From: Minisyncoccota bacterium
Lineage (GTDB): Bacteria > Patescibacteriota > Minisyncoccia > UBA9983
Length of the DNA stretch: 64,000 bases
NCBI GenBank assembly: GCA_041648395.1
Contig: JBAZPC010000001.1
Span: 31,173-95,172, forward strand
Reading direction: 5' to 3'
The translations under genes and the position numbers were made by a program. The notes beneath the pieces were generated by a model that had not been told where the DNA came from, ran no database searches, and worked only from the letters and a program-made list of their open reading frames with translations. This document shows, piece after piece, positions 1-64,000 of the stretch. How positions within the stretch are numbered: position 1 is the stretch's first letter; each line of letters opens with the position of its first letter.

Positions 1-1
1 T

Positions 2-889
2 GGTAAACATGTAATTATTTCTAAAATAGAACATCTTTCTGTGTCTTCAAGTGCTGAATTTCTCACCAAGCATGGATTTGAATTAACAAAAATATCAGTA
101 GATAAAAAATGTAATTTAAATCTTAAAGAACTAGAATCATCAATAAAAGACGACACTATATTGATCTCAGTGATGTTGGTTAATAATGAAATAGGCACAA
201 TTCAACCAATTTCAGAAATTAGTAAAATAATAAAAAAGAAAAACAAAGAGAGATTATTAAAAGGCGGATCGCCTATATATTTTCATATTGATGCGGAGGC
301 GGGAACGTTTTACTTAGATTGTAATGTAAAAAAATTAGAAATTGATTCATTGAGCATAAACGGGTCAAAAATGTATAGTCTAAAGGGATGTTCCGCTCTT
401 TTTATTAAAAAAGGAACACCTCTTGCAACGCAAATTCATGGTGGAGGCCAAGAAAGATATTTAAGAGGTGGCACAGAAAATATACCTGCCATAGTGGCTT
501 TAGGGGAGGCGGTTTCTTTGGCTGCTAAGGAAAGGACAAAAAATGTAAAGTATATAAATTATTTAAAAGAGAGGTTAATAAGAAAAATTTTAAAAGAGAT
601 ACCCAGTAGCCGGTTAAACACTCCATTAAACAGTATATCTAATATTGCCCATTTTACTTTTTTAAAAAATAAAAAAGATCTAGTAATAGGATTAAGTAAG
701 AAGGGGATAGCAATATCCAGGGGTTCCGCGTGTTCCGCTAAATCATTTTCTGTATCAGCAACTCTCGCAGACATGGGATTTTCAAAAGATGAAGCATTTT
801 CTAGCCTCCGATTTTCTTTGGGAAAATATAATACTGTGAGTGATATAGATACTGCAATAAAAAATTTGAAATCAATTATTAAAAAATAA
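2..889 (+). CDS. Cysteine desulfurase (NifS/IscS class V aminotransferase), C-terminal part; the 5' end lies outside the window
   Basis: The frame is open from base 2 (GKHVIISKIEHLSVSSS...). The translation has typical IscS C-terminal motifs (TENIPAIVALGEA, SRGSACSA) and ends with TAA at 887-889. Confidence 0.8.
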   Translation, partial: GKHVIISKIEHLSVSSSAEFLTKHGFELTKISVDKKCNLNLKELESSIKDDTILISVMLVNNEIGTIQPISEISKIIKKKNKERLLKGGSPIYFHIDAEAGTFYLDCNVKKLEIDSLSINGSKMYSLKGCSALFIKKGTPLATQIHGGGQERYLRGGTENIPAIVALGEAVSLAAKERTKNVKYINYLKERLIRKILKEIPSSRLNTPLNSISNIAHFTFLKNKKDLVIGLSKKGIAISRGSACSAKSFSVSATLADMGFSKDEAFSSLRFSLGKYNTVSDIDTAIKNLKSIIKK

Positions 890-891
890 AT

Positions 892-2583
892 ATGCCAGCA
901 ATTATTAAAATATTTGTATTAGGAACTATATTAGCTGGTTTTTCTAATCTTTTTTTTGGGTTGATAATATATTTTAAAAATAAAAAAGAAAAACAAAACA
1001 TTATTTTTCTTTTATTGGAGCTTTCTATAGTTTTATGGCTTTTTTCTTATGCAATATGGTTAGCCAAAGACAATGAAGTAAGCGCTCTTTTTTGGTCGCG
1101 TATGCTCAATTTAGGCGCCACCCTAATTCCCGTTCTGTTCTTACATTGGGTTGTTGCTTTTTTGGGGTTAGTGCGAAAAAAATTTTTAATATTCGCCTAT
1201 ATTTCAACAATAATTTTTTCTTTTTTTAGTTTCTCTTCTTTTTATATACAAAAAGTAAAGGAAGTGTCAATTTTTTCTTATTGGCCTCAAGCTGGGTGGT
1301 TGTATTCTATATTTTTAGCAACTTTTGTAATTTATTTTGGTTATGGTTTTATACTTTTATACGGATTTATTAAAGATAAATCTAATAATAAGGAAAGAAT
1401 TCTTCAGATAAAGTATATTTTTTTAGGGTCTATAATTAGTGCCATTGGCGGAATTTTTAATTTTCCCTTAATGTACGGGGTTCCGCTTATGCCTTTAACA
1501 TTGACAACTATTTTTCATCCTATCTTTTGGGCTTATGGAATTTTAAAACATAATTTATTCAACATAAAAGTAGTTGCTACGGAATTTTTAGTAATATTCT
1601 TGTTGGTTATCTTCCTTGTAAATATATTTTTCTACACAAGTATTTTTGAATTAAGTTTTAAAATATTTATTTTTATTGCATCTACTTTTCTTGGTATTTT
1701 TATTATCCGCTCCGTTCTCAAGGAGGTTAAAACCCGCGAGGAGATGGAGGGGCTGGCATGGAAGTTGGAACAGGCGAATATCAAATTGCAGGAGTTGGAT
1801 AAAGCCAAGTCGGATTTTGTGACTATCGCTTCACACCAATTAAGGACGCCCATCACCGCCATCAAGGGCTACGCCTCCATGGTTCTGGAGGGCTCGTTCG
1901 GCGCGGTGCCGGAAAAAGCGAAGGTTGCCGTAAGCAAGATATTTGAATCAAGCAACCGGCTGGTGGCGCTCATCAATGATTTTCTTAATTTAAGCAGGAT
2001 AGAGAGAGGAAAGATGGAATACGCGTTTGCGAAAGTGAATTTGAAAGAAATGATTGAGACAATTTTTGACGAATTCAAGACAATTAATGTAAAAAAGAAG
2101 ACACCATTAGATTTGAGTTTAAAAATTAACGATGGCGACTTCAGCACGAGCGCCGATTCGGACAAGATACGACAGACAATTTATAATTTGATAGACAACG
2201 CCGTAAAATACACTCAAAAAGGATTCGTGAAAATTTCCCTTTATAAAGACGATGGCGAGGGCGAAATAATCATGAAAGTTGAGGACTCGGGCAAGGGAAT
2301 GTCAAAAGAAACACTAGATAACATTTTTGAGAAATTCGCCCGCGCCAAGGGCGACGGCGAAAAATACCAAGTGGAAGGCACCGGTCTCGGGCTTTACGTG
2401 GCGCGGGAGATCGCCAAGGCGCACGGCGGAGACGTTTGGGCGGAAAGCGGGGGGCTGGATAAGGGAAGCGCTTTTATTTTGAAACTGCCTATGGATTTTA
2501 TTACTCCGGAAGAGCGCAGGAAAAAAGAGGAAGAAGAAAAAGCAAAAAAAGAGAAGGTGGAACAATTTATAAAAAAGATATAG
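892..2583 (+). CDS. Sensor histidine kinase with N-terminal polytopic (7TM-type) membrane domain, HisKA and HATPase_c domains, and a K/E-rich C-terminal tail
   Basis: The N-terminus has multiple hydrophobic helices. The H-box is SHQLRTPITAIKGYASMV, the N-box is IDNAVKYT, and the G2 box is GTGLGLYVAREIAKAHGG. The ATG at 892 lies directly after the upstream stop. Confidence 0.85.
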   Translation: MPAIIKIFVLGTILAGFSNLFFGLIIYFKNKKEKQNIIFLLLELSIVLWLFSYAIWLAKDNEVSALFWSRMLNLGATLIPVLFLHWVVAFLGLVRKKFLIFAYISTIIFSFFSFSSFYIQKVKEVSIFSYWPQAGWLYSIFLATFVIYFGYGFILLYGFIKDKSNNKERILQIKYIFLGSIISAIGGIFNFPLMYGVPLMPLTLTTIFHPIFWAYGILKHNLFNIKVVATEFLVIFLLVIFLVNIFFYTSIFELSFKIFIFIASTFLGIFIIRSVLKEVKTREEMEGLAWKLEQANIKLQELDKAKSDFVTIASHQLRTPITAIKGYASMVLEGSFGAVPEKAKVAVSKIFESSNRLVALINDFLNLSRIERGKMEYAFAKVNLKEMIETIFDEFKTINVKKKTPLDLSLKINDGDFSTSADSDKIRQTIYNLIDNAVKYTQKGFVKISLYKDDGEGEIIMKVEDSGKGMSKETLDNIFEKFARAKGDGEKYQVEGTGLGLYVAREIAKAHGGDVWAESGGLDKGSAFILKLPMDFITPEERRKKEEEEKAKKEKVEQFIKKI

Positions 2584-2595
2584 AATATAAATATT

Positions 2596-3288
2596 ATGAT
2601 ATCTATAGCGCTTCATTTTATTATAGCCATAATATTTTTAGTTTCCTCGGTTGTTCTTTATATTTTATGGAAGAAACAAGGTTCTCCAAAGAATTATATT
2701 ATGGATTACTTTTTCTTTTTAAGTTTTTTTTCACTGTATCATCTTGCGCTTTCGTTGCCATATATAATTTTTGGAGAGAACTTAACATTAATGGCATGGG
2801 GATATATTTTGGCCATGATATCATTGTTATTTTTATTTCCGCGCGTCTATAAAATTACATTAAAAATTTGGGGTGTTTCAGAACAAAAAATCAAATTAGT
2901 GATATATCTGACAACACTTCTTATTCTTACGACTATAATTATATACATATATGATTTTCGCACACCTTATATCGTTAATCCGGGATTCATTATTTGGAAT
3001 GGAAATATTATAGGCAGTATAATAATTTTTTTACTAGGATTAGAAGCAGGTGTTTTCTGGGCTATAACATTTTTAAAGAATATACCAAAGGATTTAATTT
3101 TTATTTATAAATTAAAAACGTACCTTTATATTGCGGCTGCGGTATTGGTAGCTATTTCGTCTATTTATTTTGTTTCCAGAACTGTATTATTGGTAATTAT
3201 CGCTTTTGTTTCCCATGGCCTTGCCAGTGTATTTTTTGTTATACCGGTATTATTACCTAAACCATCCCAAGAAAATATAAATGAATGA
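2596..3288 (+). CDS. Polytopic membrane protein of unknown function, resembling the N-terminal 7TM sensor domain of the adjacent kinase
   Basis: A 230-aa ORF with about 7 hydrophobic segments and no recognisable catalytic motif. Confidence 0.5.
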   Translation: MISIALHFIIAIIFLVSSVVLYILWKKQGSPKNYIMDYFFFLSFFSLYHLALSLPYIIFGENLTLMAWGYILAMISLLFLFPRVYKITLKIWGVSEQKIKLVIYLTTLLILTTIIIYIYDFRTPYIVNPGFIIWNGNIIGSIIIFLLGLEAGVFWAITFLKNIPKDLIFIYKLKTYLYIAAAVLVAISSIYFVSRTVLLVIIAFVSHGLASVFFVIPVLLPKPSQENINE

Positions 3289-3415
3289 AATTATTTTAAT
3301 TGTAATACTCGCGGCGGTTGTGGTTTGGCTTTTGGCGACGCGCAAAAAAGGGGAGAAGAGCCGAAAGCGCGGGGTTAGAAAAGGGTTCGGCTTTTTACAT
3401 GAAATTGCCGGTTAA
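3281..3415 (+). pseudogene. Chimeric gene fragment: a diverged copy of the rmuC 5' end (MNEIILIVILAAVVVWLLATRKK) fused out of frame to a copy of the 3' end of a histidine-kinase gene
   Basis: The 36 nt ggttgtggtttggcttttggcgacgcgcaaaaaag are nearly identical to rmuC 8966-9003. The segment ...gaaagcgcggggttagaaaagggttcggctttttacatgaaattgccggttaaa matches 6112-6165, the HK 3' copy. It carries a TATAAA box 9 nt before the next gene. Confidence 0.5.
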
Positions 3416-3435
3416 AGAGGTATAAATTTACGTTA

Positions 3436-4377
3436 ATGAAATACGAATATAAAAAATTTAATATAAGATATACAGCCAGTTTTACTTCAAAATATAAAAA
3501 TAATGATATTAAGGTTTGGTTTGCAAGACCGACTGATTCCGAATGTCAAAAAATAGAAAAAATAAAGATTTCACCAAAACCACACTCTGATTATAATGAC
3601 AAACAAGGAAATAAAATTTTATACTTTAATTTCGAGAACCAAAAAAGTATAAAAGTACAAATGGATATTAAGGTAATCCTGTGGAAAAATAAAATAAATT
3701 TGTTAAAAGAAAAAATATCATTACCGTCGTTTTCTTCAAAAATATTTCAAAAATATACAAAAAATGAAAAGTTTCTAGAACAAACTTTGACAATAAAAAA
3801 TTTAACTAATCAAATTACTAGAAATGACCAATTTATTTTAGATAAAATCTTTTCAATAACAAAATTTTTAGAAAAAAATTTTAAATATACTTACCCTATC
3901 AAAAATAGGGGGGTTAAAAATTTAGATATTAATAATCTAAAAGGCGATTGTGGTGAAGTGGGTGCTTTATTTGTAACAATGTGCAGAATTTTAGGTATTC
4001 CAGCCCGAAACAACACTGGCTTTGTAATATATCGCGATGAATTAAACAACATATACGAACATGGATGGGGAAGTATTTATTTAAAACCTTATGGGTGGAT
4101 AGATATTGATCCGTTGGCTAATAATATATCTGAAAAAATAAATAAAGAGTATTTATATCACCAAAAAAATTATTTTCTATCTTTTACAAAAGGATTTAAT
4201 ATAAAAATTAATCCAAAAATTCCGAATAAATTTAAAATAGATTATTGGAATAATTTAGGACTACCTTTAACAAATGCATCTGTTCAGGTTTTGCAGCCGT
4301 TAGTTTTTGCATCTAAAGAAAAAGTAGTGTTTTTAGACAGCATAAAATTACTTCCCAATATAAAGAGCCCCAACTAA
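3436..4377 (+). CDS. Transglutaminase-like (Transglut_core) cysteine protease-fold protein
   Basis: Cys/His/Asp signature: GDCGEVGALFVTMCRILGIPARNNTGF ... EHGWGSIYLKPYGWIDIDP. This is the classic transglutaminase-like pattern G-x-C...R..GIPAR...H.W...D. Confidence 0.7.
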   Translation: MKYEYKKFNIRYTASFTSKYKNNDIKVWFARPTDSECQKIEKIKISPKPHSDYNDKQGNKILYFNFENQKSIKVQMDIKVILWKNKINLLKEKISLPSFSSKIFQKYTKNEKFLEQTLTIKNLTNQITRNDQFILDKIFSITKFLEKNFKYTYPIKNRGVKNLDINNLKGDCGEVGALFVTMCRILGIPARNNTGFVIYRDELNNIYEHGWGSIYLKPYGWIDIDPLANNISEKINKEYLYHQKNYFLSFTKGFNIKINPKIPNKFKIDYWNNLGLPLTNASVQVLQPLVFASKEKVVFLDSIKLLPNIKSPN

Positions 4378-4409
4378 AGTTAATTAGTTGGGGCAAAAAA
4401 GGGGATTTC

Positions 4410-4532
4410 TTACCCTTTCTTTACTCGTGCCGAAGACGAAGAACAACTTTTATGAATCGCGCCAACGACAAGATTTTTTGTGTTACCTTTTGCTTCAGCT
4501 TTTGGAGGAACATATTGTTTCTCTTTCTTCAT
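4410..4532 (-). CDS. Small 40-aa peptide, a candidate RiPP precursor: MKKEKQYVPPKAEAKGNTKNLVVGAIHKSCSSSSARVKKG
   Basis: The ORF is immediately downstream of the radical-SAM gene on the same strand. A strong Shine-Dalgarno AAGGAGGTGA (overlapping the rSAM stop) lies 8 nt before the ATG. The N-terminus is Lys-rich and leader-like, and the C-terminal segment is Cys/Ser-rich. It was not in the ORF track because it is under 60 aa. Confidence 0.45.
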   Translation of the reverse strand: MKKEKQYVPPKAEAKGNTKNLVVGAIHKSCSSSSARVKKG

Positions 4533-4540
4533 TGTTTTTT

Positions 4541-5914
4541 TCACCTCCTTTCCTTATTATTTTGAATTAAATGGTTTAAGGTTGTTATCCGACAATTTTC
4601 TGGTGACGGGCCCAAAAGATCGCTTCCTTCTAGAAAGGCCAGCCCCGGACAACGAGCACAAGAAGTAAGCAGTTGACATTTTGAACACTTTGTTAATTTA
4701 CTGATAATTAAACTGCGTAGGTATTGGAGACCAAGAGAGTTGTGCCAAATTTCTGAAAAATTATCTCCTTTTAAATCACCGACTTCATAAAGAAGTTGGT
4801 TGCAGGGCAATACTTTGCCAGAGGGAGTGATGGCGCACGAATTAAATCCGCTATAACACGGAGGAGCATTTGAGATATCAGAAAGTCCGAGATAAAATTG
4901 ATGATCCTGAAACGGTTTTCGCCCAGCGTAGAGGGCTGAAAAATCTTCATCCGCAAGAAATTCTTCTATCTGCCTATCACTCAACCGCAAGTTAAACGTA
5001 TCTTGCGATCCATCGTTGCGCGCAGTAATAATCGGGCTAGGGGAGAGTACGCAATCTAATTCTTCCGTAAGTTTTTTTACTTTATAGCGCTCATTAAAAT
5101 TTATCTGCATCATCGGAAACGCTATTTCAACCTTAACCCCTGCTTTTCTAAGATTCTTAATGCCATCTAAGCTTTTTTGAAATGACCCCGAAAGGCGTGT
5201 AATAGAATCGTGGATTTCGGTGGTTGCCCCATAAAGGCTTACTTGCACCCTTCTTACAGAATACTTTGCTAGCGTGGTTGCTGTTTCTTCACTTATTAGT
5301 GTGCCATTACTTAGTATGTCGATAACAAAATGGAGACTGCTGGCATATTTTACGATATCAATCGCATCTTTGCGTATAAAGAATTCTCCACCAGTAAGCG
5401 ACAAAAAGAGACACCTTTCTTTAGCTAATTCGCCTAAAATCCTTTTGATCTCAGATAGTCTTAAGGAAGGCAAGTTTCTTTCCATATAGCAATGTATACA
5501 TTTTTCATTGCAGGTGTAAGTAGTTTCGAATGTAGCTGCAAAAGGAATAAGATGTTTAATCGCTTCCATTTCTATAGCCAATAACACGTTTTCTCCTTCT
5601 GTTTCTGTGCCTAGGGCATTATTATGCTTGTCAACTTGAAGATGCCGATTATCAAGTTTTAAAAATCCCATTTGCACTGCTTCCTGAAGAAAGGTGTCAA
5701 CATCTTTTTTTGCAATTTTTACACTGAGATCATATTCGGTTGATAGCCATTTAATAACCTGATCATACTTTTGTCCGGATACTAGCTTTTGCCAGATAAT
5801 TGATGCAGCTTCGTTCCAAATAACGATTTTTTGATTTTTGCAGTTAAAAGCAACAACGTTGTCGTTAATGAGTCGCCAGCCAATTCTTGAATTTATCTCA
5901 ATTATTTCCATCAT
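4541..5914 (-). CDS. Radical SAM/SPASM-domain enzyme with an N-terminal PqqD-like RiPP recognition element (RRE), likely a peptide-modifying maturase
   Basis: The N-terminal ~90 aa fit the PqqD/RRE pattern (NEAASIIWQKL...DVDTFLQEAVQMGFL). The radical SAM motif is CNEKCIHC (CX3CX2C). The C-terminus has a Cys-rich SPASM/twitch region (CYSGFNSCAITPSGKVLPCNQ...CSKCQLLTSCARCPG). An AGGAGG sits before the ATG. Confidence 0.85.
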   Translation of the reverse strand: MMEIIEINSRIGWRLINDNVVAFNCKNQKIVIWNEAASIIWQKLVSGQKYDQVIKWLSTEYDLSVKIAKKDVDTFLQEAVQMGFLKLDNRHLQVDKHNNALGTETEGENVLLAIEMEAIKHLIPFAATFETTYTCNEKCIHCYMERNLPSLRLSEIKRILGELAKERCLFLSLTGGEFFIRKDAIDIVKYASSLHFVIDILSNGTLISEETATTLAKYSVRRVQVSLYGATTEIHDSITRLSGSFQKSLDGIKNLRKAGVKVEIAFPMMQINFNERYKVKKLTEELDCVLSPSPIITARNDGSQDTFNLRLSDRQIEEFLADEDFSALYAGRKPFQDHQFYLGLSDISNAPPCYSGFNSCAITPSGKVLPCNQLLYEVGDLKGDNFSEIWHNSLGLQYLRSLIISKLTKCSKCQLLTSCARCPGLAFLEGSDLLGPSPENCRITTLNHLIQNNKERR

Positions 5915-6021
5915 TTTTTCCTCCTTTCTGTTTATTTTTTAAAGACCTGTGGTCTTGTTTTCTGCTTTTAACCCTATACTTTTAATAGCTTTTGTCAATT
6001 TAAAAATGTATAATAATTAAA

Positions 6022-6180
6022 ATGGACACGGCGCAGATAGTGGAAGGCACCGGCCTCGGGCTTTACGTGGCGCGCGAGATTGCCAAGGCGCACGGCGGTA
6101 ATGTTTGGGCGGAAAGCGGGGGGCTGGACAAGGGCTCGGCTTTCTACATGAAATTGCCGGTTAAAAATGTTATATCATAA
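6022..6180 (+). pseudogene. Chimeric 52-codon ORF: the first six codons of rmuC (MDTAQI) fused in frame to a ~140-nt copy of a histidine-kinase HATPase C-terminus (…VEGTGLGLYVAREIAKAHGGNVWAESGGLDKGSAFYMKLPVKNVIS)
   Basis: Bases 6004-6039 are identical to 8917-8952, which is the rmuC promoter plus start. Bases 6040-6150 are about 90% identical to HK 2374-2484. Its stop overlaps the ATG of the next gene (TAATG). Confidence 0.45.
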
Positions 6181-6896
6181 TGAAATCTAAAAAAGATAAT
6201 AAATCAAATATAGAACGTAAAATTATTCCTATTGGCGGTGGATTACTGCGTTTGGACGAAACAATTACCATAGATAAATTTATTGTCAAAGAAAGCGGCA
6301 AAAAAAATCCGAAAGTTTTATTTATACCCACCGCAAGCAAAGATTTACTGGCATACTCCAACGTCTTTCGCCGTGTGTACGAAAAATTAGGGTGCCAAGT
6401 AAAAATCTTGCGTTTATTTAATAAAAGAAAATTTTCTCAAACAACATTAGAAAAACTCATCACAAGTGCCGACATTATTTATGTCGGTGGCGGTGATTAT
6501 GATATTCTGCTTTCGATGTGGAGGAAACACAAAATTATTTCTCTCATACGGTTAGCATACCAACAAGGAACCATTCTCACCGGGTTAAGCGCGGGATGTG
6601 CCGTCTGGTATGAATATCTCATAGATAGCGATAAGGATAAAAAAACTCGCCTCAAAAAAGGGCTCGGCATACTTGAAGGTGTCGTAATTCCTCACTATAG
6701 AACCGAGGATCCACTTTCTCTCGAGATTCGCAAGACAAAAATCATCGTTACTGGCATTGAAGACAAATGTGCCGTGATATACACTAACGAGCACCTAAGA
6801 GGTTCTATACCAGCAAGTAAAGAAAAGGCCTTTACAATTCGCCCTCCTTATGTTAAAAAGAAGCAGGTAACTTTGTACTTTCACAAATCTCATTAA
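6180..6896 (+). CDS. Peptidase S51 family (peptidase E / cyanophycinase-like serine peptidase)
   Basis: IIYVGGGDYDILL...GTILTGLSAGCAV (the Ser nucleophile in SAG) and the downstream VIPHY histidine align with E. coli peptidase E (IIIVGGGNTFQLL...YIGWSAGANLA...NPHF). Confidence 0.75.
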   Translation: MKSKKDNKSNIERKIIPIGGGLLRLDETITIDKFIVKESGKKNPKVLFIPTASKDLLAYSNVFRRVYEKLGCQVKILRLFNKRKFSQTTLEKLITSADIIYVGGGDYDILLSMWRKHKIISLIRLAYQQGTILTGLSAGCAVWYEYLIDSDKDKKTRLKKGLGILEGVVIPHYRTEDPLSLEIRKTKIIVTGIEDKCAVIYTNEHLRGSIPASKEKAFTIRPPYVKKKQVTLYFHKSH

Positions 6897-6915
6897 ACTA
6901 AAAAGGAGGTGGCAG

Positions 6916-7986
6916 ATGATCTCGAAAATTCCACGCCCCCTCCAGTATGGAGATGGGGTAGCTTTGGTCAATCCGGCTGGCGTACTTCCGGAGCGGTTCA
7001 AAAACCAATACAGATATGTCAAGGCTCATCTTGAGGAACTTGGATTTACTGTCAGAGACTTCGTAATTGAAAGTGGTTGGGAGGACGCGCGAAGGCGTAG
7101 TGAAACATTGCAGGCGGCGTTTACCGACCCGCAAGTGAAAGCGATACTGCCTCTCTGTGGTGGCGCGAGAATCTACGACATTCTTCCGCTGATTGATTAC
7201 GATGTGTTAGCCAGTCATCCGAAGATTATTTGCGGTTCGAGCGAGCTTTCGGCTCTTGTGGTAACAATCGCTGAGCGGGCGGGTATGGTAACGTTCTTTG
7301 GTCCGCATCTCAACTTTCTTAACCCCAAGGCGTCAAAACTTGAGAACAGATTCACGGTGAGGAGCTTTTGGAATATGCTCCAGTGGGACTGGCACGGAAG
7401 AAACGGCCTAAGTAAAAACGAGGCGCATCACTTCTTTGTTGCTCCTCGAAAGCCAACTCTTCCGGTGGTAATTCATAACATTTACCGTGATCCGACACGT
7501 ATTACAAATAATCGCTACAGAGACAACTTCTACTACACTCCTATCTCGGATCAGAATGTAACCGGACAGCTCTTGATTGGGTCACTTGCGGTGCTAATAC
7601 GTCTTTGTGAGGAGGGATTGAACCCTGACATAACGGATAAGATTGTCATGCTTGATTCGTTGGATATGTCTCTTGGGACGGTTGCCGAATTACTCCAGCG
7701 TTTCAATGCTCACTGCGATCTTTCCCATGCCACGGCAGTCGTCTTTTCCTCGCTCGCCGAGAGAACGGATCGAGAGAATCTTTTGTATCCGGAATTACGA
7801 GACATGGATCGGGTGAAGGGATTCCTTCAGGAAGTTTCTGAATTGCTCGGAGGAAAACTGCCTCTCTTTTATGGTTTTCCTGTCGGACACTGTGCGTACA
7901 AGCTCACTTTGCCGATTGGGATTACCGCCTCCATCGTTGTTGAAACCGGCGACTTGCTACTCGTGGAGTCTCCGTACCAACAATAA
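6916..7986 (+). CDS. Peptidase S66 family (LD-carboxypeptidase LdcA / microcin C7 immunity MccF-like)
   Basis: ILPLCGGARIYDILPLIDYDVLASHPKIICGSSELSALVV...VTFFGPHL aligns with LdcA (LAVRGGYGASRLLADIDWQAL...LLICGHSDFTAIQ...ITFSGPML). The C-terminal GFPVGH provides the catalytic His. A GGAGGTGG SD sits before the ATG. Confidence 0.75.
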   Translation: MISKIPRPLQYGDGVALVNPAGVLPERFKNQYRYVKAHLEELGFTVRDFVIESGWEDARRRSETLQAAFTDPQVKAILPLCGGARIYDILPLIDYDVLASHPKIICGSSELSALVVTIAERAGMVTFFGPHLNFLNPKASKLENRFTVRSFWNMLQWDWHGRNGLSKNEAHHFFVAPRKPTLPVVIHNIYRDPTRITNNRYRDNFYYTPISDQNVTGQLLIGSLAVLIRLCEEGLNPDITDKIVMLDSLDMSLGTVAELLQRFNAHCDLSHATAVVFSSLAERTDRENLLYPELRDMDRVKGFLQEVSELLGGKLPLFYGFPVGHCAYKLTLPIGITASIVVETGDLLLVESPYQQ

Positions 7987-8018
7987 AGGCTGAATAGAAC
8001 AAGTTCTATTCAGCCTTT

Positions 8019-8795
8019 TTACTTCTCTGCAAGGAGTTTGTTGATGAGCTGAGCGTCTTTGTCCGCTATACCGTATTCGGAATTTAACACCGTGGCTTGA
8101 AGACGTTCCCGAAGTTCGACATCGTGACTCAACTGATCAGCAAACGTTACAAGTGCCTCCCTCGTTTCCTTCTTGTAGTTCTGGAGTTTGGTGTACACCA
8201 CGTTCCGAAAGAATATAACAAGATCAAGGTCAGAGGCGTTGAGGGAGTCAAACTTTGCTCGGTCAAGCTCGTAAGCGAGTTCGCGACGCATAGTAAACAT
8301 AAGTTCAAGATATGCCGATGAAGCTTCTTGAACCCGCCGTCCTCTTACCAACTCAACGAAACTTGATATTGCGGTACCTATCATGTCGCCCGAGAAGATT
8401 TTACAGCCGAACGATACGGTAACATTCTCGTCCGCGAGGTGAGTATTCTCCTTGATGAAGTTATTTACTTCATCTCCCAACATTAAGAAAAACTTGTTCA
8501 CGACCGATTGGTCAGTTGCTACTCCGATAGCAAAGATTTCTTCTCCCGAAGGAATCATGCAAAAGGATGGAATCGCTTTCGAGTGCCTCTTGATAAATCC
8601 GTACATGAACGCACCAATTAGGCGATTGTAGATGTCTACAAGATTCTCCGCCAATGGACGTCCATACCGCGAGACAAAGACCCCAAGGTTATCGAGGTCT
8701 CCAGTGACCCCGAACAGAAACATATCTTGGTCGCGGTCGTAGGTTTCAACAACTTTCAAAATTTTTCTGCTCCAAATACGCTGGTGCTTTTTCAT
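8019..8795 (-). CDS. Hypothetical protein, possibly a divergent GGDEF-like palm-domain (nucleotide cyclase-like) protein
   Basis: The ORF is 258 aa with a good SD (AAAGGAGATAAGTC). The segment FGVTGDLDNLGVFVSRYGRPLAENLV loosely aligns with the GGDEF metal-binding/beta1 region (LDxDxFKxxNDxxGHxxGDxxL). SGEEIFAIGVATD loosely aligns with R-Y-GGEEF-AVLLP. The assignment is tentative. Confidence 0.4.
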   Translation of the reverse strand: MKKHQRIWSRKILKVVETYDRDQDMFLFGVTGDLDNLGVFVSRYGRPLAENLVDIYNRLIGAFMYGFIKRHSKAIPSFCMIPSGEEIFAIGVATDQSVVNKFFLMLGDEVNNFIKENTHLADENVTVSFGCKIFSGDMIGTAISSFVELVRGRRVQEASSAYLELMFTMRRELAYELDRAKFDSLNASDLDLVIFFRNVVYTKLQNYKKETREALVTFADQLSHDVELRERLQATVLNSEYGIADKDAQLINKLLAEK

Positions 8796-8899
8796 GACTT
8801 ATCTCCTTTTTATGTATTATTTAATGTGCTATTTAAAAACCATCTCTAGAGTATATTATATTTTTTATTTCGTCAAATTATTCTAAAATAGATAAAATT

Positions 8900-8934
8900 T
8901 TGAAATTGCCGGTTAAAAATGTATAATAATTAAA
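8900..8934 (+). promoter_or_regulatory. Candidate sigma70-type promoter for rmuC (TTGAAA-16 nt-TATAAT) placing the transcription start at or just before the ATG, giving a leaderless or near-leaderless mRNA; it lies within a copy of the HK 3' end
   Basis: TTGAAA is at 8900-8905, TATAAT at 8922-8927 and the ATG at 8935. There is no SD. Confidence 0.4.
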
Positions 8935-9969
8935 ATGGACACGGCGCAGATAATTATAATTGCAGTGCTTGCGACGGTTGTCGTTTGGCTTTTGGCGACG
9001 CGCAAAAAAGAGGAGGAGGGCGACGGCAACGGCGCCATTTTGATGATGCAGGAACAGCTGAAGGAAATCAGGAATACCTTGGACACGAAAATGGGGGAGT
9101 CAACAAAGGCCGTTCAACATCAATTCAGTGAGAGCGCCAAAATTATCCGCGACGTCACGGAAAAACTCACAAAGCTTGACGAAACAAACAAGCAGGTTGT
9201 CGGCTTCGCCGATCAACTTCAAAATTTGCAGGATATTTTACAGAATCCGAAGCAGAGAGGAGTGCTGGGCGAATATTATTTGGAAACCGTGCTAAAAAAT
9301 GTCCTTCCGCCGGGCAGATTCCAAATGCAATATAAATTTTCTGATGGAGAAATCGTTGACGCCGTGATCTTTTTGGATAAAGATAAAATCTTGCCCATTG
9401 ATTCAAAGTTTTCTTTGGAAAATTATAATCGCATTCTGGGCGAGAGAAACGCAACTGAGCGGGAAAATTTTGAAAAAGCGTTCAAGCAGGATCTGAAAAA
9501 CAGAATTGACGAAACCTCAAAATACATCAGACCAAAAGAGGGGACGATGGATTTCGCTTTTATGTTTATTCCCTCGGAGGCGATTTATTACGACTTGCTA
9601 ATTAACCAAGTCGGCGCGGTAAAGACCAACACGCGCGATCTCATAGAATACGCGTTCCAGCAGAAGCATGTCATTATTGTTTCCCCCACGTCGTTTATGG
9701 CATATTTGCAGACAGTTTTGCAGGGATTGCGGGCGTTGCAGATAGAGGAATCGGCGAAAGAGATAAGGAAGAGAGTTGAGGAGCTCGGCAGGCATTTGGG
9801 CAACTATGAGCAGTTTATGAAAAAGCTTGGCGTGAATTTAACAACTACCGTCAACGCTTATAACGCGTCTTATAAAGAGCTGAATAAAATAGACAAAGAT
9901 GTCTTGCGCATCACCGGCGAAGCCGTCGGCATGGAACCAATGGCGCTTGACAAACCAGAGGAGGTTTGA
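8935..9969 (+). CDS. rmuC: DNA recombination protein RmuC
   Basis: N-terminal TM helix. The conserved RmuC core is QRGVLGEYYLETVLKNVLPPGRFQMQYKF...DAVIFLDKDKILPIDSKFSLENY...AFMFIPSEAIY. Confidence 0.85.
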   Translation: MDTAQIIIIAVLATVVVWLLATRKKEEEGDGNGAILMMQEQLKEIRNTLDTKMGESTKAVQHQFSESAKIIRDVTEKLTKLDETNKQVVGFADQLQNLQDILQNPKQRGVLGEYYLETVLKNVLPPGRFQMQYKFSDGEIVDAVIFLDKDKILPIDSKFSLENYNRILGERNATERENFEKAFKQDLKNRIDETSKYIRPKEGTMDFAFMFIPSEAIYYDLLINQVGAVKTNTRDLIEYAFQQKHVIIVSPTSFMAYLQTVLQGLRALQIEESAKEIRKRVEELGRHLGNYEQFMKKLGVNLTTTVNAYNASYKELNKIDKDVLRITGEAVGMEPMALDKPEEV

Positions 9970-10026
9970 TATACTATTTTTAGATTTAAAAATAAAAACT
10001 AAAACCAATTAAGAAGGAGGATTGAA

Positions 10027-10836
10027 ATGCTTATAAGATTATTTGGAGCAATCCAAAGGTATTTTGGAGCGCTGGCGCGGTTGCAGGAAGTTTTGTTGCC
10101 TTGTATAGTAAAGGCAATGGTGCACAAAAGAGAAAAATTGACCGCGAAAGAGGAACACGTACTGGATTTTTTTGCCCACTCCTCAATAGAAATGTTGACT
10201 AAGCGCCTTACTAAAAAAAGAGTGATGATTGCATTAGTGGGACTTGTGGGGTCTGGAAAAAGTTCAGTGGCACATGAACTTGCACCTGAAATAGGCGCAG
10301 CGGTGATTGAAGGAGACGCAATCCGCGTTTTTCTTCGCAAAGAAGGAGAAAGATATGATAAAGCAAGAAGAATAGCTGAAGATGCCGGTTTATATCTTCT
10401 GGGGCGCGGCGCCAACGTAATTTTTGACTCCGACCATATTGACCCTGCCAAGCGCGCGAGCTTGAAAGCCAAAGCGAAAGAAGTCGGCGCCGAGTTGATT
10501 TTTATCCGCACATTTACCGACAGCAACGACAATCCGCAAATTCCCGGCTATAATCTTGATGAGATGATAGGAAGGAATATGATTGCACCGCCCGATAAAT
10601 TTTTTAGTAAGGCATCGACGTCGTGGGAAGGGACTGCTCAGCAAAAAGGCTCCGTTGTTAAACTGCGCGAAATGATAAGGCGAATTCTTCACCATTATCG
10701 TTGGGTCAACGAAACTGGCGGCAGATTTATCCTCAGAAAACTTCCGTTCAAAATATTCGCGGAAATAAATACCATTAACCCAAAATGGGAGAAAGAGGTT
10801 AAAAAAATGGCCGAGAAAATTATTGAAAAGTTTTAG
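10027..10836 (+). CDS. P-loop NTPase / predicted kinase (AAA_33 or zeta-toxin-like fold)
   Basis: Walker A is GLVGSGKSS. SD AAGAAGGAGG lies 6 nt before the ATG. Confidence 0.6.
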   Translation: MLIRLFGAIQRYFGALARLQEVLLPCIVKAMVHKREKLTAKEEHVLDFFAHSSIEMLTKRLTKKRVMIALVGLVGSGKSSVAHELAPEIGAAVIEGDAIRVFLRKEGERYDKARRIAEDAGLYLLGRGANVIFDSDHIDPAKRASLKAKAKEVGAELIFIRTFTDSNDNPQIPGYNLDEMIGRNMIAPPDKFFSKASTSWEGTAQQKGSVVKLREMIRRILHHYRWVNETGGRFILRKLPFKIFAEINTINPKWEKEVKKMAEKIIEKF

Positions 10837-10847
10837 TTTATTTTTGT

Positions 10848-10884
10848 GAGGCAAGGTTGTTGCGAGATGACCTTGCCTTTTTTA
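10848..10884 (+). terminator. Rho-independent terminator
   Basis: Stem GAGGCAAGGT / ACCTTGCC followed by TTTTTT. Confidence 0.6.
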
Positions 10885-10910
10885 TTTTGTTCTGCTAAGA
10901 TATGAACATT

Positions 10911-11237
10911 ATGACAAAAATTGCGGTTATTATGACCGGCGGGAAGCAGTATGTGGTCAAGCCGGGGGATGTGTTAAATATTGAGAGAATTGCTGCCAAG
11001 AAAGACGGCAGTATTGATTTTGATAAAGTGCTTTTGACGGCCGACCCCGCCGATAGCGGGGCAAGTGGGATTAAAATCGGTACGCCGTTTGTTGCAGGAG
11101 CCAAGGTCTCCGCTAAAACGGAAGGCGAGATAAGAGGAAAGAAAACAATCGCCATGCGATATAAAGCAAAAACCCGCACCCAAACCAGAAAAGGCCATAG
11201 GCAAACCTATACCAGTATAAAAGTAGTTAGTATTTAG
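10911..11237 (+). CDS. rplU: 50S ribosomal protein L21
   Basis: MTKIAVIMTGGKQYVVKPGDVLNIERI matches the L21 N-terminus. The alternative start at 10902 is not excluded. Confidence 0.8.
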   Translation: MTKIAVIMTGGKQYVVKPGDVLNIERIAAKKDGSIDFDKVLLTADPADSGASGIKIGTPFVAGAKVSAKTEGEIRGKKTIAMRYKAKTRTQTRKGHRQTYTSIKVVSI

Positions 11238-11250
11238 TATCCAGTATTTT

Positions 11251-11880
11251 CTAACTCCTATTTTTTAGCGCGTTGTTTAATGTTTCGCTGTCTATGTATT
11301 CCAATTCGGTGCCAGTGGAAAGTCCGCGGCCGAGCTTTGATGTTTTTATTTCTTGTCCGCCTTTGGAGGATAATGGCTGTAAAATTTTCTCTATATAACG
11401 ACTAGTATTTTCGCCTTCTATTGTGGCGCTCAACGCCAAAATAATTTCCAGGGGCTCTCCCTGTACTGAGCTTTGTCGAAGCATTTCAAATAAGTCCTTG
11501 AAGCGCAACTCGCTGGCATTATTCTTTCCGTTCAATGAAATAGTTCCGCCCAAAATAAAATATTTTCCGTTGTAGACGCCTGTTTTTTCCAAATTATCTA
11601 AATCAACATTTTTTTCAACCACCATAAGCAGGGAAGAGTCGCGGTTCGGGCTTGAACATATACCGCATAACGGCGAACCGACGCCTGGCGTCAGTGATTC
11701 GTAAAAACGAAAACAGCTTGAACATTGCTTGGCGTTTTTTTTGATTTCCAAAATCGCCTCGGCAAGGGCGCTGGCGAAGTCCTTATTTTCGCCCGCTAAA
11801 AAATAAGCGAAACGCCTAGCTTGCCTCGGCCCAATGCCGGGAAATTTGAGAAAAAGTTCGGTCAGTTTTTCAAAAATCAT
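11251..11880 (-). CDS. recR: Recombination protein RecR
   Basis: HhH motif KFPGIGPRQARRFAYFL, C4 zinc finger CSSCFRFYESLTPGVGSPLCGICS, and a Toprim region. Confidence 0.9.
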   Translation of the reverse strand: MIFEKLTELFLKFPGIGPRQARRFAYFLAGENKDFASALAEAILEIKKNAKQCSSCFRFYESLTPGVGSPLCGICSSPNRDSSLLMVVEKNVDLDNLEKTGVYNGKYFILGGTISLNGKNNASELRFKDLFEMLRQSSVQGEPLEIILALSATIEGENTSRYIEKILQPLSSKGGQEIKTSKLGRGLSTGTELEYIDSETLNNALKNRS

Positions 11881-13235
11881 AAGTCGCCAAAGTCACCCTT
11901 TTCTATGTTCATAAAGCTGACTTTGTCAGGGTTGAAATAAAGCTGAAGTTTTCCTGTCGGTCCGTTTCTGTGTTTTTCAATAAGTATCTCGGCAATATTT
12001 TTCTTGTCTGAATTTTCATTATACATATCTTCTCTATAAATAAACATAACCACGTCCGCGTCTTGTTCAATACTTCCGGAATCCCGCAGGTCGTGGAGCT
12101 TTGGCCTTCTGTCGTGGCGCGATTCCACGGCTCTGGAAAGCTGCGAGATTGCTAAAATCGGCACGTCCAGTTCTTTTGCTAATCCCTTGAGCGAGCGGGA
12201 AATTTCCGTCATTTGCTGGACGAGGTTGTCTGTTTTTTGGCGGGGAACCATAAGGCCGAGATAATCCACAATCAAAAGCCCAAGCCCGTGCTCCGCTTGC
12301 ATTCTGCGCGCCATGGCGCGCATTTGCATAATGTTGTTGGATGCCTCGTCGTCAATAAAAAGAGGGATTTTGGAAAGCGTGTCCAAGGCATCGCTGATGC
12401 GTCGAAACTCATCATCCGTGGAGAGTCGGCCTGTGCGCAATTTCCATGAATCAACGTGCGCCTCCGCCGCCAAGAGGCGGTCAATGAGCTGTTGCGAGGA
12501 CATTTCCAAACTGAAGACGCCGACAGGGATGCCTTTTTTGGCGACATTTCTGGCAATATCCAAAGCCAAAGCGGTTTTTCCCATAGAAGGCCTGGCTGCC
12601 AAAATAATAAGGTCTGATTTTTGAAATCCAGCAAGCTTGTCATCAAGCTCGCGAAAACCGGACGGAATGCCGCGCATTTCTTCTTTTGATTTATGCAGGC
12701 GGTCAATTCTTTCCCACGCTTCCGTAAGAGCGGTTTTGATATTTTGAAATTTTTGTTTTATAGAATATCTGGCGATGCTGAATATCTTTTTTTCCGCCTC
12801 ATCAAGAAGGACTTCCACATCGTCTTCTTCCTGATAACCCAAATTTGAAATATGGCTTGAAGATTCTATTAAGTCCCTTAAAATTTTTTTCTTGCGCACA
12901 ATTTCCGCGTAATGTTTGGCGTTGGCGGAAGAAGGAGTGCTGTTCACGAGTTCGGTGAGATAGGAATTTCCTCCGATTTGCTTAAGTATCTTTTTTTCTT
13001 TTAGCCGAGAGGTGATAGAAAGAATATCTATGGGTTCCTTTTTTTTATAGAGGTCCAGCATGGCTTCGTAAATCTGCTCGTTTTTCTGGTCGTAAAAATC
13101 TTCCGCTTTTAAAATATCCACAATGACATTCATAATTTTGTGGTCAAGCATCAAAGAACCCAGAACCGAGCGTTCCATTTCAATATCCTGAGGCGGGATT
13201 CTAAGATTAGATTTAACGCTTTTCTCCGGCGACAT
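11877..13235 (-). CDS. dnaB: Replicative DNA helicase DnaB
   Basis: N-terminal PPQDIEMERSVLGSLML. Walker A is AARPSMGKTALALDIA. The RecA-like core is H1a-H4. The start was chosen at MSPEK; the track ORF extends to 13271. Confidence 0.9.
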   Translation of the reverse strand: MSPEKSVKSNLRIPPQDIEMERSVLGSLMLDHKIMNVIVDILKAEDFYDQKNEQIYEAMLDLYKKKEPIDILSITSRLKEKKILKQIGGNSYLTELVNSTPSSANAKHYAEIVRKKKILRDLIESSSHISNLGYQEEDDVEVLLDEAEKKIFSIARYSIKQKFQNIKTALTEAWERIDRLHKSKEEMRGIPSGFRELDDKLAGFQKSDLIILAARPSMGKTALALDIARNVAKKGIPVGVFSLEMSSQQLIDRLLAAEAHVDSWKLRTGRLSTDDEFRRISDALDTLSKIPLFIDDEASNNIMQMRAMARRMQAEHGLGLLIVDYLGLMVPRQKTDNLVQQMTEISRSLKGLAKELDVPILAISQLSRAVESRHDRRPKLHDLRDSGSIEQDADVVMFIYREDMYNENSDKKNIAEILIEKHRNGPTGKLQLYFNPDKVSFMNIEKGDFGDL

Positions 13236-14640
13236 ACGGGTATAATAACACACCTTTGGCGGTGTCTTCAACCTCGTAGCCCTTTTGCCTTATTTTCTCA
13301 CGGAGTTTATCCGCTTCAGCCCAGTTTTTGGCCTTTCGCGCTTGTTCGCGTTTTTCGGCGAGGGCTACAATTTCTTTTGGTGTTTTTGCTTGTTTTGTTT
13401 TTGATTTAAACGCGTCTTTTAATTTTAATCCTAAGACCTTGTCAAAATCTAAAATAGTAGTCAGTTTTGAGTAGTCAGTAGTCAGACGAGATTTTAATAA
13501 TTCCTGAACAATAGCCAACGCTTTGGGGGTATTCAGGTCGTCATTAATAGCGTCTAAAAATTTTTCTTTAAACTTTTTATCAACTTTTTTGTTAGCTGAA
13601 AGCTGAAAGCCCGCCTTGCCGTCGGGCAGGCTGAAAGCTGAAAGCTGGTTATATAAATTTTCCAGCCCCTTTTCCGCCGCCTCTAACGACTTCCATGTAA
13701 AATTTAATTTTGAGCGATAATGAGAAGTTAGAATAAGGTAACGAAAGGCAAGCAGATTTATTTTTTTGTTTTCCAAATCGCGGAGCGTAAAAATATTGCC
13801 GAGCGACTTTGACATTTTTTGCCCGTCAACCAAAAGATGCTCTCCATGAACCCAATATTTAGAAAATGTTTTTCCGGTCGCGCCTTCGGATTGGGCTATT
13901 TCGTTTTCGTGGTGGGGGAATATCAAATCAACCGCGCCAGCATGAATATCTAATGTCTTACCGAGATATTTCATGCTCATCGCCGAACATTCAATGTGCC
14001 AGCCCGGCCGGCCCTTGCCCCTAGGGTGACCCGGGCTAGTCCATGGACTTGGCCACGACGGCTCGTTTGGTTTTGCCGATTTCCATAAAACAAAGTCCCG
14101 CGCCTGTTTCTTATTGTATTCATCGGCGGATATTCTCGCGCCAATTTTTATCTCGCGTTTTTTAAGCTGCGACAGCTTTCCGTAATTCTTGAATTTTTTA
14201 ATGCTGAAATAAATTGACCCGTCTTCTCCTCGGTAGGCAATTCTTTTCGTGAGCAATTTCTTTGTTATATCAATCATTTCTTTGATATGTCCGGTGGCCT
14301 TGGGATAAAATTCCACTTTTTCTATGTTTAGTTTTTTCAGGTCTTCAAAAAATATTTTCGTATATGGTTTGGTGACAGTATATATATCCTTCCCTTCTGC
14401 TTGCGCTTTTTTAATAATTTTATCTTCTATATCTGTAATGTTCATGGCCTGCTTTACTTGATAGTCGTTGAATTTCAAAACACGGCGCAAAATATCTTCA
14501 AAAATGTAAGTGCGTAAATTGCCGATGTGCGCGAAATCATAAACAGTCGGCCCGCAAGTATACATGCCGACTTTGCCTTTTTTTATCGGCTTAAAAATTT
14601 CTTTTTTGAGAGAAAGTGTGTTGTATATTTTTACAGCCAT
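13213..14640 (-). CDS. cysS: Cysteinyl-tRNA synthetase
   Basis: MYTCGPTVYDFAHIGN (HIGH motif), KMSKSLGN, and a conserved class I CysRS N-terminus. Confidence 0.9.
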   Translation of the reverse strand: MAVKIYNTLSLKKEIFKPIKKGKVGMYTCGPTVYDFAHIGNLRTYIFEDILRRVLKFNDYQVKQAMNITDIEDKIIKKAQAEGKDIYTVTKPYTKIFFEDLKKLNIEKVEFYPKATGHIKEMIDITKKLLTKRIAYRGEDGSIYFSIKKFKNYGKLSQLKKREIKIGARISADEYNKKQARDFVLWKSAKPNEPSWPSPWTSPGHPRGKGRPGWHIECSAMSMKYLGKTLDIHAGAVDLIFPHHENEIAQSEGATGKTFSKYWVHGEHLLVDGQKMSKSLGNIFTLRDLENKKINLLAFRYLILTSHYRSKLNFTWKSLEAAEKGLENLYNQLSAFSLPDGKAGFQLSANKKVDKKFKEKFLDAINDDLNTPKALAIVQELLKSRLTTDYSKLTTILDFDKVLGLKLKDAFKSKTKQAKTPKEIVALAEKREQARKAKNWAEADKLREKIRQKGYEVEDTAKGVLLYPYVAGEKR

Positions 14641-15554
14641 CTTTTGCTTTTGAAAAAGAAAAACATAACCGTCGTTGCCATTGCCATAATTCCTATCACT
14701 ATCCAGAAGTCGCCAGGAGTTCCAACTATCGGCGTGAATTTGGTATCCATGCTAAAAAGTCCGGCAAAAAGCATGAGAGGAAAAGTGAGAAACGCCACGA
14801 TTGTAAAGGTCTTCATAATTTCGTTTGACCTATGCGAGAGAAGGGAGTCAACCGTTTCCTGCAGCGATTCAATTGTTTCTCTATATCCGCCAGCAATGTT
14901 CCAAATTTTGTAGTATTCTCCAATAATATTACTCAAATAATGGTCAAAGCCGTCTTTGAAAAAACTTTTGCAGGCGTGGTCAAGGGAGATAAAAACTTCC
15001 TTGTGAGGGTGAATAATTCTTCTGAAATCAAGAATATCCCTCCTTGTGTGAGAAATTTTTCTTACTAAATCGTATTGGGCACCTTTTCCTTTTTCAAACA
15101 TTCTTTGTTCAATGTCGGCAATTTTTGCCTGAACGGTATCTAATTGTTTCAAAGAAAAATCGTATAATTGCCTGACGATATAAAACATTAATATTCCGGT
15201 GTTTTTCGTCAGATATCTTTCACCTAGCATGGCGTCCGCTTCAAATATCTTTGTCATTTCATAAAGAGGCGGAATGGTTTTGTAATGAGTGGTGATGAGA
15301 AAGTTTTTCCCAACAACAAAATCAATCTCGCAATCGCTATAACTGCGCGTGGTGTTGTCAAAAATAGGGAAATGAATGACAAGATAAATAAATTCCTCAA
15401 AGACGTCTACTTTGGCCCTAAAAGTCGGCTTCAAAAGTTCGTTGGCCACGAGGGGATGAATTGAATATTTGTGCATTATCTGTTTAACCTCGTCGTTTGT
15501 CGGGTTTTCCAAATCAATCCAACTCAATTTTTTGTGTTTAAACGTGGAAATCAT
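14631..15554 (-). CDS. corA: CorA-family magnesium/cobalt transporter
   Basis: CorA N-terminal cytoplasmic domain. Two C-terminal TM helices carry a GMN-like loop (FSMDTKF). Confidence 0.75.
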   Translation of the reverse strand: MISTFKHKKLSWIDLENPTNDEVKQIMHKYSIHPLVANELLKPTFRAKVDVFEEFIYLVIHFPIFDNTTRSYSDCEIDFVVGKNFLITTHYKTIPPLYEMTKIFEADAMLGERYLTKNTGILMFYIVRQLYDFSLKQLDTVQAKIADIEQRMFEKGKGAQYDLVRKISHTRRDILDFRRIIHPHKEVFISLDHACKSFFKDGFDHYLSNIIGEYYKIWNIAGGYRETIESLQETVDSLLSHRSNEIMKTFTIVAFLTFPLMLFAGLFSMDTKFTPIVGTPGDFWIVIGIMAMATTVMFFFFKSKRWL

Positions 15555-15583
15555 AACGTTTTTATTATAGCATAGGACTGCAA

Positions 15584-16684
15584 ATGTTTGAAATTAAAAA
15601 AAGGCATAAAAAGGCGCGGCTGGGGATTTTAACGACGCCCCACGGCAAAATTCAGACGCCGAATCTGGCTTTTGTGGCAACTCACGGAAATATAAGGATT
15701 CTGGACAAAAAAGAACAAAAAACAGCCGGACCAGATTTGATAATAGCCAACACTTTTCATCTTTGGGTGAATAAAAAAGTCGGCGAAATAAAAAAGGCCG
15801 GAGGAATCCATAAATGGAACGGATTAAAAATTCCGACAATGACCGACAGCGGGGGTTTCCAGGTGTTTAGCTTGGGATGGGGGAAAACCCACAACATAGG
15901 AAAAGTTAAATCTAAAATCTCAAACATCAAAACTGACGGTAAATCGCAAGTGAAAATAAACAATAACGGCGTGGTTTTTGAATATGACGGCAAAAAATAC
16001 GAACTGACGCCGGAAAAATCAATCAAGCTTCAGCGCGACATCGGCGCCGATATTATTTTTGTTTTTGACGAATGCACTTCGCCTTTGCACGATTTTGCTT
16101 ACAATAAAAAATCTTTAAAGAGGACACACAGGTGGGCCAAGCAGTCGTTATCGGCGCATAAAAGATTTATGATTCATGATTCAAGATACAAGCAACAACT
16201 TTTCGGCATAGTGCAAGGGGGCGTTTATGAAAAATTAAGAAAGGAGTCGTCAAAATTTGTCGGCGCGCTTGATTTTGACGGCTTCGGTATCGGCGGTTCG
16301 TTCGGAGAAAAACAGATGGGAATGGTCTTGGAATGGGCGTTGAGCGGTTTGCCGGAGGAAAAACCGCGCCACCTGCTTGGCATTGGCAAAATAAAAGATA
16401 TTTTTATCGCAGTAGAAAAGGGGATAGACCTTTTTGACTGCGCCATTCCCACGCGCGAAGCAAGGCACGGGGCCATTTACACAAAAGACGGAAAAATAAA
16501 TTATAGGAAAAAAGGAATGAAATTTCACAACATTTACAAAAAAGACAAAATCAAAGCGATGAAACTCGCCACGATTCATAACATCAAATTTTACAAGGAA
16601 TTATTCAGCGAAATTCGCAAAACAATAAGAAAGGGCAAAAACCTAAGCGCCTTGAAAAAAGAATATAAAGGGTGTATCATTTAG
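15584..16684 (+). CDS. tgt: Queuine/archaeosine tRNA-guanine transglycosylase
   Basis: IIANTFHLW...PTMTDSGGFQVFSLG...DCAIPTREARHG matches the Tgt catalytic core. Confidence 0.85.
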   Translation: MFEIKKRHKKARLGILTTPHGKIQTPNLAFVATHGNIRILDKKEQKTAGPDLIIANTFHLWVNKKVGEIKKAGGIHKWNGLKIPTMTDSGGFQVFSLGWGKTHNIGKVKSKISNIKTDGKSQVKINNNGVVFEYDGKKYELTPEKSIKLQRDIGADIIFVFDECTSPLHDFAYNKKSLKRTHRWAKQSLSAHKRFMIHDSRYKQQLFGIVQGGVYEKLRKESSKFVGALDFDGFGIGGSFGEKQMGMVLEWALSGLPEEKPRHLLGIGKIKDIFIAVEKGIDLFDCAIPTREARHGAIYTKDGKINYRKKGMKFHNIYKKDKIKAMKLATIHNIKFYKELFSEIRKTIRKGKNLSALKKEYKGCII

Positions 16685-16725
16685 TTTAGGTTTTTGAATA
16701 TTAACAACAAAATAGGAGGTTGAAA

Positions 16726-17220
16726 ATGAGATTAATAGGAAACAAAATGAACAACGGAGAAGCAACTCTTTGTTATTGCCAGAGTTGCGGGAGTTGTTGC
16801 GGACAAGAATTCTTTACTCCCGGAAAAGATGGCCCGTTTTTTTCATCTCTATCGCCAGAAAGGATTTATAGTAGAGTTATTTTTGGAGTTCACCCCGAGG
16901 TCCACCAAAAACAGGTTGTACCTGTGTGTTTAGAGGTTGTATATTTTTGCAACTTCTGCGAGTGGCGTACAACAAACGGCCCCGATGAGGTGATGGAGAT
17001 AGTTATTAAACTAGCTGTTGTAAATGAAAAAATTGGGAGGGTAGAGCAGTGGAGAGCTGATTTTATTCCCGATTTGGGATGTTGGATTACTTTTTCTCGC
17101 GTGATAAGAGGAAAAGACAAGTGCAAATTTAACTATCAAATGAATGTTGCTCAGCTTGGTGACGTTTTGGTCGCGTTAAAAGAGCTGGAGGGTAATCCTT
17201 TCAAATTCAAATTTCAGTAA
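16726..17220 (+). CDS. Cys-rich hypothetical protein (N-terminal CYCQSCGSCCG cluster)
   Basis: SD TAGGAGG lies 5 nt before the ATG at 16726. The track ORF began at a TTG at 16720. The N-terminus is cysteine-rich. Confidence 0.5.
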   Translation: MRLIGNKMNNGEATLCYCQSCGSCCGQEFFTPGKDGPFFSSLSPERIYSRVIFGVHPEVHQKQVVPVCLEVVYFCNFCEWRTTNGPDEVMEIVIKLAVVNEKIGRVEQWRADFIPDLGCWITFSRVIRGKDKCKFNYQMNVAQLGDVLVALKELEGNPFKFKFQ

Positions 17221-17233
17221 AAAATACAAGAAA

Positions 17234-17262
17234 AACAGGTGCTTGCACCTGTTTTTATTTTT
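17234..17262 (+). terminator. Rho-independent terminator
   Basis: ACAGGTGC-TTGC-GCACCTGT followed by TTTTTATTTTT. Confidence 0.6.
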
Positions 17263-17276
17263 GCTAGAATAATTAA

Positions 17277-18494
17277 GTGAGTAAGTTAAAAAAATCTCTT
17301 TATTTTATTATTGTATTGGCGCTGTTTGGCGGGGTTTTTACCAGTGGCGCCATTTTTGGCTATTACAAACGGCCGGCGGTTGAAAAGGTTTATACGCTTT
17401 TCAATAAGGAGGCGACCAAACCGGCTGACATTGATTTTTCGCCGTTCTGGGTGGCATGGAGTACAATTGAACAAAAATACGTCTCAAAGGACACTGTGGA
17501 CAACCAAGCCATGGTCTGGGGCGCCATCCAAGGCATGGTAAAGGGGCTTGGCGACCCCTACACGACATTTTTCCCGCCCCAAGAGTCAAAGATATTCCAA
17601 GAGAACATTCGGGGTGATTTCGGAGGGGTCGGCATGGAAATAGGAATCAGAAAAGGCGTTCTCATAGTAATTTCTCCGCTTAAAAACACGCCGGCATACC
17701 GCGCGGGAATCAAAGCGGGGGATACAATCATAAAGATTGACGACACCATCACGACAGACATGACCGCCGATGAAGCGGCTAGTTTAATAAGAGGCGAGAA
17801 GGGAACGAAAGTGAAGCTGACCATATTAAGAAAAGACGCCGACGAACCTTTGGAATTTGAAATAACTAGAGACACAATAATTGTTCCGGTCTTGGACGCG
17901 GAAACGAAACCGGGTGGAATTTTCATTATCAAGCTTTATAATTTTTCCAACGGTTCCGCTGACGCATTCAGAGGCGCCTTGCGGGAATTCGTTCTTTCGG
18001 GACAAAACAATAAATTAATACTTGATTTGAGAAATAATCCCGGAGGATATTTGGAATCGGCGGTTGATATGGCGAGCTGGTTTTTACCCATCGGCGATGT
18101 TGTCGCCAGAGAAAAATTCGGCAGTGGCGAAGAAAATATTTTCAGAAGCAAGGGCTATGATATTTTCAATTCGCCAGCTGGCGAACTGCCTATGGTGATT
18201 TTGGTGAACGAGGGCAGCGCTTCCGCTTCGGAAATTTTGGCGGGAGCGTTGCAGGAGCACGGCATCGCCAAGCTGGTCGGCATAAAAACATTCGGTAAGG
18301 GCTCGGTGCAGGAACTGATTCAGATTACGCCAGATACTTCTTTAAAGCTTACTATCGCCAAATGGCTCACGCCGAACGGCAAATCACTTTCAGATAACGG
18401 GCTGGAACCGGATGTAAAAGTTGAAATGACAAAAAAAGACATAGACGCCAACAAAGACCCGCAGATGGATAAGGCGGTGGAATTATTAAAATGA
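17277..18494 (+). CDS. Carboxyl-terminal processing protease (peptidase S41, Ctp/Prc family) with PDZ domain
   Basis: PDZ is GMEIGIRKGVLIVISPLKNTPAYRAGIKAGDTII. S41 motifs are LILDLRNNPGGY and GSASASEILAGAL. GTG start. Confidence 0.85.
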   Translation: MSKLKKSLYFIIVLALFGGVFTSGAIFGYYKRPAVEKVYTLFNKEATKPADIDFSPFWVAWSTIEQKYVSKDTVDNQAMVWGAIQGMVKGLGDPYTTFFPPQESKIFQENIRGDFGGVGMEIGIRKGVLIVISPLKNTPAYRAGIKAGDTIIKIDDTITTDMTADEAASLIRGEKGTKVKLTILRKDADEPLEFEITRDTIIVPVLDAETKPGGIFIIKLYNFSNGSADAFRGALREFVLSGQNNKLILDLRNNPGGYLESAVDMASWFLPIGDVVAREKFGSGEENIFRSKGYDIFNSPAGELPMVILVNEGSASASEILAGALQEHGIAKLVGIKTFGKGSVQELIQITPDTSLKLTIAKWLTPNGKSLSDNGLEPDVKVEMTKKDIDANKDPQMDKAVELLK

Positions 18495-18916
18495 GAGTCA
18501 TTCTTCTTCACGACGTGCCAAATGTGGGCAAAAAATACGAAGTTAAAAACGTGAGCGACGGGTTTGCGCGAAATTTTCTCTTTGCCAAAAAGCTCGCTGA
18601 AGTTGCCACCACTCAGACAATCCAAAACATTGAAACAAAAAAGAAGCAAGACGAGCAAAAAAAGGAAGTAGATAAAAATATTTTGGGTAAAAATATCGCG
18701 GCGTTGGATGAAGTTAAAATTTCAATAAAGGAGAAGACAAACGAGAAAGGCCACCTTTTCGCGGCTATACACACCAAAGAAATAGCAAAAGCGCTGAAAG
18801 AGCAAAAGCAGATAGAAATCCCCGAAGAAATGATAGGGCTGGAAAAACCGATAAAAGAAAAAGGAGAGTATAAGATAAAAGTAAAAAACAAAGAGTTTAT
18901 TTTGGAAATTTTATGA
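18491..18916 (+). CDS. rplI: 50S ribosomal protein L9
   Basis: MRVILLHDVPNVGKKYEVKNVSDGFARNFL matches the L9 N-terminal domain. Confidence 0.85.
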   Translation: MRVILLHDVPNVGKKYEVKNVSDGFARNFLFAKKLAEVATTQTIQNIETKKKQDEQKKEVDKNILGKNIAALDEVKISIKEKTNEKGHLFAAIHTKEIAKALKEQKQIEIPEEMIGLEKPIKEKGEYKIKVKNKEFILEIL

Positions 18917-20553
18917 CAAAATATATTTTTGTAGTTGGAGGCGTGATGTCCGGAGTGGGGAAGGGCGTGGCCACTTCTTCTATCGGCCGAATTCTCCAAA
19001 ATTACGGCTACAAGGTCTCCGCCATGAAAATTGACCCGTATATAAACGTGGACGCCGGCACCATGAATCCCGTTGAACACGGGGAAGTGTTTGTGACGGA
19101 AGACGGCTTAGAAAGCGACCAGGACCTCGGCAACTATGAAAGATTTTTAAATGAAGACATGTACCGCGTTAATTACATGACGACGGGAATAATTTACGAA
19201 TCGGTTATCCACAAAGAGCGTAATTTGGAATTCAAAGGAAAGTGCGTGCAGGTCATTCCCCATGTGCCGGAGGAGGTTATACATCGCATTGAAAATTGCG
19301 CAAAAAAAACAAAAGCCGATTTCGTTTTGATAGAAATAGGAGGAACGGCGGGAGAATATGAAAATCTTATTTTTCTTGAAGCGGGCAGAATGATGAAATT
19401 GAAATATCCGGAAAAAGTTCTTTTTGTGATGGTGAGCTATTTGCCGATTCCGGACAAAATAGGGGAGATGAAAACGAAACCGACCCAGCACGCCGTACGC
19501 GCCCTCAATTCCGCCGGCATCCAGCCCAATATAATAATTGCTAGAGCGAGAGTCGCGGTGGACAAGCCAAGAAAAGCGAAGATGGCCGTTTTTTGCAACA
19601 TCAAAGAAGAAGACGTTATTTCCGCGCCGGACATAGAAAGCATTTACGAAGTGCCCGTCAATTTTGAAAAAGACAATCTGGGCGAGAGGATTCTGCAAAA
19701 GTTTGGCCTAAAAGCGAAAATAAATAAAAAAAGAGCGCAAGAATGGGAAGAGATGGTAAAAATAGTGAAGCAGGCAAACAAGGCGTCAAACAAAAAGAAA
19801 ATAAAAATCGCCATGATAGGAAAATATTTCGCCACCGGTGATTTTATTTTGAGCGATTCTTACATTTCCGTCATTGAAGCGATAAAGCACGCGTCTTGGC
19901 CGACGGGGTATAAGGCGGAAATTGACTGGATTGATTCGGAAATTTACGAAAAAAATCAAAAAAAATTGAACGACCTCGCGAAATACGACGGCGTCATAGT
20001 GCCGGGCGGATTCGGCTCCCGCGGCGTGGAAGGAAAAATTAAAGCCATCCAATTTGCGAGAGAAAACGACATTCCATATTTGGGATTATGCTACGGCATG
20101 CAGTTGGCCGTTATTGAAGTGGCGCGACATTTGGCGGGAATGAAAAACGCCAACACGACGGAAATAAATCCAAGCGCGCCGTTTCCAGTCATAGACATCA
20201 GCGAAGACCAGAAAGAAAACGTAAAAAATAACCGGTACGGCGGATCCATGCGGCTCGGCTCTTATCCTTGTGAATTAAAAAAAAATTCCTTAAGCATGAA
20301 GGCGTACAAAGAAAAAACCATTCTGGAAAGGCATAGGCACAGGTATGAATTAAATAACGACTATCGGGACAAATTGGAAAAGGCCGGCTTATTGATGGCG
20401 GGAATAAACAAAGAAAGAAATCTTGTGGAAATTATTGAATATAAAAATCATCCGTTTTTCGTGGGTGTTCAGTTCCATCCGGAATTCAAGTCGCGGCCGC
20501 TTCATCCCCATCCTTTATTCAGAGAATTTATTAAGGCCTGTTTGGCTAGATAA
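18913..20553 (+). CDS. pyrG: CTP synthase
   Basis: KYIFVVGGVMSGVGKGVATSSIG. The GATase domain is GLCYGMQL...HRYE. Confidence 0.95.
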   Translation: MTKYIFVVGGVMSGVGKGVATSSIGRILQNYGYKVSAMKIDPYINVDAGTMNPVEHGEVFVTEDGLESDQDLGNYERFLNEDMYRVNYMTTGIIYESVIHKERNLEFKGKCVQVIPHVPEEVIHRIENCAKKTKADFVLIEIGGTAGEYENLIFLEAGRMMKLKYPEKVLFVMVSYLPIPDKIGEMKTKPTQHAVRALNSAGIQPNIIIARARVAVDKPRKAKMAVFCNIKEEDVISAPDIESIYEVPVNFEKDNLGERILQKFGLKAKINKKRAQEWEEMVKIVKQANKASNKKKIKIAMIGKYFATGDFILSDSYISVIEAIKHASWPTGYKAEIDWIDSEIYEKNQKKLNDLAKYDGVIVPGGFGSRGVEGKIKAIQFARENDIPYLGLCYGMQLAVIEVARHLAGMKNANTTEINPSAPFPVIDISEDQKENVKNNRYGGSMRLGSYPCELKKNSLSMKAYKEKTILERHRHRYELNNDYRDKLEKAGLLMAGINKERNLVEIIEYKNHPFFVGVQFHPEFKSRPLHPHPLFREFIKACLAR

Positions 20554-20818
20554 TATTAACAACTTTGTATTTTTTAATTTGACCGTCGTATTTAGTTTTT
20601 TTCTGAACCCCATATTTAACCGTGCCTTTCTTGATGGAGTAGAGGGTGTGGTCTTTCCCAATCATGACGCTTTCACCGGCCAATATCCTGGTGCCTCTCT
20701 GGCGCACCAAAACAGAACCGGCTTGCGCTTTCTGCCCGTCGTAAAGTTTGATTCCCAGATATTTAGGATTGGAATCTTTTAAGTTTTTGGCTGTTCCTCC
20801 AGCTTTCCTATGCGCCAT
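20546..20818 (-). CDS. rpmA: 50S ribosomal protein L27
   Basis: MAHRKAGGTAKNLKDSNPKYLGIKLYDGQ matches the L27 N-terminus. It overlaps the pyrG 3' end convergently by 8 nt. Confidence 0.85.
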   Translation of the reverse strand: MAHRKAGGTAKNLKDSNPKYLGIKLYDGQKAQAGSVLVRQRGTRILAGESVMIGKDHTLYSIKKGTVKYGVQKKTKYDGQIKKYKVVNII

Positions 20819-20832
20819 AAATCAATGTTTAT

Positions 20833-21192
20833 ATGCTAGCAAAACTAAAAAATTTAATCAAGTTATATGAGAAAGACGTTATTCTTGCCGTTATTATTAT
20901 TTTGGTTGCCCTGATTAGTTTTGGTTTAGGGAGGTTGTCAAAAATAAAAGAGGGGAGAGTGCCGTTAATAATAGAAAATGCGCAAAATGATGCGAGTGCA
21001 CAAACCCCCTCTTTATCAGGTACAACTGCAGAGGGAGCAATTGTGGCTTCAAAAAACGGCACAAAATACCATTATCCGTGGTGTCCCGGCGCCGCGACAA
21101 TAAAAGAAGAGAATAAAATTACTTTTTCCACAATAGAAGAAGCCAGAAAGGCCGGCTATCAACCAGCTTCAAATTGCAAAGGATTAAAATAA
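20833..21192 (+). CDS. Membrane-anchored protein with a C-terminal H-x-P-x-C ... C putative metal-binding domain
   Basis: N-terminal TM helix. The C-terminal motif is GTKYHYPWCPGAATIKEENKITFSTIEEARKAGYQPASNCKG. Confidence 0.5.
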   Translation: MLAKLKNLIKLYEKDVILAVIIILVALISFGLGRLSKIKEGRVPLIIENAQNDASAQTPSLSGTTAEGAIVASKNGTKYHYPWCPGAATIKEENKITFSTIEEARKAGYQPASNCKGLK

Positions 21193-21194
21193 AA

Positions 21195-21240
21195 ATGTTA
21201 CCACTCCCAAGCGATCGCTGGTAAACGGTAACATTTTGTT
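21195..21240. repeat. Palindromic element copy 1 (GTTACC...AGCGATCGCT...GGTAAC), a terminator-like hairpin containing GCGATCGC
   Basis: aaatgttaccactcccaagcgatcgctggtaaacggtaacatttt. The second copy is at 29435-29478. Confidence 0.5.
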
Positions 21241-21362
21241 TACAAATTTTATTTACAAGTATCACCTATAGGTTGCTATAGCATTAGATAGGGGATAGTT
21301 GCAAAATTTGGCTTGAAATGCTACTTTAAAAATAGAATTTTGAACCTTGAAGGGAGATAATA

Positions 21363-21584
21363 ATGATTGAACCAAAAAACTTACCTAAATCACCTACGGC
21401 ACACAGATGGCTTGGTTTTGGCGCTTGTGGTTACTTAATGTTGAAATGCCAAACGTGCGGGATTATAGTAAATACAAAAGATGCTCTTGATGGTAAATAT
21501 CCTATCTGCCCCAAACCACATCCTAAGGGTTGTAATCTTTATAAATTTGAATCAGTAATAAAGGGGAGTTTAAATGGTAGTTGA
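21363..21584 (+). CDS. Small Cys-rich hypothetical protein (zinc-ribbon-like)
   Basis: SD GAAGGGAGATAATA then ATG. CGYLMLKCQTCG...CPKPHPKGC. Confidence 0.4.
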   Translation: MIEPKNLPKSPTAHRWLGFGACGYLMLKCQTCGIIVNTKDALDGKYPICPKPHPKGCNLYKFESVIKGSLNGS

Positions 21585-21601
21585 AACATACTGCCATTTT
21601 T

Positions 21602-22687
21602 TTATTTTTCCAAATCTTCTTGCACTTTCTTGTTTTTTGAAGCCGTGAGAGTGGTGAATTGCTTTTTGGTCATGAAATCGGCTATTTTTTTTCCTAAGGT
21701 TTCTTTTATTTTATCCATATCGTAAGAGGTTCGTTCCTGCGTTTTGCGGGTCAGATAACCTTCGGCGCCGAAAACCCTTTCCACTTTTTGGTTATCCATA
21801 AAGCCGTAAACAACCGCTTTTAATTCATCCAAGCGGTCGTCGTTTTTATCATTTTGCGCTTTCAAGCCAAAATATTCTTTTATAATTTCTTTTATTTCTT
21901 CTTCTGATTTTGAATTTTGCGCTTCGTACTTGCTGGCGTACAAATGTTTCCACATCGGACACATCTGCCGATAGCCGCACCAATCGCACAAAGGCGAGGG
22001 AGTGGGAGGGAAGTCGTTGTTTTTAATTCTCTCCTGAATATCTTTTATTGTTTCAAGCGCGTTATTCTTTGTATTTTCAAGCTGCTCTTTTGTGCGCGAA
22101 GTTGAAATTTTTTCTCCGTGCTTTAAAAAATACAAACTCAATTTTATTTTGGAAACATCCAGCTGCGGCCAGCGCTTCATTAAGCCCATATGATAAATAG
22201 ACATCTGCAAATCATTATCTAAAGTTTCTTGCGCCGGCATTCTTTTTGCCGTCTTGTAGTCAATTATTTCATAGGAGTCGTCATTCTTGTCAACACGGTC
22301 AATGATGCCGGCCAAGACATGCGTTTCTTTTTTTGCAGGATCTTCCAGCTCCGCCTCAAAACGCGATTCCAAATCAACCACATTAAAATTCCAAGGAGGA
22401 TTCTGTTTGTAAAATTTTTCCAGAATGGAAATTCCTTCTTTAAGGTACGCGTCCTTTTCTTCGTCCGAAAAATTTGCCTGACCCCAGACATCGCGGAAAA
22501 AGTCAATAATCTGGTCAAGGGTGGGGTAGAGGGGCGTCCTTTCAAACATAAATTTCAAAGTTGAATGGATTGCCGAACCAAAAACCATCTCCACGCCTTT
22601 CGGGACGCGAATTTTATCTATGTTCTGGAATTTATATTTGAGCGGACACGTTTTAAATGTGTCCAAATTTGAGTAGGAAGTACGCAT
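21602..22687 (-). CDS. PD-(D/E)XK nuclease family protein (Cas4/AddB-like Fe-S nuclease domain), stand-alone
   Basis: N-terminal Cys in KTCPLKYKF. D/E-x-K core is GIIDRVDKNDDSYEIIDYKT. C-terminal CDWCGYRQMC three-Cys cluster. Confidence 0.7.
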   Translation of the reverse strand: MRTSYSNLDTFKTCPLKYKFQNIDKIRVPKGVEMVFGSAIHSTLKFMFERTPLYPTLDQIIDFFRDVWGQANFSDEEKDAYLKEGISILEKFYKQNPPWNFNVVDLESRFEAELEDPAKKETHVLAGIIDRVDKNDDSYEIIDYKTAKRMPAQETLDNDLQMSIYHMGLMKRWPQLDVSKIKLSLYFLKHGEKISTSRTKEQLENTKNNALETIKDIQERIKNNDFPPTPSPLCDWCGYRQMCPMWKHLYASKYEAQNSKSEEEIKEIIKEYFGLKAQNDKNDDRLDELKAVVYGFMDNQKVERVFGAEGYLTRKTQERTSYDMDKIKETLGKKIADFMTKKQFTTLTASKNKKVQEDLEK

Positions 22688-22728
22688 GGGGGATTAAATA
22701 TACAATGTCGCACAATATACCTTCTCGG

Positions 22729-23043
22729 TCATTGTGATTGTTGCGGTAAGGCAGTTGGCCCGCTTTCAAACATCTTTGGATTTTGACCCGCTTTTATCCT
22801 TTTCATGCTGTCAATGAAAGAATTCCAAAGAAGATTAAGAAAAACATCATTCCATAAATATTTTGCTGGACTGGCAAGGTAAGTTCCCCACATGCTTTTG
22901 CACCAATTCCAAACGTAGCCAACATTTGACTTGGCTGTGTCGTTTTCCACAATAGATCTTATATTTATGCCGAAATAACCCAAAATGACAAGGAGGACGA
23001 CTATTAAAATAATTAATTTTATAAAACCGGCTTGATGCGCCAT
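22729..23043 (-). CDS. Hypothetical membrane protein
   Basis: N-terminal TM helix. A TATAAT lies 7 nt before the ATG. Confidence 0.45.
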   Translation of the reverse strand: MAHQAGFIKLIILIVVLLVILGYFGINIRSIVENDTAKSNVGYVWNWCKSMWGTYLASPAKYLWNDVFLNLLWNSFIDSMKRIKAGQNPKMFESGPTALPQQSQ

Positions 23044-23067
23044 ATTGCTTTAATTATACCTTATCTC

Positions 23068-23558
23068 TTATAAATATGACAATAGATTGTTCGGATGTTC
23101 TATAAGCACCCATTTTCCGTAGGAAACGCCATTACAATTTTTATCCGTATCGCCCACGCCTTTCACCACACCATCCTTCGCCGCCTTGATTGGAGCGCCG
23201 ACGGCAGCTCTGAAATCAATTCCATTGTGCCCTGCTCCATTATAGACCTGAGGGTTGGCGGTGGCAAAAGCCGTGTTGCCAAAATATTGGGTAATGAATA
23301 TTTTTCCGTCCAATGGCCATTTTAAAACTCCAGTTCCAATTTTTCAATATTAAGTTTTTTTGCATTTGCCTCTAAGCGGGTAATTTCGTTTTTTAGGGTT
23401 GTTTTTTCGCCGGAGATTTTATCAACCTGCGCCTGATATTCCGCGATTTCTTTTTCAATCTGCTCCATTTGCGCGCTTTTTTCGTCTATCTGTTTTTGCA
23501 AATCATCCAAGCGAGAAGCGCGAGCATTAGTAACCAGTAACGAGTAATAAAATCGCAA
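23068..23558 (-). pseudogene. Degraded peptidase M23 (LytM-like) gene: an N-terminal coiled-coil ORF (23322-23558) and a truncated M23 domain ORF (23068-23313) in different frames
   Basis: The first Zn motif HNGIDFRAAVGAPIKAAKDG is present. The ORF stops right after ...VLIEHPNNLLSYL, before the HxH motif. The upstream coiled-coil ORF is out of frame. Confidence 0.4.
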
Positions 23559-23577
23559 TTAAAATATTTTTTTATAT

Positions 23578-24888
23578 TTATATTTTTTTGATTGCATTTT
23601 TTAATCTTTTTATAGTTTCTTCTTTGCCTAAAATTTCCGCAACGATAAAAGGGTCTGGTGATTTATCCTCGCCAGTGAGCGCCATGCGAAACGGCCAAAG
23701 CACGTTCCCTCTCCCCTCTTTTTCCGCGTAATCGCGAATCGCTTTCTTGTCCCCTATTAACTCCGCGACTTTCTGAAGATGAATTTTTGTTTTGTTTAAA
23801 TTATCCTCATTTTTCCATAAAAGTTTTTCTTTCTCGTATTCCGGCTGTTCAAAAAAATAATCGATGTCTTCGCTTATGTCAGACAATTTATTCATCCTTT
23901 CCTTTTGTATTCCTATAATTTTTTTTATTTTTTCTTTTTCCAAATATGGCGCGCATAATTCCATCAACTTTTCCGTGTCCATCTTTTTTATATACTGACT
24001 GTTTATCCAGTTAAGTTTTTCAATATTAAAAATTGCGCCTGCTTTTTGTATTTTTTTAATATCAAATTCTTTTATTAATTCCTCCATGGAAAAAATCTCT
24101 TGGTCAGTGCCGGAATTCCAGCCTAAAAGCGCCAAAAAATTTACCATTGCTTCCGGCAAATATCCCAGCTTTTTGTAATAAGAAAGAGAAACATGTTCGC
24201 CATGCTTCCGCTTGGAAAGCTTGGACCTGTCAGGCGCCAAAACCAGCGGTAAATGGGCATAAACAGGCCTAGGAGCGCCGATTGCCTCCTGAATGAGGAT
24301 TTGCCTGGGAGTGTTGGAAATATGGTCTTCTCCGCGGATAATGTGCGTCACGCCCATTTCAAAATCGTCGGCAACCACCGCCAAATGATAAACCGGCTCA
24401 TCAAAACTTTTAGCTATGACAAAATCTTTCAGTTCCGTTGTGTCAAATTCTATCTCTCCACGAATCAAGTCGTTAAATTTTATTTTTTTGTTCGGATTTT
24501 TAAATCTTATTACTTGCCCTGCCTTCGTCCCGAGCTCAGGCCGAGGGGAGCTCCTCAAATGGGCTTCTTCAGCCATATAAGCATTGCCTTCGTTTATCAT
24601 TTTTTGAATATATTTTTTGTAAATTTCCGCGCGCTCCGATTGCCTGACCATGTTTGAAAAATTCAAATCAATACCGAGCCACTTCAAGCCGTTTATAATA
24701 TCGTCTTCGTATTCTTTTTTTGACCTTTCTTTGTCTGTGTCTTCAAGCCGGAATAAAAGTTTTCCGCCGTTTTGTTTCGTAAAGAGATAATTAAAAAGCG
24801 CGGTTCTGGCGTTGCCGACATGGAACGGCCCCGTGGGGCTCGGAGGAAAACGGGTAATTATTTTTTCTTTTGCAACCATACTTAACAT
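23578..24888 (-). CDS. gltX: Glutamyl-tRNA synthetase
   Basis: RFPPSPTGPFHVGNARTALFNYLF (HIGH motif) and KLSKR (KMSKS motif). Confidence 0.9.
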   Translation of the reverse strand: MLSMVAKEKIITRFPPSPTGPFHVGNARTALFNYLFTKQNGGKLLFRLEDTDKERSKKEYEDDIINGLKWLGIDLNFSNMVRQSERAEIYKKYIQKMINEGNAYMAEEAHLRSSPRPELGTKAGQVIRFKNPNKKIKFNDLIRGEIEFDTTELKDFVIAKSFDEPVYHLAVVADDFEMGVTHIIRGEDHISNTPRQILIQEAIGAPRPVYAHLPLVLAPDRSKLSKRKHGEHVSLSYYKKLGYLPEAMVNFLALLGWNSGTDQEIFSMEELIKEFDIKKIQKAGAIFNIEKLNWINSQYIKKMDTEKLMELCAPYLEKEKIKKIIGIQKERMNKLSDISEDIDYFFEQPEYEKEKLLWKNEDNLNKTKIHLQKVAELIGDKKAIRDYAEKEGRGNVLWPFRMALTGEDKSPDPFIVAEILGKEETIKRLKNAIKKI

Positions 24889-24941
24889 TATTTTATCATA
24901 AAATTACTAAACAAAAAAGGGCGGTTTCCCGCCCTTTGCGA

Positions 24942-25823
24942 TTATTTTGACCTCGCGTTTGACCTTGCGCAGGCCTTCATTTCCCAATCTTTTCTATTCT
25001 GCTCTTTGCTGTATCTTCTCGCCCACAAGGTTGGCAATACTGGGCCCCATGGTCTCTTGGGATGAATCATACTCACCGACCCAAAACTTATCGCTCTTGC
25101 GCCCATTGCTAATGTTTTTCCTATATCTTCATACTCCCAAATACTAGGGGCGATAATAGGAGTGGAAACGGTATCTGCTAGTTCTTTGAGAATCCGCCAA
25201 TTTATTTCCTGTGCTGTTTTACCAGACCTCGCTCCGCCTATTAGTGCAGGAACACTATTGATGCTTATTGCTTGCACTAGTCCTTCTGTTTTCTTTGCTA
25301 TTTTCATATAATGACTGTTCGCGTGTCCAACTTTAACAATAAGTGGAGTATTTACTAAAGATCTTATGGTCTCGCAATTTCTTATCGTTTCTTCCTCGCC
25401 GATTATTATGTCGTTCGGGCAAGATGCATTATATTCAAACGCAAGAATATTCGGTAAACGTGATTCTAACTCTATAAGCATCACCCTTAATTGTTCCTTT
25501 TCTTTGCCTGCTATAGATAAGATAAGATTTTTATCTTTATATATCTTTTTTTGATATTTGCTGATAAATTGCAAAAGACCCGTATTATCCAGCCCAAAAT
25601 TATTCCACCACCCATTTTTGATCGGCCTTATTTTTTTAGGCCCTTTCCGCGGATATCGCGTTATTGTTTTTGTGACTATCGCAAACAAATTGGGGTCATA
25701 CAAATTCAATAATTTTAATAAATCATAAAGAATTCTGTGCGCAATAGTCGCTCCCCTACCATCAAACCCCATCATGCCGGAAGAAAGAAAAAATTGATAA
25801 TTTTTGTCTCCTAATGTTATCAT
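24942..25823 (-). CDS. Dihydroorotate dehydrogenase-family TIM-barrel flavoprotein
   Basis: NNFGLDNTG matches the DHOD N-R-x-G-F-N-N-x-G box. EYNASCPN matches the DHOD/DHPD N-x-S-C-P-N motif. Confidence 0.6.
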   Translation of the reverse strand: MITLGDKNYQFFLSSGMMGFDGRGATIAHRILYDLLKLLNLYDPNLFAIVTKTITRYPRKGPKKIRPIKNGWWNNFGLDNTGLLQFISKYQKKIYKDKNLILSIAGKEKEQLRVMLIELESRLPNILAFEYNASCPNDIIIGEEETIRNCETIRSLVNTPLIVKVGHANSHYMKIAKKTEGLVQAISINSVPALIGGARSGKTAQEINWRILKELADTVSTPIIAPSIWEYEDIGKTLAMGARAISFGSVSMIHPKRPWGPVLPTLWARRYSKEQNRKDWEMKACARSNARSK

Positions 25824-25910
25824 GCAGCAATACCTCCCTTTTTTAAATTTTTAAACATCAAAAATCGTCTGATATCATCATATTATAAAAAGACCAAAGA
25901 GTCAAATTAA

Positions 25911-27146
25911 TTATTTCTCTTTCAATACTTCTTCAAAACGGATATGGGACGGATTTGTGGAAATTTTGCGCCACCAGAACGGTTTGAAAATTATTTCCGC
26001 TTGTTCAATAAGGGGATATTTCGCAAGAATTGACGCGTAATCGCTATTATCGGCAGAAATAAGATTATTCAACAGAGAAGTTTTGTCTATATTCCAGATA
26101 ATATGCGCCGCACCCTTAAGATTAAAAAATATTTTCCCGCTGTCACCAAAGTCGTTAATCAGCTTGAAATCAAGTTTTTCAAGATCCTCCATTCGCGCGT
26201 CGGGATTTTTTTCGCTGCTTAAATATCTTACGGTCACTTCTTTGGACAGATTGTCTTTTTTTATCAAATAACCCGTGGCTGCGCCTTTTTCTTTGAAGAT
26301 GAACTTTTTGTCTTGGGAATCAATTTTATCCCCCGTTTTTGGACCAGCTGGGTCGTCGGCAAAATCTATTTTAATCGCTCCGCCATAAAGAATATAACCC
26401 TCCGGTTTTTGCCTTACAATATTTTCTTTTAGATATTTTTCAATAATCGGTTTTAAATTATTTCTAGCACTATTCAAATCTCCTTCGGAAACCACATTCG
26501 CTTTGCCTAAAAAACCTCCTGTCATTTCCGTCTTTGACCGGCCATAAATTTTTTGGTAACTCGGCGCGCCTTTGAACCCCGGAATCGTAAAATCAACAAG
26601 CTTAATATTGTATTCCGGCCCTTGCTTATCGGCGTAAACCTTTGCTTCAATGGAGCCACTAGCTGGGACGATAATGGCCTCCTGAATTCGGTAAATTTTT
26701 CCATCCGGCGATTCAAAACGCGTTTGAACGATAAGTTTCTGTGATTTTGAAGGATAAGTATTATATATAGCAATTACCCCGCTCGCTTTTTGTCCGCCGT
26801 CCACCGAGCCGGTCGCCGTAACTTCCTGCGACTGCTCGTATTCCATCTGTATCGTCTCAAACGCCAAACCAGTTAAAGTTGCGGCGCTCTTATTTGCCTC
26901 CAAATTAAAATCAATATTTGTGAATCCCTGTTTCGGAGTTATTTTTACGGTGACCGAAGAAAAATACGATGAAAGCCATAAGAATAAAATAAAGAAAGCA
27001 ACAACGCCAATAATCCAATATAAAATTCTAATTCTACCCTTCCTACCCCGAGTGTGATTTTTTGCAGGCGCGGGCACAGGCGCCTTAACTTCCGGCGCTT
27101 TTATTATTTTCTTTTTTATAATGTCAGATAATATATATTTAGCCAC
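25911..27146 (-). CDS. Hypothetical membrane-anchored protein
   Basis: Single N-terminal TM helix. No recognisable motif. Confidence 0.5.
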   Translation of the reverse strand: MAKYILSDIIKKKIIKAPEVKAPVPAPAKNHTRGRKGRIRILYWIIGVVAFFILFLWLSSYFSSVTVKITPKQGFTNIDFNLEANKSAATLTGLAFETIQMEYEQSQEVTATGSVDGGQKASGVIAIYNTYPSKSQKLIVQTRFESPDGKIYRIQEAIIVPASGSIEAKVYADKQGPEYNIKLVDFTIPGFKGAPSYQKIYGRSKTEMTGGFLGKANVVSEGDLNSARNNLKPIIEKYLKENIVRQKPEGYILYGGAIKIDFADDPAGPKTGDKIDSQDKKFIFKEKGAATGYLIKKDNLSKEVTVRYLSSEKNPDARMEDLEKLDFKLINDFGDSGKIFFNLKGAAHIIWNIDKTSLLNNLISADNSDYASILAKYPLIEQAEIIFKPFWWRKISTNPSHIRFEEVLKEK

Positions 27147-27160
27147 AATATTATTATATC

Positions 27161-28648
27161 TTATTTTTGCCTTAATGTCGGGAATAATATTATTTCTCTG
27201 ATGTTATGCGTATCCGTTAAAAGCATTGCAAGGCGGTCTATGCCGATTCCCAGACCGGCCGCCGGCGGCATGCCGTATTCCATCGCCTCAAGATAATCCT
27301 CGTCGCTCGGAGACACCTCTTTCTCTCCCCTCTCTCGCGCCTTGTCCTGCTCTTTAAATCTCTGTTTTTGATCAAGCGGGTCGTTAAGTTCGGAAAAAGC
27401 GTTCACCGCTTCCACCCCGCCGATTATCAGCTGAAATCTGTCCAATAGGTCGGGGTTATCTGATTTTCTTTTTGCTAACGGCGACGAACCGGCCGGATAA
27501 TCAACGACAAAAGTCGGCTGGATTATTTTCGGACGGCAAAGTTTTTTGAAAATGTTGTCCGTTATTTTTTCCTTGTCCTCAAATTTTTCAACTTTGATGC
27601 CAAATTGCTGGGCCTTCAGGGCCATGTCGTCGCGCGTTTCTTTTTCCGAATTTATTATCAACGCGTATTTTTTTAAAATATCGTAATAAGAAACGATTTC
27701 AAATTTTTTGGCAAAAGATATTTTGTTGCCGTCAAATTGGAGTTCCGTTTTTCCGGTAATTTTTTTGACAATCGCCTTTAAAAATTTTTCCGTGAAATTT
27801 CTTAAATACTCAGCGTCTCTGTACGCTTCGTACATCTCAAGCATGCTGAATTCCGGATTGTGGGTAACATCAATGCCTTCGTTTCTGAAATTTCTTCCCA
27901 ACTCGTACACTTTTGAAAAACCGCCAATCAGTAATTTTTTAAGATAAAGTTCCGGCGCTATTCTCAAATACAAATCCGAATCAAGGGCGTTATGATGCGT
28001 CTTGAACGGCTCCGCCAAAGCCCCACCAGCAAGTAATTGGAGAATCGGCGTTTCCACTTCTAAAAAACCTTCTTTGTCCAAATAATTTCTAATTTCCGAA
28101 ATTATTTTTGAACGCAAGACAAATTTTTTCTTGATATCCTCGTTCGCCAGCAAATCCAAATATCTTTTCCTGAATCTTTCTTCCACATCCTGCAAGCCGT
28201 GCCATTTTTCCGGCAGAGGACGAAGTGATTTCGCCGCCATCTTCCAGCTTAAAACTTTTAATGTTTTTTCTTTTTTCTTAGTAAGAAAAAAGTTTCCTTT
28301 CAATTCCACAAAATCACCAATATCGGTTGTATCCCGAAATAAAGAAAATTGCTCGTCGCCAACCTCATCTTTTTTTATAAACGCCTGAATGGAGGACGAA
28401 CCACCTGTGGTGAGTGATGCCGAACCATCACTAATGTCAAAAAAAACCGCGCCTCCATGCCCGCGAACGGCCATAATCCGGCCGACAAGATACGATGGCT
28501 TCCTGCTTTTTACTAGCTTAGAAAAATTTTTCAGCGCCTCGGCAACAGAAAAATCCCGCTTTACCGAAGCCGGAAAAGGGTCAACGCCTTTCTCTTTTAA
28601 AATCTCCAATTTCCTAACCCGCTCGTTGCGAATGTCGTTTAAACTCAT
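27161..28648 (-). CDS. lysS: Lysyl-tRNA synthetase (class II)
   Basis: OB anticodon-binding domain. Class II motifs are FRNEGIDVTHNPEFSMLEMY and GIGIDRLAMLL. Confidence 0.9.
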   Translation of the reverse strand: MSLNDIRNERVRKLEILKEKGVDPFPASVKRDFSVAEALKNFSKLVKSRKPSYLVGRIMAVRGHGGAVFFDISDGSASLTTGGSSSIQAFIKKDEVGDEQFSLFRDTTDIGDFVELKGNFFLTKKKEKTLKVLSWKMAAKSLRPLPEKWHGLQDVEERFRKRYLDLLANEDIKKKFVLRSKIISEIRNYLDKEGFLEVETPILQLLAGGALAEPFKTHHNALDSDLYLRIAPELYLKKLLIGGFSKVYELGRNFRNEGIDVTHNPEFSMLEMYEAYRDAEYLRNFTEKFLKAIVKKITGKTELQFDGNKISFAKKFEIVSYYDILKKYALIINSEKETRDDMALKAQQFGIKVEKFEDKEKITDNIFKKLCRPKIIQPTFVVDYPAGSSPLAKRKSDNPDLLDRFQLIIGGVEAVNAFSELNDPLDQKQRFKEQDKARERGEKEVSPSDEDYLEAMEYGMPPAAGLGIGIDRLAMLLTDTHNIREIILFPTLRQK

Positions 28649-28689
28649 GGTTTAATTATATAAAATAAAAACTTTGTTGTAAATAAAAA

Positions 28690-28727
28690 AAGGGCTTTGG
28701 TTTTTGTGCCATAAGCCCTTTGAATTA
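28690..28727 (-). terminator. Rho-independent terminator for the 28738-29331 gene
   Basis: On the minus strand: AAAGGGCTT-loop-AAGCCCTTT followed by TTTTTT. Confidence 0.5.
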
Positions 28728-28737
28728 CAACTTTAGA

Positions 28738-29331
28738 TTAGATAAGCTGGATATTTTTTTCTTTGATGCGGATGCAATAAGTGGGTTTGAGTTGAACTGG
28801 CGCGTCGCCTGTCTTTTTACCCTTCTCGTCTTTTTGCCATTGCGTTATTGGCTGGCCATCGGGATAAAAAAGCGGTATCCGAACTTCGCAATTTATGCTG
28901 ATGTTGTTTTTGCCGACATCAGCGGGATTTACATACGCCCGCACTCTCCACATAGCCACTCTGCATATTTCGTGCAATTCTGTAACTATGTTAGAATTTA
29001 TCTCCTCGCCATCTTGACGAGAAAAAATGTACCTTACCGCATGATACTTTTTTCTTCTCGTGTGGTCGTTCGAGTCAACGCGTTCTTGATAAGACGCGTC
29101 AACTAACACATAACCTTCCAATTTAAGGTCCGAGAGAAAATCGGCAACAGAAACATTTTGAGTTTGCTGAATGAATTGTACGCCCCCATTTAACGTTTTT
29201 CTTTCCTTGTGTTGGCCATATTTTTCCACATTGCGGTGATACACCCACCTCGGAATCAATGCTGGGTTTGAAAAGCTTAACTGCAACATAATATTGCCAA
29301 CAGAATCATCCAGAACCATTATCTTCTCCAT
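28738..29331 (-). CDS. Hypothetical protein
   Basis: A 197-aa ORF with no recognisable motif. Confidence 0.5.
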   Translation of the reverse strand: MEKIMVLDDSVGNIMLQLSFSNPALIPRWVYHRNVEKYGQHKERKTLNGGVQFIQQTQNVSVADFLSDLKLEGYVLVDASYQERVDSNDHTRRKKYHAVRYIFSRQDGEEINSNIVTELHEICRVAMWRVRAYVNPADVGKNNISINCEVRIPLFYPDGQPITQWQKDEKGKKTGDAPVQLKPTYCIRIKEKNIQLI

Positions 29332-29434
29332 TACTACCTCCTTTCAAAAGTTTTTTATTTTTAAGGTTGTTTTACCCTTTTTCTAAGCCAATTTCATCCT
29401 AGCATATCTGCTATAATTTGTCAAATTTAAATCT

Positions 29435-29478
29435 TACCACTGGCAAGCGATCGCTTGGGAATGGTAACATTTTTATTA
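29435..29478. repeat. Palindromic element copy 2 (CTTACC...CAAGCGATCGCTTG...GGTAAC)
   Basis: cttaccactggcaagcgatcgcttgggaatggtaacattttt. It is homologous to 21195-21240. Confidence 0.5.
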
Positions 29479-29504
29479 TTTGATTTTATTCGTTTTATTT
29501 AATT

Positions 29505-31178
29505 TTATTTTAAATACTCCGGCGTATTCACACTCATCCAATCTAAAAGCTGGCGCATGACGGCAGGCGCGCCGACAAGATTGGCGTAAGGTCCTTTTTC
29601 CATGACCAGCGCAAAAGCGTATTTCGGATTATTGTAAGGCCAAAAACCGATAATCCACGAGTTAACATATTTCTTCGCCGCGCCGACCTCGGCTGTCCCC
29701 GTTTTCGCCGCGATATTGACGCCCCAAATATTCAACGCCGACGCTGTGCCCTCCGTCACTCCCATCCTCATCCCCTCGTGAACAACTTGAAAATAATTTT
29801 GAGGGATATTTAAGTCGCGAATTATTTGCAAATTATTTTTAGAATTGTCGCGAAGCAAGTGCGGTTGAATTATTTTTCCGCTATTCGCCACGGCCGCGGC
29901 ATAAACCGCCATTTCAATCGGCGTGACATGAAAATATCCCTGGCCGATGGACGCGTTATAGGTGTCGCCTATTCTCCATATTGGGTCCTCGGGACTGCTC
30001 TTCGCCTTAAGTTCCGCGTTCGGCACCGTCCCGTTTGTTTCGCCATTCAGGTCAATTTTTGTTTTTAAATCAAAACCGAATTTTTCCGCGTATTCTTCTA
30101 TTTTTTTTATACCCAACCCCTTCTGCCCTTCAAATCCTCCGCCGACTTCATAAAAATAAACATCCGAAGAAACGGCGAGAGCTCTTCTCATATCCACCCA
30201 GCCGTGCGCTTTCCAATCCTTAAATATACTTTTTTTGTCGGGGAAAAACGGATTAGGAAGAGAAATAAAGCCGGCGCTGAAAATTTGTTTTTCCGGCGTT
30301 ATAACCCCTTCATTTAAAGCGGCGATGGCGATAAGCGGTTTTATGATGGAACCGGGCGCGTATAAGCCGGAAATGGCGCGATTCAAAAACGGCTTGTTTG
30401 TATCACCGATAAATTCTTTTATTTTTTCTTTCTGCTCGCCTTTGGAGAGAATTTCGGAATTGTATTCGGGATAGCTTACCAAAGACAAAACTTCTCCATT
30501 GTTGGCGTCAAGGATAATGCCGGCGCCCCCCTTGAATCCCCTTTCTTCGGCTGTTGATTTTATGGAATTAAAAAGCTGCGCTTGTATTTTTGAATCAATC
30601 GTGAGAATCGCGTCCTTGCCTTGCTCCGGTTGTTTTTGCAAGCTTTCAGAAATGACATTGTTTTGAGAATCAACTTCGCTTATTTTCACTCCCGCTTCGC
30701 CGAAAAGCATTTTTTCGTAAATTTTTTCTATGCCGTTTTTACCGGTCACGGCTTCCCTAATTGCGTCTTTGTTGTTTGCTAAATCTTCTTCCGACGGAAG
30801 GCCTAAATATCCCAAAACATGGCCGAATCCGCCGGCCTCCGCGTATTTCCTTAAATCTATATCGTTCCACGCCAATTTTTCTTTATTGCGGTCGTAAATT
30901 ATGCCTCTGTTCGGAATAATAAAAATTTTCTTCAAGCTGTTGCTCTCGCTCCTCTTGGCATAATCCTCCCCGTGCACCGCCTGCAGAAAAAAAATCTTCG
31001 TCGCGAAAAGAAGCCCTATCGCCAAAAAAACGGAAACCGCGCCGTAAAAAGATCTCTTGCTTATCGGCCTCTCTATCTTCCCTTCCATTTGCTGAACGTC
31101 AAAGCCGGGAATATTTTTTGAATCCATGAATATCTCGTCGGGATAAATAGAGGGGTCTTTTTTTCTTTTCTTGAACAT
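29505..31178 (-). CDS. mrdA: Penicillin-binding protein 2 (class B transpeptidase)
   Basis: SxxK is SIIKPL, SxD is SSD, and the KTG motif is KTGTA. It lies downstream of mreBCD. Confidence 0.8.
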   Translation of the reverse strand: MFKKRKKDPSIYPDEIFMDSKNIPGFDVQQMEGKIERPISKRSFYGAVSVFLAIGLLFATKIFFLQAVHGEDYAKRSESNSLKKIFIIPNRGIIYDRNKEKLAWNDIDLRKYAEAGGFGHVLGYLGLPSEEDLANNKDAIREAVTGKNGIEKIYEKMLFGEAGVKISEVDSQNNVISESLQKQPEQGKDAILTIDSKIQAQLFNSIKSTAEERGFKGGAGIILDANNGEVLSLVSYPEYNSEILSKGEQKEKIKEFIGDTNKPFLNRAISGLYAPGSIIKPLIAIAALNEGVITPEKQIFSAGFISLPNPFFPDKKSIFKDWKAHGWVDMRRALAVSSDVYFYEVGGGFEGQKGLGIKKIEEYAEKFGFDLKTKIDLNGETNGTVPNAELKAKSSPEDPIWRIGDTYNASIGQGYFHVTPIEMAVYAAAVANSGKIIQPHLLRDNSKNNLQIIRDLNIPQNYFQVVHEGMRMGVTEGTASALNIWGVNIAAKTGTAEVGAAKKYVNSWIIGFWPYNNPKYAFALVMEKGPYANLVGAPAVMRQLLDWMSVNTPEYLK

Positions 31179-31179
31179 C

Positions 31180-31443
31180 TTAGGAAAATAATCTTATTTT
31201 TTTTCTTATTATTTTTGACACTAAAACCAAAACCAGCGCGGTTGCCGTAAAAATTCCGAATCGGCCGTAAATTTTTGCGCCGGGTATTGAGTATAATGAA
31301 TCAAAAATTAAACCGGCCAGCGCCGCTTCCCAAAAATTCCCGAATAAAATTATGAAAACAACCGCCAGAACCGCGGTCCATTGCCACGGCAAAATAAACA
31401 AGCAAGAAAAAAATATAACGTCGGCAATAATTCTTTTTATCAT
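31180..31443 (-). CDS. Small membrane protein, possibly MreD-like
   Basis: An 87-aa protein with 2-3 TM helices, positioned between mreC and PBP2. The function is assigned by position only. Confidence 0.35.
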   Translation of the reverse strand: MIKRIIADVIFFSCLFILPWQWTAVLAVVFIILFGNFWEAALAGLIFDSLYSIPGAKIYGRFGIFTATALVLVLVSKIIRKKIRLFS

Positions 31444-32222
31444 TTCTTTATTGCCACGTATTTAAGTTCCTGCAGATTGAACGGAAATCTGAAATACAGC
31501 TTTTGAAACGGGTCCGAAGGATTTATTTCTATTTTATCTATTATCCCTATAAGTATGGATTTAACATCAAATGTCACCACTTTTTCTCCCGCGTTAACCT
31601 CAATTGATTTCGGTATCTTTATTTCAAAATTACCGTCTCCTTTTCCCGCAGCGATTACCTGATTATTGGAAGAAAGCAAAACGGCATTCGTTTCGTCGCC
31701 CGGGAAAGAAATAAGTTTTATTTTGCTTGAATCGCTAAAAATCTCAAAAACATAACCGATTAAAATATTATCGTAGGCCCAAACCTGCATGCCGTTTTTT
31801 ATCCCCCTTTCGGAGCCAGCATCAACGATTAAAATGTCGTATGGCGATTTTGGCGGACGGCTTATCACGCGGGCGGCAAAAAATTCATTCTTATTCGACC
31901 AAGACATGATATCTTTTAATTCTTTGTTTTCTTTCTCTAAAATTTCATAGGCCAATAATTTCGTTTCCATTTCTGCCAACTTATCTTTTAAAACAAGATT
32001 TTCTTTTGAGAGCGTTTCTTTGCCGCTCAAAAGATAAGAATTGTTATCCGCCCAATTTACAATTGAACTGCCGAAATTCAAAAACGGCCGGAATACAGCA
32101 GTTCCTAAATTAACGGCAAAATTTCTTGCAGAACCGACAAATACCGCAAGCAAAAAAAGAATAAATAAAAAAAGCCCGACAAGAAACTTTTTATTTTGGC
32201 GGGATTTCATCATCATGGTCAA
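31440..32222 (-). CDS. mreC: Rod shape-determining protein MreC
   Basis: N-terminal TM helix, a coiled coil (KLAEMETKLLAYEILEKENKELK), and a C-terminal beta domain. It lies downstream of mreB. Confidence 0.75.
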   Translation of the reverse strand: MTMMMKSRQNKKFLVGLFLFILFLLAVFVGSARNFAVNLGTAVFRPFLNFGSSIVNWADNNSYLLSGKETLSKENLVLKDKLAEMETKLLAYEILEKENKELKDIMSWSNKNEFFAARVISRPPKSPYDILIVDAGSERGIKNGMQVWAYDNILIGYVFEIFSDSSKIKLISFPGDETNAVLLSSNNQVIAAGKGDGNFEIKIPKSIEVNAGEKVVTFDVKSILIGIIDKIEINPSDPFQKLYFRFPFNLQELKYVAIKK

Positions 32223-33243
32223 CTAAAACATTTCTAAATTTTTCCAAATCTTCAAGCACTATGCCCGTGCCTCTCACCACGGCAGTCATAGGGTCCTCCG
32301 GAACTTGAACTGGTACTTTTATTTCAGATTCAAAAAGCTGGGCTAGCCCTCTCAAAAACGACCCTCCTCCGACAAGAATAATACCCCTGTGCATTATGTC
32401 CGCCAAAAGTTCGGGAGGAGTGTCTTCTGCCACTTCTTTTGTCGCCTTAATCAAAGCGCGAACGGATTTTATGATGGCTTCGCGAATATCAACGTCCGTC
32501 ACTGCCACTTCCCTCGGCAAGCCGCTCACCAAGTCCCTGCCCCTGACAACGGTTTCCAGCCCTTCTCCATTTTTTGACACGGAACCGATGGCAATTTTCA
32601 CGTCTTCGGCCGTTTTTTCGCCGATTAAAATTTTAAATTCATCGCGCATATAATCAATAATATCTTGGTTAAATCTGTCTCCGGCAATACGTATATTTTT
32701 TGAAACAACAATGCCCCCGAGCGAAATAACGGCGATATCGGTTGTGCCTCCGCCGATATCAATAATAATATTTCCAATCGGCTCGTGAATAGGTAGACGA
32801 ACACCAATTGCCGCCGCCATCGGCTCTTCCACGATAAAAACTTCCCGAGCGCCGGCGTTTCTTGCCGCGTCCCTCACTGCCCTTATTTCCACGTTGGTTA
32901 TGCCCGAAGGAACGCCTATCACGACTCTTGGCCTCATAAAAAATTTTGACGAGCCCTGATGGACTTTTTTAATGAAATAAGAAAGCATTTCTTCAGTGAT
33001 TTCAAAATCAGAAATGACTCCTTCAACCAGTGGACGGACAACAGAAATGTGCGCTGGCGTCCTGCCGGCCATTTTTTTCGCTTCGTTTCCTATGGCCACC
33101 ACTTGGTCGGTTTTTTTATTGAACGCCACAATTGACGGCTCATTGATGACAATACCGCGCCCGCGCACATAAACAAGAGTATTGGCGGTGCCAAGGTCAA
33201 TTCCTATGTCGGTTGAAAATAATCCGTAAAATTTATTAAGCAT
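32191..33243 (-). CDS. mreB: Rod shape-determining protein MreB (actin homolog)
   Basis: DIGIDLGTANTLVYV and IIDIGGGTTDIAVIS. Confidence 0.95.
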   Translation of the reverse strand: MLNKFYGLFSTDIGIDLGTANTLVYVRGRGIVINEPSIVAFNKKTDQVVAIGNEAKKMAGRTPAHISVVRPLVEGVISDFEITEEMLSYFIKKVHQGSSKFFMRPRVVIGVPSGITNVEIRAVRDAARNAGAREVFIVEEPMAAAIGVRLPIHEPIGNIIIDIGGGTTDIAVISLGGIVVSKNIRIAGDRFNQDIIDYMRDEFKILIGEKTAEDVKIAIGSVSKNGEGLETVVRGRDLVSGLPREVAVTDVDIREAIIKSVRALIKATKEVAEDTPPELLADIMHRGIILVGGGSFLRGLAQLFESEIKVPVQVPEDPMTAVVRGTGIVLEDLEKFRNVLVDHDDEIPPK

Positions 33244-33262
33244 AATGCTAAAAATGCTAATT

Positions 33263-34510
33263 TTATGCGAATAACGCGAAAAACTTTTTTCTTGTAATTA
33301 ATTTAACCTTTTGCTCCCCTCTCTTTTTAAGTTCAACCATATCTTCTTTTATTGTTTTCTCACTCACTACCACCCTGTATGGAATGCCGATTAAGTCGGC
33401 GTCGGCGAATTTCTCGCCAGCCGTGATATCCTCTCTGTCATCATAAAGTACCTCAACACCAGTTTTTTGTAAATCTGCATAAAGTTTGTCGGCATAAGAT
33501 TTAAGGTTTGAGATTTGAGGTTTGAGATTAAGTAGGTGTACTGCGAACGGCGCCACCGATTCCGGCCAAATTATGCCTTTGTCGTCGTGATTTAATTCCG
33601 CAATAGCTCCCAGAAGCCGCGTCAGACCCATTCCGTAACAGCCCATGATAACGTTGTTTTGATTGCCATCTTTGTCTGTAAACTTTAAACCGAATGGATC
33701 TGAATATTTGGTCATTAACTTGAATATGTTTCCAACTTCAATGGCTTTTTCTTCCCGAAAATTCTTACCGCCACAAGTTGGGCAAACACTCTGTTCATTA
33801 AATATTTCTTTATTTATAGCTATCTTGCATTTTTCGCACAGAAAAATAGCGTCTTCGCCCGCCTCGCTCAACATTTGGAATTCGTGGGAATATTTTGAAA
33901 ATGTCCCGCCGGAGGCAAAAGTGAGATGGGTCTTATCGCCTATTCCGCATTTATCAAAAATATTTTTGTAATGCGTTTTCATTTTTTCGTAATAATTTTC
34001 AAGGTCTTTTTCGTCCGCATGGAAAGAATAAAGATCCTTCATCACAAATTCCCTGCCTCTTAAAATGCCTGATTTCGCGCGTTTTTCGTCCCTGAATTTC
34101 GTCTGAATTTGAAAAAGAGAGAACGGCAAATTTTTGTAAGAAAGTGAAAATTTTCCCGCCAACGGCGAGACAATTTCCTCGTGGGTCGGACCGAGAGCAA
34201 ATTCTATTTTTGAATAATGGCTCGTGAATCTAAAAAGAGAATCGAGTGAATCCCATCTGTCGGTTTTTATCCAGTTTTCTTTCGGCTGAAGCGCAGGCAT
34301 CAGAATTTCCTGTCCGCCGGCTTTGTTCATTTCCTCGCGGATAATGTTTTCAATTTTTTTGAGCGCGCGCAGACCGAGAGGCAAATAAGTGTAGACGCCG
34401 GCCATGAGTTTGTCCGTAAAACCGGCGCGCGCCAAAAGCATGGCATTCGCCGAAATTTCATCCTTCGGCGCCTCCTTTGCGGTTCTAGGGAAAAGTTTAG
34501 ATTGAAGCAT
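33263..34510 (-). CDS. proS: Prolyl-tRNA synthetase (short form lacking the editing insertion)
   Basis: The N-terminal ProRS catalytic core is LFPRTAKEAP...MLLARAGF. Class II motifs and a Zn-binding CEKC...CPTCGG are present. Confidence 0.85.
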   Translation of the reverse strand: MLQSKLFPRTAKEAPKDEISANAMLLARAGFTDKLMAGVYTYLPLGLRALKKIENIIREEMNKAGGQEILMPALQPKENWIKTDRWDSLDSLFRFTSHYSKIEFALGPTHEEIVSPLAGKFSLSYKNLPFSLFQIQTKFRDEKRAKSGILRGREFVMKDLYSFHADEKDLENYYEKMKTHYKNIFDKCGIGDKTHLTFASGGTFSKYSHEFQMLSEAGEDAIFLCEKCKIAINKEIFNEQSVCPTCGGKNFREEKAIEVGNIFKLMTKYSDPFGLKFTDKDGNQNNVIMGCYGMGLTRLLGAIAELNHDDKGIIWPESVAPFAVHLLNLKPQISNLKSYADKLYADLQKTGVEVLYDDREDITAGEKFADADLIGIPYRVVVSEKTIKEDMVELKKRGEQKVKLITRKKFFALFA

Positions 34511-34533
34511 ATTACCCCAATTCTAGCACCTTC

Positions 34534-35601
34534 CTATATTAACTTCAAAATGTCGCGGTAGGTAATCGCCAGCATAAGAATTAAGAGTAACGCCATGCCG
34601 ATACCGTGAGTTATGTTGCTGACTTTTGAGCTCACCGGCGAGCCTTTTATTTTTTCTATCAAAAGGAAAAGTAATCGCCCGCCGTCCAACGCCGGGAGCG
34701 GGAGAATATTTATCACCGCAAGATTAACCGAGAGCATAGCGATAAATCCGAGAATATAAGCGAAACCGAATTTTGCCGCCGTACTCGTGATGCCGATTAT
34801 GCCGACTGGTCCCATCACCTGGTCCAGTCCGCTTGTCCCTTTTATGGCGCCGTAGATAAAATAAAAAATTGACTGGGCCACGGCAATCAGCAAAAAATAA
34901 GTTGTCTTCAATCCTTCCCAAATTGATTTGTACCATGAAAACTTTATCGTTCCGATTTCATCCATAGCTATGCCTATCGCCCCTTGGCCGGCGGGCGGGT
35001 TCACTCTCGGTGTTATTTTTATAGAAGAAATTTTGTCTTCTCTTTTATAATTTATACCAGTTTCTTTTCCTTTATTCTCCAAAATAAATTTTTGCGCCTC
35101 TTCAACTGAATTAAAACCAACAAGTTCGTCTCCGGGCTGCAAGCCAGCCGTCCTTGCCGGTGAATTTTCTTGAACTTCTAAAATAATCACTTTTTTATCG
35201 TTTATTTCCGCGCCAGGCGGAACAGCTCCGACGCTGGTCGGCATTCCCGCCAGATACCCCACAGATATTAAAAACCACGCCAAAATAACATTAAAAATGA
35301 CACCCGCAATAATAACCAAAGCGCGAATGCCAACTGATTTTGACGCAAAACTTCTTTGGTCATTAACCTCTTGTGGTGAGCTTGTCGAACCATCCTCGCC
35401 GTAAATTTTTACGAATCCGCCGAAAGGAATAAGGTTGATTGAATAAATCGTCTCGCCTTTTTTAAAGCTGAAAAGCCGCGGAGGAAAGCCAAAACCAAAC
35501 TCGTCAACTCTAATTCCGCTTTTTTTGGCGACAATAAAATGCCCGAATTCATGGGATAAAACTAAAATAGCTAAAACCGCAAAAAATAAAATAAAAGACA
35601 T
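34534..35601 (-). CDS. rseP: RIP metalloprotease RseP (site-2 protease, peptidase M50) with PDZ domain
   Basis: HEFGHFIVAK is the HExxH motif. A PDZ domain and a C-terminal LDGG motif are present. Confidence 0.85.
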   Translation of the reverse strand: MSFILFFAVLAILVLSHEFGHFIVAKKSGIRVDEFGFGFPPRLFSFKKGETIYSINLIPFGGFVKIYGEDGSTSSPQEVNDQRSFASKSVGIRALVIIAGVIFNVILAWFLISVGYLAGMPTSVGAVPPGAEINDKKVIILEVQENSPARTAGLQPGDELVGFNSVEEAQKFILENKGKETGINYKREDKISSIKITPRVNPPAGQGAIGIAMDEIGTIKFSWYKSIWEGLKTTYFLLIAVAQSIFYFIYGAIKGTSGLDQVMGPVGIIGITSTAAKFGFAYILGFIAMLSVNLAVINILPLPALDGGRLLFLLIEKIKGSPVSSKVSNITHGIGMALLLILMLAITYRDILKLI

Positions 35602-35612
35602 TTAAAAAATTT

Positions 35613-36161
35613 CTAATTTCTAATTTCTAATTCTTTTCTCTCTATCATCTCTTCAATTTCTTTTGAAAATCCGTCAATGATTTTCTGTAATTCGTCTTTG
35701 AGCCGGAATTTGTCGTCTTCGGGAATTTCCCCGTTTCTTTCCTTTTCTTGGACGTCTTTCCAAACTTCTTCTCTTGCCAACTTCAAAGAAATTTTTGCTT
35801 CTTCTAATTTATCGTAAAGAATTTTTATAAGTGATTTTCTTCTTTCCTCGGTAAGTTCGGGCATCGTCACGCGCACCGATTGCTTGTCCGCGATCGGCTG
35901 AATGCCGAGATTAGAACTGATTATGGCGTGTTCAATATTTTTCAGCATTCCCGCGTCCCACGGCGTGACACGCAAAGTTCTCGCGTCTTCCGCGCTGATT
36001 GAAGCGACATGCTTCAACGGCACGCGCGAGCCGTAAGAATCGACAACAAGATTTTCCACCAGCGCCGGAGTCGCCCGGCCGGTGCGAAGAGAAGATGATT
36101 CCTTTTTCATCCATTCTTTTATTTCCTCTCCTTTCTTTTTTATTTGGGAAAAATCGTACAT
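35613..36161 (-). CDS. frr: Ribosome recycling factor
   Basis: LRTGRATPALVENLVVDSYGSRVPLKHVASIS. Confidence 0.9.
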   Translation of the reverse strand: MYDFSQIKKKGEEIKEWMKKESSSLRTGRATPALVENLVVDSYGSRVPLKHVASISAEDARTLRVTPWDAGMLKNIEHAIISSNLGIQPIADKQSVRVTMPELTEERRKSLIKILYDKLEEAKISLKLAREEVWKDVQEKERNGEIPEDDKFRLKDELQKIIDGFSKEIEEMIERKELEIRN

Positions 36162-36179
36162 AAGCTGACTGTTTTCATT

Positions 36180-36908
36180 CTATATCTTTGGCAGAGTTAA
36201 AGCAAGATATTCCATTATCATTTTTACCGATGGCGAACGGTCAAAAAGAAATTCCCGCGCTTTTTGTATTACTCCCAGCGCCAAGAAGTTCGGCTTCTTT
36301 AAAGAAGCCGAACTTCTTATTATCATTTCTAAACCATTCAAAAATTCAACTGCTTCCGTTTTGTCTTTAAAAAATTTTTCGGCTATTTTTACCCGTTTGG
36401 CGGGCAAGCTCCCCAAAAAATCAAGACAAACTTTTTTTGTTTCTTCAGTAATTTCTTTTTCCCCCCCCGATTCTTCTATAACCACAAAACGGGAACGAAG
36501 AGTCGGGATAACAGCATCGGCAGACGGCACGAGAATAAAAAAATGCGTTCCCTCAAACGGCTCTTCAAATGTTTTAAGCAGAGCGTTGGCCGATTCAACG
36601 CTGAAAGAAAAAACTTCCGCCACAAAAACTTTATTGCTCCCCAGCAACGGTCTTTGGCTGGCCCACAATAAAAGCTTTCTGCTTTCATCTACGCCGAAAA
36701 GATTGAATTTTTCATAAAAAAAATCTGGATGCGTCTCTAACCGACGCCCGGCGTCGGTGAAATCACCGACGCCGGGCGTCGGTTCCGTTTCCAGTAAAAC
36801 TTTTGCCGCTTCAAACGCCATCTTGCGCGAAGCATCATAATCCCCCGCCAACAAATAAGCGTGCTGGAACTCTTTTTTTTCTATGTGAGCTTTTAAAACG
36901 GGATTCAT
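36180..36908 (-). CDS. holB: DNA polymerase III delta-prime subunit (HolB-like clamp-loader subunit)
   Basis: ETHPDFFYE...GVDESRKLL...ANALLKTFEEPFEGTHFFILVPSADAVIPTLRSRF aligns with E. coli HolB (GTHPDYYTL...ANALLKTLEEPPAETWFFLATREPERLLATLRSRC). Confidence 0.7.
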   Translation of the reverse strand: MNPVLKAHIEKKEFQHAYLLAGDYDASRKMAFEAAKVLLETEPTPGVGDFTDAGRRLETHPDFFYEKFNLFGVDESRKLLLWASQRPLLGSNKVFVAEVFSFSVESANALLKTFEEPFEGTHFFILVPSADAVIPTLRSRFVVIEESGGEKEITEETKKVCLDFLGSLPAKRVKIAEKFFKDKTEAVEFLNGLEMIIRSSASLKKPNFLALGVIQKAREFLFDRSPSVKMIMEYLALTLPKI

Positions 36909-36911
36909 AAT

Positions 36912-36939
36912 TTGATAATACTGAAAAACATGTTAAAAT
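36912..36939 (+). promoter_or_regulatory. Candidate promoter for tRNA-Ala (TTGATA-16 nt-TAAAAT)
   Basis: TTGATA is at 36912-36917 and TAAAAT at 36934-36939. The tRNA starts 15 nt downstream. Confidence 0.4.
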
Positions 36940-36953
36940 TCAATCACAATTAA

Positions 36954-37024
36954 GGGCCTATAGTTTAGTGGCAGAACACCGCTTTTGCATAGCGGATACG
37001 CCAGTTCGATTCTGGCTAGGTCCA
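36954..37024 (+). tRNA. tRNA-Ala (anticodon UGC)
   Basis: Cloverleaf GGGCCTA/TAGGTCC acceptor stem with the G3:U70 Ala identity pair. Anticodon stem CCGCT/AGCGG, loop TTTGCAT. T-loop TTCGATT. CCA is not encoded. Confidence 0.85.
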
Positions 37025-37027
37025 AAA

Positions 37028-37942
37028 CTAATTTAAAGCAAGATTTATGAGGTGCTCCAGAAATTCGGAGTACGACGAGCCGACGGCTTTTATCGCCTTC
37101 GGCAGAAGCGACTCCGTCGTGAGCTCCGGCAAAGTGTTTATCTCCAAAATATAAATGTTTACCCCGTTCTTGGCGGGACCTTTAGGCGAAACAATAAAAT
37201 CAGCGTTGGAATAATGCCTGCAACCGACTGCTTGATGCGCCGTTATCGCCATTTTTTCTATTTCTTTCTTTATTTTCAAATCAAAATTTTCCAAAACCGG
37301 CAAAGAATAATGTTTTTGGTCTCTAAAATTTTCAATGACTCCGCAAGTCGCTTCCCTGCCTTTTATGTATTCTTCCGCCAATATTTTTGAATCAAAGGCG
37401 GATGCGATTTTAACCGCCTCAACTAGTTCGTCAAAATTATGCGCGATGGACACGCCGACGGAAGAGCCGGAAGAAACGGGCTTCACAACCCACGACGGCC
37501 CCATTGCCTTGAAAATTTTATCGGCCACTCCACTTAGGAGTTCAGCTTCTAAGTTAATGACGATGCCTTTTGGGATATTCAGGCCGGCTCTCGCGAATGC
37601 TTCCCGCGCCAATGCCTTATTCATTCCCAGCGCCGAACCAAAAATTCCCGAACCGGTGTACGGTATTTTGTATGTTTCCAACAACTGCTGAACTTTTCCA
37701 TCCTCCCCGTACTTTCCATGCAGGGCATTGAAAACAACATCAATGGAACGGAAAATTTTTTCCGGATGGGATAATTTCCCTTCAAAATACCAATCGCCTT
37801 CCCTGGAAAGAAAAATATCATAGCCGGTAAAATTTTCCGGCAGATTATCCAGCGCGCTTTTTCCCGTTTTCAGGGAAACGTCATGCTCGTCGGACGGCCC
37901 GCCGCGCAGGACGCCGACTTTTATTTTTCTTTTAGATTTCAT
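37028..37942 (-). CDS. ddl: D-alanine--D-alanine ligase
   Basis: KIKVGVLRGGPSDEHDVSLKTGKSAL and an ATP-grasp core. The start was chosen at MKSKRK. Confidence 0.85.
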   Translation of the reverse strand: MKSKRKIKVGVLRGGPSDEHDVSLKTGKSALDNLPENFTGYDIFLSREGDWYFEGKLSHPEKIFRSIDVVFNALHGKYGEDGKVQQLLETYKIPYTGSGIFGSALGMNKALAREAFARAGLNIPKGIVINLEAELLSGVADKIFKAMGPSWVVKPVSSGSSVGVSIAHNFDELVEAVKIASAFDSKILAEEYIKGREATCGVIENFRDQKHYSLPVLENFDLKIKKEIEKMAITAHQAVGCRHYSNADFIVSPKGPAKNGVNIYILEINTLPELTTESLLPKAIKAVGSSYSEFLEHLINLALN

Positions 37943-37987
37943 TTTAATTGTTGAACACTCGGTGTTCAACATACAAACAACATATCG

Positions 37988-40900
37988 TTATCTCTGTAAA
38001 TTTTTCAAGAAGCCGAAGGACTCCTGGAAGTTCTTAAAGATAACGTCAATTATTGATTCAGCCGAGCGCGGAGTGAGAATGGCGCGAACCGGAGAGCTCG
38101 CCTTGTTACCCGCCTCATCTTCGGAAACAACTTTAATTCTGTAAACCGTTGACGGCTTGAAATTGGCGATGATAACGGCGTGGTCGGTGGTATATTCTTT
38201 TTCATCTCCGGCTTTATTTGCCAAGTCCTCTTTATTGCTGATTCCTTCTTCATAATAGACAATGGAGTTGGCCGGCTCATTTGTTTTCCAGAATACTATC
38301 GTCTGCAATCGGTCCGTCCTGCCCGGCACCAATGCGTTGTCAACTTTTATTGAAGAAAGTTCCGGCGGAACAACGTCTTGCTTGGTTCTAATCGTTATTG
38401 TATTGCCTTCAACAATATTATTGTTGACGTCGTAGCCGAAGGCCTTAATTTCGTAGGAAGTGGCCGGCGTCAAATTGTCCAAGACGACGGAGTGGACTTT
38501 AGCCATGGCGTTGTCGCCCTTTTGGCCGACTTGCCTCGTAATCATATTTCTGTATTCCGCAAAAGAGCTAGTTTCGTCGCTGGTGGTCCATCTTATTTCT
38601 ATTTGAGTATTGCCCACCTTCGTCACTTCCGGCGCAATCTTGGAGGACTTGGTTATAAATTCAATATTTTTTGATTTGCCAACAACGCCCGGAATGGCAA
38701 ACGACTTCGTCTGCAAATGATATTTCGTGGACGGAGAAAGATTAGTCAGATTGACTTCGTGGCTCTTGGATTTTTCCTGCGTATCTGAAATCTCCGATTT
38801 GTACGGGTTCTCGTTTTTCCCGTCATAATCTTTATCCGCAACATAGGCCGCTGAACCGTATGATTTAATATTAGTCAACCACTTAATGACAGCTGAATTT
38901 TCAGTCACATCGGAAACCTCCACCTTGCTGATAAACGGCGGAGACAAACTAGGCATTATTGATTCTATTATTCCCTCCAATTGGGTCTGGAAACTTTCCG
39001 CGTTTTCCAGGGTGATTAAATTGTCCAGCGCCTCCGTGGCAAATTTTGTGGTGAATATTTTGTCCTCGGAATCGCTGAAGTTGCCGAATTTATCTTGCGC
39101 CTTCACTTTATAATGATATTCCGTTCCCAGCACGAGGCCCGACATTTTCACGCTATGGCTAGTTTTCAAATCGGGAGAAGCGGCGACATTGCCGTATGTT
39201 TTATCTTTCCCATACAGCGCGTAGCCAGTGGAAATTTCATTTGTGTCAAAAGTAACAGTCGCATCAAAGGCGTTTATGGAAGATGTTTTGATATTGGAAA
39301 TTGAAGGCGGAGTCGTGTCGCTTGCCGCCACACTTCCCCCTCCTCCCACATATTGGATAACGACATCTTTTGCCGAAGTTGTGGTAGCCGACTTATTGGA
39401 AGAGTAACCGATATTCCCCTGGGAGTCGGCGGACCTAATGCGATAATGATAAATTGTTTCAGAGGTAAGAGACGACAAAGTAAGAGCGTGGCCCATAGTG
39501 AGAGTGGGGTTAAGCGTGCCGGAATTGGTGTAGATGCCGTTTTCCAAACCGAAATCAACCTGGCTGTCAGCAAGTTCGTCCGTGTTCCAAAAAACAATCA
39601 AAGTATCGGCCGTCCTCACTGGCGTGGAAATATTTGAAATTACTGGCGGCTGATTATCGTAGGATGTGGTGAAAGTATAATAGTTGCTGCTGTTTTTGTC
39701 GGTGACAGTATCGCCGCCAGCTATTGATTTAACATAATAATAATATGTCGTTCTTGAAAGCAAATTAGGAAGAGTGACTTTGTGATAATACAAAGGCCCG
39801 CTTCCGCCAACTGCATCCGCGCTCCCCGCCGTGCTCACACCCGAATCGCTAGTCAAGTTGCTGGTGTTTGTGGAATAGATAACATATGAATTAGAATCGC
39901 TGTTTGTGTTCCAAGTAATTTCCGCGCTGTTGTTGGTGACGGAAGAAGTGACGACGTCAGTAATCGCCGGTCCGCTCGCAGTGGTAAACGGAATTCCGGC
40001 CGCTGCTCCCTCGTTCGCCATAATGTCTTTTGATTTTATTCGGAAAATATAATCAGTAGCTGGAGTTAAGCCGGTAACGGTAACGCTGTGGCTCGTCACA
40101 TAAGCGGTGCTGGAAGCATTGCTGGCATAATTTCCGGCCGCGGCCGTGGAAAATTCAACTTTTGAATCCGCCATCTCGTCCGTGGCCCAAGTGATTTTTG
40201 CCCAGGTTGCCTGTGTTTCCGCTATTGCCACCGCGGAAATAACCGGAGCCGTGAAATCGCTCCCGCCCTGGCCGTCCGGCAAGTCGTTTTGAGGAGTGGA
40301 ATAACTGGAAATATCGCCGCCCGTGTCCGTCACCCTCACCTTGTAATAATATGTCGTGGTTGAAGCGACAGTTGAATCGGTATAAGAGTTTGTGTTGATG
40401 TCGGAAATGGTGGTTAGTAAAGAATAATCCACGCCGTTGGTGGAACGGTATATTTTATAACTGCTAAAAGCGGCTGTGGTGGAAGCGGTATAAACTTCCC
40501 AACTCATCATTTCCTTATAGCTGTTAATCGCTGGATTGCTAATATCATAAAGCATAAAGTTCTGCGGCATGGAGGGGGCTGTAGCCGAAGTTGTGGCGGT
40601 ATTTCCGAAAGCGTCCTTTGTTGTTAAGTAAACGGTTTCAAAAGACGGCGTACCCGAAAAAGTCCACGCAAATGTCGTAGAGGTGGAAGTTCCCCCAACC
40701 GCCCGCCAGTCGCTTCCGGCGGAGTCGGCGTTATTGGAGACCTTGTATTCTATATTATTGTCATCGGAAAGATTTAAAATAATCGTGTCGGCGGCGGAGT
40801 CCAAAGTGAAGGCGGTCATTGTCACATTCTTCACATCCAAGGCGAAAGTTCCACCCGTTGCTGTTGCTGTGTTATTCGCGCCTTCGTTGTCGTTTACCGT

Positions 40901-43093
40901 TACCCTGATTTGCGCAGTGGCATAATATGTTTCCGGTATCTGCGTTTTCGCGTCCCAATAGGTGGTGTAAGTGAGGTAACTGCCGTTTAAGACCTTGTTG
41001 GTCGTATTTCCTCCGTAGGTACTAAATCCACCCCCCGTTGGGGCGTCACCCCAAGTGATATTGGCTGAATTAACAGCCACCCATCCGCCCCCAATATTAT
41101 ATTCAAAAGTGGGCGTAACATAATTCGGACTGTTTGTGCCAGTGGTCGTGTCGGTATCTTTTACGGCGTATTGAATTTGCGCCTTAGCAAAATTCGGGTC
41201 GCTTGAATTTGAAATCTGCGAAACGGAAACGCCGTTTGTGCCAAAAGTGGAATCAAACTGCGGTGTGGCATTAACAACATAAGTGGCGGTGACACTACTT
41301 AATGTCGGCGTGCTCGCGCCGTCGGAAGTTAAAAACGCTTTGTATTGAAAATATTTGTCATTATTGCCGGAAGTGAAAGTGGCTGGCATTGATTCCGTTC
41401 CGGCGGAATTTTCAAAATATGTTCCCGTCGTGCCGTCCGGCCCGAGCCAATTGGTCCAAGTGACGGTGTCGGGAGAAGTGCGGAGTTGAAATTTTATTCC
41501 CGCCGTGGTCGTGGTCGCGCCCGTCCATTGAATTTTGCTCATAAAATTAGTGGCGTCGGTGGTATTATAAATTGAAGAAGTCAAAGTTTGAACAGAAGCG
41601 GGATAATAATTGTAATTTATAGTGATGTCGTCCAGAGAGGGAGTGTAGGCGGTGTCGGAAGTGGAAAGATTAGCGCGATATTGGACATAACGGTTGCCGG
41701 TCAAGGAGGAAATACTTCCGCCTGTTGAAATATTTGTTTGCCATTCGGTCCATGTGCCGTCCGGCGTTGCCGTGTTGCCTGCCTTGATGTCAACTGTCAA
41801 AGTAGTGCTGGCGTTAGTGGTTTTGGTAAAACTCAATGTAGTTAGACCGCTTTTTTGCCCCAAATCAACGCTGGCCGAAGTATAAGTGCCGGAGGAGAGA
41901 GAAAGTAGGGGAAGTTTAGCAAAGTTATTGGTGTTATTTCCCCCTAAAACATAAAGATTACCCGGGTCTAATCCATCAGAGACAATGCCGCCACCAACCC
42001 AGCCAACATTAAATGGCGTAGGAGCAACGGAAGAAAGGTTGGTCCAAGCACCGGTGGAGATATTATATTTGGCAAAGTTGGTATTGTCCCATCCTGTCGC
42101 GTAGAGATTGCCCGCGCCGTCAGAGGTAATATCGCTGGGGCTAAATGGCACGGGAGCGGTGGAAGAAAGGTTGGTCCAAGCACCGGTGGAGATATTATAT
42201 TTGGCAAAGTTGGTATTGTTAAATGCTGTCGCGTAGAGATTGCCCGCGCCGTCAGAGGTAATGCTCATAGTACCAACTGGCACGGGAGCGGTGGAAGAAA
42301 GGTCTGTCCAACCAGTGGAGGTATTGTATTTGGCAAAATTGGTATAGGTATTATCTCTTATAAGATAAAAATTGCCATCGCCGCCATATGCAAGATTGTC
42401 ATTACCCCAAGTGAGAAACGGCAAGGGAGCGGTGGCGGTGAGGTCTGTCCAGCCGGTGGAGGTATTGTATTTGGCAAAACTGACCGTGCCATTTGACCCC
42501 GAAGCGTAAAAATTGCCCGCGCCGTCATAAGCAAGACCACCGTAGATGCCAGACGGCGCAGTAGTAAGGTTGGTCCAGGCGCCAGCGGAAGTATTATATT
42601 TGGCAAAATATCCGCTCTGATTGATCGCGTAAAAATTGCCCGCGCCGTCAGAATCAAAGCCGGAATAGTTTAAAAAATTAAATGGAGGAGGAACCGTTGC
42701 GGTGAGATTAGTCCAAGAAGTAGAATTTGTTTTCCCAAGCTTCACGCTCGCATTGCTTCCTGTTCCAGAAACTATTGTTGATGAAAGTGTTCCTCCCGAA
42801 AAATCGGTGTCGGTTGTATGCGTGGCCGAAGCAGCGGTTGCGGTTAAGCTCACGCTCGCGCCGGCGGTGATGTTCGCGTCTTTGGCGGAATATTTAGCCC
42901 AGCTTGATTGGTTGGTCGGATGGACGGCAGTATCAGCCGACTCTGTCGTCCAGCTATTCTGAACAAAAGTATAAGTGGCGCCCAAAACTTTGCCGGGACC
43001 AAAACTGTAAAAAACAAGGGATAACAAAACAACAACAGCCAAAAAACCGGAGATTACATCTTTGACTTTTATTTTTTTCCAAAAATTTTTCAC
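37988..43093 (-). CDS. Giant (1701-aa) membrane-anchored extracellular repeat protein: N-terminal signal anchor, ~47-aa beta-propeller-like repeats (DGAGNLYA...NFAKYNISTGAWTNLSS), multiple fibronectin-III-like domains
   Basis: A single long ORF with an N-terminal TM helix (ISGFLAVVVLLSLVFYSF). Repeats are visible at both protein and DNA level. FN3-like segments appear near the C-terminus. Confidence 0.8.
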   Translation of the reverse strand: MKNFWKKIKVKDVISGFLAVVVLLSLVFYSFGPGKVLGATYTFVQNSWTTESADTAVHPTNQSSWAKYSAKDANITAGASVSLTATAASATHTTDTDFSGGTLSSTIVSGTGSNASVKLGKTNSTSWTNLTATVPPPFNFLNYSGFDSDGAGNFYAINQSGYFAKYNTSAGAWTNLTTAPSGIYGGLAYDGAGNFYASGSNGTVSFAKYNTSTGWTDLTATAPLPFLTWGNDNLAYGGDGNFYLIRDNTYTNFAKYNTSTGWTDLSSTAPVPVGTMSITSDGAGNLYATAFNNTNFAKYNISTGAWTNLSSTAPVPFSPSDITSDGAGNLYATGWDNTNFAKYNISTGAWTNLSSVAPTPFNVGWVGGGIVSDGLDPGNLYVLGGNNTNNFAKLPLLSLSSGTYTSASVDLGQKSGLTTLSFTKTTNASTTLTVDIKAGNTATPDGTWTEWQTNISTGGSISSLTGNRYVQYRANLSTSDTAYTPSLDDITINYNYYPASVQTLTSSIYNTTDATNFMSKIQWTGATTTTAGIKFQLRTSPDTVTWTNWLGPDGTTGTYFENSAGTESMPATFTSGNNDKYFQYKAFLTSDGASTPTLSSVTATYVVNATPQFDSTFGTNGVSVSQISNSSDPNFAKAQIQYAVKDTDTTTGTNSPNYVTPTFEYNIGGGWVAVNSANITWGDAPTGGGFSTYGGNTTNKVLNGSYLTYTTYWDAKTQIPETYYATAQIRVTVNDNEGANNTATATGGTFALDVKNVTMTAFTLDSAADTIILNLSDDNNIEYKVSNNADSAGSDWRAVGGTSTSTTFAWTFSGTPSFETVYLTTKDAFGNTATTSATAPSMPQNFMLYDISNPAINSYKEMMSWEVYTASTTAAFSSYKIYRSTNGVDYSLLTTISDINTNSYTDSTVASTTTYYYKVRVTDTGGDISSYSTPQNDLPDGQGGSDFTAPVISAVAIAETQATWAKITWATDEMADSKVEFSTAAAGNYASNASSTAYVTSHSVTVTGLTPATDYIFRIKSKDIMANEGAAAGIPFTTASGPAITDVVTSSVTNNSAEITWNTNSDSNSYVIYSTNTSNLTSDSGVSTAGSADAVGGSGPLYYHKVTLPNLLSRTTYYYYVKSIAGGDTVTDKNSSNYYTFTTSYDNQPPVISNISTPVRTADTLIVFWNTDELADSQVDFGLENGIYTNSGTLNPTLTMGHALTLSSLTSETIYHYRIRSADSQGNIGYSSNKSATTTSAKDVVIQYVGGGGSVAASDTTPPSISNIKTSSINAFDATVTFDTNEISTGYALYGKDKTYGNVAASPDLKTSHSVKMSGLVLGTEYHYKVKAQDKFGNFSDSEDKIFTTKFATEALDNLITLENAESFQTQLEGIIESIMPSLSPPFISKVEVSDVTENSAVIKWLTNIKSYGSAAYVADKDYDGKNENPYKSEISDTQEKSKSHEVNLTNLSPSTKYHLQTKSFAIPGVVGKSKNIEFITKSSKIAPEVTKVGNTQIEIRWTTSDETSSFAEYRNMITRQVGQKGDNAMAKVHSVVLDNLTPATSYEIKAFGYDVNNNIVEGNTITIRTKQDVVPPELSSIKVDNALVPGRTDRLQTIVFWKTNEPANSIVYYEEGISNKEDLANKAGDEKEYTTDHAVIIANFKPSTVYRIKVVSEDEAGNKASSPVRAILTPRSAESIIDVIFKNFQESFGFLKNLQR

Positions 43094-43094
43094 T

Positions 43095-43463
43095 TTACGC
43101 TTTTTGCAAACTTTTTACCTGATTTTCCAAAAATTCCACTCTTTGCTTTAGGCTAAGGACATCGCCAACTATCGCATCCACATCCTCTTTTGAAGTTTGT
43201 GAAATTTTTTCAAGTTTTTGTTCTATTTCTTCTAATTTATTCCAAATCTGTTTTATCTCCGCTCTTATGTCTCTAATTTGTGATTCTATGGTGTCAAAAC
43301 GATTATTCATTTCTTGCTTTAAATCTCTAATTTCTTTATAAACATTGCCAAACTCCTTATATACTCCGTCAAATCCTTTCTTAACCATCACCGCCAAACC
43401 ATCAAATTTTTTATCAATTCGCTCTCCAAAACTTTCAAATTCCTGTTTTATCTCCTTATCCAT
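43095..43463 (-). CDS. Coiled-coil hypothetical protein
   Basis: A 122-aa K/E-rich ORF with heptad character. Confidence 0.5.
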   Translation of the reverse strand: MDKEIKQEFESFGERIDKKFDGLAVMVKKGFDGVYKEFGNVYKEIRDLKQEMNNRFDTIESQIRDIRAEIKQIWNKLEEIEQKLEKISQTSKEDVDAIVGDVLSLKQRVEFLENQVKSLQKA

Positions 43464-43526
43464 ATGCTTATTATTCTATCCTAAAATTAAAACTATTGCA
43501 TCTCCTGTGGATAACCAAATAGCAGC

Positions 43527-43952
43527 CTATTTTTTGGCTATTTCGTGTATGGCGCGGATGAGTTCGGTCGGCATGTATTCCCCTTTCACCAGGAATTTAT
43601 CCGCCCCGAGCTTTTCCGCTTTTTCTTTTATTTCCTTATCGCTGAAGCCGGAAAAAATTATAATTTTTATGCCCTTTGTTTTTTCCGCGCCTTTCAGCTC
43701 CTCCAAAAAATGAAAGCCCGCCTCCCTGTCCACCATTCCCCCTTCCTTGTCGGCCATCATGAGGTCCAGAAGAATTACATCCGGCCTGTTGGCGGGGTCG
43801 CTCAAAATTTCTCTGGCTTTTTTAAAGTCGCCCACAATGGAAAATTCAAAATTATCATCACCCTTCATGCCGTGAATCCAAAAAACATCCTTAAGAAAAA
43901 TTCTCATAAATTCGTCGTCTTCTATGGAAAGTATTTTGATTGACTTATTCAT
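43527..43952 (-). CDS. Single-domain response regulator (CheY-like receiver)
   Basis: KILSIEDDEFMR...DVILLDLMMADKEG...KIIIFSGF carries the receiver Asp/Lys signature. Confidence 0.8.
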   Translation of the reverse strand: MNKSIKILSIEDDEFMRIFLKDVFWIHGMKGDDNFEFSIVGDFKKAREILSDPANRPDVILLDLMMADKEGGMVDREAGFHFLEELKGAEKTKGIKIIIFSGFSDKEIKEKAEKLGADKFLVKGEYMPTELIRAIHEIAKK

Positions 43953-43989
43953 TAGTGTTCGCTAATAATGCTAATTTCTGCAAATAACG

Positions 43990-44433
43990 CTAATTATTAT
44001 TAATTTTTGAATTTAATACTCTACGATATTTAACGCCATCTTTTGTAAAATATATCAAAATTCCAAGTTTTATATTTGCATTTTTTAAATATTCCAAAAC
44101 CTGTTTGCAGTGAATGTAACCAAGCTTTGACACAACTTTTAATTCTAATAAAATTTTACCCTCAATAATGAAATCTGCAAAATAGTGGCCAATTTTTTCA
44201 TTTTTATATTCTAATGGAATAAATTTTTCTTTTTCGTAACGCAATCCTAAATCTGAAAATTCTTTTGCCAATGCTCTTTGATAATATTTTTCTTGCATTC
44301 CCCAATTTAATTTATTGAAAACATTGAATGTGGCTCCTATTATTTTAAAACTCAATTCCGGAAAAACAATCATTTTGTCATTGTCTTTTATCTGTATTAC
44401 TTTATTTTCGTTCACATTATTGGCAATTATCAT
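43990..44433 (-). CDS. GxxExxY family protein (PD-(D/E)XK-like)
   Basis: YQRALAKEFSDLGLRYEKE...GHYFADFIIEGKILLELK. Confidence 0.7.
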   Translation of the reverse strand: MIIANNVNENKVIQIKDNDKMIVFPELSFKIIGATFNVFNKLNWGMQEKYYQRALAKEFSDLGLRYEKEKFIPLEYKNEKIGHYFADFIIEGKILLELKVVSKLGYIHCKQVLEYLKNANIKLGILIYFTKDGVKYRRVLNSKINNN

Positions 44434-44487
44434 GTTTTTTAATCTTTAATATTCGCATTATTTAATTTTTATTCGCGTTATTTGTGA

Positions 44488-45747
44488 TTACTTCCTGATG
44501 AATGCCTGCTTCGGCGATAAGTTTGCCGCTCGGCGCGCCGGCCACGAGCCAGAAAGGACTCCGACCAGCGCCGAGATGACAACGATAAAAATAAGGAATT
44601 CCGGAGGATAAATAAACAAGTCAATCGGCTTCCCGCCCAGACGGCTAGCCAAAAAATTCAAACCGAGGTTAAACATCTCCCCGCCAAGAACACCGACGGT
44701 AATTCCTCCAATCCCGCCAAGCAATCCCATAATCAGCGATTCCATCAAAAACAAATTTCTTATGTCGGCCACCGAAGCGCCCAGTGATTTCATTATACCT
44801 ATTTCAAATATCCTTTCCAAAAATCCGATAATCATTGTGTTGAACATTCCGATGGCGGAAATGACCAGCGCCGCCACGCCAAAAATACCAAGCATGATGG
44901 TGATGGCCGTCATTATTTTTTTCGCCTGATTAACCAAGTCAATGCGCGCGGAAATCAGAAAGCCGTCGCCAAGAAGCTTGTCCTTTAACGGCTCAACGTT
45001 GTCTATGCCCTTCGCTTTCACAAAAATATGCTGGTAAAACGGCGGTTTTTCGGGAGTGGCGCTTAAAGGAATAAACACAAACGGCGGCTGCATATCGTCC
45101 ATCACGATGCCTTTGATGGTTAATGAGGACGGGATGTCAACAATTTTTATATTATTTCCGCTCTCATCCTGGTAAGTAATGTTTACCGCAATTTTTTGAT
45201 TTAGGGATTCTTCCGTTTCTTTCATATTAAGGAGACGAAGGGCAGTATTGGAAATGACGACCGAGTTTTCATTTTCCGTGAACGCCGAACCCAAATCCGG
45301 CTTCAAACCGGAAAGACGAAAATAATTCGGATTTATTATTTTTATTATAAGAAAACCGGATAAGGAATCCATTTTGGCTTCGCCGGAAAATTCCCCCACC
45401 GGACTTATTTCCTCCGCTTCGGGAATTGAAGCTATTTGTTCCGCTTTTTTTGAATCAATATTTTTTCCGCTTTCTGACGGATAAAAAGCGTCCAAGCTTA
45501 TGAGGGAATCCTCGGTCGCGGCCAGTTTGCCTATTAATATGTATTGGAGGCCGTATCCCAAAGAAACCAAAAAAAGAACGGTGCCGATGCCCAGAGAAAT
45601 GCCCAGAACAGTGAGAAACGTTCTCAACGGCCTAACCTTAAAAACCCTTAGAGACAACTTAAAAAGGTCCCTAAACTTAAGGCGATGCCCTTCTTCATTA
45701 AGAGCGACATACCTGGGCGTATAAATTTTTTCCGGATCAGGATTCAT
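44488..45747 (-). CDS. ABC transporter permease (FtsX/MacB-type)
   Basis: N-terminal TM helix, a large periplasmic domain, and a C-terminal FtsX 3-TM bundle. Confidence 0.8.
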   Translation of the reverse strand: MNPDPEKIYTPRYVALNEEGHRLKFRDLFKLSLRVFKVRPLRTFLTVLGISLGIGTVLFLVSLGYGLQYILIGKLAATEDSLISLDAFYPSESGKNIDSKKAEQIASIPEAEEISPVGEFSGEAKMDSLSGFLIIKIINPNYFRLSGLKPDLGSAFTENENSVVISNTALRLLNMKETEESLNQKIAVNITYQDESGNNIKIVDIPSSLTIKGIVMDDMQPPFVFIPLSATPEKPPFYQHIFVKAKGIDNVEPLKDKLLGDGFLISARIDLVNQAKKIMTAITIMLGIFGVAALVISAIGMFNTMIIGFLERIFEIGIMKSLGASVADIRNLFLMESLIMGLLGGIGGITVGVLGGEMFNLGLNFLASRLGGKPIDLFIYPPEFLIFIVVISALVGVLSGSWPARRAANLSPKQAFIRK

Positions 45748-47048
45748 GATTCATTTTTTTCTTCCGTATTATTATTGTCGCCGCCGATAATCGCTTCTAA
45801 TTTCTCGGCCATTTTGAAACTGCTTCTGATTTTGAGGCCCAGTCCCCCTTTTTCTTTCGGTAAATCAAGAATTTTCCTGAAATGGTCGGTGGTAATTATG
45901 TTTCTCACTCTCTCGCCTATTCCTTCATCCAGCCGCTCCAGTTGCAGAGGGGTCAAAGCGCCTTTGTATTCTTCCAGCACCCAGTTGCGCAAGTCCTCCA
46001 CATCTTTTGAAAACGGCGCCTCCGGCGTTTCTTTTATTTTTTGATAAAATAACCTGAGTTTCTTTTCTCCGTTTATCATATCTTCAACGTAATCCGTAAT
46101 TTTTTTCGCCTTTTGCCTCCACAAACCGACTCCGCCCTGCGCGTAGGGCTTGTCCAAGGCCAGCATTAATCCGTCTTTATCCAATTCTTCTTTCAGCCGC
46201 TGGAAGATAAATGACTCCAGTCGCCTCTGTTCCGGCTGGGAATATCCTCTCATTGCCATGGCGGCTATCATCTTGGCGCGATTTTCAATCGGAGGCAATT
46301 CCGGAAAAAGATTTTTATAATAATATCCCGTCCCGACTTTCTTGAACAAAGTCGGTTTTTCTTTTGATTCTATTCTGGTAATGGAGCCGTCGCGCATGTA
46401 AAAAATCTTTTTGACGTCGCGCAAACTCCACGCTTCGTGGGTCACCATTATGATGGTCTTGCCGTCTTTTTCATTCAATTCTTTTAATAAATCCAAAACA
46501 TTATTAGCGTTAACAGAATCAAGATTTCCGATCGGCTCGTCGGCGAGAATTATCGGCGGGTCGTTGGCGAGAGCGCGGGCGATGCCGAATCTCTGCTGTT
46601 GGCCGCCGGAAAGTTCGTGCGGATAGCGGTTGGCGAACTGGGCGATGCCCAGCCGTTCCAAAATTTCCATCGCCCTTTTTTGCCTTTTTTCCGCAGAGAT
46701 GCCGAGAAAGGCCATGGGTAGGGAAACATTATCTATGTTGCTGATGGACGGGATGAGATTGAAATTTTGAAAAACGATTCCGATGCCGATCTGGCGATAA
46801 ATGGCCAATTCTTTTTGCGAAAAGCCCATGATATCCTGGCCGTTGATAAAAACCTTTCCTTCGTCCGGCCGTTCAACGCCGGAAATAATGTAGAGAATAG
46901 TTGACTTTCCACAGCCGGAAGGGCCGAAGAAACTCACGAAATCTCCTTGTTTGATGTCCATGCTCACACTCTTAAGCGCCTGGACTTCCGAGTATTTGCC
47001 CTTGTCGTAAAAAAAACTTACGTCTTCTAGTTTAATGACTGGATCCAT
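45744..47048 (-). CDS. ABC transporter ATP-binding protein with a C-terminal extension
   Basis: Walker A is GPSGCGKST. Signature is LSGGQQQR. Walker B is ILADEP. Confidence 0.85.
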   Translation of the reverse strand: MDPVIKLEDVSFFYDKGKYSEVQALKSVSMDIKQGDFVSFFGPSGCGKSTILYIISGVERPDEGKVFINGQDIMGFSQKELAIYRQIGIGIVFQNFNLIPSISNIDNVSLPMAFLGISAEKRQKRAMEILERLGIAQFANRYPHELSGGQQQRFGIARALANDPPIILADEPIGNLDSVNANNVLDLLKELNEKDGKTIIMVTHEAWSLRDVKKIFYMRDGSITRIESKEKPTLFKKVGTGYYYKNLFPELPPIENRAKMIAAMAMRGYSQPEQRRLESFIFQRLKEELDKDGLMLALDKPYAQGGVGLWRQKAKKITDYVEDMINGEKKLRLFYQKIKETPEAPFSKDVEDLRNWVLEEYKGALTPLQLERLDEGIGERVRNIITTDHFRKILDLPKEKGGLGLKIRSSFKMAEKLEAIIGGDNNNTEEKNES

Positions 47049-47662
47049 AATATTATTTCATTTGCCAAAGACGGATTGCTGTCAAAAATATCCGTCCCAT
47101 GACCGGCGTTTTCTAAAACCTTGAGTTTCTTATTCTTTGATTTTAGCATATTAAATAATATTTTGGCGGTTTCTGTGGAATACTCGTCGCTCTCTCCGCC
47201 CGCCGCCAAAAACACGGCTTGGTTTTCGGTTATTTTTTCAGCCGCCGGTTCCGTTTGCATGCCTTGGTAATCAAGGCCAGGAGAAAGCAGAACACTCGCT
47301 TTAATTTCCAGATGCTCCGACTGGAACTGCAGAGCGAGATTGGCGCCTATGGAAGCGCCGCATAAAAAAATATTTTCAAGCAAAACGCCGTTAGAAACAA
47401 AAAAGTCAGCCGCCGCCTCAACGTCTTTTATGCTTGCTTGATAATTTCTATTCCCTTCCGATTCGCCGTGTCCGCGCAAATCAATGGCAAGGCACTGAAA
47501 GCTGGTATTGTTTAATTTCTCCGCAAAGTCCTTCCAGCTCTCTTTCGTCGCGGGCATCATATGGAGAAGAATAATCGCCGGCGCGTTTTTTTCTTTTGTT
47601 GGATAGTAATCGCCGGCAATATTGATATTATCGCTTGTTTTTAAATTAACTCTTTGTGGCAC
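47027..47662 (-). CDS. Alpha/beta hydrolase (dienelactone hydrolase-like)
   Basis: The nucleophile elbow is GASIG. AGHG and HG motifs are present. Confidence 0.7.
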   Translation of the reverse strand: MPQRVNLKTSDNINIAGDYYPTKEKNAPAIILLHMMPATKESWKDFAEKLNNTSFQCLAIDLRGHGESEGNRNYQASIKDVEAAADFFVSNGVLLENIFLCGASIGANLALQFQSEHLEIKASVLLSPGLDYQGMQTEPAAEKITENQAVFLAAGGESDEYSTETAKILFNMLKSKNKKLKVLENAGHGTDIFDSNPSLANEIILWIQSLN

Positions 47663-47700
47663 ATCCTAATTTTATCACAAAAAAATAAACACAATAAACC

Positions 47701-47738
47701 CACTACCTATTTAGTGCGATAGCATAGAATAGGTAGTA
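47701..47738. repeat. 38-bp hairpin-forming direct repeat, copy 1 (ACTACCTATTTAGTGCGATAGCATAGAATAGGTAGTA)
   Basis: Identical at 36 of 38 positions to 48358-48395. Its ends form an 8-bp stem (CTACCTAT/ATAGGTAG). Confidence 0.6.
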
Positions 47739-47740
47739 GA

Positions 47741-48325
47741 TTATAGATTATAAAATTGTTTAAGAAAATTATCTTGATTTATTTCTTTTACCAATAAAAA
47801 TCTGACAAATCGCCTCACGTTAAAAAATTCCGTAATAAAATCTATTTCATCATCGCATTCAAATGGACATACAAATACGCTTTTCTGCAGCGGATAAAAT
47901 TCCATTTCCTTTAATTTATTAGTGAGCGCGCTTCTGGCTTTTTTGTATTTTTCAGGAATATCAAAAACTATAACTCTCCAGTATCCATCCCATTTTTTTG
48001 GTCTTATTAATTCCAATTCGTCAAATTTGTACTTTAATATTTTTTTATTTCCTTTCTCGGTAATTTCCATCACCATATCATTCCCCTTTTTATAAATATC
48101 AATCAGTTTTTGGCTTTGAAGATTACGAAGCGCGCGATTTAATTTAAATTTCTCTTTGGAATTTTTTATCCCAAAAAAATTAAAAACCTGCGGCAGATTA
48201 GGTAAAGCGAAACTGGCGACAATTAAACCGCCAATAGCCAATCCTTTTAAAATATCTTTAGCTAATTCACCTTTTGCATATTTATCTCTTATTGATATTT
48301 TTGTTTTATTCTTAACTTTACTCAT
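47741..48325 (-). CDS. PaaX-like protein with N-terminal TM helix, wHTH and C-terminal Cas2-fold domain
   Basis: WRVIVFDIPEKYKKARSALTNKLKEMEFYPLQKSVFVC matches the Cas2/PaaX C-terminal pattern (v.YDi.....R..l...L...G...Q.SVF.c). Confidence 0.5.
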   Translation of the reverse strand: MSKVKNKTKISIRDKYAKGELAKDILKGLAIGGLIVASFALPNLPQVFNFFGIKNSKEKFKLNRALRNLQSQKLIDIYKKGNDMVMEITEKGNKKILKYKFDELELIRPKKWDGYWRVIVFDIPEKYKKARSALTNKLKEMEFYPLQKSVFVCPFECDDEIDFITEFFNVRRFVRFLLVKEINQDNFLKQFYNL

Positions 48326-48357
48326 ATTTTTCTTTTTTTATGCTAATTTAACTATAC

Positions 48358-48395
48358 TACCTATCTGGTGCGATAGCATAGAATAGGTAGTAAGT
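48358..48395. repeat. 38-bp hairpin-forming direct repeat, copy 2
   Basis: ACTACCTATCTGGTGCGATAGCATAGAATAGGTAGTA. Confidence 0.6.
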
Positions 48396-48410
48396 AATTT
48401 GTTATAATTA

Positions 48411-48998
48411 TTAGTTGTTTTTTTTGCCATTGTTATTAAAAATTTTTTTAGATAATCTAAAAACAAACCAAATAACTATTGCGGAAATTATCGCCACTTC
48501 AATAATGTGATAAATGCGTCTAGTGTCTTCAAAAAAACTGATAATGTCATAAGAAAACCTGTATCCCAAGAACATCAAAAGAGGAATATATAATATACTC
48601 GCGGCAATATCGTAAATTAAAAAATCAGAAAAACGTGAATCGGACATTCCGGCAGTAAAAAGAATCACCGGCCGGAAACCGGAAGTGAATCGCCCAATGA
48701 AAACGATTTTTTTGTTGTGGTCTCCGAAAATCTTATGGACTCGCTCCACTTTGTCCTGCGGCAGAAAAAAAGAAAAAAACTTCATTTTAAAAACTTTTCT
48801 TCCTATGTTTTTCCCGATCCAAAATATTACAGCGTCGCTTATGATAATGCCGATTAAAATAACAAAAAAAGCGGCTATCGAGTTGCCGACTTCTTGCTGA
48901 ACGCCTATGCCCGCGCTTAAGACAATTATATCTTCAGGAATAGGGAAAAGACCTACGCCGGTCAAAAGAAGAGCGATAAAAATGAAAACGTAAAACAT
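48411..48998 (-). CDS. DedA/SNARE-associated (VTT-domain) membrane protein
   Basis: FIGRFTSGFRPVILFTAGMS is the DedA motif. Multiple TM helices. Confidence 0.8.
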   Translation of the reverse strand: MFYVFIFIALLLTGVGLFPIPEDIIVLSAGIGVQQEVGNSIAAFFVILIGIIISDAVIFWIGKNIGRKVFKMKFFSFFLPQDKVERVHKIFGDHNKKIVFIGRFTSGFRPVILFTAGMSDSRFSDFLIYDIAASILYIPLLMFLGYRFSYDIISFFEDTRRIYHIIEVAIISAIVIWFVFRLSKKIFNNNGKKNN

Positions 48999-49015
48999 AA
49001 AATTTGAAACTTAAA

Positions 49016-49711
49016 TCATTTTCCGAACCTTCTCTTTCTGTTTTGGAATTCTTTTATCGCCGACATCAAATCTTTTTCGCTGAAATCCGGCCACATTTTT
49101 TCCGAAAAATAAAGTTCGCTGTAGACGGATTGCCACGGCAAAAACCCTGACAAGCGCATCTCTCCGCCTGTGCGGATCAGGAGGTCGGGGTCCGGCTGGC
49201 CAGCGGTATAAAGATGCTCTTCAAAATATTTTTCATTCATTTTATTCGGTGCCTTTTTTTCTTTCGCTATTTTCCCGACGGCATCTAAAATTTCCGCTCT
49301 TCCGCCATAACTCACCGCAAGATTTAAAACACCTCCTTTATTATTTTTTGTGTCGTTCATGGCTTCGGAAATAAGTTTCCGCAGATTATTCGGCAACCTT
49401 TCAATTTGCCCTATGGCGTTAAATTTTATTTTCTTATCTCTAAAAAAATTAAGTTCATTTTTTAGCACCTTTTCAAACAAGCCCATCAAAAAAGAAACTT
49501 CCGTTTTGCTTCTTTTCCAATTTTCCGTAGAAAAAGCGTAAATCGTTAAAATTTTTACCCCCATTTTATAGCAGGCCTCGGCATTTTTTTTGAAATTTTC
49601 ATAGCCTTTTCTGTGACCAAAAGACGCCGGCAAACCGCGCTTCTTCGCCCAGCGCCTGTTGCCGTCCATAATTATCGCGATATGATGCGGAATACCATCT
49701 TTGTAATTCAT
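49016..49711 (-). CDS. uppS: Undecaprenyl diphosphate synthase
   Basis: HIAIIMDGNRRWAKKRGL...LTIYAFSTENWKR. Confidence 0.9.
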   Translation of the reverse strand: MNYKDGIPHHIAIIMDGNRRWAKKRGLPASFGHRKGYENFKKNAEACYKMGVKILTIYAFSTENWKRSKTEVSFLMGLFEKVLKNELNFFRDKKIKFNAIGQIERLPNNLRKLISEAMNDTKNNKGGVLNLAVSYGGRAEILDAVGKIAKEKKAPNKMNEKYFEEHLYTAGQPDPDLLIRTGGEMRLSGFLPWQSVYSELYFSEKMWPDFSEKDLMSAIKEFQNRKRRFGK

Positions 49712-49720
49712 AAATAAAAA

Positions 49721-50491
49721 TTAATTTTGCCTGAAGAAAATTGAGATTAGAAATATTGCGGCGCTGGAAAGAACAGCAAAAGGCCCTGCGCCAAAACCGG
49801 CAATCTTAAAAATTATAACACCTAAAATGCAACTCACCGCTCCAATAAACATGCCTCCGTAAGAATATTGAAAAAGGTTTCGGCTGAAATTTCTGGAGGC
49901 GGCCGCCGGAATCACAACGAGGGCGCCGACCAAAAGCGAACCAACTATTTTTATTCCCAATGCCACTATTATTCCTATCGCCAAAAGATAAACGAGGTCG
50001 TATTTTCTCACATTTATTTTTAAAGATGATGCTAGGTCTTCTGATAATGTTGATAAAATCATTTCCGAAAAAATTTTCTTGATTGTAAAAAATACAGCAA
50101 TAACCAAAAGGATCGAAACAACGGCCTCGGTTAAATTTATCCGGGTTATATCGCCAATAAGCGCCGTTTCAATATCTTCACTGGGAATAATTAAAAATGC
50201 CAATGCCAAACTGACAGCAAAGACAACTCCTGTCAGGGTCTCCATGTAAATCTCAGTTTTTCCTTTAAACATCCATATCAAAACGATTCCGACAAAAAGA
50301 GACGCAAACGCGCCTGCCTCAACACTGAAATTGTAAATCAGAGCCAAGGCAATTCCCGGCAAAGCGACATGGCCAAGAGCGTCTCCGACAAGAGCCATCC
50401 TCTTCGTCACCATCAAAGTGCCAAGGTATCCCGCCGCTCCTCCCACAAAGATTGCCGTTATTAAGCTGTAAAAAAATTGGCTTTCAATCAT
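49721..50491 (-). CDS. Metal ABC transporter permease (ABC-3 / ZnuB-TroC type)
   Basis: 8-TM ABC-3 topology. The start overlaps the upstream ATPase gene. Confidence 0.8.
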   Translation of the reverse strand: MIESQFFYSLITAIFVGGAAGYLGTLMVTKRMALVGDALGHVALPGIALALIYNFSVEAGAFASLFVGIVLIWMFKGKTEIYMETLTGVVFAVSLALAFLIIPSEDIETALIGDITRINLTEAVVSILLVIAVFFTIKKIFSEMILSTLSEDLASSLKINVRKYDLVYLLAIGIIVALGIKIVGSLLVGALVVIPAAASRNFSRNLFQYSYGGMFIGAVSCILGVIIFKIAGFGAGPFAVLSSAAIFLISIFFRQN

Positions 50492-51176
50492 GTTTGTGTT
50501 GATAAAGTTTCATCTCTCCTCCGTAAAGTTTGCGTAAACTCTCCGAATTAAGCGCTTCTTGCGGAACGCCGTAGCAAACCGCTTTTTTATTGAGGCAAAG
50601 CACGCTGTCGGCAAATTTATAAACGATATTCAAGTCGTGGGTGATAAGAATCATCGTCAAATTTATTTTTTTTTCTATCTGACTCAAAAGATTGTAAATT
50701 GTCTCTTCCCCGCCGATGTCTATACCGGAGGTCGGCTCGTCAAAAAGCAGGATATGCGGCTCATCAACCAAGCTCCACGCAATCATCATTCTTTGAAATT
50801 GGCCCGCCGACAGAAGGCCGATTTTTTTACTCAAGACGGACAAGTCGTCAAGTCCGACTGCTTTGAGCGATTCTTCAATTTTATTTTGTGGCGCCTTTTT
50901 AAATTTAAAAAATTCCCTGACGCTCAAAGGAATTTCTTTGGCAGGAAAAAAATTCTGCGGGAAATAGCTGACCTTCAGTCCCTCCCGCCACTTTATTTCT
51001 CCGGAGAAGGGAATGATGCCGAGCAGCGCTTTCAGAAGGACGGACTTGCCGGCGCCGTTGGGCCCGACAATAATAAGGTTCTCCTTGTTTTTTAAATCAA
51101 AACTAAGGTCATCTATTATCTTGTCGCCATTAAAACTGACGGAAAGATTTTTGACCTTTAATATTAAATCGTCCAT
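50484..51176 (-). CDS. Metal ABC transporter ATP-binding protein (ZnuC-like)
   Basis: Walker A is GPNGAGKS. Signature is LSAGQFQR. Walker B is LLFDEP. Confidence 0.85.
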   Translation of the reverse strand: MDDLILKVKNLSVSFNGDKIIDDLSFDLKNKENLIIVGPNGAGKSVLLKALLGIIPFSGEIKWREGLKVSYFPQNFFPAKEIPLSVREFFKFKKAPQNKIEESLKAVGLDDLSVLSKKIGLLSAGQFQRMMIAWSLVDEPHILLFDEPTSGIDIGGEETIYNLLSQIEKKINLTMILITHDLNIVYKFADSVLCLNKKAVCYGVPQEALNSESLRKLYGGEMKLYQHKHD

Positions 51177-51210
51177 TTTTTATTTTTTACTGAATATGAA
51201 TATAAAATGA

Positions 51211-51822
51211 TTATACCTCAAACGTCATTTTTTTGTAAATGGCGCGGGTAACTTCCACGTCGGCATTGCAATAATCGTAAATTTCTTGCAGTTTGCCTTT
51301 TTTGTAATACTCATGCACTCTTGAGCCGTCCAATCCCCCTTCCTTTGATGATTTTATCCCGAACGCTTTTGCCATTTTATCCAAAGTGATTTTGTCCTGC
51401 ATGTTCCATTTTGACCATTCATACATGATGTCAAAGGTCGGATTATTCCTGTATCTGGCAAAACTCAAGTCCCTCGTCGGCCTCACTCCGAGAATCGCCG
51501 AGCGCTGGTAGATAAATCTTAAGTCAAAATCAAAAATAGTATGGCCGACGAACAAGTCCGCGTCTCTGGCGATATCCCAAAAGTTTTTTAAAATTTCTTT
51601 TTCTTCGCCGTAAAGGCATTTTACGGATTCGTCGTTTACTGCGACAGAAATGCAAAGAATCCTGCCAAAAGAGCCGTCAAAATTTGTCTTTTCAAGATAT
51701 TCATCAAAAGAGTCGCTTATTTTTTTGCCTTTCTCTTTTTTCTTTTCGTAAATGTCTTTCAAGATATGGTGTTTTGATTCCTCCACCGGCAATGTTTCTA
51801 TGTCCAAAAAAAGTTTTTTCAT
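51211..51822 (-). CDS. DEDDy-type 3'-5' exonuclease (DnaQ/PolB-exo-like)
   Basis: Exo I is LFLDIET, Exo II is GHTIFDFDLRFI, Exo III is YCNADVEVT. Confidence 0.7.
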   Translation of the reverse strand: MKKLFLDIETLPVEESKHHILKDIYEKKKEKGKKISDSFDEYLEKTNFDGSFGRILCISVAVNDESVKCLYGEEKEILKNFWDIARDADLFVGHTIFDFDLRFIYQRSAILGVRPTRDLSFARYRNNPTFDIMYEWSKWNMQDKITLDKMAKAFGIKSSKEGGLDGSRVHEYYKKGKLQEIYDYCNADVEVTRAIYKKMTFEV

Positions 51823-51886
51823 CCCGTCATTATATCAAAAAAGTAAAAAAGAAAAAAGCCACAGGTTATTCCCGTGGCGTTAAGGA

Positions 51887-51979
51887 TTAAGAAAGGGCGA
51901 TATAAAACAACACCGCCACTACAACCGCAAGAAACAAAACCGAAATTATGTTTGTTCCTCTTTTACCTATCACTATCAT
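51887..51979 (-). CDS. Small 30-aa hydrophobic peptide (MIVIGKRGTNIISVLFLAVVVAVLFYIALS)
   Basis: SD AAAGGAGG lies 6 nt before the ATG. A single predicted TM helix. It is under the 60-aa track cutoff. Confidence 0.35.
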   Translation of the reverse strand: MIVIGKRGTNIISVLFLAVVVAVLFYIALS

Positions 51980-52039
51980 TTTCGTCCTCCTTTTATTTTT
52001 AAAAACTCCATATCAATAATATAATGTTCGTAAACAAAA

Positions 52040-52075
52040 AACAACCCTGTTTTTAGCAGGGTTGTTTTTTGGGTT
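52040..52075. terminator. Bidirectional rho-independent terminator
   Basis: AACAACCCTG-TTTTTAG-CAGGGTTGTT flanked by A and T runs. Confidence 0.6.
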
Positions 52076-52082
52076 GCTTTTC

Positions 52083-53093
52083 TTAATCGTTACTTCCTTT
52101 ATTTCCGTTTTCTTTGTTTTCTTTCTGACCTTCCTTGGGAGTTGTCGTCGCGTTTCTATCGTTATTTTCGCCTTCCGACTCATCTTTTGCCTTTTCTATA
52201 TCTCTTTCAACATGCTTCAACGCGTCTTTTGCCTGTCTGGCATGCTGTCTTGCTTGCACATACTGACTCTTATCAAACGCCTCTTGCGCCTTGACAATAA
52301 AGTCGTCGTATTGCTTGAAGGAATCGGCTGAAATGGTTATGTTCTTTTCGTTCGCTTCATCAATTACTTCCTGCTTATCTTCTTTGGCCTCGCTTATCGC
52401 TTTCTCGGCTTCTTCTTTTGCGTCAAGCTGGCTCACGATGCGTTCGTGCTCGTTTTCAATTTCATCCAGTTTATTTTCTATCTCCCCGTCTTTGCCTTTT
52501 AACATTCTTTTAATATCATCTTTACTAACATCCAATTTGTTGCGAATTTCTTTTGCAAGATCTTTCACATCTTTGCCTTTGTTTTTTTCTCTCTCAATAA
52601 CGTCGGCGGCTTTTGCCACATTGTTTTTAAAATGACCAAGGGCAAGGGCAAGACCTTTTTCATTGGTGTCTTTCCCTTCAAGAATGGCCTTTATCTCGTC
52701 CGCCCTTTCAGCGGCAAACTCCACTTGAAGTATGGCTTTAGAACCGGGATTAATCGTTAAAGTATAACGCACATCCTCAGTGATTTGTTTGACTGGGTAA
52801 AGAATGCCTCCCGGTAAACTGTTCTGTGAAGCCGCTACTGCTCCACCTCCTCCGAGAGCCACGATTAAAGCGATAATTAATGGTATTGGCATAAGTTTTA
52901 ATTTGTTGATTAAAATAATAAAATTCGACCTTTCTTCCTGTTGTAATGTAAGACGCTCTGTCCCTTTTTTCATTACGATGCCAGAGTCCAAATGAGCCGT
53001 TAATTTGTTCCTTAAAGAAAGCAAAAACTGCCTACTTATCGGAGCATTCTTCAATCTTCTGATTTCTCTTTTGATTTTATAATTTTCAAACAT
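52083..53093 (-). CDS. Membrane-anchored putative anti-sigma factor (DUF5667-like), K/E-rich coiled-coil C-terminus
   Basis: It overlaps the ECF sigma gene by 8 nt. It has one TM helix (LMPIPLIIALIVAL) and a charged repetitive C-terminus. Confidence 0.5.
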   Translation of the reverse strand: MFENYKIKREIRRLKNAPISRQFLLSLRNKLTAHLDSGIVMKKGTERLTLQQEERSNFIILINKLKLMPIPLIIALIVALGGGGAVAASQNSLPGGILYPVKQITEDVRYTLTINPGSKAILQVEFAAERADEIKAILEGKDTNEKGLALALGHFKNNVAKAADVIEREKNKGKDVKDLAKEIRNKLDVSKDDIKRMLKGKDGEIENKLDEIENEHERIVSQLDAKEEAEKAISEAKEDKQEVIDEANEKNITISADSFKQYDDFIVKAQEAFDKSQYVQARQHARQAKDALKHVERDIEKAKDESEGENNDRNATTTPKEGQKENKENGNKGSND

Positions 53094-53589
53094 TTTTTAT
53101 TTTTTCCCTTAAAATTTTCATCGCCCGATGAACGCTCACTCTCACGTTATTCGGCGTCTTGCCGGTAATTTCGCTTATTTCTTCTATGCTCATTTCGTCA
53201 ACATATCTGCAATAAATTATTTCCCGCTGTTCTTTTTCAAGCCAAGATAAATATTTTCTCGCAAGAACCGCCGCGATTTTCTGCTCCGTTTCTTTTTCCT
53301 GTTGTGGCTCGTAACTTATTTCCTTTTGGCTTACATCATCCAAACTTATCGCGGCTCTCGGCTTCTGGCGGTAGTGGTCAATTATCAGATTGCCGGCGAC
53401 CGTATATAAAAATGTCTTGATATTTTTGATTTCCTTGCCGGCCGCGACATATTGCCATGTTTTAAAGAATGTTTCTTGCGTCAAATCCTCAGCAACATCC
53501 ATATCGCTCACTTTGAAATAAATGTGCCTTAAAATGGCGGCTGAATAGCTGTCATAGGCGGATAAAAAATTTCTTTCAACCTTGTTCAT
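53086..53589 (-). CDS. RNA polymerase sigma factor, ECF (sigma-70 group 4)
   Basis: Region 2 is DLTQETFFKTWQ...IIDHYRQK. Region 4 HTH is EISEITGKTPNNVRVSVHRAMKILRE. Confidence 0.85.
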   Translation of the reverse strand: MNKVERNFLSAYDSYSAAILRHIYFKVSDMDVAEDLTQETFFKTWQYVAAGKEIKNIKTFLYTVAGNLIIDHYRQKPRAAISLDDVSQKEISYEPQQEKETEQKIAAVLARKYLSWLEKEQREIIYCRYVDEMSIEEISEITGKTPNNVRVSVHRAMKILREKIKNV

Positions 53590-53617
53590 ATATATAGACG
53601 ATTATACTATAAAAAAA

Positions 53618-54394
53618 TTACTTTCTGTTTCGGGAAATAATTTTGAGAGAAAATTTTATCAAAACATACAATACCGCCGCGAACAGCAAATAAAACAATA
53701 TTTTATTGCTAAAAATAAAAGAGGCGGCAGAAAGCGCCAAAAGATATGACGATTTCAACGGCCTTTCCATTGTTTTTGAGTCAGCTGGAATTTCTTTTAT
53801 TTCCTGCTCTATTTCCGTTTTTTTCTCATCAATAATTTGTTTGCCGTTATCAGCCAGCTTGCTTGTTTTTTTGAGAACATATGTAATGGAATCAGTTGCA
53901 ATAACAGCCGACTTGTTTGTTATATTTGCGAGAGTAGAAACAATTTTTTCTTTCACAGGTAAGGGTGGCGGTAAGGCCTCAACAAAAATATCGCTGACAC
54001 CCGTCTGGCTATTTTCCAAAATTATGGCTTCCTCCTGGCCGTCGGCCATTCGTATTTTTGCTTCTATAATTTTCGCCGATATTTTATGCTGACCTTTGAC
54101 GGCAGTCCAATCTATCCCCACTTCTTTTATCTTCCCTTCCCCGCCTACATAAAATCCCGATTTGCCTATGGAAATTTCGTTGTCAAAAAACTCAACCGCG
54201 CCGAGAAGGTCATAGGCGCTGCTGTTAAACACAGCTGAATAAATTTTAATTTTATCCCCTTCTAAAAATTTATCAGTGGAATACCAAATTCCGTTTTGCG
54301 CAAAACCCAAACTACTGTAAGTCTTCGCCTCCGCCGTTGCGCCGTGGCACAAAATAATAATCCCAAAAATAATTGCAAATGTTTTTTTATTCAT
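53618..54394 (-). CDS. Secreted/membrane-anchored hypothetical protein
   Basis: Signal peptide MNKKTFAIIFGIIILCHGATA and a C-terminal TM helix. Confidence 0.5.
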   Translation of the reverse strand: MNKKTFAIIFGIIILCHGATAEAKTYSSLGFAQNGIWYSTDKFLEGDKIKIYSAVFNSSAYDLLGAVEFFDNEISIGKSGFYVGGEGKIKEVGIDWTAVKGQHKISAKIIEAKIRMADGQEEAIILENSQTGVSDIFVEALPPPLPVKEKIVSTLANITNKSAVIATDSITYVLKKTSKLADNGKQIIDEKKTEIEQEIKEIPADSKTMERPLKSSYLLALSAASFIFSNKILFYLLFAAVLYVLIKFSLKIISRNRK

Positions 54395-55625
54395 ATCTTA
54401 ACGCCTCTATCGGGCTTTTGCGCGACGCCTTGCGCGCCGGATAAATGCCAAAAATCAAACCGACGACGGCCGCCACGCCTATTCCCAAAAGCGCGGCCTG
54501 AACCGGAAAAGTGAACGGCCAGTTTAAATTAACGACATTCGTCAAAATTAGAGAGACCGCGAGCGACAACGCCGTTCCCAGCAAAATGCCGATGATTCCG
54601 CCAACAACCGTGAGCATCATCGCTTCCAAAAGAAATTGGGTGAGGATATTTTTCTCCGTCGCGCCGAGTGCTTTGCGGAGTCCGATTTCTCTCGTTCTTT
54701 CCGTCACGGAAACCAACATTATATTCATGATGCCGATACCGCCGACAAGCAGCGATATGGCGGCGACAGCCGCCAAAAACAAAGTCAAAATATTCATTAT
54801 GGTGCTCACTGTATTCAACGCGTCCGCCTGCGTCTCAACAAAAAAATCATCTTTGCTCGGGTCTTCAATATTGTGCGAGTTTCTCAAAGTTATTTTTATG
54901 TCTTCCACGGTTTTCGCGACATTATCCTCGCTGTCCGCTTCAACCGCAAAACGATTGAAATATTTAATGCCAAAAACGTAACGCTGGGCGCTGGTGTATG
55001 GAATCACCGCCGTATCGTCAAAATTCAAAAACGACGCCTGCCCTTTTGGCTTCATTATCCCGATGATTTTGAAATTCCTTCCCTTAATTTTTACTTTCTC
55101 GCCCACGGGGTCGCTGTTTCCAAAAAGTTCGTCTCTGACTTTCGTTCCAATGACAACCACGTCGGCGTATGACTTTATGTCTTCCTCATTTAACAAACGA
55201 CCGCTTCCAGCTGATAAATTATATATGTCGGAAAAACTTTCGTTCACTCCGAAAATGGTCGGCCGATAAGTGTCGTTTCCGTAGGCGATACTGTCGCTGC
55301 CGAAGACAATCGGCATTATTTTTGCCAAATGCGGAACGTTGCTTTTTTTCTGCAAGGCCTCAAGGTCTTTTTCTTTCAGAGAGTCGGTAAAAGTGGAAAA
55401 AACATCTGTCGGACCTTTGGGATGCCTGCCGGGCACGATGCCTATCGTTTTCGCTCCAATGCTTTGAATTTGAGAAAGGATGAGATTTTGCGCGCCCTGC
55501 CCTAAAGACATTACCATCATTATGGCGGTAATGCCAATGACAATTCCTAAAATAGTGAGAATAGACCGCGACTTTTGCGTCCTTAGCCCTTTTAACGCCG
55601 CTTTGAAATTGTTTGCTATCGTCAT
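54387..55625 (-). CDS. ABC transporter permease (FtsX/MacB-type)
   Basis: MacB-like topology with conserved C-terminal FtsX helices. Confidence 0.8.
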   Translation of the reverse strand: MTIANNFKAALKGLRTQKSRSILTILGIVIGITAIMMVMSLGQGAQNLILSQIQSIGAKTIGIVPGRHPKGPTDVFSTFTDSLKEKDLEALQKKSNVPHLAKIMPIVFGSDSIAYGNDTYRPTIFGVNESFSDIYNLSAGSGRLLNEEDIKSYADVVVIGTKVRDELFGNSDPVGEKVKIKGRNFKIIGIMKPKGQASFLNFDDTAVIPYTSAQRYVFGIKYFNRFAVEADSEDNVAKTVEDIKITLRNSHNIEDPSKDDFFVETQADALNTVSTIMNILTLFLAAVAAISLLVGGIGIMNIMLVSVTERTREIGLRKALGATEKNILTQFLLEAMMLTVVGGIIGILLGTALSLAVSLILTNVVNLNWPFTFPVQAALLGIGVAAVVGLIFGIYPARKASRKSPIEALRYE

Positions 55626-55656
55626 AAATCTTGAAACTTGAACCTTGAAACTTTTA

Positions 55657-56367
55657 TTATTTTACTCTATTTGATTTAATTTCCCGACCGCATTTCCACG
55701 CAGGCAAATCTAAAACACCAGGATATTGCGGATAAATTTCTTTGGCGAAATAAATTATTTCCTCATTACTGACATCTTTTCTTAAAAGTCCGTTTGCAAT
55801 AAAGCATTTCCTTACCTGCACATCAGGAGATATATCAATAGAAGAATAATCTTTCATTTTAATTTTGAAATCTCTTGCTAAAATATTAGTCGTCATGGTT
55901 GCTATTTTTATACCTACTCCTTTAAATTCTAAAAGCCTTCTCACTATCACGGCACTATTAAGATTTTCAGCCCATATTTTTGAAACATCGTCTTGGTATT
56001 TATTATGAATATCATTAATAGCTGAATAAAATATTTGTTCTGGGTTTTTTATTCTTGGGCGTAAATTTTTATTTTCCAGAAAAATTTTCTTTAGAGATAG
56101 TTTATTTAATTTTAAAAATTTTTTAAATTCAAATCCGCCTATTTTTTTACCTATTTTATATGGAATCAGCCACGCTTTACCTGCTTTTATCCTTCTTTGC
56201 ATAATACAACCAAAAAACAAAATGTGTGGGTATAATTCAATATTATTAAGTATTGATTCCGCTTCTTGTACGCCGGTTTCAAAAGAAATTTTTTCTCTTT
56301 GTTTTTCAAAAAGATATTGCCCGTCTTTTATTAGAGATTCAATAAATTTTCTTTGATTTAATTCCAT
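55657..56367 (-). CDS. HhH-GPD-like DNA glycosylase-fold protein (tentative)
   Basis: Helix-hairpin-helix LLEFKGVGIKIATMTTNILA is followed by a D-rich loop. The start was chosen at MELNQ, overlapping the upstream stop by 4 nt. Confidence 0.4.
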   Translation of the reverse strand: MELNQRKFIESLIKDGQYLFEKQREKISFETGVQEAESILNNIELYPHILFFGCIMQRRIKAGKAWLIPYKIGKKIGGFEFKKFLKLNKLSLKKIFLENKNLRPRIKNPEQIFYSAINDIHNKYQDDVSKIWAENLNSAVIVRRLLEFKGVGIKIATMTTNILARDFKIKMKDYSSIDISPDVQVRKCFIANGLLRKDVSNEEIIYFAKEIYPQYPGVLDLPAWKCGREIKSNRVK

Positions 56368-56371
56368 ATTT

Positions 56372-56722
56372 TTATGTTTCAAGCTTAGATATTGTACCCC
56401 ATAACATTGCTCCAATTTCATCAGCAAATTTGTTGACCTCATTATAATCATCTTTTGATATATAGTCCTCCTTTAATGCAAATTCCAGTAAATACTTTGA
56501 TTCTTGCAATGATCCATAGGCAATTTCAAGAAAATTTTTGTGTACCTTTTGTCTATTCCGCGCATATCCTTCAATATAATTAAGAGCTACCGATAATGCA
56601 GCTCTGCGTAATTGGGAAACCGACCCGTAAATTTCGTCTCTTGGAAATTTCTTGGTTAATCTATAAACTAGATGAACATACTTATCTATTTTATTTTTTA
56701 ATTGTTGATGAAATGTTTCCAT
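56372..56722 (-). CDS. Four-helix-bundle protein (the family often encoded in 23S rRNA intervening sequences)
   Basis: KFPRDEIYGSVSQLRRAALSVALNYIEGYAR...LEIAYGSLQESKYLLEFA is the typical TIGR02436-type pattern. Confidence 0.75.
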   Translation of the reverse strand: METFHQQLKNKIDKYVHLVYRLTKKFPRDEIYGSVSQLRRAALSVALNYIEGYARNRQKVHKNFLEIAYGSLQESKYLLEFALKEDYISKDDYNEVNKFADEIGAMLWGTISKLET

Positions 56723-56761
56723 AAGTTCTATGATTTAAGTTTCAAGATTCATGATTCAAGA

Positions 56762-57481
56762 TCACTTAACAAAATTATCTTTGTGAGTGTGGCGACGCTT
56801 GGTGACTTCTTTATCACTTTCAATTAAGCCATCCTTGAAAGTGATGATGCGCTGGGCGTATTCGGCGGTGTATGTTTCGTGGGTGATGAGAATTATGGTG
56901 TGGCCGTTGTCGTTTAATGTTTCTATTATTTCCATAATTTGCCCGCCTGATTTTGAATCAAGGTTGCCGGTCGGCTCATCGGCAAAAATAACGTTCGGAT
57001 TATTTATGAGTGCCCGAGCGATGGCCACTCTTTGCTTTTCTCCGCCGGAAAGTTTTGATACATCGTGGTTGATTCTGTGAGAGAGACCGACTTGCTCAAT
57101 GGCCTTCAGCGCCATTTCTTCCCAAAATGATTCTTTTACATCTGAATAAAGAAGAGGAAGTTTTACGTTTTCCAGCACCGAGGTGCGGCTAAGTAGATTA
57201 AACATCTGGAAAACAAATCCCATTTTTTTATTTCTCACTTGGGAAATTTCCTCTTTAGAGTAGTCCTTCAATTCCCTGCCTTCAAATTTATATTTTCCTC
57301 CTGTCGGCTCGTCCAAAAATCCGAGCATATGGAGAAGAGTTGACTTGCCGGAACCAGACGGCCCCATAATCGCCACGAACTCCCCTTTTTCAATATTAAA
57401 ACTGACGCCGCAAAGCGCCGGCGTTTTTACCTCCTCATCTCCGTAAATTTTCTCGAGGTTTTCTACCTCAATAAGCGACAT
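56762..57481 (-). CDS. ABC transporter ATP-binding protein (MacB/LolD-type)
   Basis: Walker A is GPSGSGKST. Signature is LSGGEKQR. Walker B is IFADEP. Confidence 0.85.
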
Positions 57482-57482
57482 A

Positions 57483-59030
57483 TTATTTCTCAAAGGTGAC
57501 GACCTTATCTCCCTCTTTGATTCCCTCAAGGATTTCAATGTTGCCGTCAGAACCGCGCAAGCCGGTTTTAACTTTTACCTCTGATGTTTCGCCTGTTTTT
57601 TTGTTCAGTAAAATTTTCACGATTTTATCCTGGTCCTTTGACGCCACCGCTCTTTGCGGAATGGAAATTACGTTTTCGCGTTTGTCTGTGAGAACATCTA
57701 TGTTGGCCGTCATGCCTGATTTTAAGCGCTCGTCTTTTTTAAGAAATTGCAAAGTGATTTTATAAGTCGCCACGCCTTCTATCATTGTTTCTGCCGGGTC
57801 AATTTTTGTCACTCTCGCTTCAAAAATCACGTCGTTGCCATAGGCGTCAAGCGTAACTTTGGCGCCGTCGCTTATTTTTATTTTGACGATATCCGCCTCC
57901 GGCACATTCGCCTCCATCTCAAATTGCGATTCGGAAATAAGAGAAACAATAACCGCGCCGACCGCCGTTATTTCTCCGACTTTCGCCTCCTGCTTGGTGA
58001 CAATTCCGTTTATCGGCGCGCGTAAAATCGTTTTCGCGACTTGCGCTTCGTAATTTTTTACGTTGGCTCTCGCCGCCTCCGTCTGTGCTTCCTGGCCGGC
58101 AATCTGCTCCGGCGTTGAACTGGCTTTTTTAAGAGCGAGGTCTTGTTGAGTCAAAGTCAAAGCCGATTGCGCGCTTGATAATCCGTCTTGCGCAGCGGTG
58201 AGGTTGGCAACGGCGGTATTCACATTGGCGCGCGCCGTGGAAACATCCGCCTTATATCCATCTATGATTATTTGAGTCAAAGCGGCGTTCGGTGTCAAAG
58301 AATTTATCGCCAGCGCGATATTATCCAAAAGCAACCTGATTTGGTTCAAATTATTTTTGGCGATGTTAATGTTGAAATCCAAATCGCTTGAAACAGTTAA
58401 AACGCTTAATGAAGAATTCCAAGAATTCAAAACGCTTTCTATTAAAAATCTTTTCCATTCTATATCTGTCTTCAATTGACCAGTCACACTGCTAAAAATA
58501 AACTGGGGATTGGATGTTCTCGGGTTGGTAAAAAATTGGTCTGCTTTGTTTCTTATAGCATCCTCTGATTTGGTGTAAGCGTCATTGATTTTATCAACAA
58601 CCGCTTTCTTCGCCTCGTTCAAAGACACAGCGGCGTTGTCCACTTTCGTCTGATAGACACTTATTTCTTCCGCCCTCGTTCCTTTTTTTAATTCATCCAA
58701 GCTTGCTTCTTGGACTTTCAAGCTCGCTTTCGCCTGGTCAAGTTGGGCAACCAAATCGGAATTGGAAAGCGCGACCAAAACCTGTCCTGCGACGACCTTA
58801 TCCCCGACATTCGCCTTGACCAAAGAAATTTTTCCTCCTTTCTCAAACGCCAAATCAACATCCTGGGCCGGCTTAACCGCACCCGTTACACTCACCTCCT
58901 GCACCACTTCTCCTTTTTGAGCCGAGACAAATTCATAAACAGGCGCCTTTTTTCCTCTAAAAAGAAAATAAGCGCCAACGGCTAGTAGGACAACAACGAC
59001 TGCGATAATAATAATTGTTCGTTTTCTCAT
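57483..59030 (-). CDS. Efflux periplasmic adaptor (HlyD/MacA-type membrane fusion protein)
   Basis: N-terminal TM helix, biotinyl/lipoyl-like half-motifs, a long coiled coil, and a beta-barrel C-terminus. Confidence 0.75.
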   Translation of the reverse strand: MRKRTIIIIAVVVVLLAVGAYFLFRGKKAPVYEFVSAQKGEVVQEVSVTGAVKPAQDVDLAFEKGGKISLVKANVGDKVVAGQVLVALSNSDLVAQLDQAKASLKVQEASLDELKKGTRAEEISVYQTKVDNAAVSLNEAKKAVVDKINDAYTKSEDAIRNKADQFFTNPRTSNPQFIFSSVTGQLKTDIEWKRFLIESVLNSWNSSLSVLTVSSDLDFNINIAKNNLNQIRLLLDNIALAINSLTPNAALTQIIIDGYKADVSTARANVNTAVANLTAAQDGLSSAQSALTLTQQDLALKKASSTPEQIAGQEAQTEAARANVKNYEAQVAKTILRAPINGIVTKQEAKVGEITAVGAVIVSLISESQFEMEANVPEADIVKIKISDGAKVTLDAYGNDVIFEARVTKIDPAETMIEGVATYKITLQFLKKDERLKSGMTANIDVLTDKRENVISIPQRAVASKDQDKIVKILLNKKTGETSEVKVKTGLRGSDGNIEILEGIKEGDKVVTFEK

Positions 59031-59620
59031 TTTTTTATTATTTCCACGGACTTGACTACGACAGGACTAACTGGTTTTGATAATTCTCCGGAATTGCTTT
59101 TTTCAACCGGCGCGCCAGCGATTTTATCAACAACTTCCATTCCGCTCACCACGCGTCCAAAGATAATATAATTTTTCGGCAGAGAATTATTTTGATGCAT
59201 GATGAAAAACTGGCTGCCGTTGGTGTTCGGTCCAGCATTGGCCATGGCCACGGCACCTCTGGTGTATTCTCCGGTAAACAGCTCGTCGTCAAATTTGTAT
59301 CCCGGTCCGCCGGTGCCGTCTCCTTTCGGGTCTCCGCCCTGAATCATAAACCCCTTGATGACACGATGAAAAATTGTGTTGTCATAAAAATTTTTACCGG
59401 CAAGCGAAATGAAATTTTCCACCGTCTTCGGCGTTTCGTTTTCATTCAACTGAATCGTGATATCACCCTCTGATGTTTTTAAAACGGCGAGATAGATTTT
59501 TTTATTATTAGTTTCATTACTCATATTATTGTTATTGCCAGATTTGTTATTTTTTAACCCGTAAATAACTATCGCGCCCAATATCAAGACCAGCGACAAA
59601 ATAAATATCATTTTTTTCAT
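59027..59620 (-). CDS. ppiB: Peptidyl-prolyl cis-trans isomerase, cyclophilin type, with signal/TM anchor
   Basis: FHRVIKGFMIQGGDP...GTGGPGY...GRVVSGMEVVDKI. Confidence 0.9.
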   Translation of the reverse strand: MKKMIFILSLVLILGAIVIYGLKNNKSGNNNNMSNETNNKKIYLAVLKTSEGDITIQLNENETPKTVENFISLAGKNFYDNTIFHRVIKGFMIQGGDPKGDGTGGPGYKFDDELFTGEYTRGAVAMANAGPNTNGSQFFIMHQNNSLPKNYIIFGRVVSGMEVVDKIAGAPVEKSNSGELSKPVSPVVVKSVEIIKK

Positions 59621-59627
59621 AAATTAA

Positions 59628-59894
59628 TTAAATTTGCGGCGCCGATGATTTTTTAGACAGGAGATTGTACAGCCATGCGACGGCAAACCCAAAAATGTAC
59701 CCATCAACAAATCCCCAAACCGCTCCGATGATTCCTCCCAAAATGGAAGCACCGTATCCGATATAAAAATCGCTGGCAATCATCACTGATCCCACCCCCC
59801 AATTGAGATATTTAGCAGTAAGCGCTATTAAAAACATGCACAGCGCAGAGATTATCCCGATTGCAAGACCCAAGGCATTTCTATTTAAATTCAT
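59628..59894 (-). CDS. Small Gly-rich membrane protein
   Basis: An 88-aa protein with 2-3 TM helices. Confidence 0.4.
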   Translation of the reverse strand: MNLNRNALGLAIGIISALCMFLIALTAKYLNWGVGSVMIASDFYIGYGASILGGIIGAVWGFVDGYIFGFAVAWLYNLLSKKSSAPQI

Positions 59895-60012
59895 AATAAT
59901 AAAATTTTAATTTTTTTGACCTGCTTGCGCAGGCAAGTTCGACCATTTCTATTATTTTACATAATAAACAACCCCGACACAAGGTCGGAGCCGTTTATTT
60001 ATATCTAATCTT

Positions 60013-60735
60013 CTATTTCTTGATATCTATCAGGATTGCCTGGATTTTGGCCAGCGCTTTGTTCCAAATTCCTCTCACGAGCAATTTGGTCCCAACCTGA
60101 ATATCGGCGAAAGCGGCGGTTGTTGTTCCTTTTGTTATCTTGGTGTCAGCCGTCACATTGACCGTCTGATTTCCGCGCTCTTCTGTTTTTAGAACGAAAC
60201 TGCTTGAAGAAGCGTTTACGCTTTCAACTGTTCCTTTAAACACTCCGTGCTTCGCCTGAATTGAAACGTTTCTCACTGTCTTGGCGTGGACAAGAAAATT
60301 ATTGCTTGCGTCCAAAGAACCAGCAACATTCACGACATCGCCAACGGAAAACTCCGTCACATTAGAAGTGCCCCAGAATTGTCGGACAATTTTCGCGCCT
60401 TTTGTGTCAATCGTGTAAGCGTAGCTGAACACGGATACTCCCAAAGTATCGGTGCCGACACTCGTCACCTTCGCGGCTTTGATTAAAACTTCCGTGGATG
60501 GTTTGTCAGTCGGACAATTGCCGACTTCCTGACAAATGACGCGTCCGACGATTTCCCTAATGGAAAGTTCCTGGCGCAAATCGTTCTTGGCGACATCCTT
60601 CACATTCGGTTTTACTTTCTCGGCCTTTTCTATTTTGTTATCGTTCTCGTTTTCGTTCGCTTTTGCTACTCCAGTCGCAATTGTCAACCCTGCCACCAAG
60701 GCAACAACTGCAAACGCAATTAAATATTTCTTCAT
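60013..60735 (-). CDS. Secreted hypothetical protein
   Basis: A signal peptide followed by a beta-rich repeat-like domain. Confidence 0.5.
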   Translation of the reverse strand: MKKYLIAFAVVALVAGLTIATGVAKANENENDNKIEKAEKVKPNVKDVAKNDLRQELSIREIVGRVICQEVGNCPTDKPSTEVLIKAAKVTSVGTDTLGVSVFSYAYTIDTKGAKIVRQFWGTSNVTEFSVGDVVNVAGSLDASNNFLVHAKTVRNVSIQAKHGVFKGTVESVNASSSSFVLKTEERGNQTVNVTADTKITKGTTTAAFADIQVGTKLLVRGIWNKALAKIQAILIDIKK

Positions 60736-60817
60736 ATTTTTTTTCAGATAATTATGTTGATAATATAACGACCTTTTGTTTCTTCTTTACATTATAGACG
60801 ATTTTCGCGCTAGTTCA

Positions 60818-61345
60818 TTACTTCCTCTTGCGTATCAGCCAATAAATGAGAATTATAGCGGAATAATTTAAAATAATAAACCACGGTTGGCCCCATGAGA
60901 AGCCGTCAAATTTCCATTCGGAAAACGGCCAGAGAAACGGCGTAGGGTAAAATTTGTAAGAGTGCGTGGGGATGTCTATGAGAATATGAATAAGCCATCC
61001 GCCCATTTCCCAAACGAATTTACGTTTGATTAAATAAATCAAAGCGAAGATGGCAAAAAACACCGCCACGCTGTGGCTGACGCTGTAAAGAACGGAAGTG
61101 AGCCGAAAAATTGGCAGAGTGTCGGGTGGCATCGGTTCACTGTGTTCCGGCCTTGGAAAATCGGAAAAATTCATGTTGCCGGAAATTAAATTGTACGCCA
61201 GCCAGACAAAAGGAATGGAAAATGAAAACAAATCAGGAAACATGCCCCAAAAAACGGCCGAGTAAACATTCAGCTGGTTTTTTATTTTTTTGTTTGCCGC
61301 TTTGTACGCCGCTCCCGCCCAAAGGCCATGCGAAAAAATATCCAT
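60818..61345 (-). CDS. Membrane-bound metal-dependent hydrolase (DUF457/YdjM-like)
   Basis: The N-terminal MDIFSHGLW motif and several TM helices. Confidence 0.55.
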   Translation of the reverse strand: MDIFSHGLWAGAAYKAANKKIKNQLNVYSAVFWGMFPDLFSFSIPFVWLAYNLISGNMNFSDFPRPEHSEPMPPDTLPIFRLTSVLYSVSHSVAVFFAIFALIYLIKRKFVWEMGGWLIHILIDIPTHSYKFYPTPFLWPFSEWKFDGFSWGQPWFIILNYSAIILIYWLIRKRK

Positions 61346-61476
61346 ATTTTATTTATTATAGCTTATCTGAATAATCTCATTGAAAGGTCATCTTTCATCA
61401 AGGCGATGTTAGCCGACTCAATGGCGGCGTCAAAACTTAAAAATTTTTTTACTTTTTTAATCATTTTCAAATTTAT

Positions 61477-63525
61477 TTATAATATCTTTTTTCTTAATAA
61501 CACCGCATTAAAAGCGACGATAACTGTTGACGCGCTCATAAGCGCCGCGGCAACGGCCGGCTGAAGAATAATCCCCTGCGAGGCCAGCGCGCCGGCGGCC
61601 AACGGCAACGCCACCAAGTTGTATCCGGTCGCCCAAAAAAGATTTTGAATCATTTTTGCGTAAGTGAGTTTTGAGAGTTTGATAATTTTCGGAATGTCGC
61701 GAGGGTCGTTTTTGACCAGAATAATTCCCGCCGATTCAATGGCGACGTTTGTTCCGGCGCCGATGGCAATGCCCAAATCCGCCTGCATAAGAGCCGGCGC
61801 GTCATTCACACCGTCGCCAACCATTGCAACCTTATAACCCTTTTGCTGAAGCGCTTTTACTTTTTCGGACTTTTCGTTGGGTAGCACTTTTGCAAAATAT
61901 TCATCAATGCCTAATTCTTTTGCTACCCATTCGGCAACATCTTCCGAGTCGCCGGTAATCATGGCGGTATGAATGCCGGCTTGCCGAAGCGAGGCAACGG
62001 CTTCCCTTGATTCCTCTCTGATAATGTCAGCCAGAGCGATGGCGCCAAGTAAACGATTACCGACAGCGACAAAATTAATGGTCTTGCCTTCTTTTGACAG
62101 CGCGTCAATTTTATTTTTTACATCATTAGAAATTGATATTTGCAAATCTTGCATAAGAGCGATGTTTCCGACGAATATCGTTTCTCTGTTCACTATTCCC
62201 TGCGCGCCTTTTCCGGGAATTCGTTTGAAATTTTTTACCTCGCGCAATAAAATTTTTCTCCTCTCTGCTTCTTTCATAATCGCTTTGGCAAGCGGATGTT
62301 CAGAGAGAGCGTTGACCGCCCCGGCCGCGGCAAGAATTTCTTCCTGATTGGCCGACGTCGCGGAAATAATTTCGCTAACGCCGAATTCTCCTTTTGTTAG
62401 CGTTCCTGTTTTATCAAACAATACGGTATTGATTGTCCGCGCCACCTCAAGTGACAAGCGCTGTTTAATCAAAAGCCCGTTTTTTGCCGCCATTGCCGTT
62501 GAAATGGAAGCAACGAGCGGCACTGCCAAACCGAGCGCATGCGGACAGGCGATGACAAGAACGGCAACCAGGCGCTCGGTGGCAAACACAACGCCAGCTT
62601 TAACTGACAGCCAAACAACAAAAGTGGCCGCGCCCGTTAAAACCGCAATGATTGTCAAATACAACGCCGCCCGGTCGGAAAGCATTTGAAGCCGCGACTT
62701 GGAAGCTTGGGCTTCAGCCACCAAGCGCATCACGCCGGCGAGAAATGTGGCTTCGCCTATTTTGTCCACTTGAACGGTAAGTCCTCCGTCTCCGTTGATT
62801 GATCCGGCAATGACGCGCTCGCCGATTTTTTTGCCTACCGGCTTTGATTCGCCGGTGATAATTGATTCGTTTAAATCGGACTGGCCTTCAACAATGACGC
62901 CGTCAGCCGGCACTTTGCTTCCCGGACGGATGAGTACCTTGTCTCCGGCTATCAATTCTGAAATTAGAATTGTTTGCGTCTTGCCTCCGCCAGCCGGCGG
63001 ACGAATTACATCTGCCGTGTCCGGCAGAAATTTTGCCAATTCTTTTAAGGCGCCTTGCGCTCCGGCAACCGCCTTCATTTCTATCCAATGGCCGAGGAGC
63101 ATCACGGCGATTAATGTTGAAAGTTCCCAAAAAAGCGTTTCCTTCCTGCCAGTCAATACCGAGAAGACGCTGAATGAATAGGCCGCTGTGATTGCGAGCG
63201 AAATAAGCGTCATCATGCCGGGCAGTTTTGTCCGAAGTTCGCGATACGCGCCTAGAATAAAAACCCAGCCGCCGTAAAAAAACACAATCGAGGCAAGAAA
63301 TAAAACGGCGTATTCGTATCCGGGAAAACGGGGAGCTTGCCAGCCAAATATTTTTTCAATAATCTCCGAATACGCAAGAATCGGAATTGTGAGCGCAAGT
63401 ACAACCCAAAATTTTTTTAGAAATGATTCGGTATGATGCCCGGCGTGCCTGCCCGCCGTTGGAGAGGGCTTGCCCACCACAATGGAGGGCTTATTTGACT
63501 CATGATGTTGGTGATTGTGATTCAT
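61477..63525 (-). CDS. Heavy-metal (Cu+/Ag+) translocating P1B-type ATPase
   Basis: CPH in ACPHALGL, DKTGTLT, and GDGVNDAPAL. His-rich N-terminus MNHNHQHHE. Confidence 0.9.
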   Translation of the reverse strand: MNHNHQHHESNKPSIVVGKPSPTAGRHAGHHTESFLKKFWVVLALTIPILAYSEIIEKIFGWQAPRFPGYEYAVLFLASIVFFYGGWVFILGAYRELRTKLPGMMTLISLAITAAYSFSVFSVLTGRKETLFWELSTLIAVMLLGHWIEMKAVAGAQGALKELAKFLPDTADVIRPPAGGGKTQTILISELIAGDKVLIRPGSKVPADGVIVEGQSDLNESIITGESKPVGKKIGERVIAGSINGDGGLTVQVDKIGEATFLAGVMRLVAEAQASKSRLQMLSDRAALYLTIIAVLTGAATFVVWLSVKAGVVFATERLVAVLVIACPHALGLAVPLVASISTAMAAKNGLLIKQRLSLEVARTINTVLFDKTGTLTKGEFGVSEIISATSANQEEILAAAGAVNALSEHPLAKAIMKEAERRKILLREVKNFKRIPGKGAQGIVNRETIFVGNIALMQDLQISISNDVKNKIDALSKEGKTINFVAVGNRLLGAIALADIIREESREAVASLRQAGIHTAMITGDSEDVAEWVAKELGIDEYFAKVLPNEKSEKVKALQQKGYKVAMVGDGVNDAPALMQADLGIAIGAGTNVAIESAGIILVKNDPRDIPKIIKLSKLTYAKMIQNLFWATGYNLVALPLAAGALASQGIILQPAVAAALMSASTVIVAFNAVLLRKKIL

Positions 63526-63662
63526 TTTACCACACTATTTAACATTCTCACATTCTTGCTTGCCCGCCCGCAGTTTTAACGGAGGAGGGAGAATGTTGGA
63601 GTGTTATTAATAGGCCTGATTTTTGACGCTAACGGCTCCGATGTTTTCATAGGAGGTTATTT

Positions 63663-64000
63663 TTAAGGGGAAATTATATCTTTCTCGGAAATGACTTTAA
63701 CTTCAATATCATCAAACAGAAATGCGGTGTCATCAGATGTTTCAAAATTTATCTTGCCTGACAAAAACGGGGATTGCGCATCTTTATATTTTATCAGCAG
63801 ATTTGCGTCGAGGTAGATGTTAAAAATATTATTATACGCTTTTATCTCCAATGTGTGCCAGCCGCCTTCAAACGAGGCGGGGCTGTCCGCCAACTCCTGG
63901 TATATTCCCTTGTTTTCATTAAGACCTTTGGCGAGGGAGATATGGTTGCCCCCTTCTTCTAATCTAAGTATATATCTGCGCGTTATCTCCGTTGGCATAA
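63663..64000 (-). CDS. Hypothetical protein, C-terminal part; the gene continues beyond the window end
   Basis: The ORF is open to the window edge. Confidence 0.35.
   Translation of the reverse strand, partial: MPTEITRRYILRLEEGGNHISLAKGLNENKGIYQELADSPASFEGGWHTLEIKAYNNIFNIYLDANLLIKYKDAQSPFLSGKINFETSDDTAFLFDDIEVKVISEKDIISP

Follow-up and report, generated by a model that had tools for sequence, protein, structure and literature searches.

In the genome of an uncultivated groundwater-type Patescibacteria bacterium, two gene sets are stacked between a histidine kinase gene (HK) and rmuC, and pieces of the HK-rmuC junction recur around them. The question is whether these repeats are the recombination sites of an integron-like or island-like array or the remains of recombination between versions of the locus. 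The whole stretch of DNA analysed (the window) was 64 kb in length, and the features of the array are listed in Table 1. The three junction copies described in the first-pass annotation were present, all of the repeat families were recovered by self-comparison, and the copies were found to delimit two added gene sets, as had been proposed.

Table 1. Features of the HK-rmuC array, in window coordinates
Feature	Position	Strand	Basis or remark
Resident histidine kinase (HisKA_7TM + HisKA + HATPase_c)	892-2583	+	Pfam
memb230, 230-aa multi-pass membrane protein	2596-3288	+	ORF
Junction B left half, displaced rmuC 5' fragment (about codons 3-26)	3290-3361	+	ORF start 3281
Junction B right half, last 66 nt of HK allele (AESAGLEKGSAFYMKLPVKEV, stop)	3360-3425	+	out of frame with rmuC fragment
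Cassette 1	3426-5999	both	Pfam, NCBIfam, composition
Transglutaminase-like gene (cassette 1)	3436-4377	+	Pfam; 24% GC vs 42% GC genome
40-44-aa peptide ORF (cassette 1)	4410-4544	-	
Radical-SAM/SPASM enzyme with PqqD-like domain (cassette 1)	4541-5914	-	Pfam, NCBIfam
Junction C left half: HK last 10 nt, rmuC -10 box, first 6 rmuC codons	6000-6039	+	
Junction C right half, last 131 nt of HK allele (VEGTGLGLYVAREIAKAHGGNVWAESGGLDKGSAFYMKLPVKNV)	6040-6170	+	
Cassette 2	6171-8900	both	Pfam, relatives, p258 fold search
S51 peptidase (cassette 2)	6180-6896	+	Pfam
S66 LD-carboxypeptidase (cassette 2)	6916-7986	+	Pfam
Terminator palindrome between convergent genes (cassette 2)	7985-8018		
p258, 258-aa protein, predicted GGDEF fold (cassette 2)	8019-8795	-	structure model + fold search
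Junction D: HK last 26 nt (MKLPVKNV, stop) = rmuC promoter, then 8-nt spacer	8900-8934	+	
Intact rmuC, 344 aa	8935-9969	+	Pfam RmuC 1.5e-59

Structure of the array and of its repeats

The array consists of three versions of the locus placed head-to-tail with non-homologous joints, and the three units have only gene stubs in common. The repeat units are pieces of the HK 3' end and pieces of the rmuC promoter and 5' end. In both internal junctions, B (3290-3425) and C (6000-6170), the rmuC fragment comes first and the HK fragment second, which is a permutation of the native HK-to-rmuC junction. The break at B joins rmuC codon ~26 to an HK position 66 nt from the stop with an overlap of 2 nt (3360-3361), and the break at C joins rmuC codon 6 to an HK position 131 nt from the end with an overlap of 1 nt (6039). 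Rightward of each unit the sequence is colinear with the native rmuC promoter and gene, so that 1-2 nt of microhomology on one side and continuous homology on the other were found, as in joints made by homology-facilitated illegitimate recombination (HFIR).

In a 12-kb self-comparison, positions 2370-2489 matched 6039-6158 at 86% identity over 120 nt (E 9e-34), 3290-3361 matched 8950-9021 at 85% over 72 nt (E 1e-16), and 3360-3421 matched 6109-6170 at 85%. The longest exact repeat was 40 nt in length (6000-6039 and 8913-8952), and an exact pair of 22 nt (6149-6170 and 8901-8922) brackets cassette 2. When up to 3 mismatches were allowed, the 22-mer family had three copies in 64 kb compared to 0 in 100 shuffles; the copies read TGAAATTGCCGGTTAAA(A/G)A(T/G)GT and are spaced 2749 and 2752 nt apart. 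The HK-end duplication was approximately 14 nt and imperfect at cassette 1 and 22 nt at cassette 2, and the duplicated stretches overall measure 14, 22, 40 and 72 nt. The junction repeats are real and far beyond chance. Some details of the first-pass annotation had to be adjusted: the exact identity of copy C to copy D held, but over 40 nt instead of the 36 nt given as 6004-6039; the HK match is genuine, at 86% rather than approximately 90% identity and with its register corrected by 3 nt (6040 pairs with 2371); and the rmuC match is also genuine, with a register shifted by approximately 11 nt.

A -10 box had been placed before each gene set. Copy D does carry a good promoter (TTGAAA-16-TATAAT at 8900-8927, scoring 11/12), but it is the only copy that does. 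The TATAAT of copy C (6009-6014) is not directly before the S51 gene; it is located upstream of a fusion ORF in which 6 rmuC codons continue in frame into the HK fragment (52 aa, 6022-6180). The distinct C-terminus reported for copy C is present and ends in KLPVKNVIS and a stop, while the ending KNV and stop is found in copy D and at the empty site.

The arrangement was reproduced in three assemblies. The MEGAHIT k141 contig of 98.7 kb carries it with cassette 2 in the chromosome. The Logan k=31 contigs break exactly within the 40-nt repeat and span every unique joint, single contigs covering B (L003) and the 6039/6040 joint (L005). The NCBI/JGI MAG contig of 110,246 nt shows the same gene order, with consecutive accessions MFA4890049-060 and a chromosomal cassette 2. 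That an assembler chained strain variants of a hypervariable locus is extremely improbable: related strains are clearly present in the sample and the 40-nt repeat does break the Logan contigs, yet the final MEGAHIT k of 141 greatly exceeds the length of that repeat, both internal joints (B and C) are unique sequences that offer no shared k-mer for chaining and each lie within one Logan contig, and the third assembly has identical gene order. The agreement of the three assemblies speaks against the repeats being artefacts.

Alternative fillings of the HK-rmuC boundary in relatives

The gene order of both outer flanks recurs in relatives, namely shikimate-DH...HK to the left (an upstream order also found in L188 and L189) and rmuC-L21-RecR-DnaB on the right, where the block L21-RecR-DnaB-CysRS-CorA-TGT downstream of rmuC is common to many relatives. 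The boundary between HK and rmuC is filled differently. It is empty in two contigs, L093 and L094, which supplied the empty junction that the first-pass annotation had named as a check. In the metagenome contig L093 the uninterrupted junction consists of an HK end reading KLPVKNV and stop (AAATTGCCGGTTAAAAATGTATAA), 8 nt and the rmuC ATG, and junction D is colinear with it. In L090 the order is HK-membrane protein-rmuC, matching window positions 892-3361 with an RmuC that is 96% identical in amino acids. The 223-aa protein between HK and rmuC in L090 is 26% identical over its full length to memb230, for which no Pfam or NCBIfam match was found. These findings show that the HK-rmuC boundary is a strain-variable spot in this Paceibacterota sub-lineage and support the earlier proposal of serial insertion at a hotspot. 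The relatives gave the empty and the membrane-protein versions; a donor contig in which cassette 1 or cassette 2 alone separates HK from rmuC was not found, the closest copies of cassette 2 being in other contexts. Some strains presumably hold cassette 1 or cassette 2 alone at the boundary. In passing, similar footprints were observed at other Patescibacteria loci (L095, L030, L048 and L102).

Cassette 2 is a discrete, portable three-gene module. Copies with 81-88% nucleotide identity were found elsewhere, in unrelated contexts with no HK or rmuC flanks. The homology covers window positions 6172-8882 in L174 and L175, stops at 8883 in L091, and runs from 6168 to the end of the contig in L179. 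The 22-mer was absent from the ends of these copies, and a resolvase fragment lies near the module in one context, L187. The only cassette protein of unknown family, p258, is predicted from its structure model to have the fold of a GGDEF cyclase and not that of a recombinase. As judged from its genes, the cassette 1 set appears RiPP-like.

The fragments at the joints were compared with intact genes. The resident HK has a long C-terminal tail (KLPMDFITPEE...KKI and stop, the M-type end) of a type common to L090 and the outgroup L188. The HK fragment of junction C shares 86% identity with the resident HK and 89% with the HK of L090. The HK stub of junction B codes for the same 16 residues as the L090 HK, all 4 nucleotide differences being synonymous. 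In comparisons of the HK fragments with each other, with the resident HK and with the L090 HK, 10/17, 7/10, 10/13 and 4/4 of the differences were at third codon positions and were mostly synonymous, which argues that the fragments come from different functional alleles and did not decay in place. The rmuC stub of junction B still codes for the N-terminal transmembrane helix, and its N-terminus (MNEIILIVIL) resembles those of the natural rmuC alleles P0007, P0011 and P0013. The third-position pattern and the retained helix together indicate that the pieces diverged inside working genes of different strains.

Origin of the array

The array, the other ORFs of at least 110 aa of the 64-kb window and the called genes of the 9 kb upstream yielded no integrase, transposase or resolvase, in agreement with the first-pass annotation, which had seen no integrase or transposase. 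No attC-like hairpins were found, since the boundary regions on both strands folded no better than shuffles (z -1.8 to +1.4); the only strong palindrome was the terminator inside cassette 2. No inverted repeats were present at the cassette ends. An integron was rejected, with no intI beside the array and no attC fold at the boundaries. A transposon or IS element was rejected as well, there being no transposase, no terminal inverted repeats and no fixed length of the duplications. An island of the ICE-CIME type was likewise rejected, as no recombinase was found in or beside any unit (p258 having a predicted GGDEF fold) and, even though the 22-mer family exists, joints B and C differ in position and have a permuted order instead of sharing a fixed core crossover. 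What recurs at the junctions is not a recombination site but parts of the two flanking genes, placed in a permuted order.

A related proposal is that cassettes without an integrase were mobilised in trans, like CIME or IME elements, and inserted into an att site within the 3' end of HK, so that the repeated HK ends would be attL, attI and attR. The three copies of the 22-mer, two of them exact and placed around cassette 2, do look superficially like att-site duplication, and cassette 2 has several genomic contexts, one with a resolvase fragment nearby. This accretion is nonetheless quite improbable. Conservative recombination at one core cannot place part of the rmuC 5' end ahead of part of the HK 3' end, nor can one core yield two different break positions; moreover, the extent of the duplicated HK end is unequal between the cassettes, the copies of cassette 2 elsewhere lack 22-mer ends, and the recombinase searches over the array, the window and the upstream 9 kb were negative. 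The integron, site-specific and island-array reading of the first-pass annotation was not supported, in view of the permuted gene pieces, the differing breakpoints, the 1-2 nt overlaps and the lack of recombinases and folds, while its other proposal, recombination involving HK-rmuC junction copies, is the best explanation.

Another possibility is that the junction was duplicated in tandem where it stands and that the copies then diverged and received separate insertions. An order of rmuC followed by HK is the classic joint of such events, and 52 nt are identical between copies C and D. Against this, the units are alike only in gene stubs, the mostly synonymous differences would not be expected for non-coding remnants decaying in place, the HK stub of junction B codes exactly for L090 HK residues, and more steps are required than for the concatenation of alleles. 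L090, L093 and L094 were inspected for a junction duplicated in tandem without inserts (171 nt), and none of them had one. Tandem duplication is therefore highly improbable.

The order of the pieces, the joints, the relatives, the third-position pattern and the lack of a recombinase make allele concatenation the best explanation: three alleles of a strain-variable locus were probably joined by two one-sided HFIR events (probability approximately 0.55). Allele 1 would be HK-membrane protein-rmuC, cut at rmuC codon ~26; allele 2 would contribute the 66-nt HK end, cassette 1 and the rmuC promoter with 6 codons of that gene; and allele 3 would contribute the 131-nt HK end, cassette 2 and an entire rmuC with its promoter. 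In each event, donor DNA from a co-occurring strain with a different allele would pair homologously in rmuC and downstream, and its other end would enter the 5' end of the recipient rmuC through a non-homologous joint with an overlap of 1-2 nt. Because of this non-homologous joining inside rmuC, the incoming allele would be added rather than exchanged, leaving the old rmuC stub beside the incoming HK stub, and no dedicated recombinase would be involved. We infer DNA uptake, the right-anchored polarity and the order of events; the 100% identity of C and D over 52 nt, against approximately 85% for the other copies, is consistent with a second event that was recent. For the phylum Patescibacteria, competence is regarded as prevalent (PMC12455944; further phylum-level literature: PMC10633639).

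A left-anchored version of these events, or the integration of circularised fragments, gives the same end product. For the latter, a ~2.9-kb piece (HK 3' end-cassette 2-rmuC promoter and 6 codons) and an earlier ~2.75-kb piece, both closed into circles by end joining, would have integrated in the Campbell manner by a single crossover in a short shared stretch. This yields the exact product observed, with a duplication (40 nt exact; 72 nt at 85%) bounded by the circle joint and the point of allele divergence, and the Logan k=31 graph also fits a 2913-nt circle. However, two rare steps are needed per event, non-homologous circularisation and then a crossover within only 40 nt, and both the MEGAHIT k=141 and the 110-kb NCBI contigs have cassette 2 in the chromosome. 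Campbell-type integration is thus possible, though unlikely.

Comparison with known systems

Among known processes, HFIR shares with the array homology that anchors one end, a few bases of microhomology at the other, genes added beside a conserved gene and no dedicated recombinase. Classical HFIR usually deletes recipient DNA and does not duplicate it, which counts against HFIR here: short recipient sequence (26 and 6 rmuC codons) is duplicated instead of deleted, and two events are stacked. According to passages in two articles that cite the work (PMC5361080, PMC3240628), HFIR has been reported in naturally transformable Acinetobacter baylyi, Streptococcus pneumoniae and Pseudomonas stutzeri; in contrast, the present locus is read from a natural footprint in an uncultivated Patescibacterium.

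The logic of allele addition proposed here has been published for the T6SS effector-immunity arrays of V. cholerae and for Rhs orphan arrays (PMC5361080). The orphan arrays at T6SS effector-immunity, Rhs and CDI loci ('sequential displacement'; Kirchberger et al. 2017, PMC5361080) also have a conserved anchor gene, serial alternative modules and gene-end stubs in a row, and are integron-like without an integrase. At the HK-rmuC boundary, in contrast, the cargo is not toxin-immunity pairs, stubs of both flanking genes are kept (HK 3' and rmuC 5'), and the older modules are apparently retained whole instead of being partly displaced. Tandem accretion of ICEs and CIMEs similarly repeats the 3' end of a target gene between inserts, with some units lacking an integrase. 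In ICE/CIME arrays and tRNA-gene islands a tyrosine or serine recombinase cuts the repeats, which are att cores, at a single fixed position, whereas the joints of the present array differ in position, its order is permuted and no recombinase was found. Integron cassette arrays also stack unrelated gene sets promoter-proximally at one site, but intI, attI and attC hairpins are absent here, the repeats consist of coding-sequence pieces, and each cassette is multi-gene, occupies both strands and has its own promoters.

It is doubtful that recombinase-free, flank-duplicating capture of small modules is a routine means of gene gain in Patescibacteria. If it were, each incoming module would carry in or restore its neighbour's promoter and gene end, and arrays of this kind would document successive events in nature, allowing rates and distances between donor and recipient to be estimated for uncultivated populations. 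Since each joint preserves stubs of both parental genes, the events can be reconstructed to the base, and the locus is an unusually legible natural record of an ultra-small uncultivated bacterium adding genes without mobile-element machinery. It also flags two portable modules, the RiPP-like radical-SAM set and the trio of S51 peptidase, S66 LD-carboxypeptidase and predicted GGDEF-fold protein. The array exemplifies accretion at a hotspot through illegitimate recombination; as a recombination scar it is clear but ordinary, and it is neither an integron-like device nor a new kind of system.

Junction repeats and their assembly support

Repeats were sought with a repeat finder and by self-BLAST, and all of the junction copies described in the first-pass annotation were recovered, with coordinates slightly shifted from those proposed there and an HK identity of 86% rather than about 90% (see the table). 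No other significant dispersed repeats occur in the window, save for a few short ones and a gene for a tandem-repeat protein. The 22-mer was found in three copies in 64 kb, allowing up to three mismatches, compared to none in 100 shuffles.

The repeats are pieces of both flanking genes, the histidine-kinase gene (HK) and rmuC. In copies B and C the rmuC fragment precedes the HK fragment, which is the native junction permuted. The overlap at these joints was only 2 nt and 1 nt, respectively, and their positions differ in both genes. The fusion in copy C yields a 52-aa ORF. Copy D holds the best promoter match of the region (TTGAAA-16-TATAAT, 11/12). The 22 nt duplicated exactly on either side of cassette 2 correspond to the rmuC promoter, and insertions retaining them would be those that keep rmuC expressed.

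Genes, junction copies and repeat pairs of the array (window positions)
Feature	Position	Strand	Description
HK	892-2583		Pfam
Membrane protein	2596-3288		230 aa, no family
Copy B	3290-3425		rmuC codons ~3-26, out of frame with last 66 nt of HK gene
Transglutaminase-like gene	3436-4377		Pfam
Radical-SAM/SPASM/PqqD enzyme	4541-5914	-	Pfam; adjoins 40-44-aa peptide ORF
Copy C	6000-6170		-10 box of rmuC promoter and first six rmuC codons, in frame with last 131 nt of HK gene
S51 peptidase	6180-6896		Pfam
S66 LD-carboxypeptidase	6916-7986		Pfam
p258	8019-8795	-	258 aa, no family
Copy D	8901-8934		last 26 nt of HK gene (...MKLPVKNV, stop) and 8 nt
RmuC	8935-9969		Pfam
HK-fragment pair	2370-2489 and 6039-6158		120 nt, 86%
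rmuC-fragment pair	3290-3361 and 8950-9021		72 nt, 85%
HK-end pair	3360-3421 and 6109-6170		85%
Exact repeat	6000-6039 and 8913-8952		40 nt
Exact repeat	6149-6170 and 8901-8922		22 nt

The window derives from a 98.7-kb MEGAHIT contig (k141_415851, ENA ERZ27249422) of a Patescibacteria/Paceibacterota MAG. The same proteins were present on a 110,246-nt contig of an NCBI/JGI MAG, where HK through the AAA-family gene 3' of rmuC carry the consecutive accessions MFA4890049-060, with extra entries at both fusion ORFs. Logan k=31 contigs of SRR8449827 were identical to window positions 1-6029 and 6010-8942; the assembly broke exactly within the 40-nt exact repeat, and every unique joint was spanned. 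Chaining of the array by an assembler was ruled out because the joints have no k-mer in common and the three assemblies agree.

Alleles in relatives and the origin of the stubs

The order rmuC-L21-RecR-DnaB downstream was common to 80 GTDB species representatives, and HK was found within 10 kb upstream of rmuC in none of the 80. The outer flanks of the array were syntenic with relatives, from shikimate-DH to HK on the left and along rmuC-L21-RecR-DnaB on the right. The empty HK-rmuC junction that the first-pass annotation proposed to look for was present in two related contigs, L093 and L094. In L093 (RmuC 93% identical in amino acids) the junction is uninterrupted, with the HK end ...GSAFYIKLPVKNV and its stop codon, 8 nt, and the rmuC ATG; the 24-mer AAATTGCCGGTTAAARANGTATAA spanning the HK end and rmuC promoter of the window also occurs there. 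A third relative, L090 (RmuC 96%), has a long-tailed HK, a 223-aa membrane protein and rmuC, corresponding to window 892-3361. A reading of the membrane-protein gene as a further, third cassette was not supported, because the outgroup L188 also has the long HK tail found with this gene; the short end in KNV is therefore more likely a deletion derivative. Reiterated junctions were found in none of the other relatives.

In the distant relatives L188/L189, L107, L100, L110 and L091, housekeeping genes including an aminoacyl-tRNA synthetase lie between HK and rmuC. A clade-wide cassette hotspot between these two genes was rejected, given that the interval in L100, L107, L110 and L188 holds CTP synthase and aminoacyl-tRNA synthetases and that HK-rmuC proximity occurred in 0/80 GTDB representatives. 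In L091 and L188, DHODH and AspRS immediately precede rmuC; in the window the two genes are inverted, at 24942-28648 (minus strand), approximately 16-19 kb downstream. The HK/rmuC adjacency is therefore a derived synteny (rearrangement) breakpoint of the sub-lineage.

Other variation was seen nearby. An AAA_33-family kinase-like gene (10027-10836) between rmuC and L21 is absent from L091 and L093, where L21 directly follows rmuC; in L090 another ORF, of 108 aa, occupies this position. The rmuC-L21 gap is a second short interval that varies. The HK gene is truncated in L102, a more distant relative, where a 79-aa C-terminal remnant of it is left as an orphan behind a terminator (L102:311-550), 9.4 kb upstream of rmuC. 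The GC content was 28-37% in the 10 kb upstream of the array (window 1-1700 and L002:1-10000, DNA that includes the region upstream of the window) compared to approximately 42% in the 55 kb downstream. This step coincides with the array, and membrane-protein coding accounts for part of it. Diverged tandem repeats of approximately 132 nt (42010-42650) lie within a 1701-aa protein with fibronectin-III and purple-acid-phosphatase-N domains.

Differences among the HK stubs, and between them and the resident and L090 HK genes, were mostly at third codon positions (10/17, 7/10, 10/13 and 4/4) and mostly synonymous. The residues encoded by the HK stub of copy B are exactly those of L090. The rmuC stub retains an intact transmembrane-helix sequence and starts MNEIILIVIL, like the natural alleles P0007, P0011 and P0013. 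The synonymous pattern and the intact helix argue that the stubs diverged within working genes of different strains, not by decay in place. Copies C and D share 52 nt without a mismatch, which suggests that the second event was recent. The N-terminus of the RmuC homologue P0006 (JGI contig of 3646 nt), MDTVQIIIIAVLAAVVVWLLATRKK, differs little from that of the window RmuC, while the last ~70 residues of the homologue are strongly divergent, a sign that rmuC, too, may be mosaic in the population.

Cassette contents and recombinase searches

Cassette 1 looks RiPP-like, and its first gene has a GC content of 24% compared to 42% for the genome. In this set (3436-5914) the peptide ORF of 40-44 aa contains one Cys ahead of a run of Ser residues. 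Another radical-SAM/SPASM gene, accompanied by a 43-aa ORF, was found approximately 6 kb upstream of the window (L002:3921-5357).

Cassette 2 forms a discrete module and is rare: among 5.8 billion proteins, the S66 family formed only 71 clusters and the p258 family only 58, and S51, S66 and p258 occurred together in every context examined. The names given for homologue clusters of p258 were only of Patescibacteria type. Nucleotide homology of the cassette to other genomes (81-88%) begins at window 6168/6172 and stops at 8882/8883 in L174, L175 and L091, while L179 reaches its contig end at 8795. These limits approximate those of the cassette (6171-8900), and the surrounding contexts are unrelated, being beside a CCA-adding enzyme gene or beside a PqqD/radical-SAM set.

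No Pfam, NCBIfam or PDB match to p258 was obtained by sequence search. Its AlphaFold model (pLDDT 94.6) matched GGDEF diguanylate-cyclase domains and Cas10 palm domains best in the PDB. The protein is thus confidently predicted to combine a nucleotide cyclase domain of the GGDEF/palm type with a helical domain at its C-terminus; its SGEEIF motif is read as the counterpart of GGDEF. This fold ruled out a concealed recombinase.

No integrase, transposase or resolvase family was matched in the array genes, in other window ORFs of at least 110 aa or in the called genes of the 9 kb upstream, and the cassette boundaries folded no better than shuffles on either strand. With no intI and no hairpins, the integron/attC reading was rejected. 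Conservative site-specific recombination at one core cannot make rmuC/HK joints at two different positions, and the integron-like or site-specific array first suggested for this locus was not supported. A size-constrained vehicle was also considered, the units being 2749 and 2913 nt and an insert at an unrelated locus (L095) 2915 nt. The likeness was treated as coincidence because repeat-flanked inserts in 2.3 Mb of related loci spanned 0.3-7 kb without any peak (37 repeat pairs, no preferred spacing).

Proposed stepwise origin and similar insertions elsewhere

The simplest history is two steps of homology-facilitated illegitimate recombination, to which we give slightly better than even odds (about 0.55). 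In the first step, a recipient with HK, the membrane protein and rmuC would have taken up DNA from a strain carrying an HK end, cassette 1 and rmuC; at the right end, homologous recombination would have taken place within rmuC or past it, and at the left end an illegitimate join would have been made inside the recipient rmuC at codon ~26. Later, the same process with an HK end, cassette 2 and rmuC would have made a join at codon 6. The rmuC/HK stubs at B and C and the empty and membrane-protein alleles in relatives support the earlier proposal of serial addition at a variable junction. Donor alleles with either cassette between HK and rmuC were not found among the metagenome matches listed, which missed even L093. 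Integration of circularised fragments by crossover in a short shared stretch would give an identical product, and we consider it unlikely.

In another Patescibacteria genome (L095:1502-4536, VAOY01001513.1), a 120-nt direct repeat (92.5%), made up of the promoter of an ABC-transporter gene and its first ~25 codons, surrounds a 2.9-kb cassette encoding proteins of 397 aa (a putative ATPase, read by eye), 178 aa and 159 aa. Here, too, the insertion is of the flank-duplicating kind, and the site is unrelated. Short direct repeats of gene ends, or of promoter and ATG, also surround inserts of 0.7-2.6 kb in related loci, at L030:15212-17871, L048:9092-9813, L102:18137-19514 and L144:15380-17037. 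Such insertions at other Patescibacteria loci leave a modest chance that flank-duplicating insertion generally serves this group as a means of gaining genes. Competence genes have been reported as prevalent in Patescibacteria (PMC12455944).

The process favored for the two insertion steps has been proposed for the serial effector-immunity arrays of V. cholerae T6SS clusters and for orphan Rhs arrays (PMC5361080). The array would be a well-preserved example of this known process in an unusual organism.

Follow-up and report, generated by a model that had tools for sequence, protein, structure and literature searches.

A putative RRE-dependent radical-SAM/SPASM peptide maturation cassette in a Minisyncoccota genome

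Organization of the cassette and its borders

The locus lies in a window of 64,000 nucleotides (the whole stretch of Minisyncoccota DNA that was analysed) and consists of three genes, of which a transglutaminase-like gene converges on a putative radical-SAM/SPASM maturase gene and a 40-codon ORF (Table 1). Direct-repeat analysis placed the cassette in a variable-cassette hot spot. In the left boundary scar, an RmuC 5' fragment (3290–3361, 85% identical to 8950–9021) is joined directly to a histidine-kinase 3' fragment (3360–3421); in the right one, the RmuC upstream region and start (6000–6039, 100% identical to 8913–8952) are joined to a histidine-kinase 3' fragment (6039–6170, 85–86% identical to 2370–2501). 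The junction repeats that a sequence-only reading of this DNA had placed at the cassette borders were thus recovered as the direct-repeat families D1–D4. The same reading had set the extent of the module at 3281–5990; its gene positions were correct, but 3281–3425 is RmuC/histidine-kinase scar and not part of the module.

Table 1. Coordinates of the features at the locus (window numbering)
Feature	Position	Strand	Description or basis
Left boundary scar, outside the module	3281–3425	.	Direct-repeat families D2 and D3, ORF translations
Transglutaminase-fold cysteine protease candidate	3436–4377	+	313 aa; convergent on the maturase-precursor pair
Intrinsic-terminator-like hairpin	4367–4394	-	11-bp stem with 6 GC pairs, then a T-rich tail
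Precursor peptide gene (candidate)	4410–4532	-	40 codons plus stop; ATG at 4532, stop at 4410–4412
Putative core GAIHKSCSSSSARVKKG	4413–4463	-	aa 24–40
Putative leader	4464–4532	-	aa 1–23; Y7-x-x-P10-x-A12 and G16-N-T18
Shine-Dalgarno AAGGAGGT of the precursor gene	4543–4550	-	Sequence; overlaps maturase stop TGA (4541–4543)
RRE-radical SAM-SPASM peptide maturase (putative)	4541–5914	-	457 aa; Pfam matches, conserved cysteines, AF2 model
Maturase SPASM cysteines	4592–4858	-	C353–C441
Maturase Radical_SAM domain	5102–5527	-	aa 130–271
Maturase CxxxCxxC motif	5489–5512	-	C135/C139/C142
Maturase RRE/PqqD domain	5660–5854	-	aa 21–85
Right boundary scar	5995–6180	.	Direct-repeat families D1, D2 and D4

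A terminator-like hairpin (dG -26.4 kcal/mol, z = -5.0), situated between the precursor and the transglutaminase-like gene and overlapping the 3' end of the latter, is predicted to close the maturase-precursor transcript. Comparable hairpins were found 3' of the peptide stop in related loci (L001–L005).

The maturase, the peptide and the convergent enzyme

Pfam searches of the maturase returned PqqD (PF05402) at 33.8 bits on the whole protein and 37.5 bits on the N-terminus alone (cut-off 23.4), Radical_SAM (PF04055) at 76.5 bits (cut-off 29.5) and SPASM (PF13186, residues 353–414) at 35.8 bits (cut-off 21.5). The PqqD-like RRE anticipated at the N-terminus is therefore present by the test set beforehand, namely the Pfam gathering score. 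In an alignment of 38 homologues the C135-x3-C139-x2-C142 motif is invariant and the SPASM pattern C353-x12-G366-x4-C371 ... C410-x2-C413-x5-C419-x2-C422 ... C441 is conserved, with C441 retained in at least 90% of the sequences and the other six Cys residues invariant. The AF2 model (pLDDT 90.9) displays the beta-strand/three-helix arrangement of the RRE, and its best PDB matches over the full length are SuiB and CteB (Foldseek E about 1e-17, 470–478 aligned columns); PqqE is also among the best structure matches. By sequence, the best PDB matches are SkfB, PqqE, SuiB and CteB.

When the RRE profile alone was compared with PDB sequences, it matched TbiB1 over the full RRE length (1.2e-11), followed by 9x90_B (3.4e-9) and TfuB1 (3e-8), whereas PqqD was matched at 0.049 only, far more weakly than the lasso B1 proteins, and neither CteB nor SuiB was matched. 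Judged by these profile comparisons, the maturase RRE is closest to the lasso-peptide B1 chaperones. None of the NCBIfam models reached its cut-off on the maturase: the curated sactipeptide, streptide and WgkB maturase models all remained below theirs, and among the sactisynthase/ranthipeptide-type models AlbA scored 82.8 vs 850, StsB 76.7 vs 625 and SkfB 63.9 vs 300 bits.

The 40-codon ORF translates as MKKEKQYVPPKAEAKGNTKNLVVGAIHKSCSSSSARVKKG. The overlap of its Shine-Dalgarno sequence with the maturase stop codon suggests translational coupling, and most related loci keep GAAAGGAGGTGA ahead of the peptide start. The Shine-Dalgarno-equipped ORF directly 3' of the maturase on the same strand had been proposed earlier, with conservation beside homologous maturases named as its test, and both were confirmed: wherever the downstream DNA extends far enough, in approximately 40 loci, the small ORF occupies this position. 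All unique sequences (37/37) keep it open, with pairwise differences of 0.31/0.22/0.61 by codon position. It is a real gene with a coding substitution pattern, under purifying selection. The databases label the peptide merely 'hypothetical protein', and Pfam, NCBIfam and further database searches assigned it to no family.

The peptide alignment is gap-free over 33 residues, with P10, H27, K28, C30, K38 and K39 invariant in 32 locus-derived sequences and T18-K19 nearly invariant. The C-terminal K-K-G is likewise invariant in these 32 peptides, and it is conserved, as K38 and K39 are, in at least 90% of 35 database sequences, although three family members lack this tail. A YxxP motif is found in 59 of the 62 unique peptides; the residue at Y+5 is A/I/V/L in 49 of these 59, and the spacing from Y to H is 20 in 58. 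The peptide has a single Cys, lacks Trp and is very basic (net charge +5 to +13 across the 62 unique sequences; nine Lys residues in the present copy). The sequence-only reading had described one Cys followed by four Ser. The single Cys holds for the family, in which C30 is invariant and at most one thioether is therefore possible; the four Ser are a property of this copy. Across the family the consensus reads C-[P/S]-S-S-[S/A]-[A/S]-R, with C30 alone invariant and S32 and R36 nearly so. Not one of the 62 peptides has an Asp or Glu in its last 20 residues, which leaves no macrolactam acceptor, and the alignment revealed no conserved Gln donor and neither a C-terminal Val-Tyr nor a Glu-x3-Tyr. 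The leader/core boundary in Table 1 was placed from the lasso register and is putative.

The transglutaminase-like protein matches PF01841 (Pfam, E=1e-17) and has an N-terminal beta-sandwich and a C-terminal beta domain on either side of a papain-like core that holds C172/H209/D225. The Cys and His are invariant within its family and the Asp nearly so, and the family was seen only alongside the present module. Structure matches included TgpA, TG2/TG3, factor XIII and PeiW/PeiP, the closest structural relative being PDB 3ISR (14% identity), deposited as 'transglutaminase-like enzymes, putative cysteine protease' from Cytophaga hutchinsonii. 3ISR has neither a known substrate nor a RiPP context and thus conveys nothing functional beyond the fold; as it also lacks a demonstrated activity, the present enzyme could equally be a ligase, an amidase or an isopeptidase. 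There were no lasso B2 structures among the sequence or fold matches, and the protein falls outside PF13471/McjB C-terminal (the B2 leader peptidase). It is of the PF01841, 3ISR type and related to lasso B2 by fold only; we propose that it acts as a leader and/or follower peptidase.

Conservation of the triplet and comparison with known systems

Genomes and metagenomes together yielded 45–46 related loci. The order of maturase, small ORF and convergent transglutaminase-like gene was found in every locus with enough downstream DNA; the cassette is intact in about 40 other CPR contigs, the transglutaminase-like gene accompanies the maturase-peptide pair in 36 loci, and the triplet recurs in a relative of high GC content, with a maturase of only 43% identity. 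Co-occurrence in other genomes, which had been suggested as a check, is hence strict. Across the 46 loci no further neighbour is conserved, so that the module is self-contained; linked genes for export, immunity or regulation are absent, and, as expected from the earlier reading, an asparagine-synthetase-like lasso cyclase is missing from every one of them. Only six close loci were present among 185,579 species-representative genomes, and several relatives carry disrupted copies, indicating that the module is dispensable.

The sactisynthase CteB (5WGG/5WHY) and SuiB, which forms the streptide Lys-Trp crosslink (5V1Q/S/T), share with the maturase the domain order of RRE, radical-SAM barrel and C-terminal SPASM with auxiliary-cluster cysteines, as well as an adjacent short precursor gene. 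They differ in that they are only 14–17% identical to it, their precursors are unrelated to the single-Cys, Trp-free, very basic peptide, and the RRE here is of the lasso-B1 sequence type. Sactipeptides and ranthipeptides carry Cys-to-carbon thioethers in cores that are usually multi-Cys, in contrast to the one invariant Cys of this family. Mycofactocin (MftA/B/C/E) and PQQ (PqqA/D/E) systems have a similar set of parts: the precursor is small and conserved throughout, an RRE of the PqqD type and a radical-SAM/SPASM enzyme are accompanied by a peptidase of their own, and there is no exporter. Their substrate motif, however, is unrelated, and the present cassette has its RRE fused and lacks downstream enzymes for tailoring or use.

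Lasso-type RREs bind the motif [Y/W]xxPx[L/V/I/F/A] (PMC13381572; PMC10368454), and both the B1-type RRE and such a leader motif are shared here. With Y set at -17 according to the lasso definitions of these two papers, position -2 is V/I in 56/59 peptides and core position 1 is A/G/S in 59/59. In addition, the sole accessory gene encodes a Cys-His-Asp transglutaminase-fold enzyme, comparable to the B2 leader peptidase. Unlike in lasso systems, the 46 loci have no cyclase, the peptide has no Asp/Glu at core positions 7–9 for a macrolactam, a radical-SAM enzyme carries the RRE as a fused domain, and the protease has an extra N-terminal beta-sandwich and is not of the PF13471/B2 type. The lasso analogy, drawn earlier for the protease, is stronger than had been supposed on the recognition side and weaker on the protease side.

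Reuse of lasso-type recognition outside lasso biosynthesis has a precedent in the linear polyphosphorylated peptides (Popov et al., 2026; PMC13381572), a non-lasso RiPP family in which a lasso-type RRE and a YxxP leader motif are paired with another leader peptidase. These differ in that their RRE is discrete, a kinase takes part, the peptidase is an archaeal-type signal peptidase and the hosts are Bacillota, as opposed to the RRE fused to radical-SAM/SPASM, the transglutaminase-fold peptidase and the CPR hosts of the present cassette. The nearest outgroup clusters (Acidobacteriota, Rokubacteria and others), whose maturases are about 30–38% identical, resemble Haft's SynChlorMet/HprK-related cassettes. 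They too encode a radical-SAM/SPASM enzyme, several of these sharing the N-terminal RRE, and their precursor leaders also read K-K-x-Y-x-K-P, for example ..KKRAYVKPQC.SEPIYETLALACGK.. Yet they possess another precursor family with 2–3 Cys, an additional ScmC/HprK-related-kinase-like protein and NTP_transf_5, and lack the transglutaminase-like gene. In its stead they carry a signal peptidase I of the archaeal type as accessory peptidase, which fits a peptidase slot filled by non-orthologous enzymes.

Interpretation and alternative explanations

The genes found here, their domain architecture and strict linkage as a triplet, the RRE type and the leader motif are best explained by a new RiPP family, mostly of Patescibacteria, in which the leader would be recognized in lasso fashion and a cationic core with a single Cys would undergo radical chemistry. 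It is likely that the three genes form a self-contained RiPP cassette dependent on an RRE-bearing radical-SAM/SPASM enzyme. In the proposed mechanism, maturase and precursor would be co-transcribed and probably translationally coupled, and the small peptide would be the substrate of the maturase, its leader being bound by the lasso-B1-type RRE via Y7-x-x-P10-x-A12. The radical-SAM core, aided by two auxiliary SPASM Fe-S clusters, would then modify the C-terminal core around H27-K28-G/S-C30-x-S32...R36, the likeliest product being a single thioether or other crosslink through the sole cysteine. The separately transcribed transglutaminase-fold Cys-His-Asp enzyme may take off the leader, our best guess being a cut between residues 23 and 24 to give a cationic product of about 17 residues; this position derives from motif register only, and a site after T18-K19 would fit equally well. 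If exported, the product could serve in antagonism or signalling by the episymbiotic CPR bacterium. Several features count against the new-family explanation: the missing linked exporter, immunity gene and regulator would be unusual for a secreted antimicrobial; conservation of the whole peptide, not of the leader alone, is more typical of PQQ/mycofactocin-type RiPPs than of bacteriocins; the protease resembles lasso B2 in fold only; and the disrupted copies in several relatives mark the module as dispensable.

The first two of these lend some weight to a minimal pathway of maturase and peptidase without export, in which the peptide would give rise to something that stays inside the cell, for example a redox cofactor or metabolite derived from it, as with PQQ and mycofactocin. 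Conservation up to the extreme C-terminus (K38, K39, G40), the lack of a linked transporter or immunity gene, the presence of PqqE among the best PDB matches by sequence and structure, and MftC as the best full-length NCBIfam alignment (residues 124–440, E=4.5e-33) would all suit it. We nevertheless regard it as improbable: MftC (114.8 bits vs a cut-off of 265) and PqqE (63.5 vs 381) fall far short, neither a Glu/Tyr nor a C-terminal Val-Tyr pair is present in the peptide, partner genes for cofactor use are absent, and three family members dispense with the KKG tail. Moreover, the module is rare, patchy, located in a variable-cassette hot spot and often degraded, as would be expected of an accessory trait and not of a cofactor pathway.

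The breadth of the transglutaminase fold family, whose matched members include true transglutaminases and isopeptidases, raises a further explanation, that the enzyme is a transamidase/ligase attaching the Lys-rich peptide as a tag to a molecule or protein, or an isopeptidase for conjugates of this kind. The nine Lys residues, the conserved C-terminal K-K-G and transcription of the enzyme apart from maturase and precursor would accord with this, but with no conserved Gln donor in the peptide, no conserved target gene linked, and sister clusters whose accessory slot holds a genuine peptidase family, we consider it very unlikely. Effectively refuted, in turn, is the assignment of the radical-SAM gene to an AhbD/NirJ-like cofactor enzyme ('AdoMet-dependent heme synthase') beside which the other two genes would be incidental. 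AhbD (1.8e-37) and NirJ2 (9.1e-36) do give the top NCBIfam E-values, and several homologues are so named in JGI records; the matches, however, are confined to the radical-SAM core and reach 129.5 and 124 bits against 500-bit cut-offs, the maturase has an RRE, which heme enzymes lack, the three genes are strictly co-inherited, and no other heme-pathway gene lies beside the cassette in CPR genomes.

Returning to the new RiPP family, the earlier statement that the combination matches no described RiPP class was upheld, as evidenced by the sub-cut-off NCBIfam scores, the peptide without a family and a literature search that found no paper on it. That the family amounts to a new class, in which a B1-like RRE and YxxP leader came to be joined to a catalyst of the radical-SAM/SPASM type and an unrelated peptidase with a transglutaminase fold, is a tentative suggestion, and equally tentative is the mobility of the 2.6-kb cassette that forms part of it. 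Were this so, one would expect a small peptide, highly cationic and with a single cysteine, that has an uncatalogued crosslink or other modification, for example in the invariant His-Lys-Gly-Cys or Cys-x-Ser segment, and that CPR episymbionts would direct at hosts or competitors.

The three-gene module and its conservation

A sequence-only reading had described a radical-SAM/SPASM maturase with an N-terminal PqqD-like RiPP recognition element (RRE), a 40-codon ORF equipped with a Shine-Dalgarno sequence and a convergent transglutaminase-like gene. This arrangement was confirmed by ORF calls, Pfam domains and 45 close loci obtained from scans of species-representative genomes and JGI metagenomes; the PqqD domain itself scored above the Pfam gathering threshold. 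The TGA stop codon of the maturase (4541–4543) overlaps the Shine-Dalgarno sequence of the small ORF, which lies ten bases upstream of the ATG, and the transglutaminase-like ORF converges from the opposite strand on the terminator hairpin. In NCBI, a protein from a 'Candidatus Paceibacterota' MAG is 100% identical to the maturase, which assigns the window to a CPR/Patescibacteria genome, and the small ORF is annotated as a hypothetical protein only. Rfam gave no match above threshold for the small-ORF region and the flanking repeats, and no tRNA in the window adjoins the module.

Coordinates of the module, of the cassette stack around it and of the inverted repeats in related loci
Feature	Position	Strand	Remarks
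Histidine-kinase gene (7TM)	892–2583		Left flank of cassette stack
Cassette A	2596–3288	+	230-aa multi-pass membrane protein; no Pfam, NCBIfam or PADLOC match
Left junction	3281–3425		rmuC 5' fragment 3290–3361 fused to kinase 3' fragment 3360–3421
Three-gene region	3281–5990	both	ORF calls
Cassette B (RiPP module)	3436–5914	both	Three genes
Transglutaminase-like gene	3436–4377	+	313 aa; PF01841 transglutaminase core (Pfam)
Terminator hairpin	4394–4367	-	Strong, T-rich tail; 3' of small ORF
Candidate precursor (small ORF)	ATG 4532, stop 4410–4412	-	40 codons, MKKEKQYVPPKAEAKGNTKNLVVGAIHKSCSSSSARVKKG
Shine-Dalgarno of small ORF	4543–4550	-	AAGGAGGT
Maturase	4541–5914	-	457 aa; Pfam PqqD aa 21–85, Radical_SAM aa 130–271, SPASM aa 353–414, each above gathering score
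Right junction	5995–6180		rmuC 5' fragment 6000–6039 fused to kinase 3' fragment 6039–6170
Cassette C	6180–8795		S51 peptidase, S66 LD-carboxypeptidase, 258-aa protein
258-aa soluble protein (cassette C)	8019–8795	-	No Pfam, NCBIfam or PADLOC match
rmuC	8935–9969		Right flank of cassette stack
Inverted repeats, L106	3682–3832, 6614–6763
Inverted repeats, L107	1955–2096, 4896–5036
Inverted repeats, L001	3672–3899, 6649–6779		Partial third copy 1360–1421
Inverted repeat, L085	3679–3820		Left copy alone; the locus stops at 6194, inside transglutaminase-like gene

About 88 full-length homologues of the maturase with at least 43% identity were found, and Patescibacteria or unbinned metagenomes are the source of almost all of them. 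The expected recurrence of the triplet was borne out by tblastn: wherever a locus extends far enough downstream, the small ORF lies directly 3' of the maturase, and the convergent gene follows it in 36 loci. Clustering of all ORFs of these loci showed no conserved neighbour apart from these genes; the three therefore constitute a self-contained module whose surroundings are otherwise unrelated. Even the most divergent member (maturase 43% identical, GC-rich contig) keeps MGNTKKTYEPPKPKQQADTKPVVLGAVHKGCASVSARSKKG and the convergent gene, and the module recurs across many groundwater and sediment CPR lineages; L081 and L091, for example, stem from Hainich groundwater. The P0089/L161 locus, whose maturase is 33% identical and which has neither the peptide nor the transglutaminase-like gene, was placed outside the family.

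The small ORF is a gene under purifying selection, as judged from residue conservation, frame integrity and codon-position bias. The alignment of the 32 locus-derived peptides is free of gaps across 33 residues, with P10, H27, K28, C30, K38 and K39 invariant and Y7, G16, T18, G29, S32, R36 and G40 nearly so; in 35 database peptides, conservation of K38, K39 and G40 is 90% or more. All 37 unique DNA sequences keep the frame open, their pairwise differences fall mostly in third codon positions (0.31/0.22/0.61), and the remaining frames are mostly broken by stops. When 1.84 billion representatives were searched with a peptide profile, only eight family clusters were recovered, four from the earlier database search and four new (P0252–P0255); beyond these, only spurious matches in repeat proteins were obtained.

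Leader recognition, candidate modification and processing

The peptides carry a Y-x-x-P motif in 59 of 62 unique family members, and the residue at Y+5 is A, I, V or L in 49 of these 59. The motif bound by lasso-type RREs is [Y/W]xxPx[L/V/I/F/A] (PMC13381572; PMC10368454). When the profile of the N-terminal 90 residues of the maturase was compared with the PDB, the matches were the lasso B1 chaperones TbiB1 (1.2e-11), 9x90_B (3.4e-9) and TfuB1 (3e-8) and a further PqqD-family protein (5.9e-7), with PqqD itself at only 0.049; hence the peptide-binding domain is of the lasso-B1 sequence type. The Tyr lies 20 residues from the invariant His in 58 of the 59 peptides. With the Tyr set at −17, the register of lasso leaders, position −2 is V or I in 56 of 59 and core position 1 is always A, G or S (59 of 59); lasso leaders of an Ile/Val(−2) variant type have been documented (PMC10368454). 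By analogy with this register, the predicted leader would comprise residues 1–23 and the core GAIHKSCSSSSARVKKG. The nearly invariant G16-x-T18 offers an alternative, a Thr(−2) site with cleavage after K19.

A lasso macrolactam is impossible, since the last 20 positions are free of acidic residues in all 62 unique peptides; their net charge ranges from +5 to +13. The sole cysteine is invariant and is thus the obvious candidate target of the radical-SAM enzyme, which might form a thioether in the manner of single-Cys RaS-RiPPs. The sulfatase-maturase (anSME) motif C/S-x-P/A-x-R was also considered and discarded, as its fit across the family is inconsistent. Nor was an NxxC-like thioether from Cys to residue −3 accepted on the strength of P0255, a peptide with N-K-G-C in place of H-K-G-C: its source locus, L162/L163, is degenerate, with the catalytic Cys of the transglutaminase-like protein replaced by Trp, the RRE-maturase missing and the peptide/protease pair surrounded by other radical-SAM genes with precursors of their own. 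Three family members end right after R-[S/T] without the KKG tail, which may be dispensable or removed.

The CxxxCxxC motif and the seven SPASM-region cysteines of the maturase are kept in 38 homologues, with six of the seven invariant and C441 at least 90% conserved. The AlphaFold model (pLDDT 90.9) is matched over its whole length by SuiB and CteB, which are likewise RRE-radical-SAM-SPASM peptide maturases, followed by SkfB, TigE, anSME and PqqE. All NCBIfam models stay below their cut-offs: AhbD and NirJ2, with the top E-values, cover the core only, and the best full-length alignments (MftC, AlbA, StsB and GeoRSP-type maturases) score far below the cut-offs. Because the AhbD and NirJ2 matches are sub-cut-off and confined to the core, the JGI name 'AdoMet-dependent heme synthase' carried by some homologues is unsupported.

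The transglutaminase-like proteins form a tight family: 95 sequence clusters share at least 40% identity, and the next match lies at E = 9e-4, with nothing between. Within the family G170-D171-C172 and H209 never vary, and conservation of D225 is 90% or more. Pfam, NCBIfam, PDB sequence and fold comparisons gave no match to the lasso B2 family. We propose that this protein is the leader peptidase, on the basis of its strict linkage to the module, its intact catalytic triad, the lack of another candidate and the gene content of the sister clusters.

Relation to sister clusters and known systems

The next-closest maturases, at about 30–38% identity, are mainly from Acidobacteriota. They belong to a large conserved family of clusters in Acidobacteriota, Rokubacteria and others (loci L007–L080 and L120–L159; e.g., L010, 1792–8942). 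The precursor in these clusters, for which there is no curated model, follows the pattern ..KKxYxKP...ETLALACGK..C.. and differs from that of the module (e.g., MERTQK..KKRAYVKPQC.SEPIYETLALACGK..); it too has a Y-x-K-P. Other genes encode a ScmC/HprK-related-kinase-like protein, a radical-SAM/SPASM enzyme, NTP_transf_5, an archaeal-type signal peptidase I and often a BamB/PQQ_2-repeat protein. The signal peptidase indicates that a peptidase slot exists there too, filled by an unrelated fold. Reuse of lasso-type RRE/YxxP recognition with an archaeal-type signal peptidase has been shown experimentally for the linear polyphosphorylated peptides (PMC13381572).

The earlier judgement that no described RiPP class fits stood up: besides the sub-cut-off NCBIfam scores, membership tests excluded the module from the lasso, sacti-, ranthi-, mycofactocin and PQQ systems, and a full-text search of the literature found no description of its family. 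Among RRE-dependent radical-SAM/SPASM RiPP clusters the module is best regarded as a new family, and it works like a hybrid that joins leader recognition in the lasso style, a radical-SAM/SPASM catalyst and a predicted non-B2 peptidase of transglutaminase fold.

The genomes of CPR/Patescibacteria are very small, and few biosynthetic clusters have been recognised in them. For the question of how these bacteria act on hosts and competitors, the module offers a directly testable entry point because it is compact, under purifying selection, recurrent and small enough to synthesise and express. As a natural coupling of radical-SAM chemistry to an RRE and leader of the lasso type, it could be of use in leader/RRE engineering. 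The peptide is also a first candidate substrate for the 'putative proteases' of transglutaminase fold resembling 3ISR (a PDB structure from Cytophaga hutchinsonii), a large family without assigned function. Uncharacterised radical-SAM RiPP families are numerous, and if the single-Cys core bears a new crosslink, this one would add a new radical-SAM transformation.

Junctions, mobility and decay

Three unrelated cassettes are stacked between the histidine-kinase gene and rmuC. The junction repeats noticed in the sequence-only reading were verified on both sides of cassette B as head-to-tail fusions of rmuC 5' and kinase 3' fragments, with 85–100% identity to their counterpart regions (2370–2501 in the kinase, 8913–9021 across the start of rmuC) and differing breakpoints. 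They look like the products of repeated Campbell-type insertion, by homologous recombination, of circularised kinase-X-rmuC segments at an allele-stacking hot spot. GC content in the window is 32–36% up to about position 6000 and 43–45% beyond, the step coinciding with the right junction scar; the left 6 kb (NifS-like gene, kinase, cassettes A and B) may have come from a relative with lower GC content. In L089 (864–1718, 6550–7731) and L117 (7810–8559), homologues of this 7TM kinase adjoin the module in different arrangements, which hints at kinase-adjacent sites as recurrent insertion points.

In other genomes, inverted repeats of about 140–150 nt, 93–97% complementary, bracket the module (L106/L107 and L001, which belong to separate genomes). 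Between them no transposase was found, and the repeats had no Rfam match; they could be the terminal repeats of a non-autonomous mobile cassette. Some copies are disrupted: the maturase is frameshifted in L106/L107/L110 (L106 3977–5345; L110 1876–2703), and L094 has a peptide gene frameshifted at its 3' end and a truncated protease (2016–2243, 2563–3081). Either such lesions are sequencing errors or the accessory module is still being lost. The early stop in L092 (5379–5549) deprives the peptide of nothing but its KKG tail, which two otherwise intact members also lack, and so may not be a disruption. Stacked junctions, inverted repeats and decaying copies together argue that the module is accessory and horizontally mobile. 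An origin in a mobile element or defence system was rejected, as a search of phage and plasmid collections gave no close relatives and the only PADLOC and PHROG matches (viperins, phage radical-SAM families) reflect the generic radical-SAM core.

The remnant at L162, with its Cys-to-Trp protease and no maturase, lies in a RiPP island (1534–5508; Logan SRR28370467). The CPR peptide is present there as a degenerate copy, and two more radical-SAM enzymes each adjoin a candidate precursor of their own, one Cys-rich (..SICECQCDCNYCPCVANCVK) and one with W-D-K repeats (..KGWDKAWDKGPWDKGHW..).

Follow-up and report, generated by a model that had tools for sequence, protein, structure and literature searches.

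A 40-residue peptide gene conserved between a radical-SAM enzyme and a transglutaminase-fold protein in Patescibacteria is a probable RiPP precursor

The window (i.e., the whole stretch of DNA analyzed, 64,000 nucleotides) contains, on the minus strand, a gene for a 457-aa radical-SAM (rSAM) enzyme followed immediately by a short gene for a 40-aa peptide, and, converging on these from the plus strand, a gene for a transglutaminase-like (TG) protein. The features are listed below in order of position.

3436..4377, plus strand: transglutaminase-fold Cys-His-Asp enzyme of 313 aa (PF01841), the proposed leader peptidase
4367..4394, no strand assigned: hairpin terminator with an 11-bp stem, lying between the peptide gene and the transglutaminase-like gene that converges on it
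4410..4532, minus strand: gene of the 40-aa precursor-like peptide, an ATG ORF with its stop codon (4410-4412) included
4413..4475, minus strand: proposed core, residues 20-40, NLVVGAIHKSCSSSSARVKKG, conserved above the leader
4443..4454, minus strand: residues 27-30, forming the motif H-K-(G/S)-C at which modification is proposed, with H27, K28 and C30 invariant
4476..4532, minus strand: proposed leader, residues 1-19, MKKEKQYVPPKAEAKGNTK, with an inferred boundary
4503..4514, minus strand: YVPP, the YxxP leader motif, residues 7-10
4541..4550, minus strand: Shine-Dalgarno sequence AAGGAGGTGA, of which the last three bases, TGA (4543..4541), are the rSAM stop codon
4541..5914, minus strand: RRE-radical SAM-SPASM peptide maturase of 457 aa (Pfam, AF2 fold)
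4592..4858, minus strand: SPASM auxiliary-cluster cysteines C353, C360, C371, C410, C413, C419, C422 and C441
5489..5512, minus strand: CxxxCxxC radical-SAM cluster motif (C135, C139, C142), invariant in 33 homologs
5645..5914, minus strand: N-terminal RRE (PqqD-like), residues ~1-90, from profile matches to PDB

The peptide ORF extends from its ATG at 4532..4530 to a TAA stop at 4412..4410 and translates to MKKEKQYVPPKAEAKGNTKNLVVGAIHKSCSSSSARVKKG (40 aa). Reading along the minus strand, AAGGAGGTGA is followed by an 8-nt spacer, AAAAAACA (4540..4533), and then by ATG AAG AAA GAG. The earlier note had described a perfect Shine-Dalgarno (SD) sequence 8 nt ahead of the ATG and overlapping the rSAM stop codon, and its coordinates and 40-aa translation match ours exactly. 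This 10-mer is present in a single copy in the 64-kb window, both strands considered, where 0.05 copies would be expected. A longer start appears in the mechanical ORF list (GTG at 4544, giving 44 aa), and we prefer the ATG owing to the spacing of the SD. Directly 3' of the peptide stop lies the GC-rich terminator hairpin (4394..4367; -19.9 kcal/mol, z = -4.1), followed by a T-rich tail, and in a scan for sigma-70 promoters the real sequence scored no better than shuffles. The gene had also been called unannotated, which is correct for the ORF track of at least 60 aa, from which it is absent, but not for GenBank, where the peptide is entered as 'hypothetical protein WC587_00240 [Candidatus Paceibacterota bacterium]' (P0130).

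As the first 12 kb of the window alone contain 108 ORFs of at least 30 aa, a 40-codon ORF means nothing by itself, and the evidence for a gene beyond chance comes from comparative data. There are ~88 close relatives of the rSAM enzyme at 43-76% identity, nearly all in Patescibacteria-type metagenome bins, and among the matches listed we could examine 17 independent relative loci (L001-L007, L081-L084, L161, L163 and L165-L168; 18 with the window). An ORF of 33-42 aa with the same pattern is found in all 17; it overlaps the rSAM stop or begins at most a few bases away. Conservation of the peptide in syntenic loci had been set beforehand as a test, and an intact peptide gene follows the rSAM gene in 18/18 loci among the matches listed, across the same 43-76% range of rSAM identity; frame-disrupting variants, named in advance as evidence to the contrary, were seen in none of the 18 related loci. 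In the last 25 codons at 15 loci, pN/pS in the peptide frame is 0.28 (pS 0.83, i.e., saturated, and pN 0.23), in comparison with 1.14 and 2.4 in the shifted frames of the same loci, and third codon positions are far more variable (0.52) than second positions (0.11). The peptide frame is also the only one to stay open in 18/18 loci; stop codons interrupt each of the other five frames in at least half of the loci. A GGAGG-type SD precedes the peptide in ~14/18 loci, with a weaker purine-rich stretch in four others (L004, L006, L083, L166), and inspection of the printed sequences by eye reveals a GC-rich hairpin followed by a T run just 3' of the peptide stop in homologous loci as well. By these sequence comparisons, 4410..4532 (minus strand) is a genuine gene under purifying selection.

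The family has no recognized relatives outside this setting. A peptide profile recovered 35 clusters from a database of 5.8 billion proteins, all of them hypothetical or unnamed, and Pfam and NCBIfam scans of 15 peptides gave zero matches at E<=10. An HMM search against 1.84 billion cluster representatives returned eight short peptide relatives and three long proteins. One of the latter (P0254) is a tandem 'GNHKGCPYVSSRTEQ' repeat protein that we treated as a chance or low-complexity match; in the other two (P0255, P0256), the matching parts are short repeated stretches.

Residue conservation was taken from an alignment (A5) of 34 peptide sequences. P10, H27, K28 and C30 are invariant (34/34), and Y7, G16, T18, A25, S32, K38, K39 and G40 are conserved at 90% or more (Y7 94%, P10 100%, G16 94%, T18 94%, S32 97%; R36 reaches 88%). 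The N-terminal half follows the pattern (K-rich)-Y-x-x-P-x-(A/I/V/T)-x-x-x-G-(N/D)-T-K and the C-terminal half the pattern (L/V)(V/I)(V/I)(A/G)A-I-H-K-(G/S)-C-x-S-S-x-x-R-x-K-K-G. Variants without Tyr begin MxxPxV, so that the initiator Met takes the position of the Tyr. Mean top-residue frequency is higher in the core (0.77) than in the leader (0.62), and the most variable column of all (column 20, 3.09 bits) comes right after G-(N/D)-T-K, behavior that would be expected at a leader/core junction. The core has a single conserved Cys (C30), within a motif that reads H-K-S-C in the window peptide. The His of this motif is present in all 34 members of A5, from which Asn-x-x-Cys is absent altogether; rare variants are HRGC and, in one divergent relative (P0253), NKGC, outside A5. 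S32-x-x-x-R36 is kept, its middle residue being mostly S or T and in some members A. The last 21 residues are devoid of Asp and Glu in 32/34 peptides, that of the window included, and over the full length of the peptide the net charge ranges from +5 to +12.

In the 457-aa rSAM protein, Pfam identifies PqqD at 21-85 (PF05402, 4.2e-8), Radical_SAM at 130-271 (PF04055, 3.5e-21) and SPASM at 353-414 (PF13186, 9.6e-9), and each of the eight SPASM cysteines is invariant or at least 90% conserved in 33 homologs. The AF2 model (pLDDT 90.3) has SuiB, CteB, SkfB, TigE, PqqE and anSME as its nearest folds, with 14-18% sequence identity to the solved members, and on the strength of this modeled fold we assign the enzyme as a probable RRE-containing peptide maturase. 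All NCBIfam equivalogs fell below their cut-offs. The best NCBIfam matches (AhbD, NirJ2, MftC, WgkB, ScmE, AlbA and others) represent many chemistries, and scores against the curated models were 82.8 bits versus 850 for AlbA, 76.7 versus 625 for StsB, 63.9 versus 300 for SkfB, 63.5 versus 381 for PqqE (TIGR02109) and 114.8 versus 265 for MftC (TIGR03962). Judged by these scores, the enzyme is outside the sactipeptide, PQQ, mycofactocin, GeoRSP, SCM, ACGX and HxsC families that figure among its best matches. As it scores about alike against C-C, C-S and cofactor maturases and reaches no equivalog cut-off, its sequence does not fix its chemistry. With SuiB (streptide), CteB (thermocellin ranthipeptide) and the sactipeptide enzymes AlbA and SkfB it shares, besides the nearest folds, the RRE-rSAM-SPASM architecture and a short cognate peptide gene with Cys in the core. 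It differs from them in that the peptide has one Cys instead of several and is encoded downstream of the enzyme, in its lasso-B1-like RRE, and in having a transglutaminase-fold protein as candidate protease partner.

The affinity of the RRE was determined with a profile of the N-terminal 100 residues of the rSAM family run against PDB. The best matches are lasso B1 proteins, namely TbiB1 (6.5e-10), 9x90 ('lasso peptide biosynthesis PqqD family chaperone', 6.6e-8) and TfuB1 (1.3e-6), with 9x8z, a 'PqqD family protein' of unstated pathway, at 2.4e-6. Genuine PqqD came out at E = 1.3; for the RREs within SuiB and CteB there was no match at E<=10. The RRE of the rSAM enzyme is thus, in profile comparisons, nearest to the B1 proteins of lasso peptides. 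Lasso RREs recognize a [Y/W]xxPx[L/V/I/F/A] leader motif (PMC13381572). The earlier proposal, in which the N-terminal half is a Lys-rich leader and the C-terminal half the core, gains support from the presence of an RRE in the enzyme and of a matching YxxPx[A/I/V] motif in the peptide; by sequence, the RRE and the leader motif are both of the lasso type, and we infer that the one binds the other.

Among the matches listed, each of the 16 loci that could be assessed has the TG gene next to the pair and converging on it (L006 and L084 were left out, as their contigs end too early). Its family comprises 95 clusters, all at least 40% identical to the window protein, and in 29 of these, as counted from the cluster tables, the longest contig is equally long in the TG cluster and an rSAM cluster. 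The genes for the rSAM enzyme, the peptide and the TG protein are hence linked as a three-gene module. The remaining neighbors vary by locus (FtsEX, RecO, glycolysis genes, MFS, TPR), and no exporter or immunity gene is conserved around the module loci. Two genes for S51 and S66 peptidases lie beside the rSAM gene in the window (6180..7986) and were considered as leader peptidases, and rejected, as they adjoin the module in no other locus.

The TG protein has an invariant C172, H209, D225 triad and an N-terminal beta-sandwich, i.e., it is of the COG1305/PF01841 type. Its AF2 model (pLDDT 92.8) is nearest to 3isr, a COG1305-type putative cysteine protease (1e-15), and TgpA is also alike. Removal of the lasso leader is performed by a transglutaminase-like Cys protease that needs the RRE (PMC10885120), and this protease requires a penultimate Thr in the leader (PMC10368454). 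By analogy, the TG-fold enzyme probably removes the leader, with a predicted cleavage site near T18-K19: T18 (94%), which we compare with the penultimate Thr of lasso leaders, is followed by K and then by the most variable column. We rejected the TG protein as a homolog of lasso B2, given that PF01841 is found in 31/31 members and PF13471 in 1/31 (E = 0.27), and that the fold search led to generic transglutaminase-like proteins, with no lasso protease among the fold matches.

The likeness to lasso systems, then, consists of an RRE nearest to TbiB1, TfuB1 and other lasso PqqD chaperones, a YxxPx[A/I] leader, a conserved Thr near the predicted junction and an adjacent Cys-His-Asp transglutaminase-fold enzyme. 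Nevertheless, on the sequence evidence the system is not a lasso peptide, given that a cyclase, an acidic acceptor and a B2-family protease are all missing from what was examined. An Asn-synthetase-like lasso cyclase was found neither among the six scanned ORFs beside the module in the window nor, by Pfam, within +/-5 kb of the six annotated loci with that much flank on either side or on one shorter contig; the core offers no Asp/Glu, which a lasso macrolactam needs as acceptor at core position 7-9 (32/34); the RRE is here fused to the rSAM enzyme; and the TG protein belongs to PF01841/COG1305, in contrast to lasso B2 (PF13471/MEROPS C96).

In each architectural feature that could be tested, the module, as read from its sequences, is that of a radical-SAM RiPP pathway, and the peptide is most likely the substrate of the adjacent upstream rSAM enzyme. 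We consider it likely that the peptide is the substrate of an uncharacterized radical-SAM RiPP module of Patescibacteria, processed as follows. Translation of the peptide would be coupled to the end of the rSAM gene and would proceed at a high rate, its SD being the strongest in the window. The RRE, which is lasso-B1-like and part of the rSAM enzyme, would bind the YxxPx[A/I]xxxG[N/D]T leader, and the rSAM/SPASM part would then take an H atom from the conserved core and generate one crosslink with the invariant Cys30. The likeliest product would be a small ring closed by a thioether, either to His27, in an HxxC counterpart of the NxxC link between Asn-Cbeta and Cys-S, or to Ser32 or Gly29 by a sactionine-type Calpha link. 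Finally, the cytoplasmic TG-fold enzyme would remove the leader, near T18-K19 by analogy with lasso B2, leaving a cationic peptide of roughly 21 residues. That the rSAM enzyme crosslinks the core at Cys30 is suggested by the conservation of the motif, and Cys chemistry in this branch gains support from a sister clade in Acidobacteriota, whose partner peptides likewise combine YxxP and Cys.

Both Asn-Cbeta to Cys-S (NxxcB) and Cys-S to Ser/Gly-Calpha (GggB) links are known from rSAM enzymes (PMC11851443). The single-ring thioether RaS-RiPPs of streptococci include NxxC (Asn-Cbeta to Cys-S), GGG/streptosactin (Cys-S to Ser/Gly-Calpha) and QMP (Asn-Calpha to Cys-S), and the present module resembles them in its short x-x-C motif (H-K-G/S-C) beside Ser and Gly, in the NKGC of one member and in its rSAM/SPASM enzyme. 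It differs by having His in place of Asn, by its phylum and by the absence of any shp/rgg context, and its crosslink is a predicted one. Besides the uninformative equivalog scores, the non-B2 type of the TG protein and the lack of a conserved exporter, further observations count against the reading we favor. The core contains a single Cys, in which it differs from typical sacti- and ranthipeptides. The leader has a G-to-T spacing of 2 residues, where the canonical lasso leader motif has 6. Last, a SPASM domain with eight Cys suggests, by comparison with the CteB and anSME structures, fully ligated auxiliary clusters and not an open site for a substrate Cys, so that the eight conserved SPASM cysteines weigh against the formation of a thioether.

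We give a minor share of credence to the possibility that the peptide is indeed the substrate of the rSAM enzyme, though for a reaction other than a Cys thioether: oxidation of Ser32 or Cys30, a C-C or C-N crosslink, or epimerization. An anSME-like enzyme could, for instance, form an aldehyde at Ser32 (or Cys30) within S32-x-(S/T/A/G)-x-R36, or a crosslink could arise at His27/Lys28. The target motif of sulfatase-type anSME enzymes is (C/S)-x-(P/A)-x-R, and S32 (97%) and R36 (88%) have the spacing of this motif; anSME is also among the nearest folds of the rSAM enzyme, the eight-Cys SPASM resembles those of fully ligated enzymes, and the rSAM scores are similar against WgkB, MftC and AhbD. On the other hand, the third position of the motif is mostly Ser or Thr and not Pro or Ala, the anSME equivalog is absent among the best NCBIfam matches, the invariant Cys30 points to a direct role for this residue, and Cys is conserved in the peptides of the sister clade too.

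A comparably small probability attaches to a different function of the TG protein, not as leader peptidase but as an acyl-transferase or isopeptidase acting on the Lys-rich peptide (with its K28, K38, K39 and C-terminal G), coupling it to another molecule or protein or uncoupling it, or as a trimming enzyme whose product would be small and cofactor-like, on the model of PQQ and mycofactocin. The general PF01841/COG1305 group does include a solved protein-glutamine gamma-glutamyltransferase (TgpA), and MftC-like scores cover the whole rSAM/SPASM region. Moreover, as in single-product or cofactor-type systems, the core is conserved above the leader and no exporter is conserved; PqqA/PqqE/PqqD, MftA/MftC/MftB and SCIFF share these traits and a PqqD-type recognition domain with the module. 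However, the peptide has no conserved Gln donor, further tailoring genes are not conserved, and the lasso-type logic of RRE and leader has a known transglutaminase-fold protease partner. PqqA is characterized by a Glu/Tyr pair, MftA by a C-terminal Val-Tyr and SCIFF by six cysteines, and our peptide has none of these features.

Much less probable is that the peptide is a small basic protein that remains unmodified (e.g., one that binds nucleic acid or the ribosome), the rSAM enzyme having some other substrate and the adjacency reflecting operon packing. A net charge of +5 to +12 and the very high sequence conservation would fit such a protein, but not so the tight coupling to an RRE-bearing enzyme with a matching YxxP motif in the peptide, the joint travel of the trio through otherwise unrelated neighborhoods, and a family that is found nowhere else (8 short relatives in 1.84 billion cluster representatives). 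One reading is already refuted by the comparative sequence data, namely that the ORF is due to chance or that the rSAM gene ends here in something non-coding, such as a terminator or sRNA region. In its favor, the ORF is short, comparable mechanical ORFs are many, and an Rfam scan of 3300..6300 gave one sub-threshold match, NsiR1, overlapping the terminator hairpin. However, that match covers the hairpin alone and has 20 bits where the gathering score is 39, the amino acids are kept while synonymous sites are saturated (pS 0.83, pN 0.23), and this is the sole open frame in 18/18 loci, preceded by a strong SD.

Returning to a substrate of the rSAM enzyme, a bolder version of this reading is that the module represents a new, Patescibacteria-specific RiPP class, in which lasso leader logic (B1-like RRE, YxxP leader and transglutaminase-fold protease) is combined with an rSAM/SPASM crosslink of an undescribed type (e.g., His-to-Cys in H-K-G-C) that replaces the cyclase, the product being a conserved cationic peptide of ~21 residues. 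We regard this as possible, though rather doubtful. A description of the family was not found in the literature on Patescibacteria/CPR RiPPs and on rSAM with transglutaminase, in which subscription titles and large rSAM-RiPP network studies were thinly covered. With an exporter or immunity gene conserved nowhere around the module, a role as a secreted antibiotic is unsupported, and as no exporter is conserved, the product may have its site of action within the cell or where episymbiont and host meet, and not be a diversifying antibiotic. The genomes of Patescibacteria (CPR) are very small, and hardly any of their secondary metabolism is known to have been characterized, so that a self-contained three-gene module is probably important to them, and the core peptide is nearly invariant across the groups that keep it. 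If the reading is true, a lasso-type leader/RRE pair would have been recruited to radical-SAM chemistry, and the module may reveal a new single-ring crosslink. Owing to its small size (a 40-aa peptide and two soluble enzymes), it is directly testable by heterologous expression. For annotation, the peptide is a clean case of a functional gene too short for the usual ORF length filters, without a Pfam or NCBIfam model.

Homologs of the rSAM enzyme in Acidobacteriota (L008 onwards) were considered as part of the same system and set apart as a sister family, as they are accompanied by a different peptide and no TG gene. Their RRE-rSAM-SPASM enzymes are 29-37% identical, and the downstream peptide likewise has a YxxP motif, a hydrophobic stretch and Cys; it is 54-61 aa long with the motif ETLALACGK...QC, and the neighbor is an NTP_transf_5 protein instead of a transglutaminase-like one. 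As for the module itself, the labels of the MAG records place it in Paceibacterota, Tagabacteria, Portnoybacteria and Parcubacteria. Two other taxon labels, that of a 5-kb 'Pseudomonadota' contig and that of a 'Saccharibacteria' bin, are doubtful.

Variation within the peptide family affects both the leader and the core. Some members have a shortened leader, beginning MxxPxV (or MRPK..), in which the initiator Met takes the usual position of the Tyr:

L165, about 6480..6585, related locus carrying the module
L168, about 6340..6440, related locus carrying the module
P0147 and P0154, database proteins

The rSAM proteins of short-leader members (P0067 and P0068) have diverged RRE domains, for which a precomputed PqqD match is absent. 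Two divergent database peptides, P0253 and P0252, are altered in the otherwise invariant core motif: one carries INKGC, where His is replaced by Asn, creating an NxxC motif, and the other HRGC, where Lys is replaced by Arg.

A sister RRE-rSAM-SPASM family (29-37% identity) occurs in Acidobacteriota, Rokubacteria and related MAGs (among the matches listed, L008-L055 and L085-L160). A conserved peptide of 54-61 aa, particular to this family, is encoded downstream (e.g., L010 4451..4621), with the pattern ..KRxYVKPQCVSEPIYETLALACGKLPGQ..C..RRS, in which YxxP is also present; this peptide had no match to NCBIfam and Pfam models. In L010, the one sister locus scanned, a PF14907 nucleotidyltransferase gene lies upstream.

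Two related genomes carry more RiPP-like genes at most 5 kb from the module:

L168, 1..4350
L167, 4885..7422

One of the two encodes a discrete PqqD and a second rSAM/SPASM together with ThiF and MFS genes, and the other two additional radical-SAM genes.

Further features were recorded in the window itself:

8019..8795, minus strand, 258-aa ORF
6022..6180, plus strand, stand-alone 52-aa ORF between the rSAM and S51 peptidase genes
892..2583, histidine kinase gene, C-terminal ATPase segment matched at 2371..2493 (plus strand)

The 258-aa ORF, without a Pfam or NCBIfam match at E<=0.01, lies in the stretch between 6.8 and 8.8 kb, where GC (0.45-0.49) exceeds the module's. The 52-aa ORF duplicates the ATPase segment of the histidine kinase, with 37 of the 41 aligned residues identical and a DNA identity of 84%, and both copies have a GC of ~62%, as against 30-45% in the surrounding region. 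This ORF appears to be either the remnant of a gene or a patch introduced by recombination.
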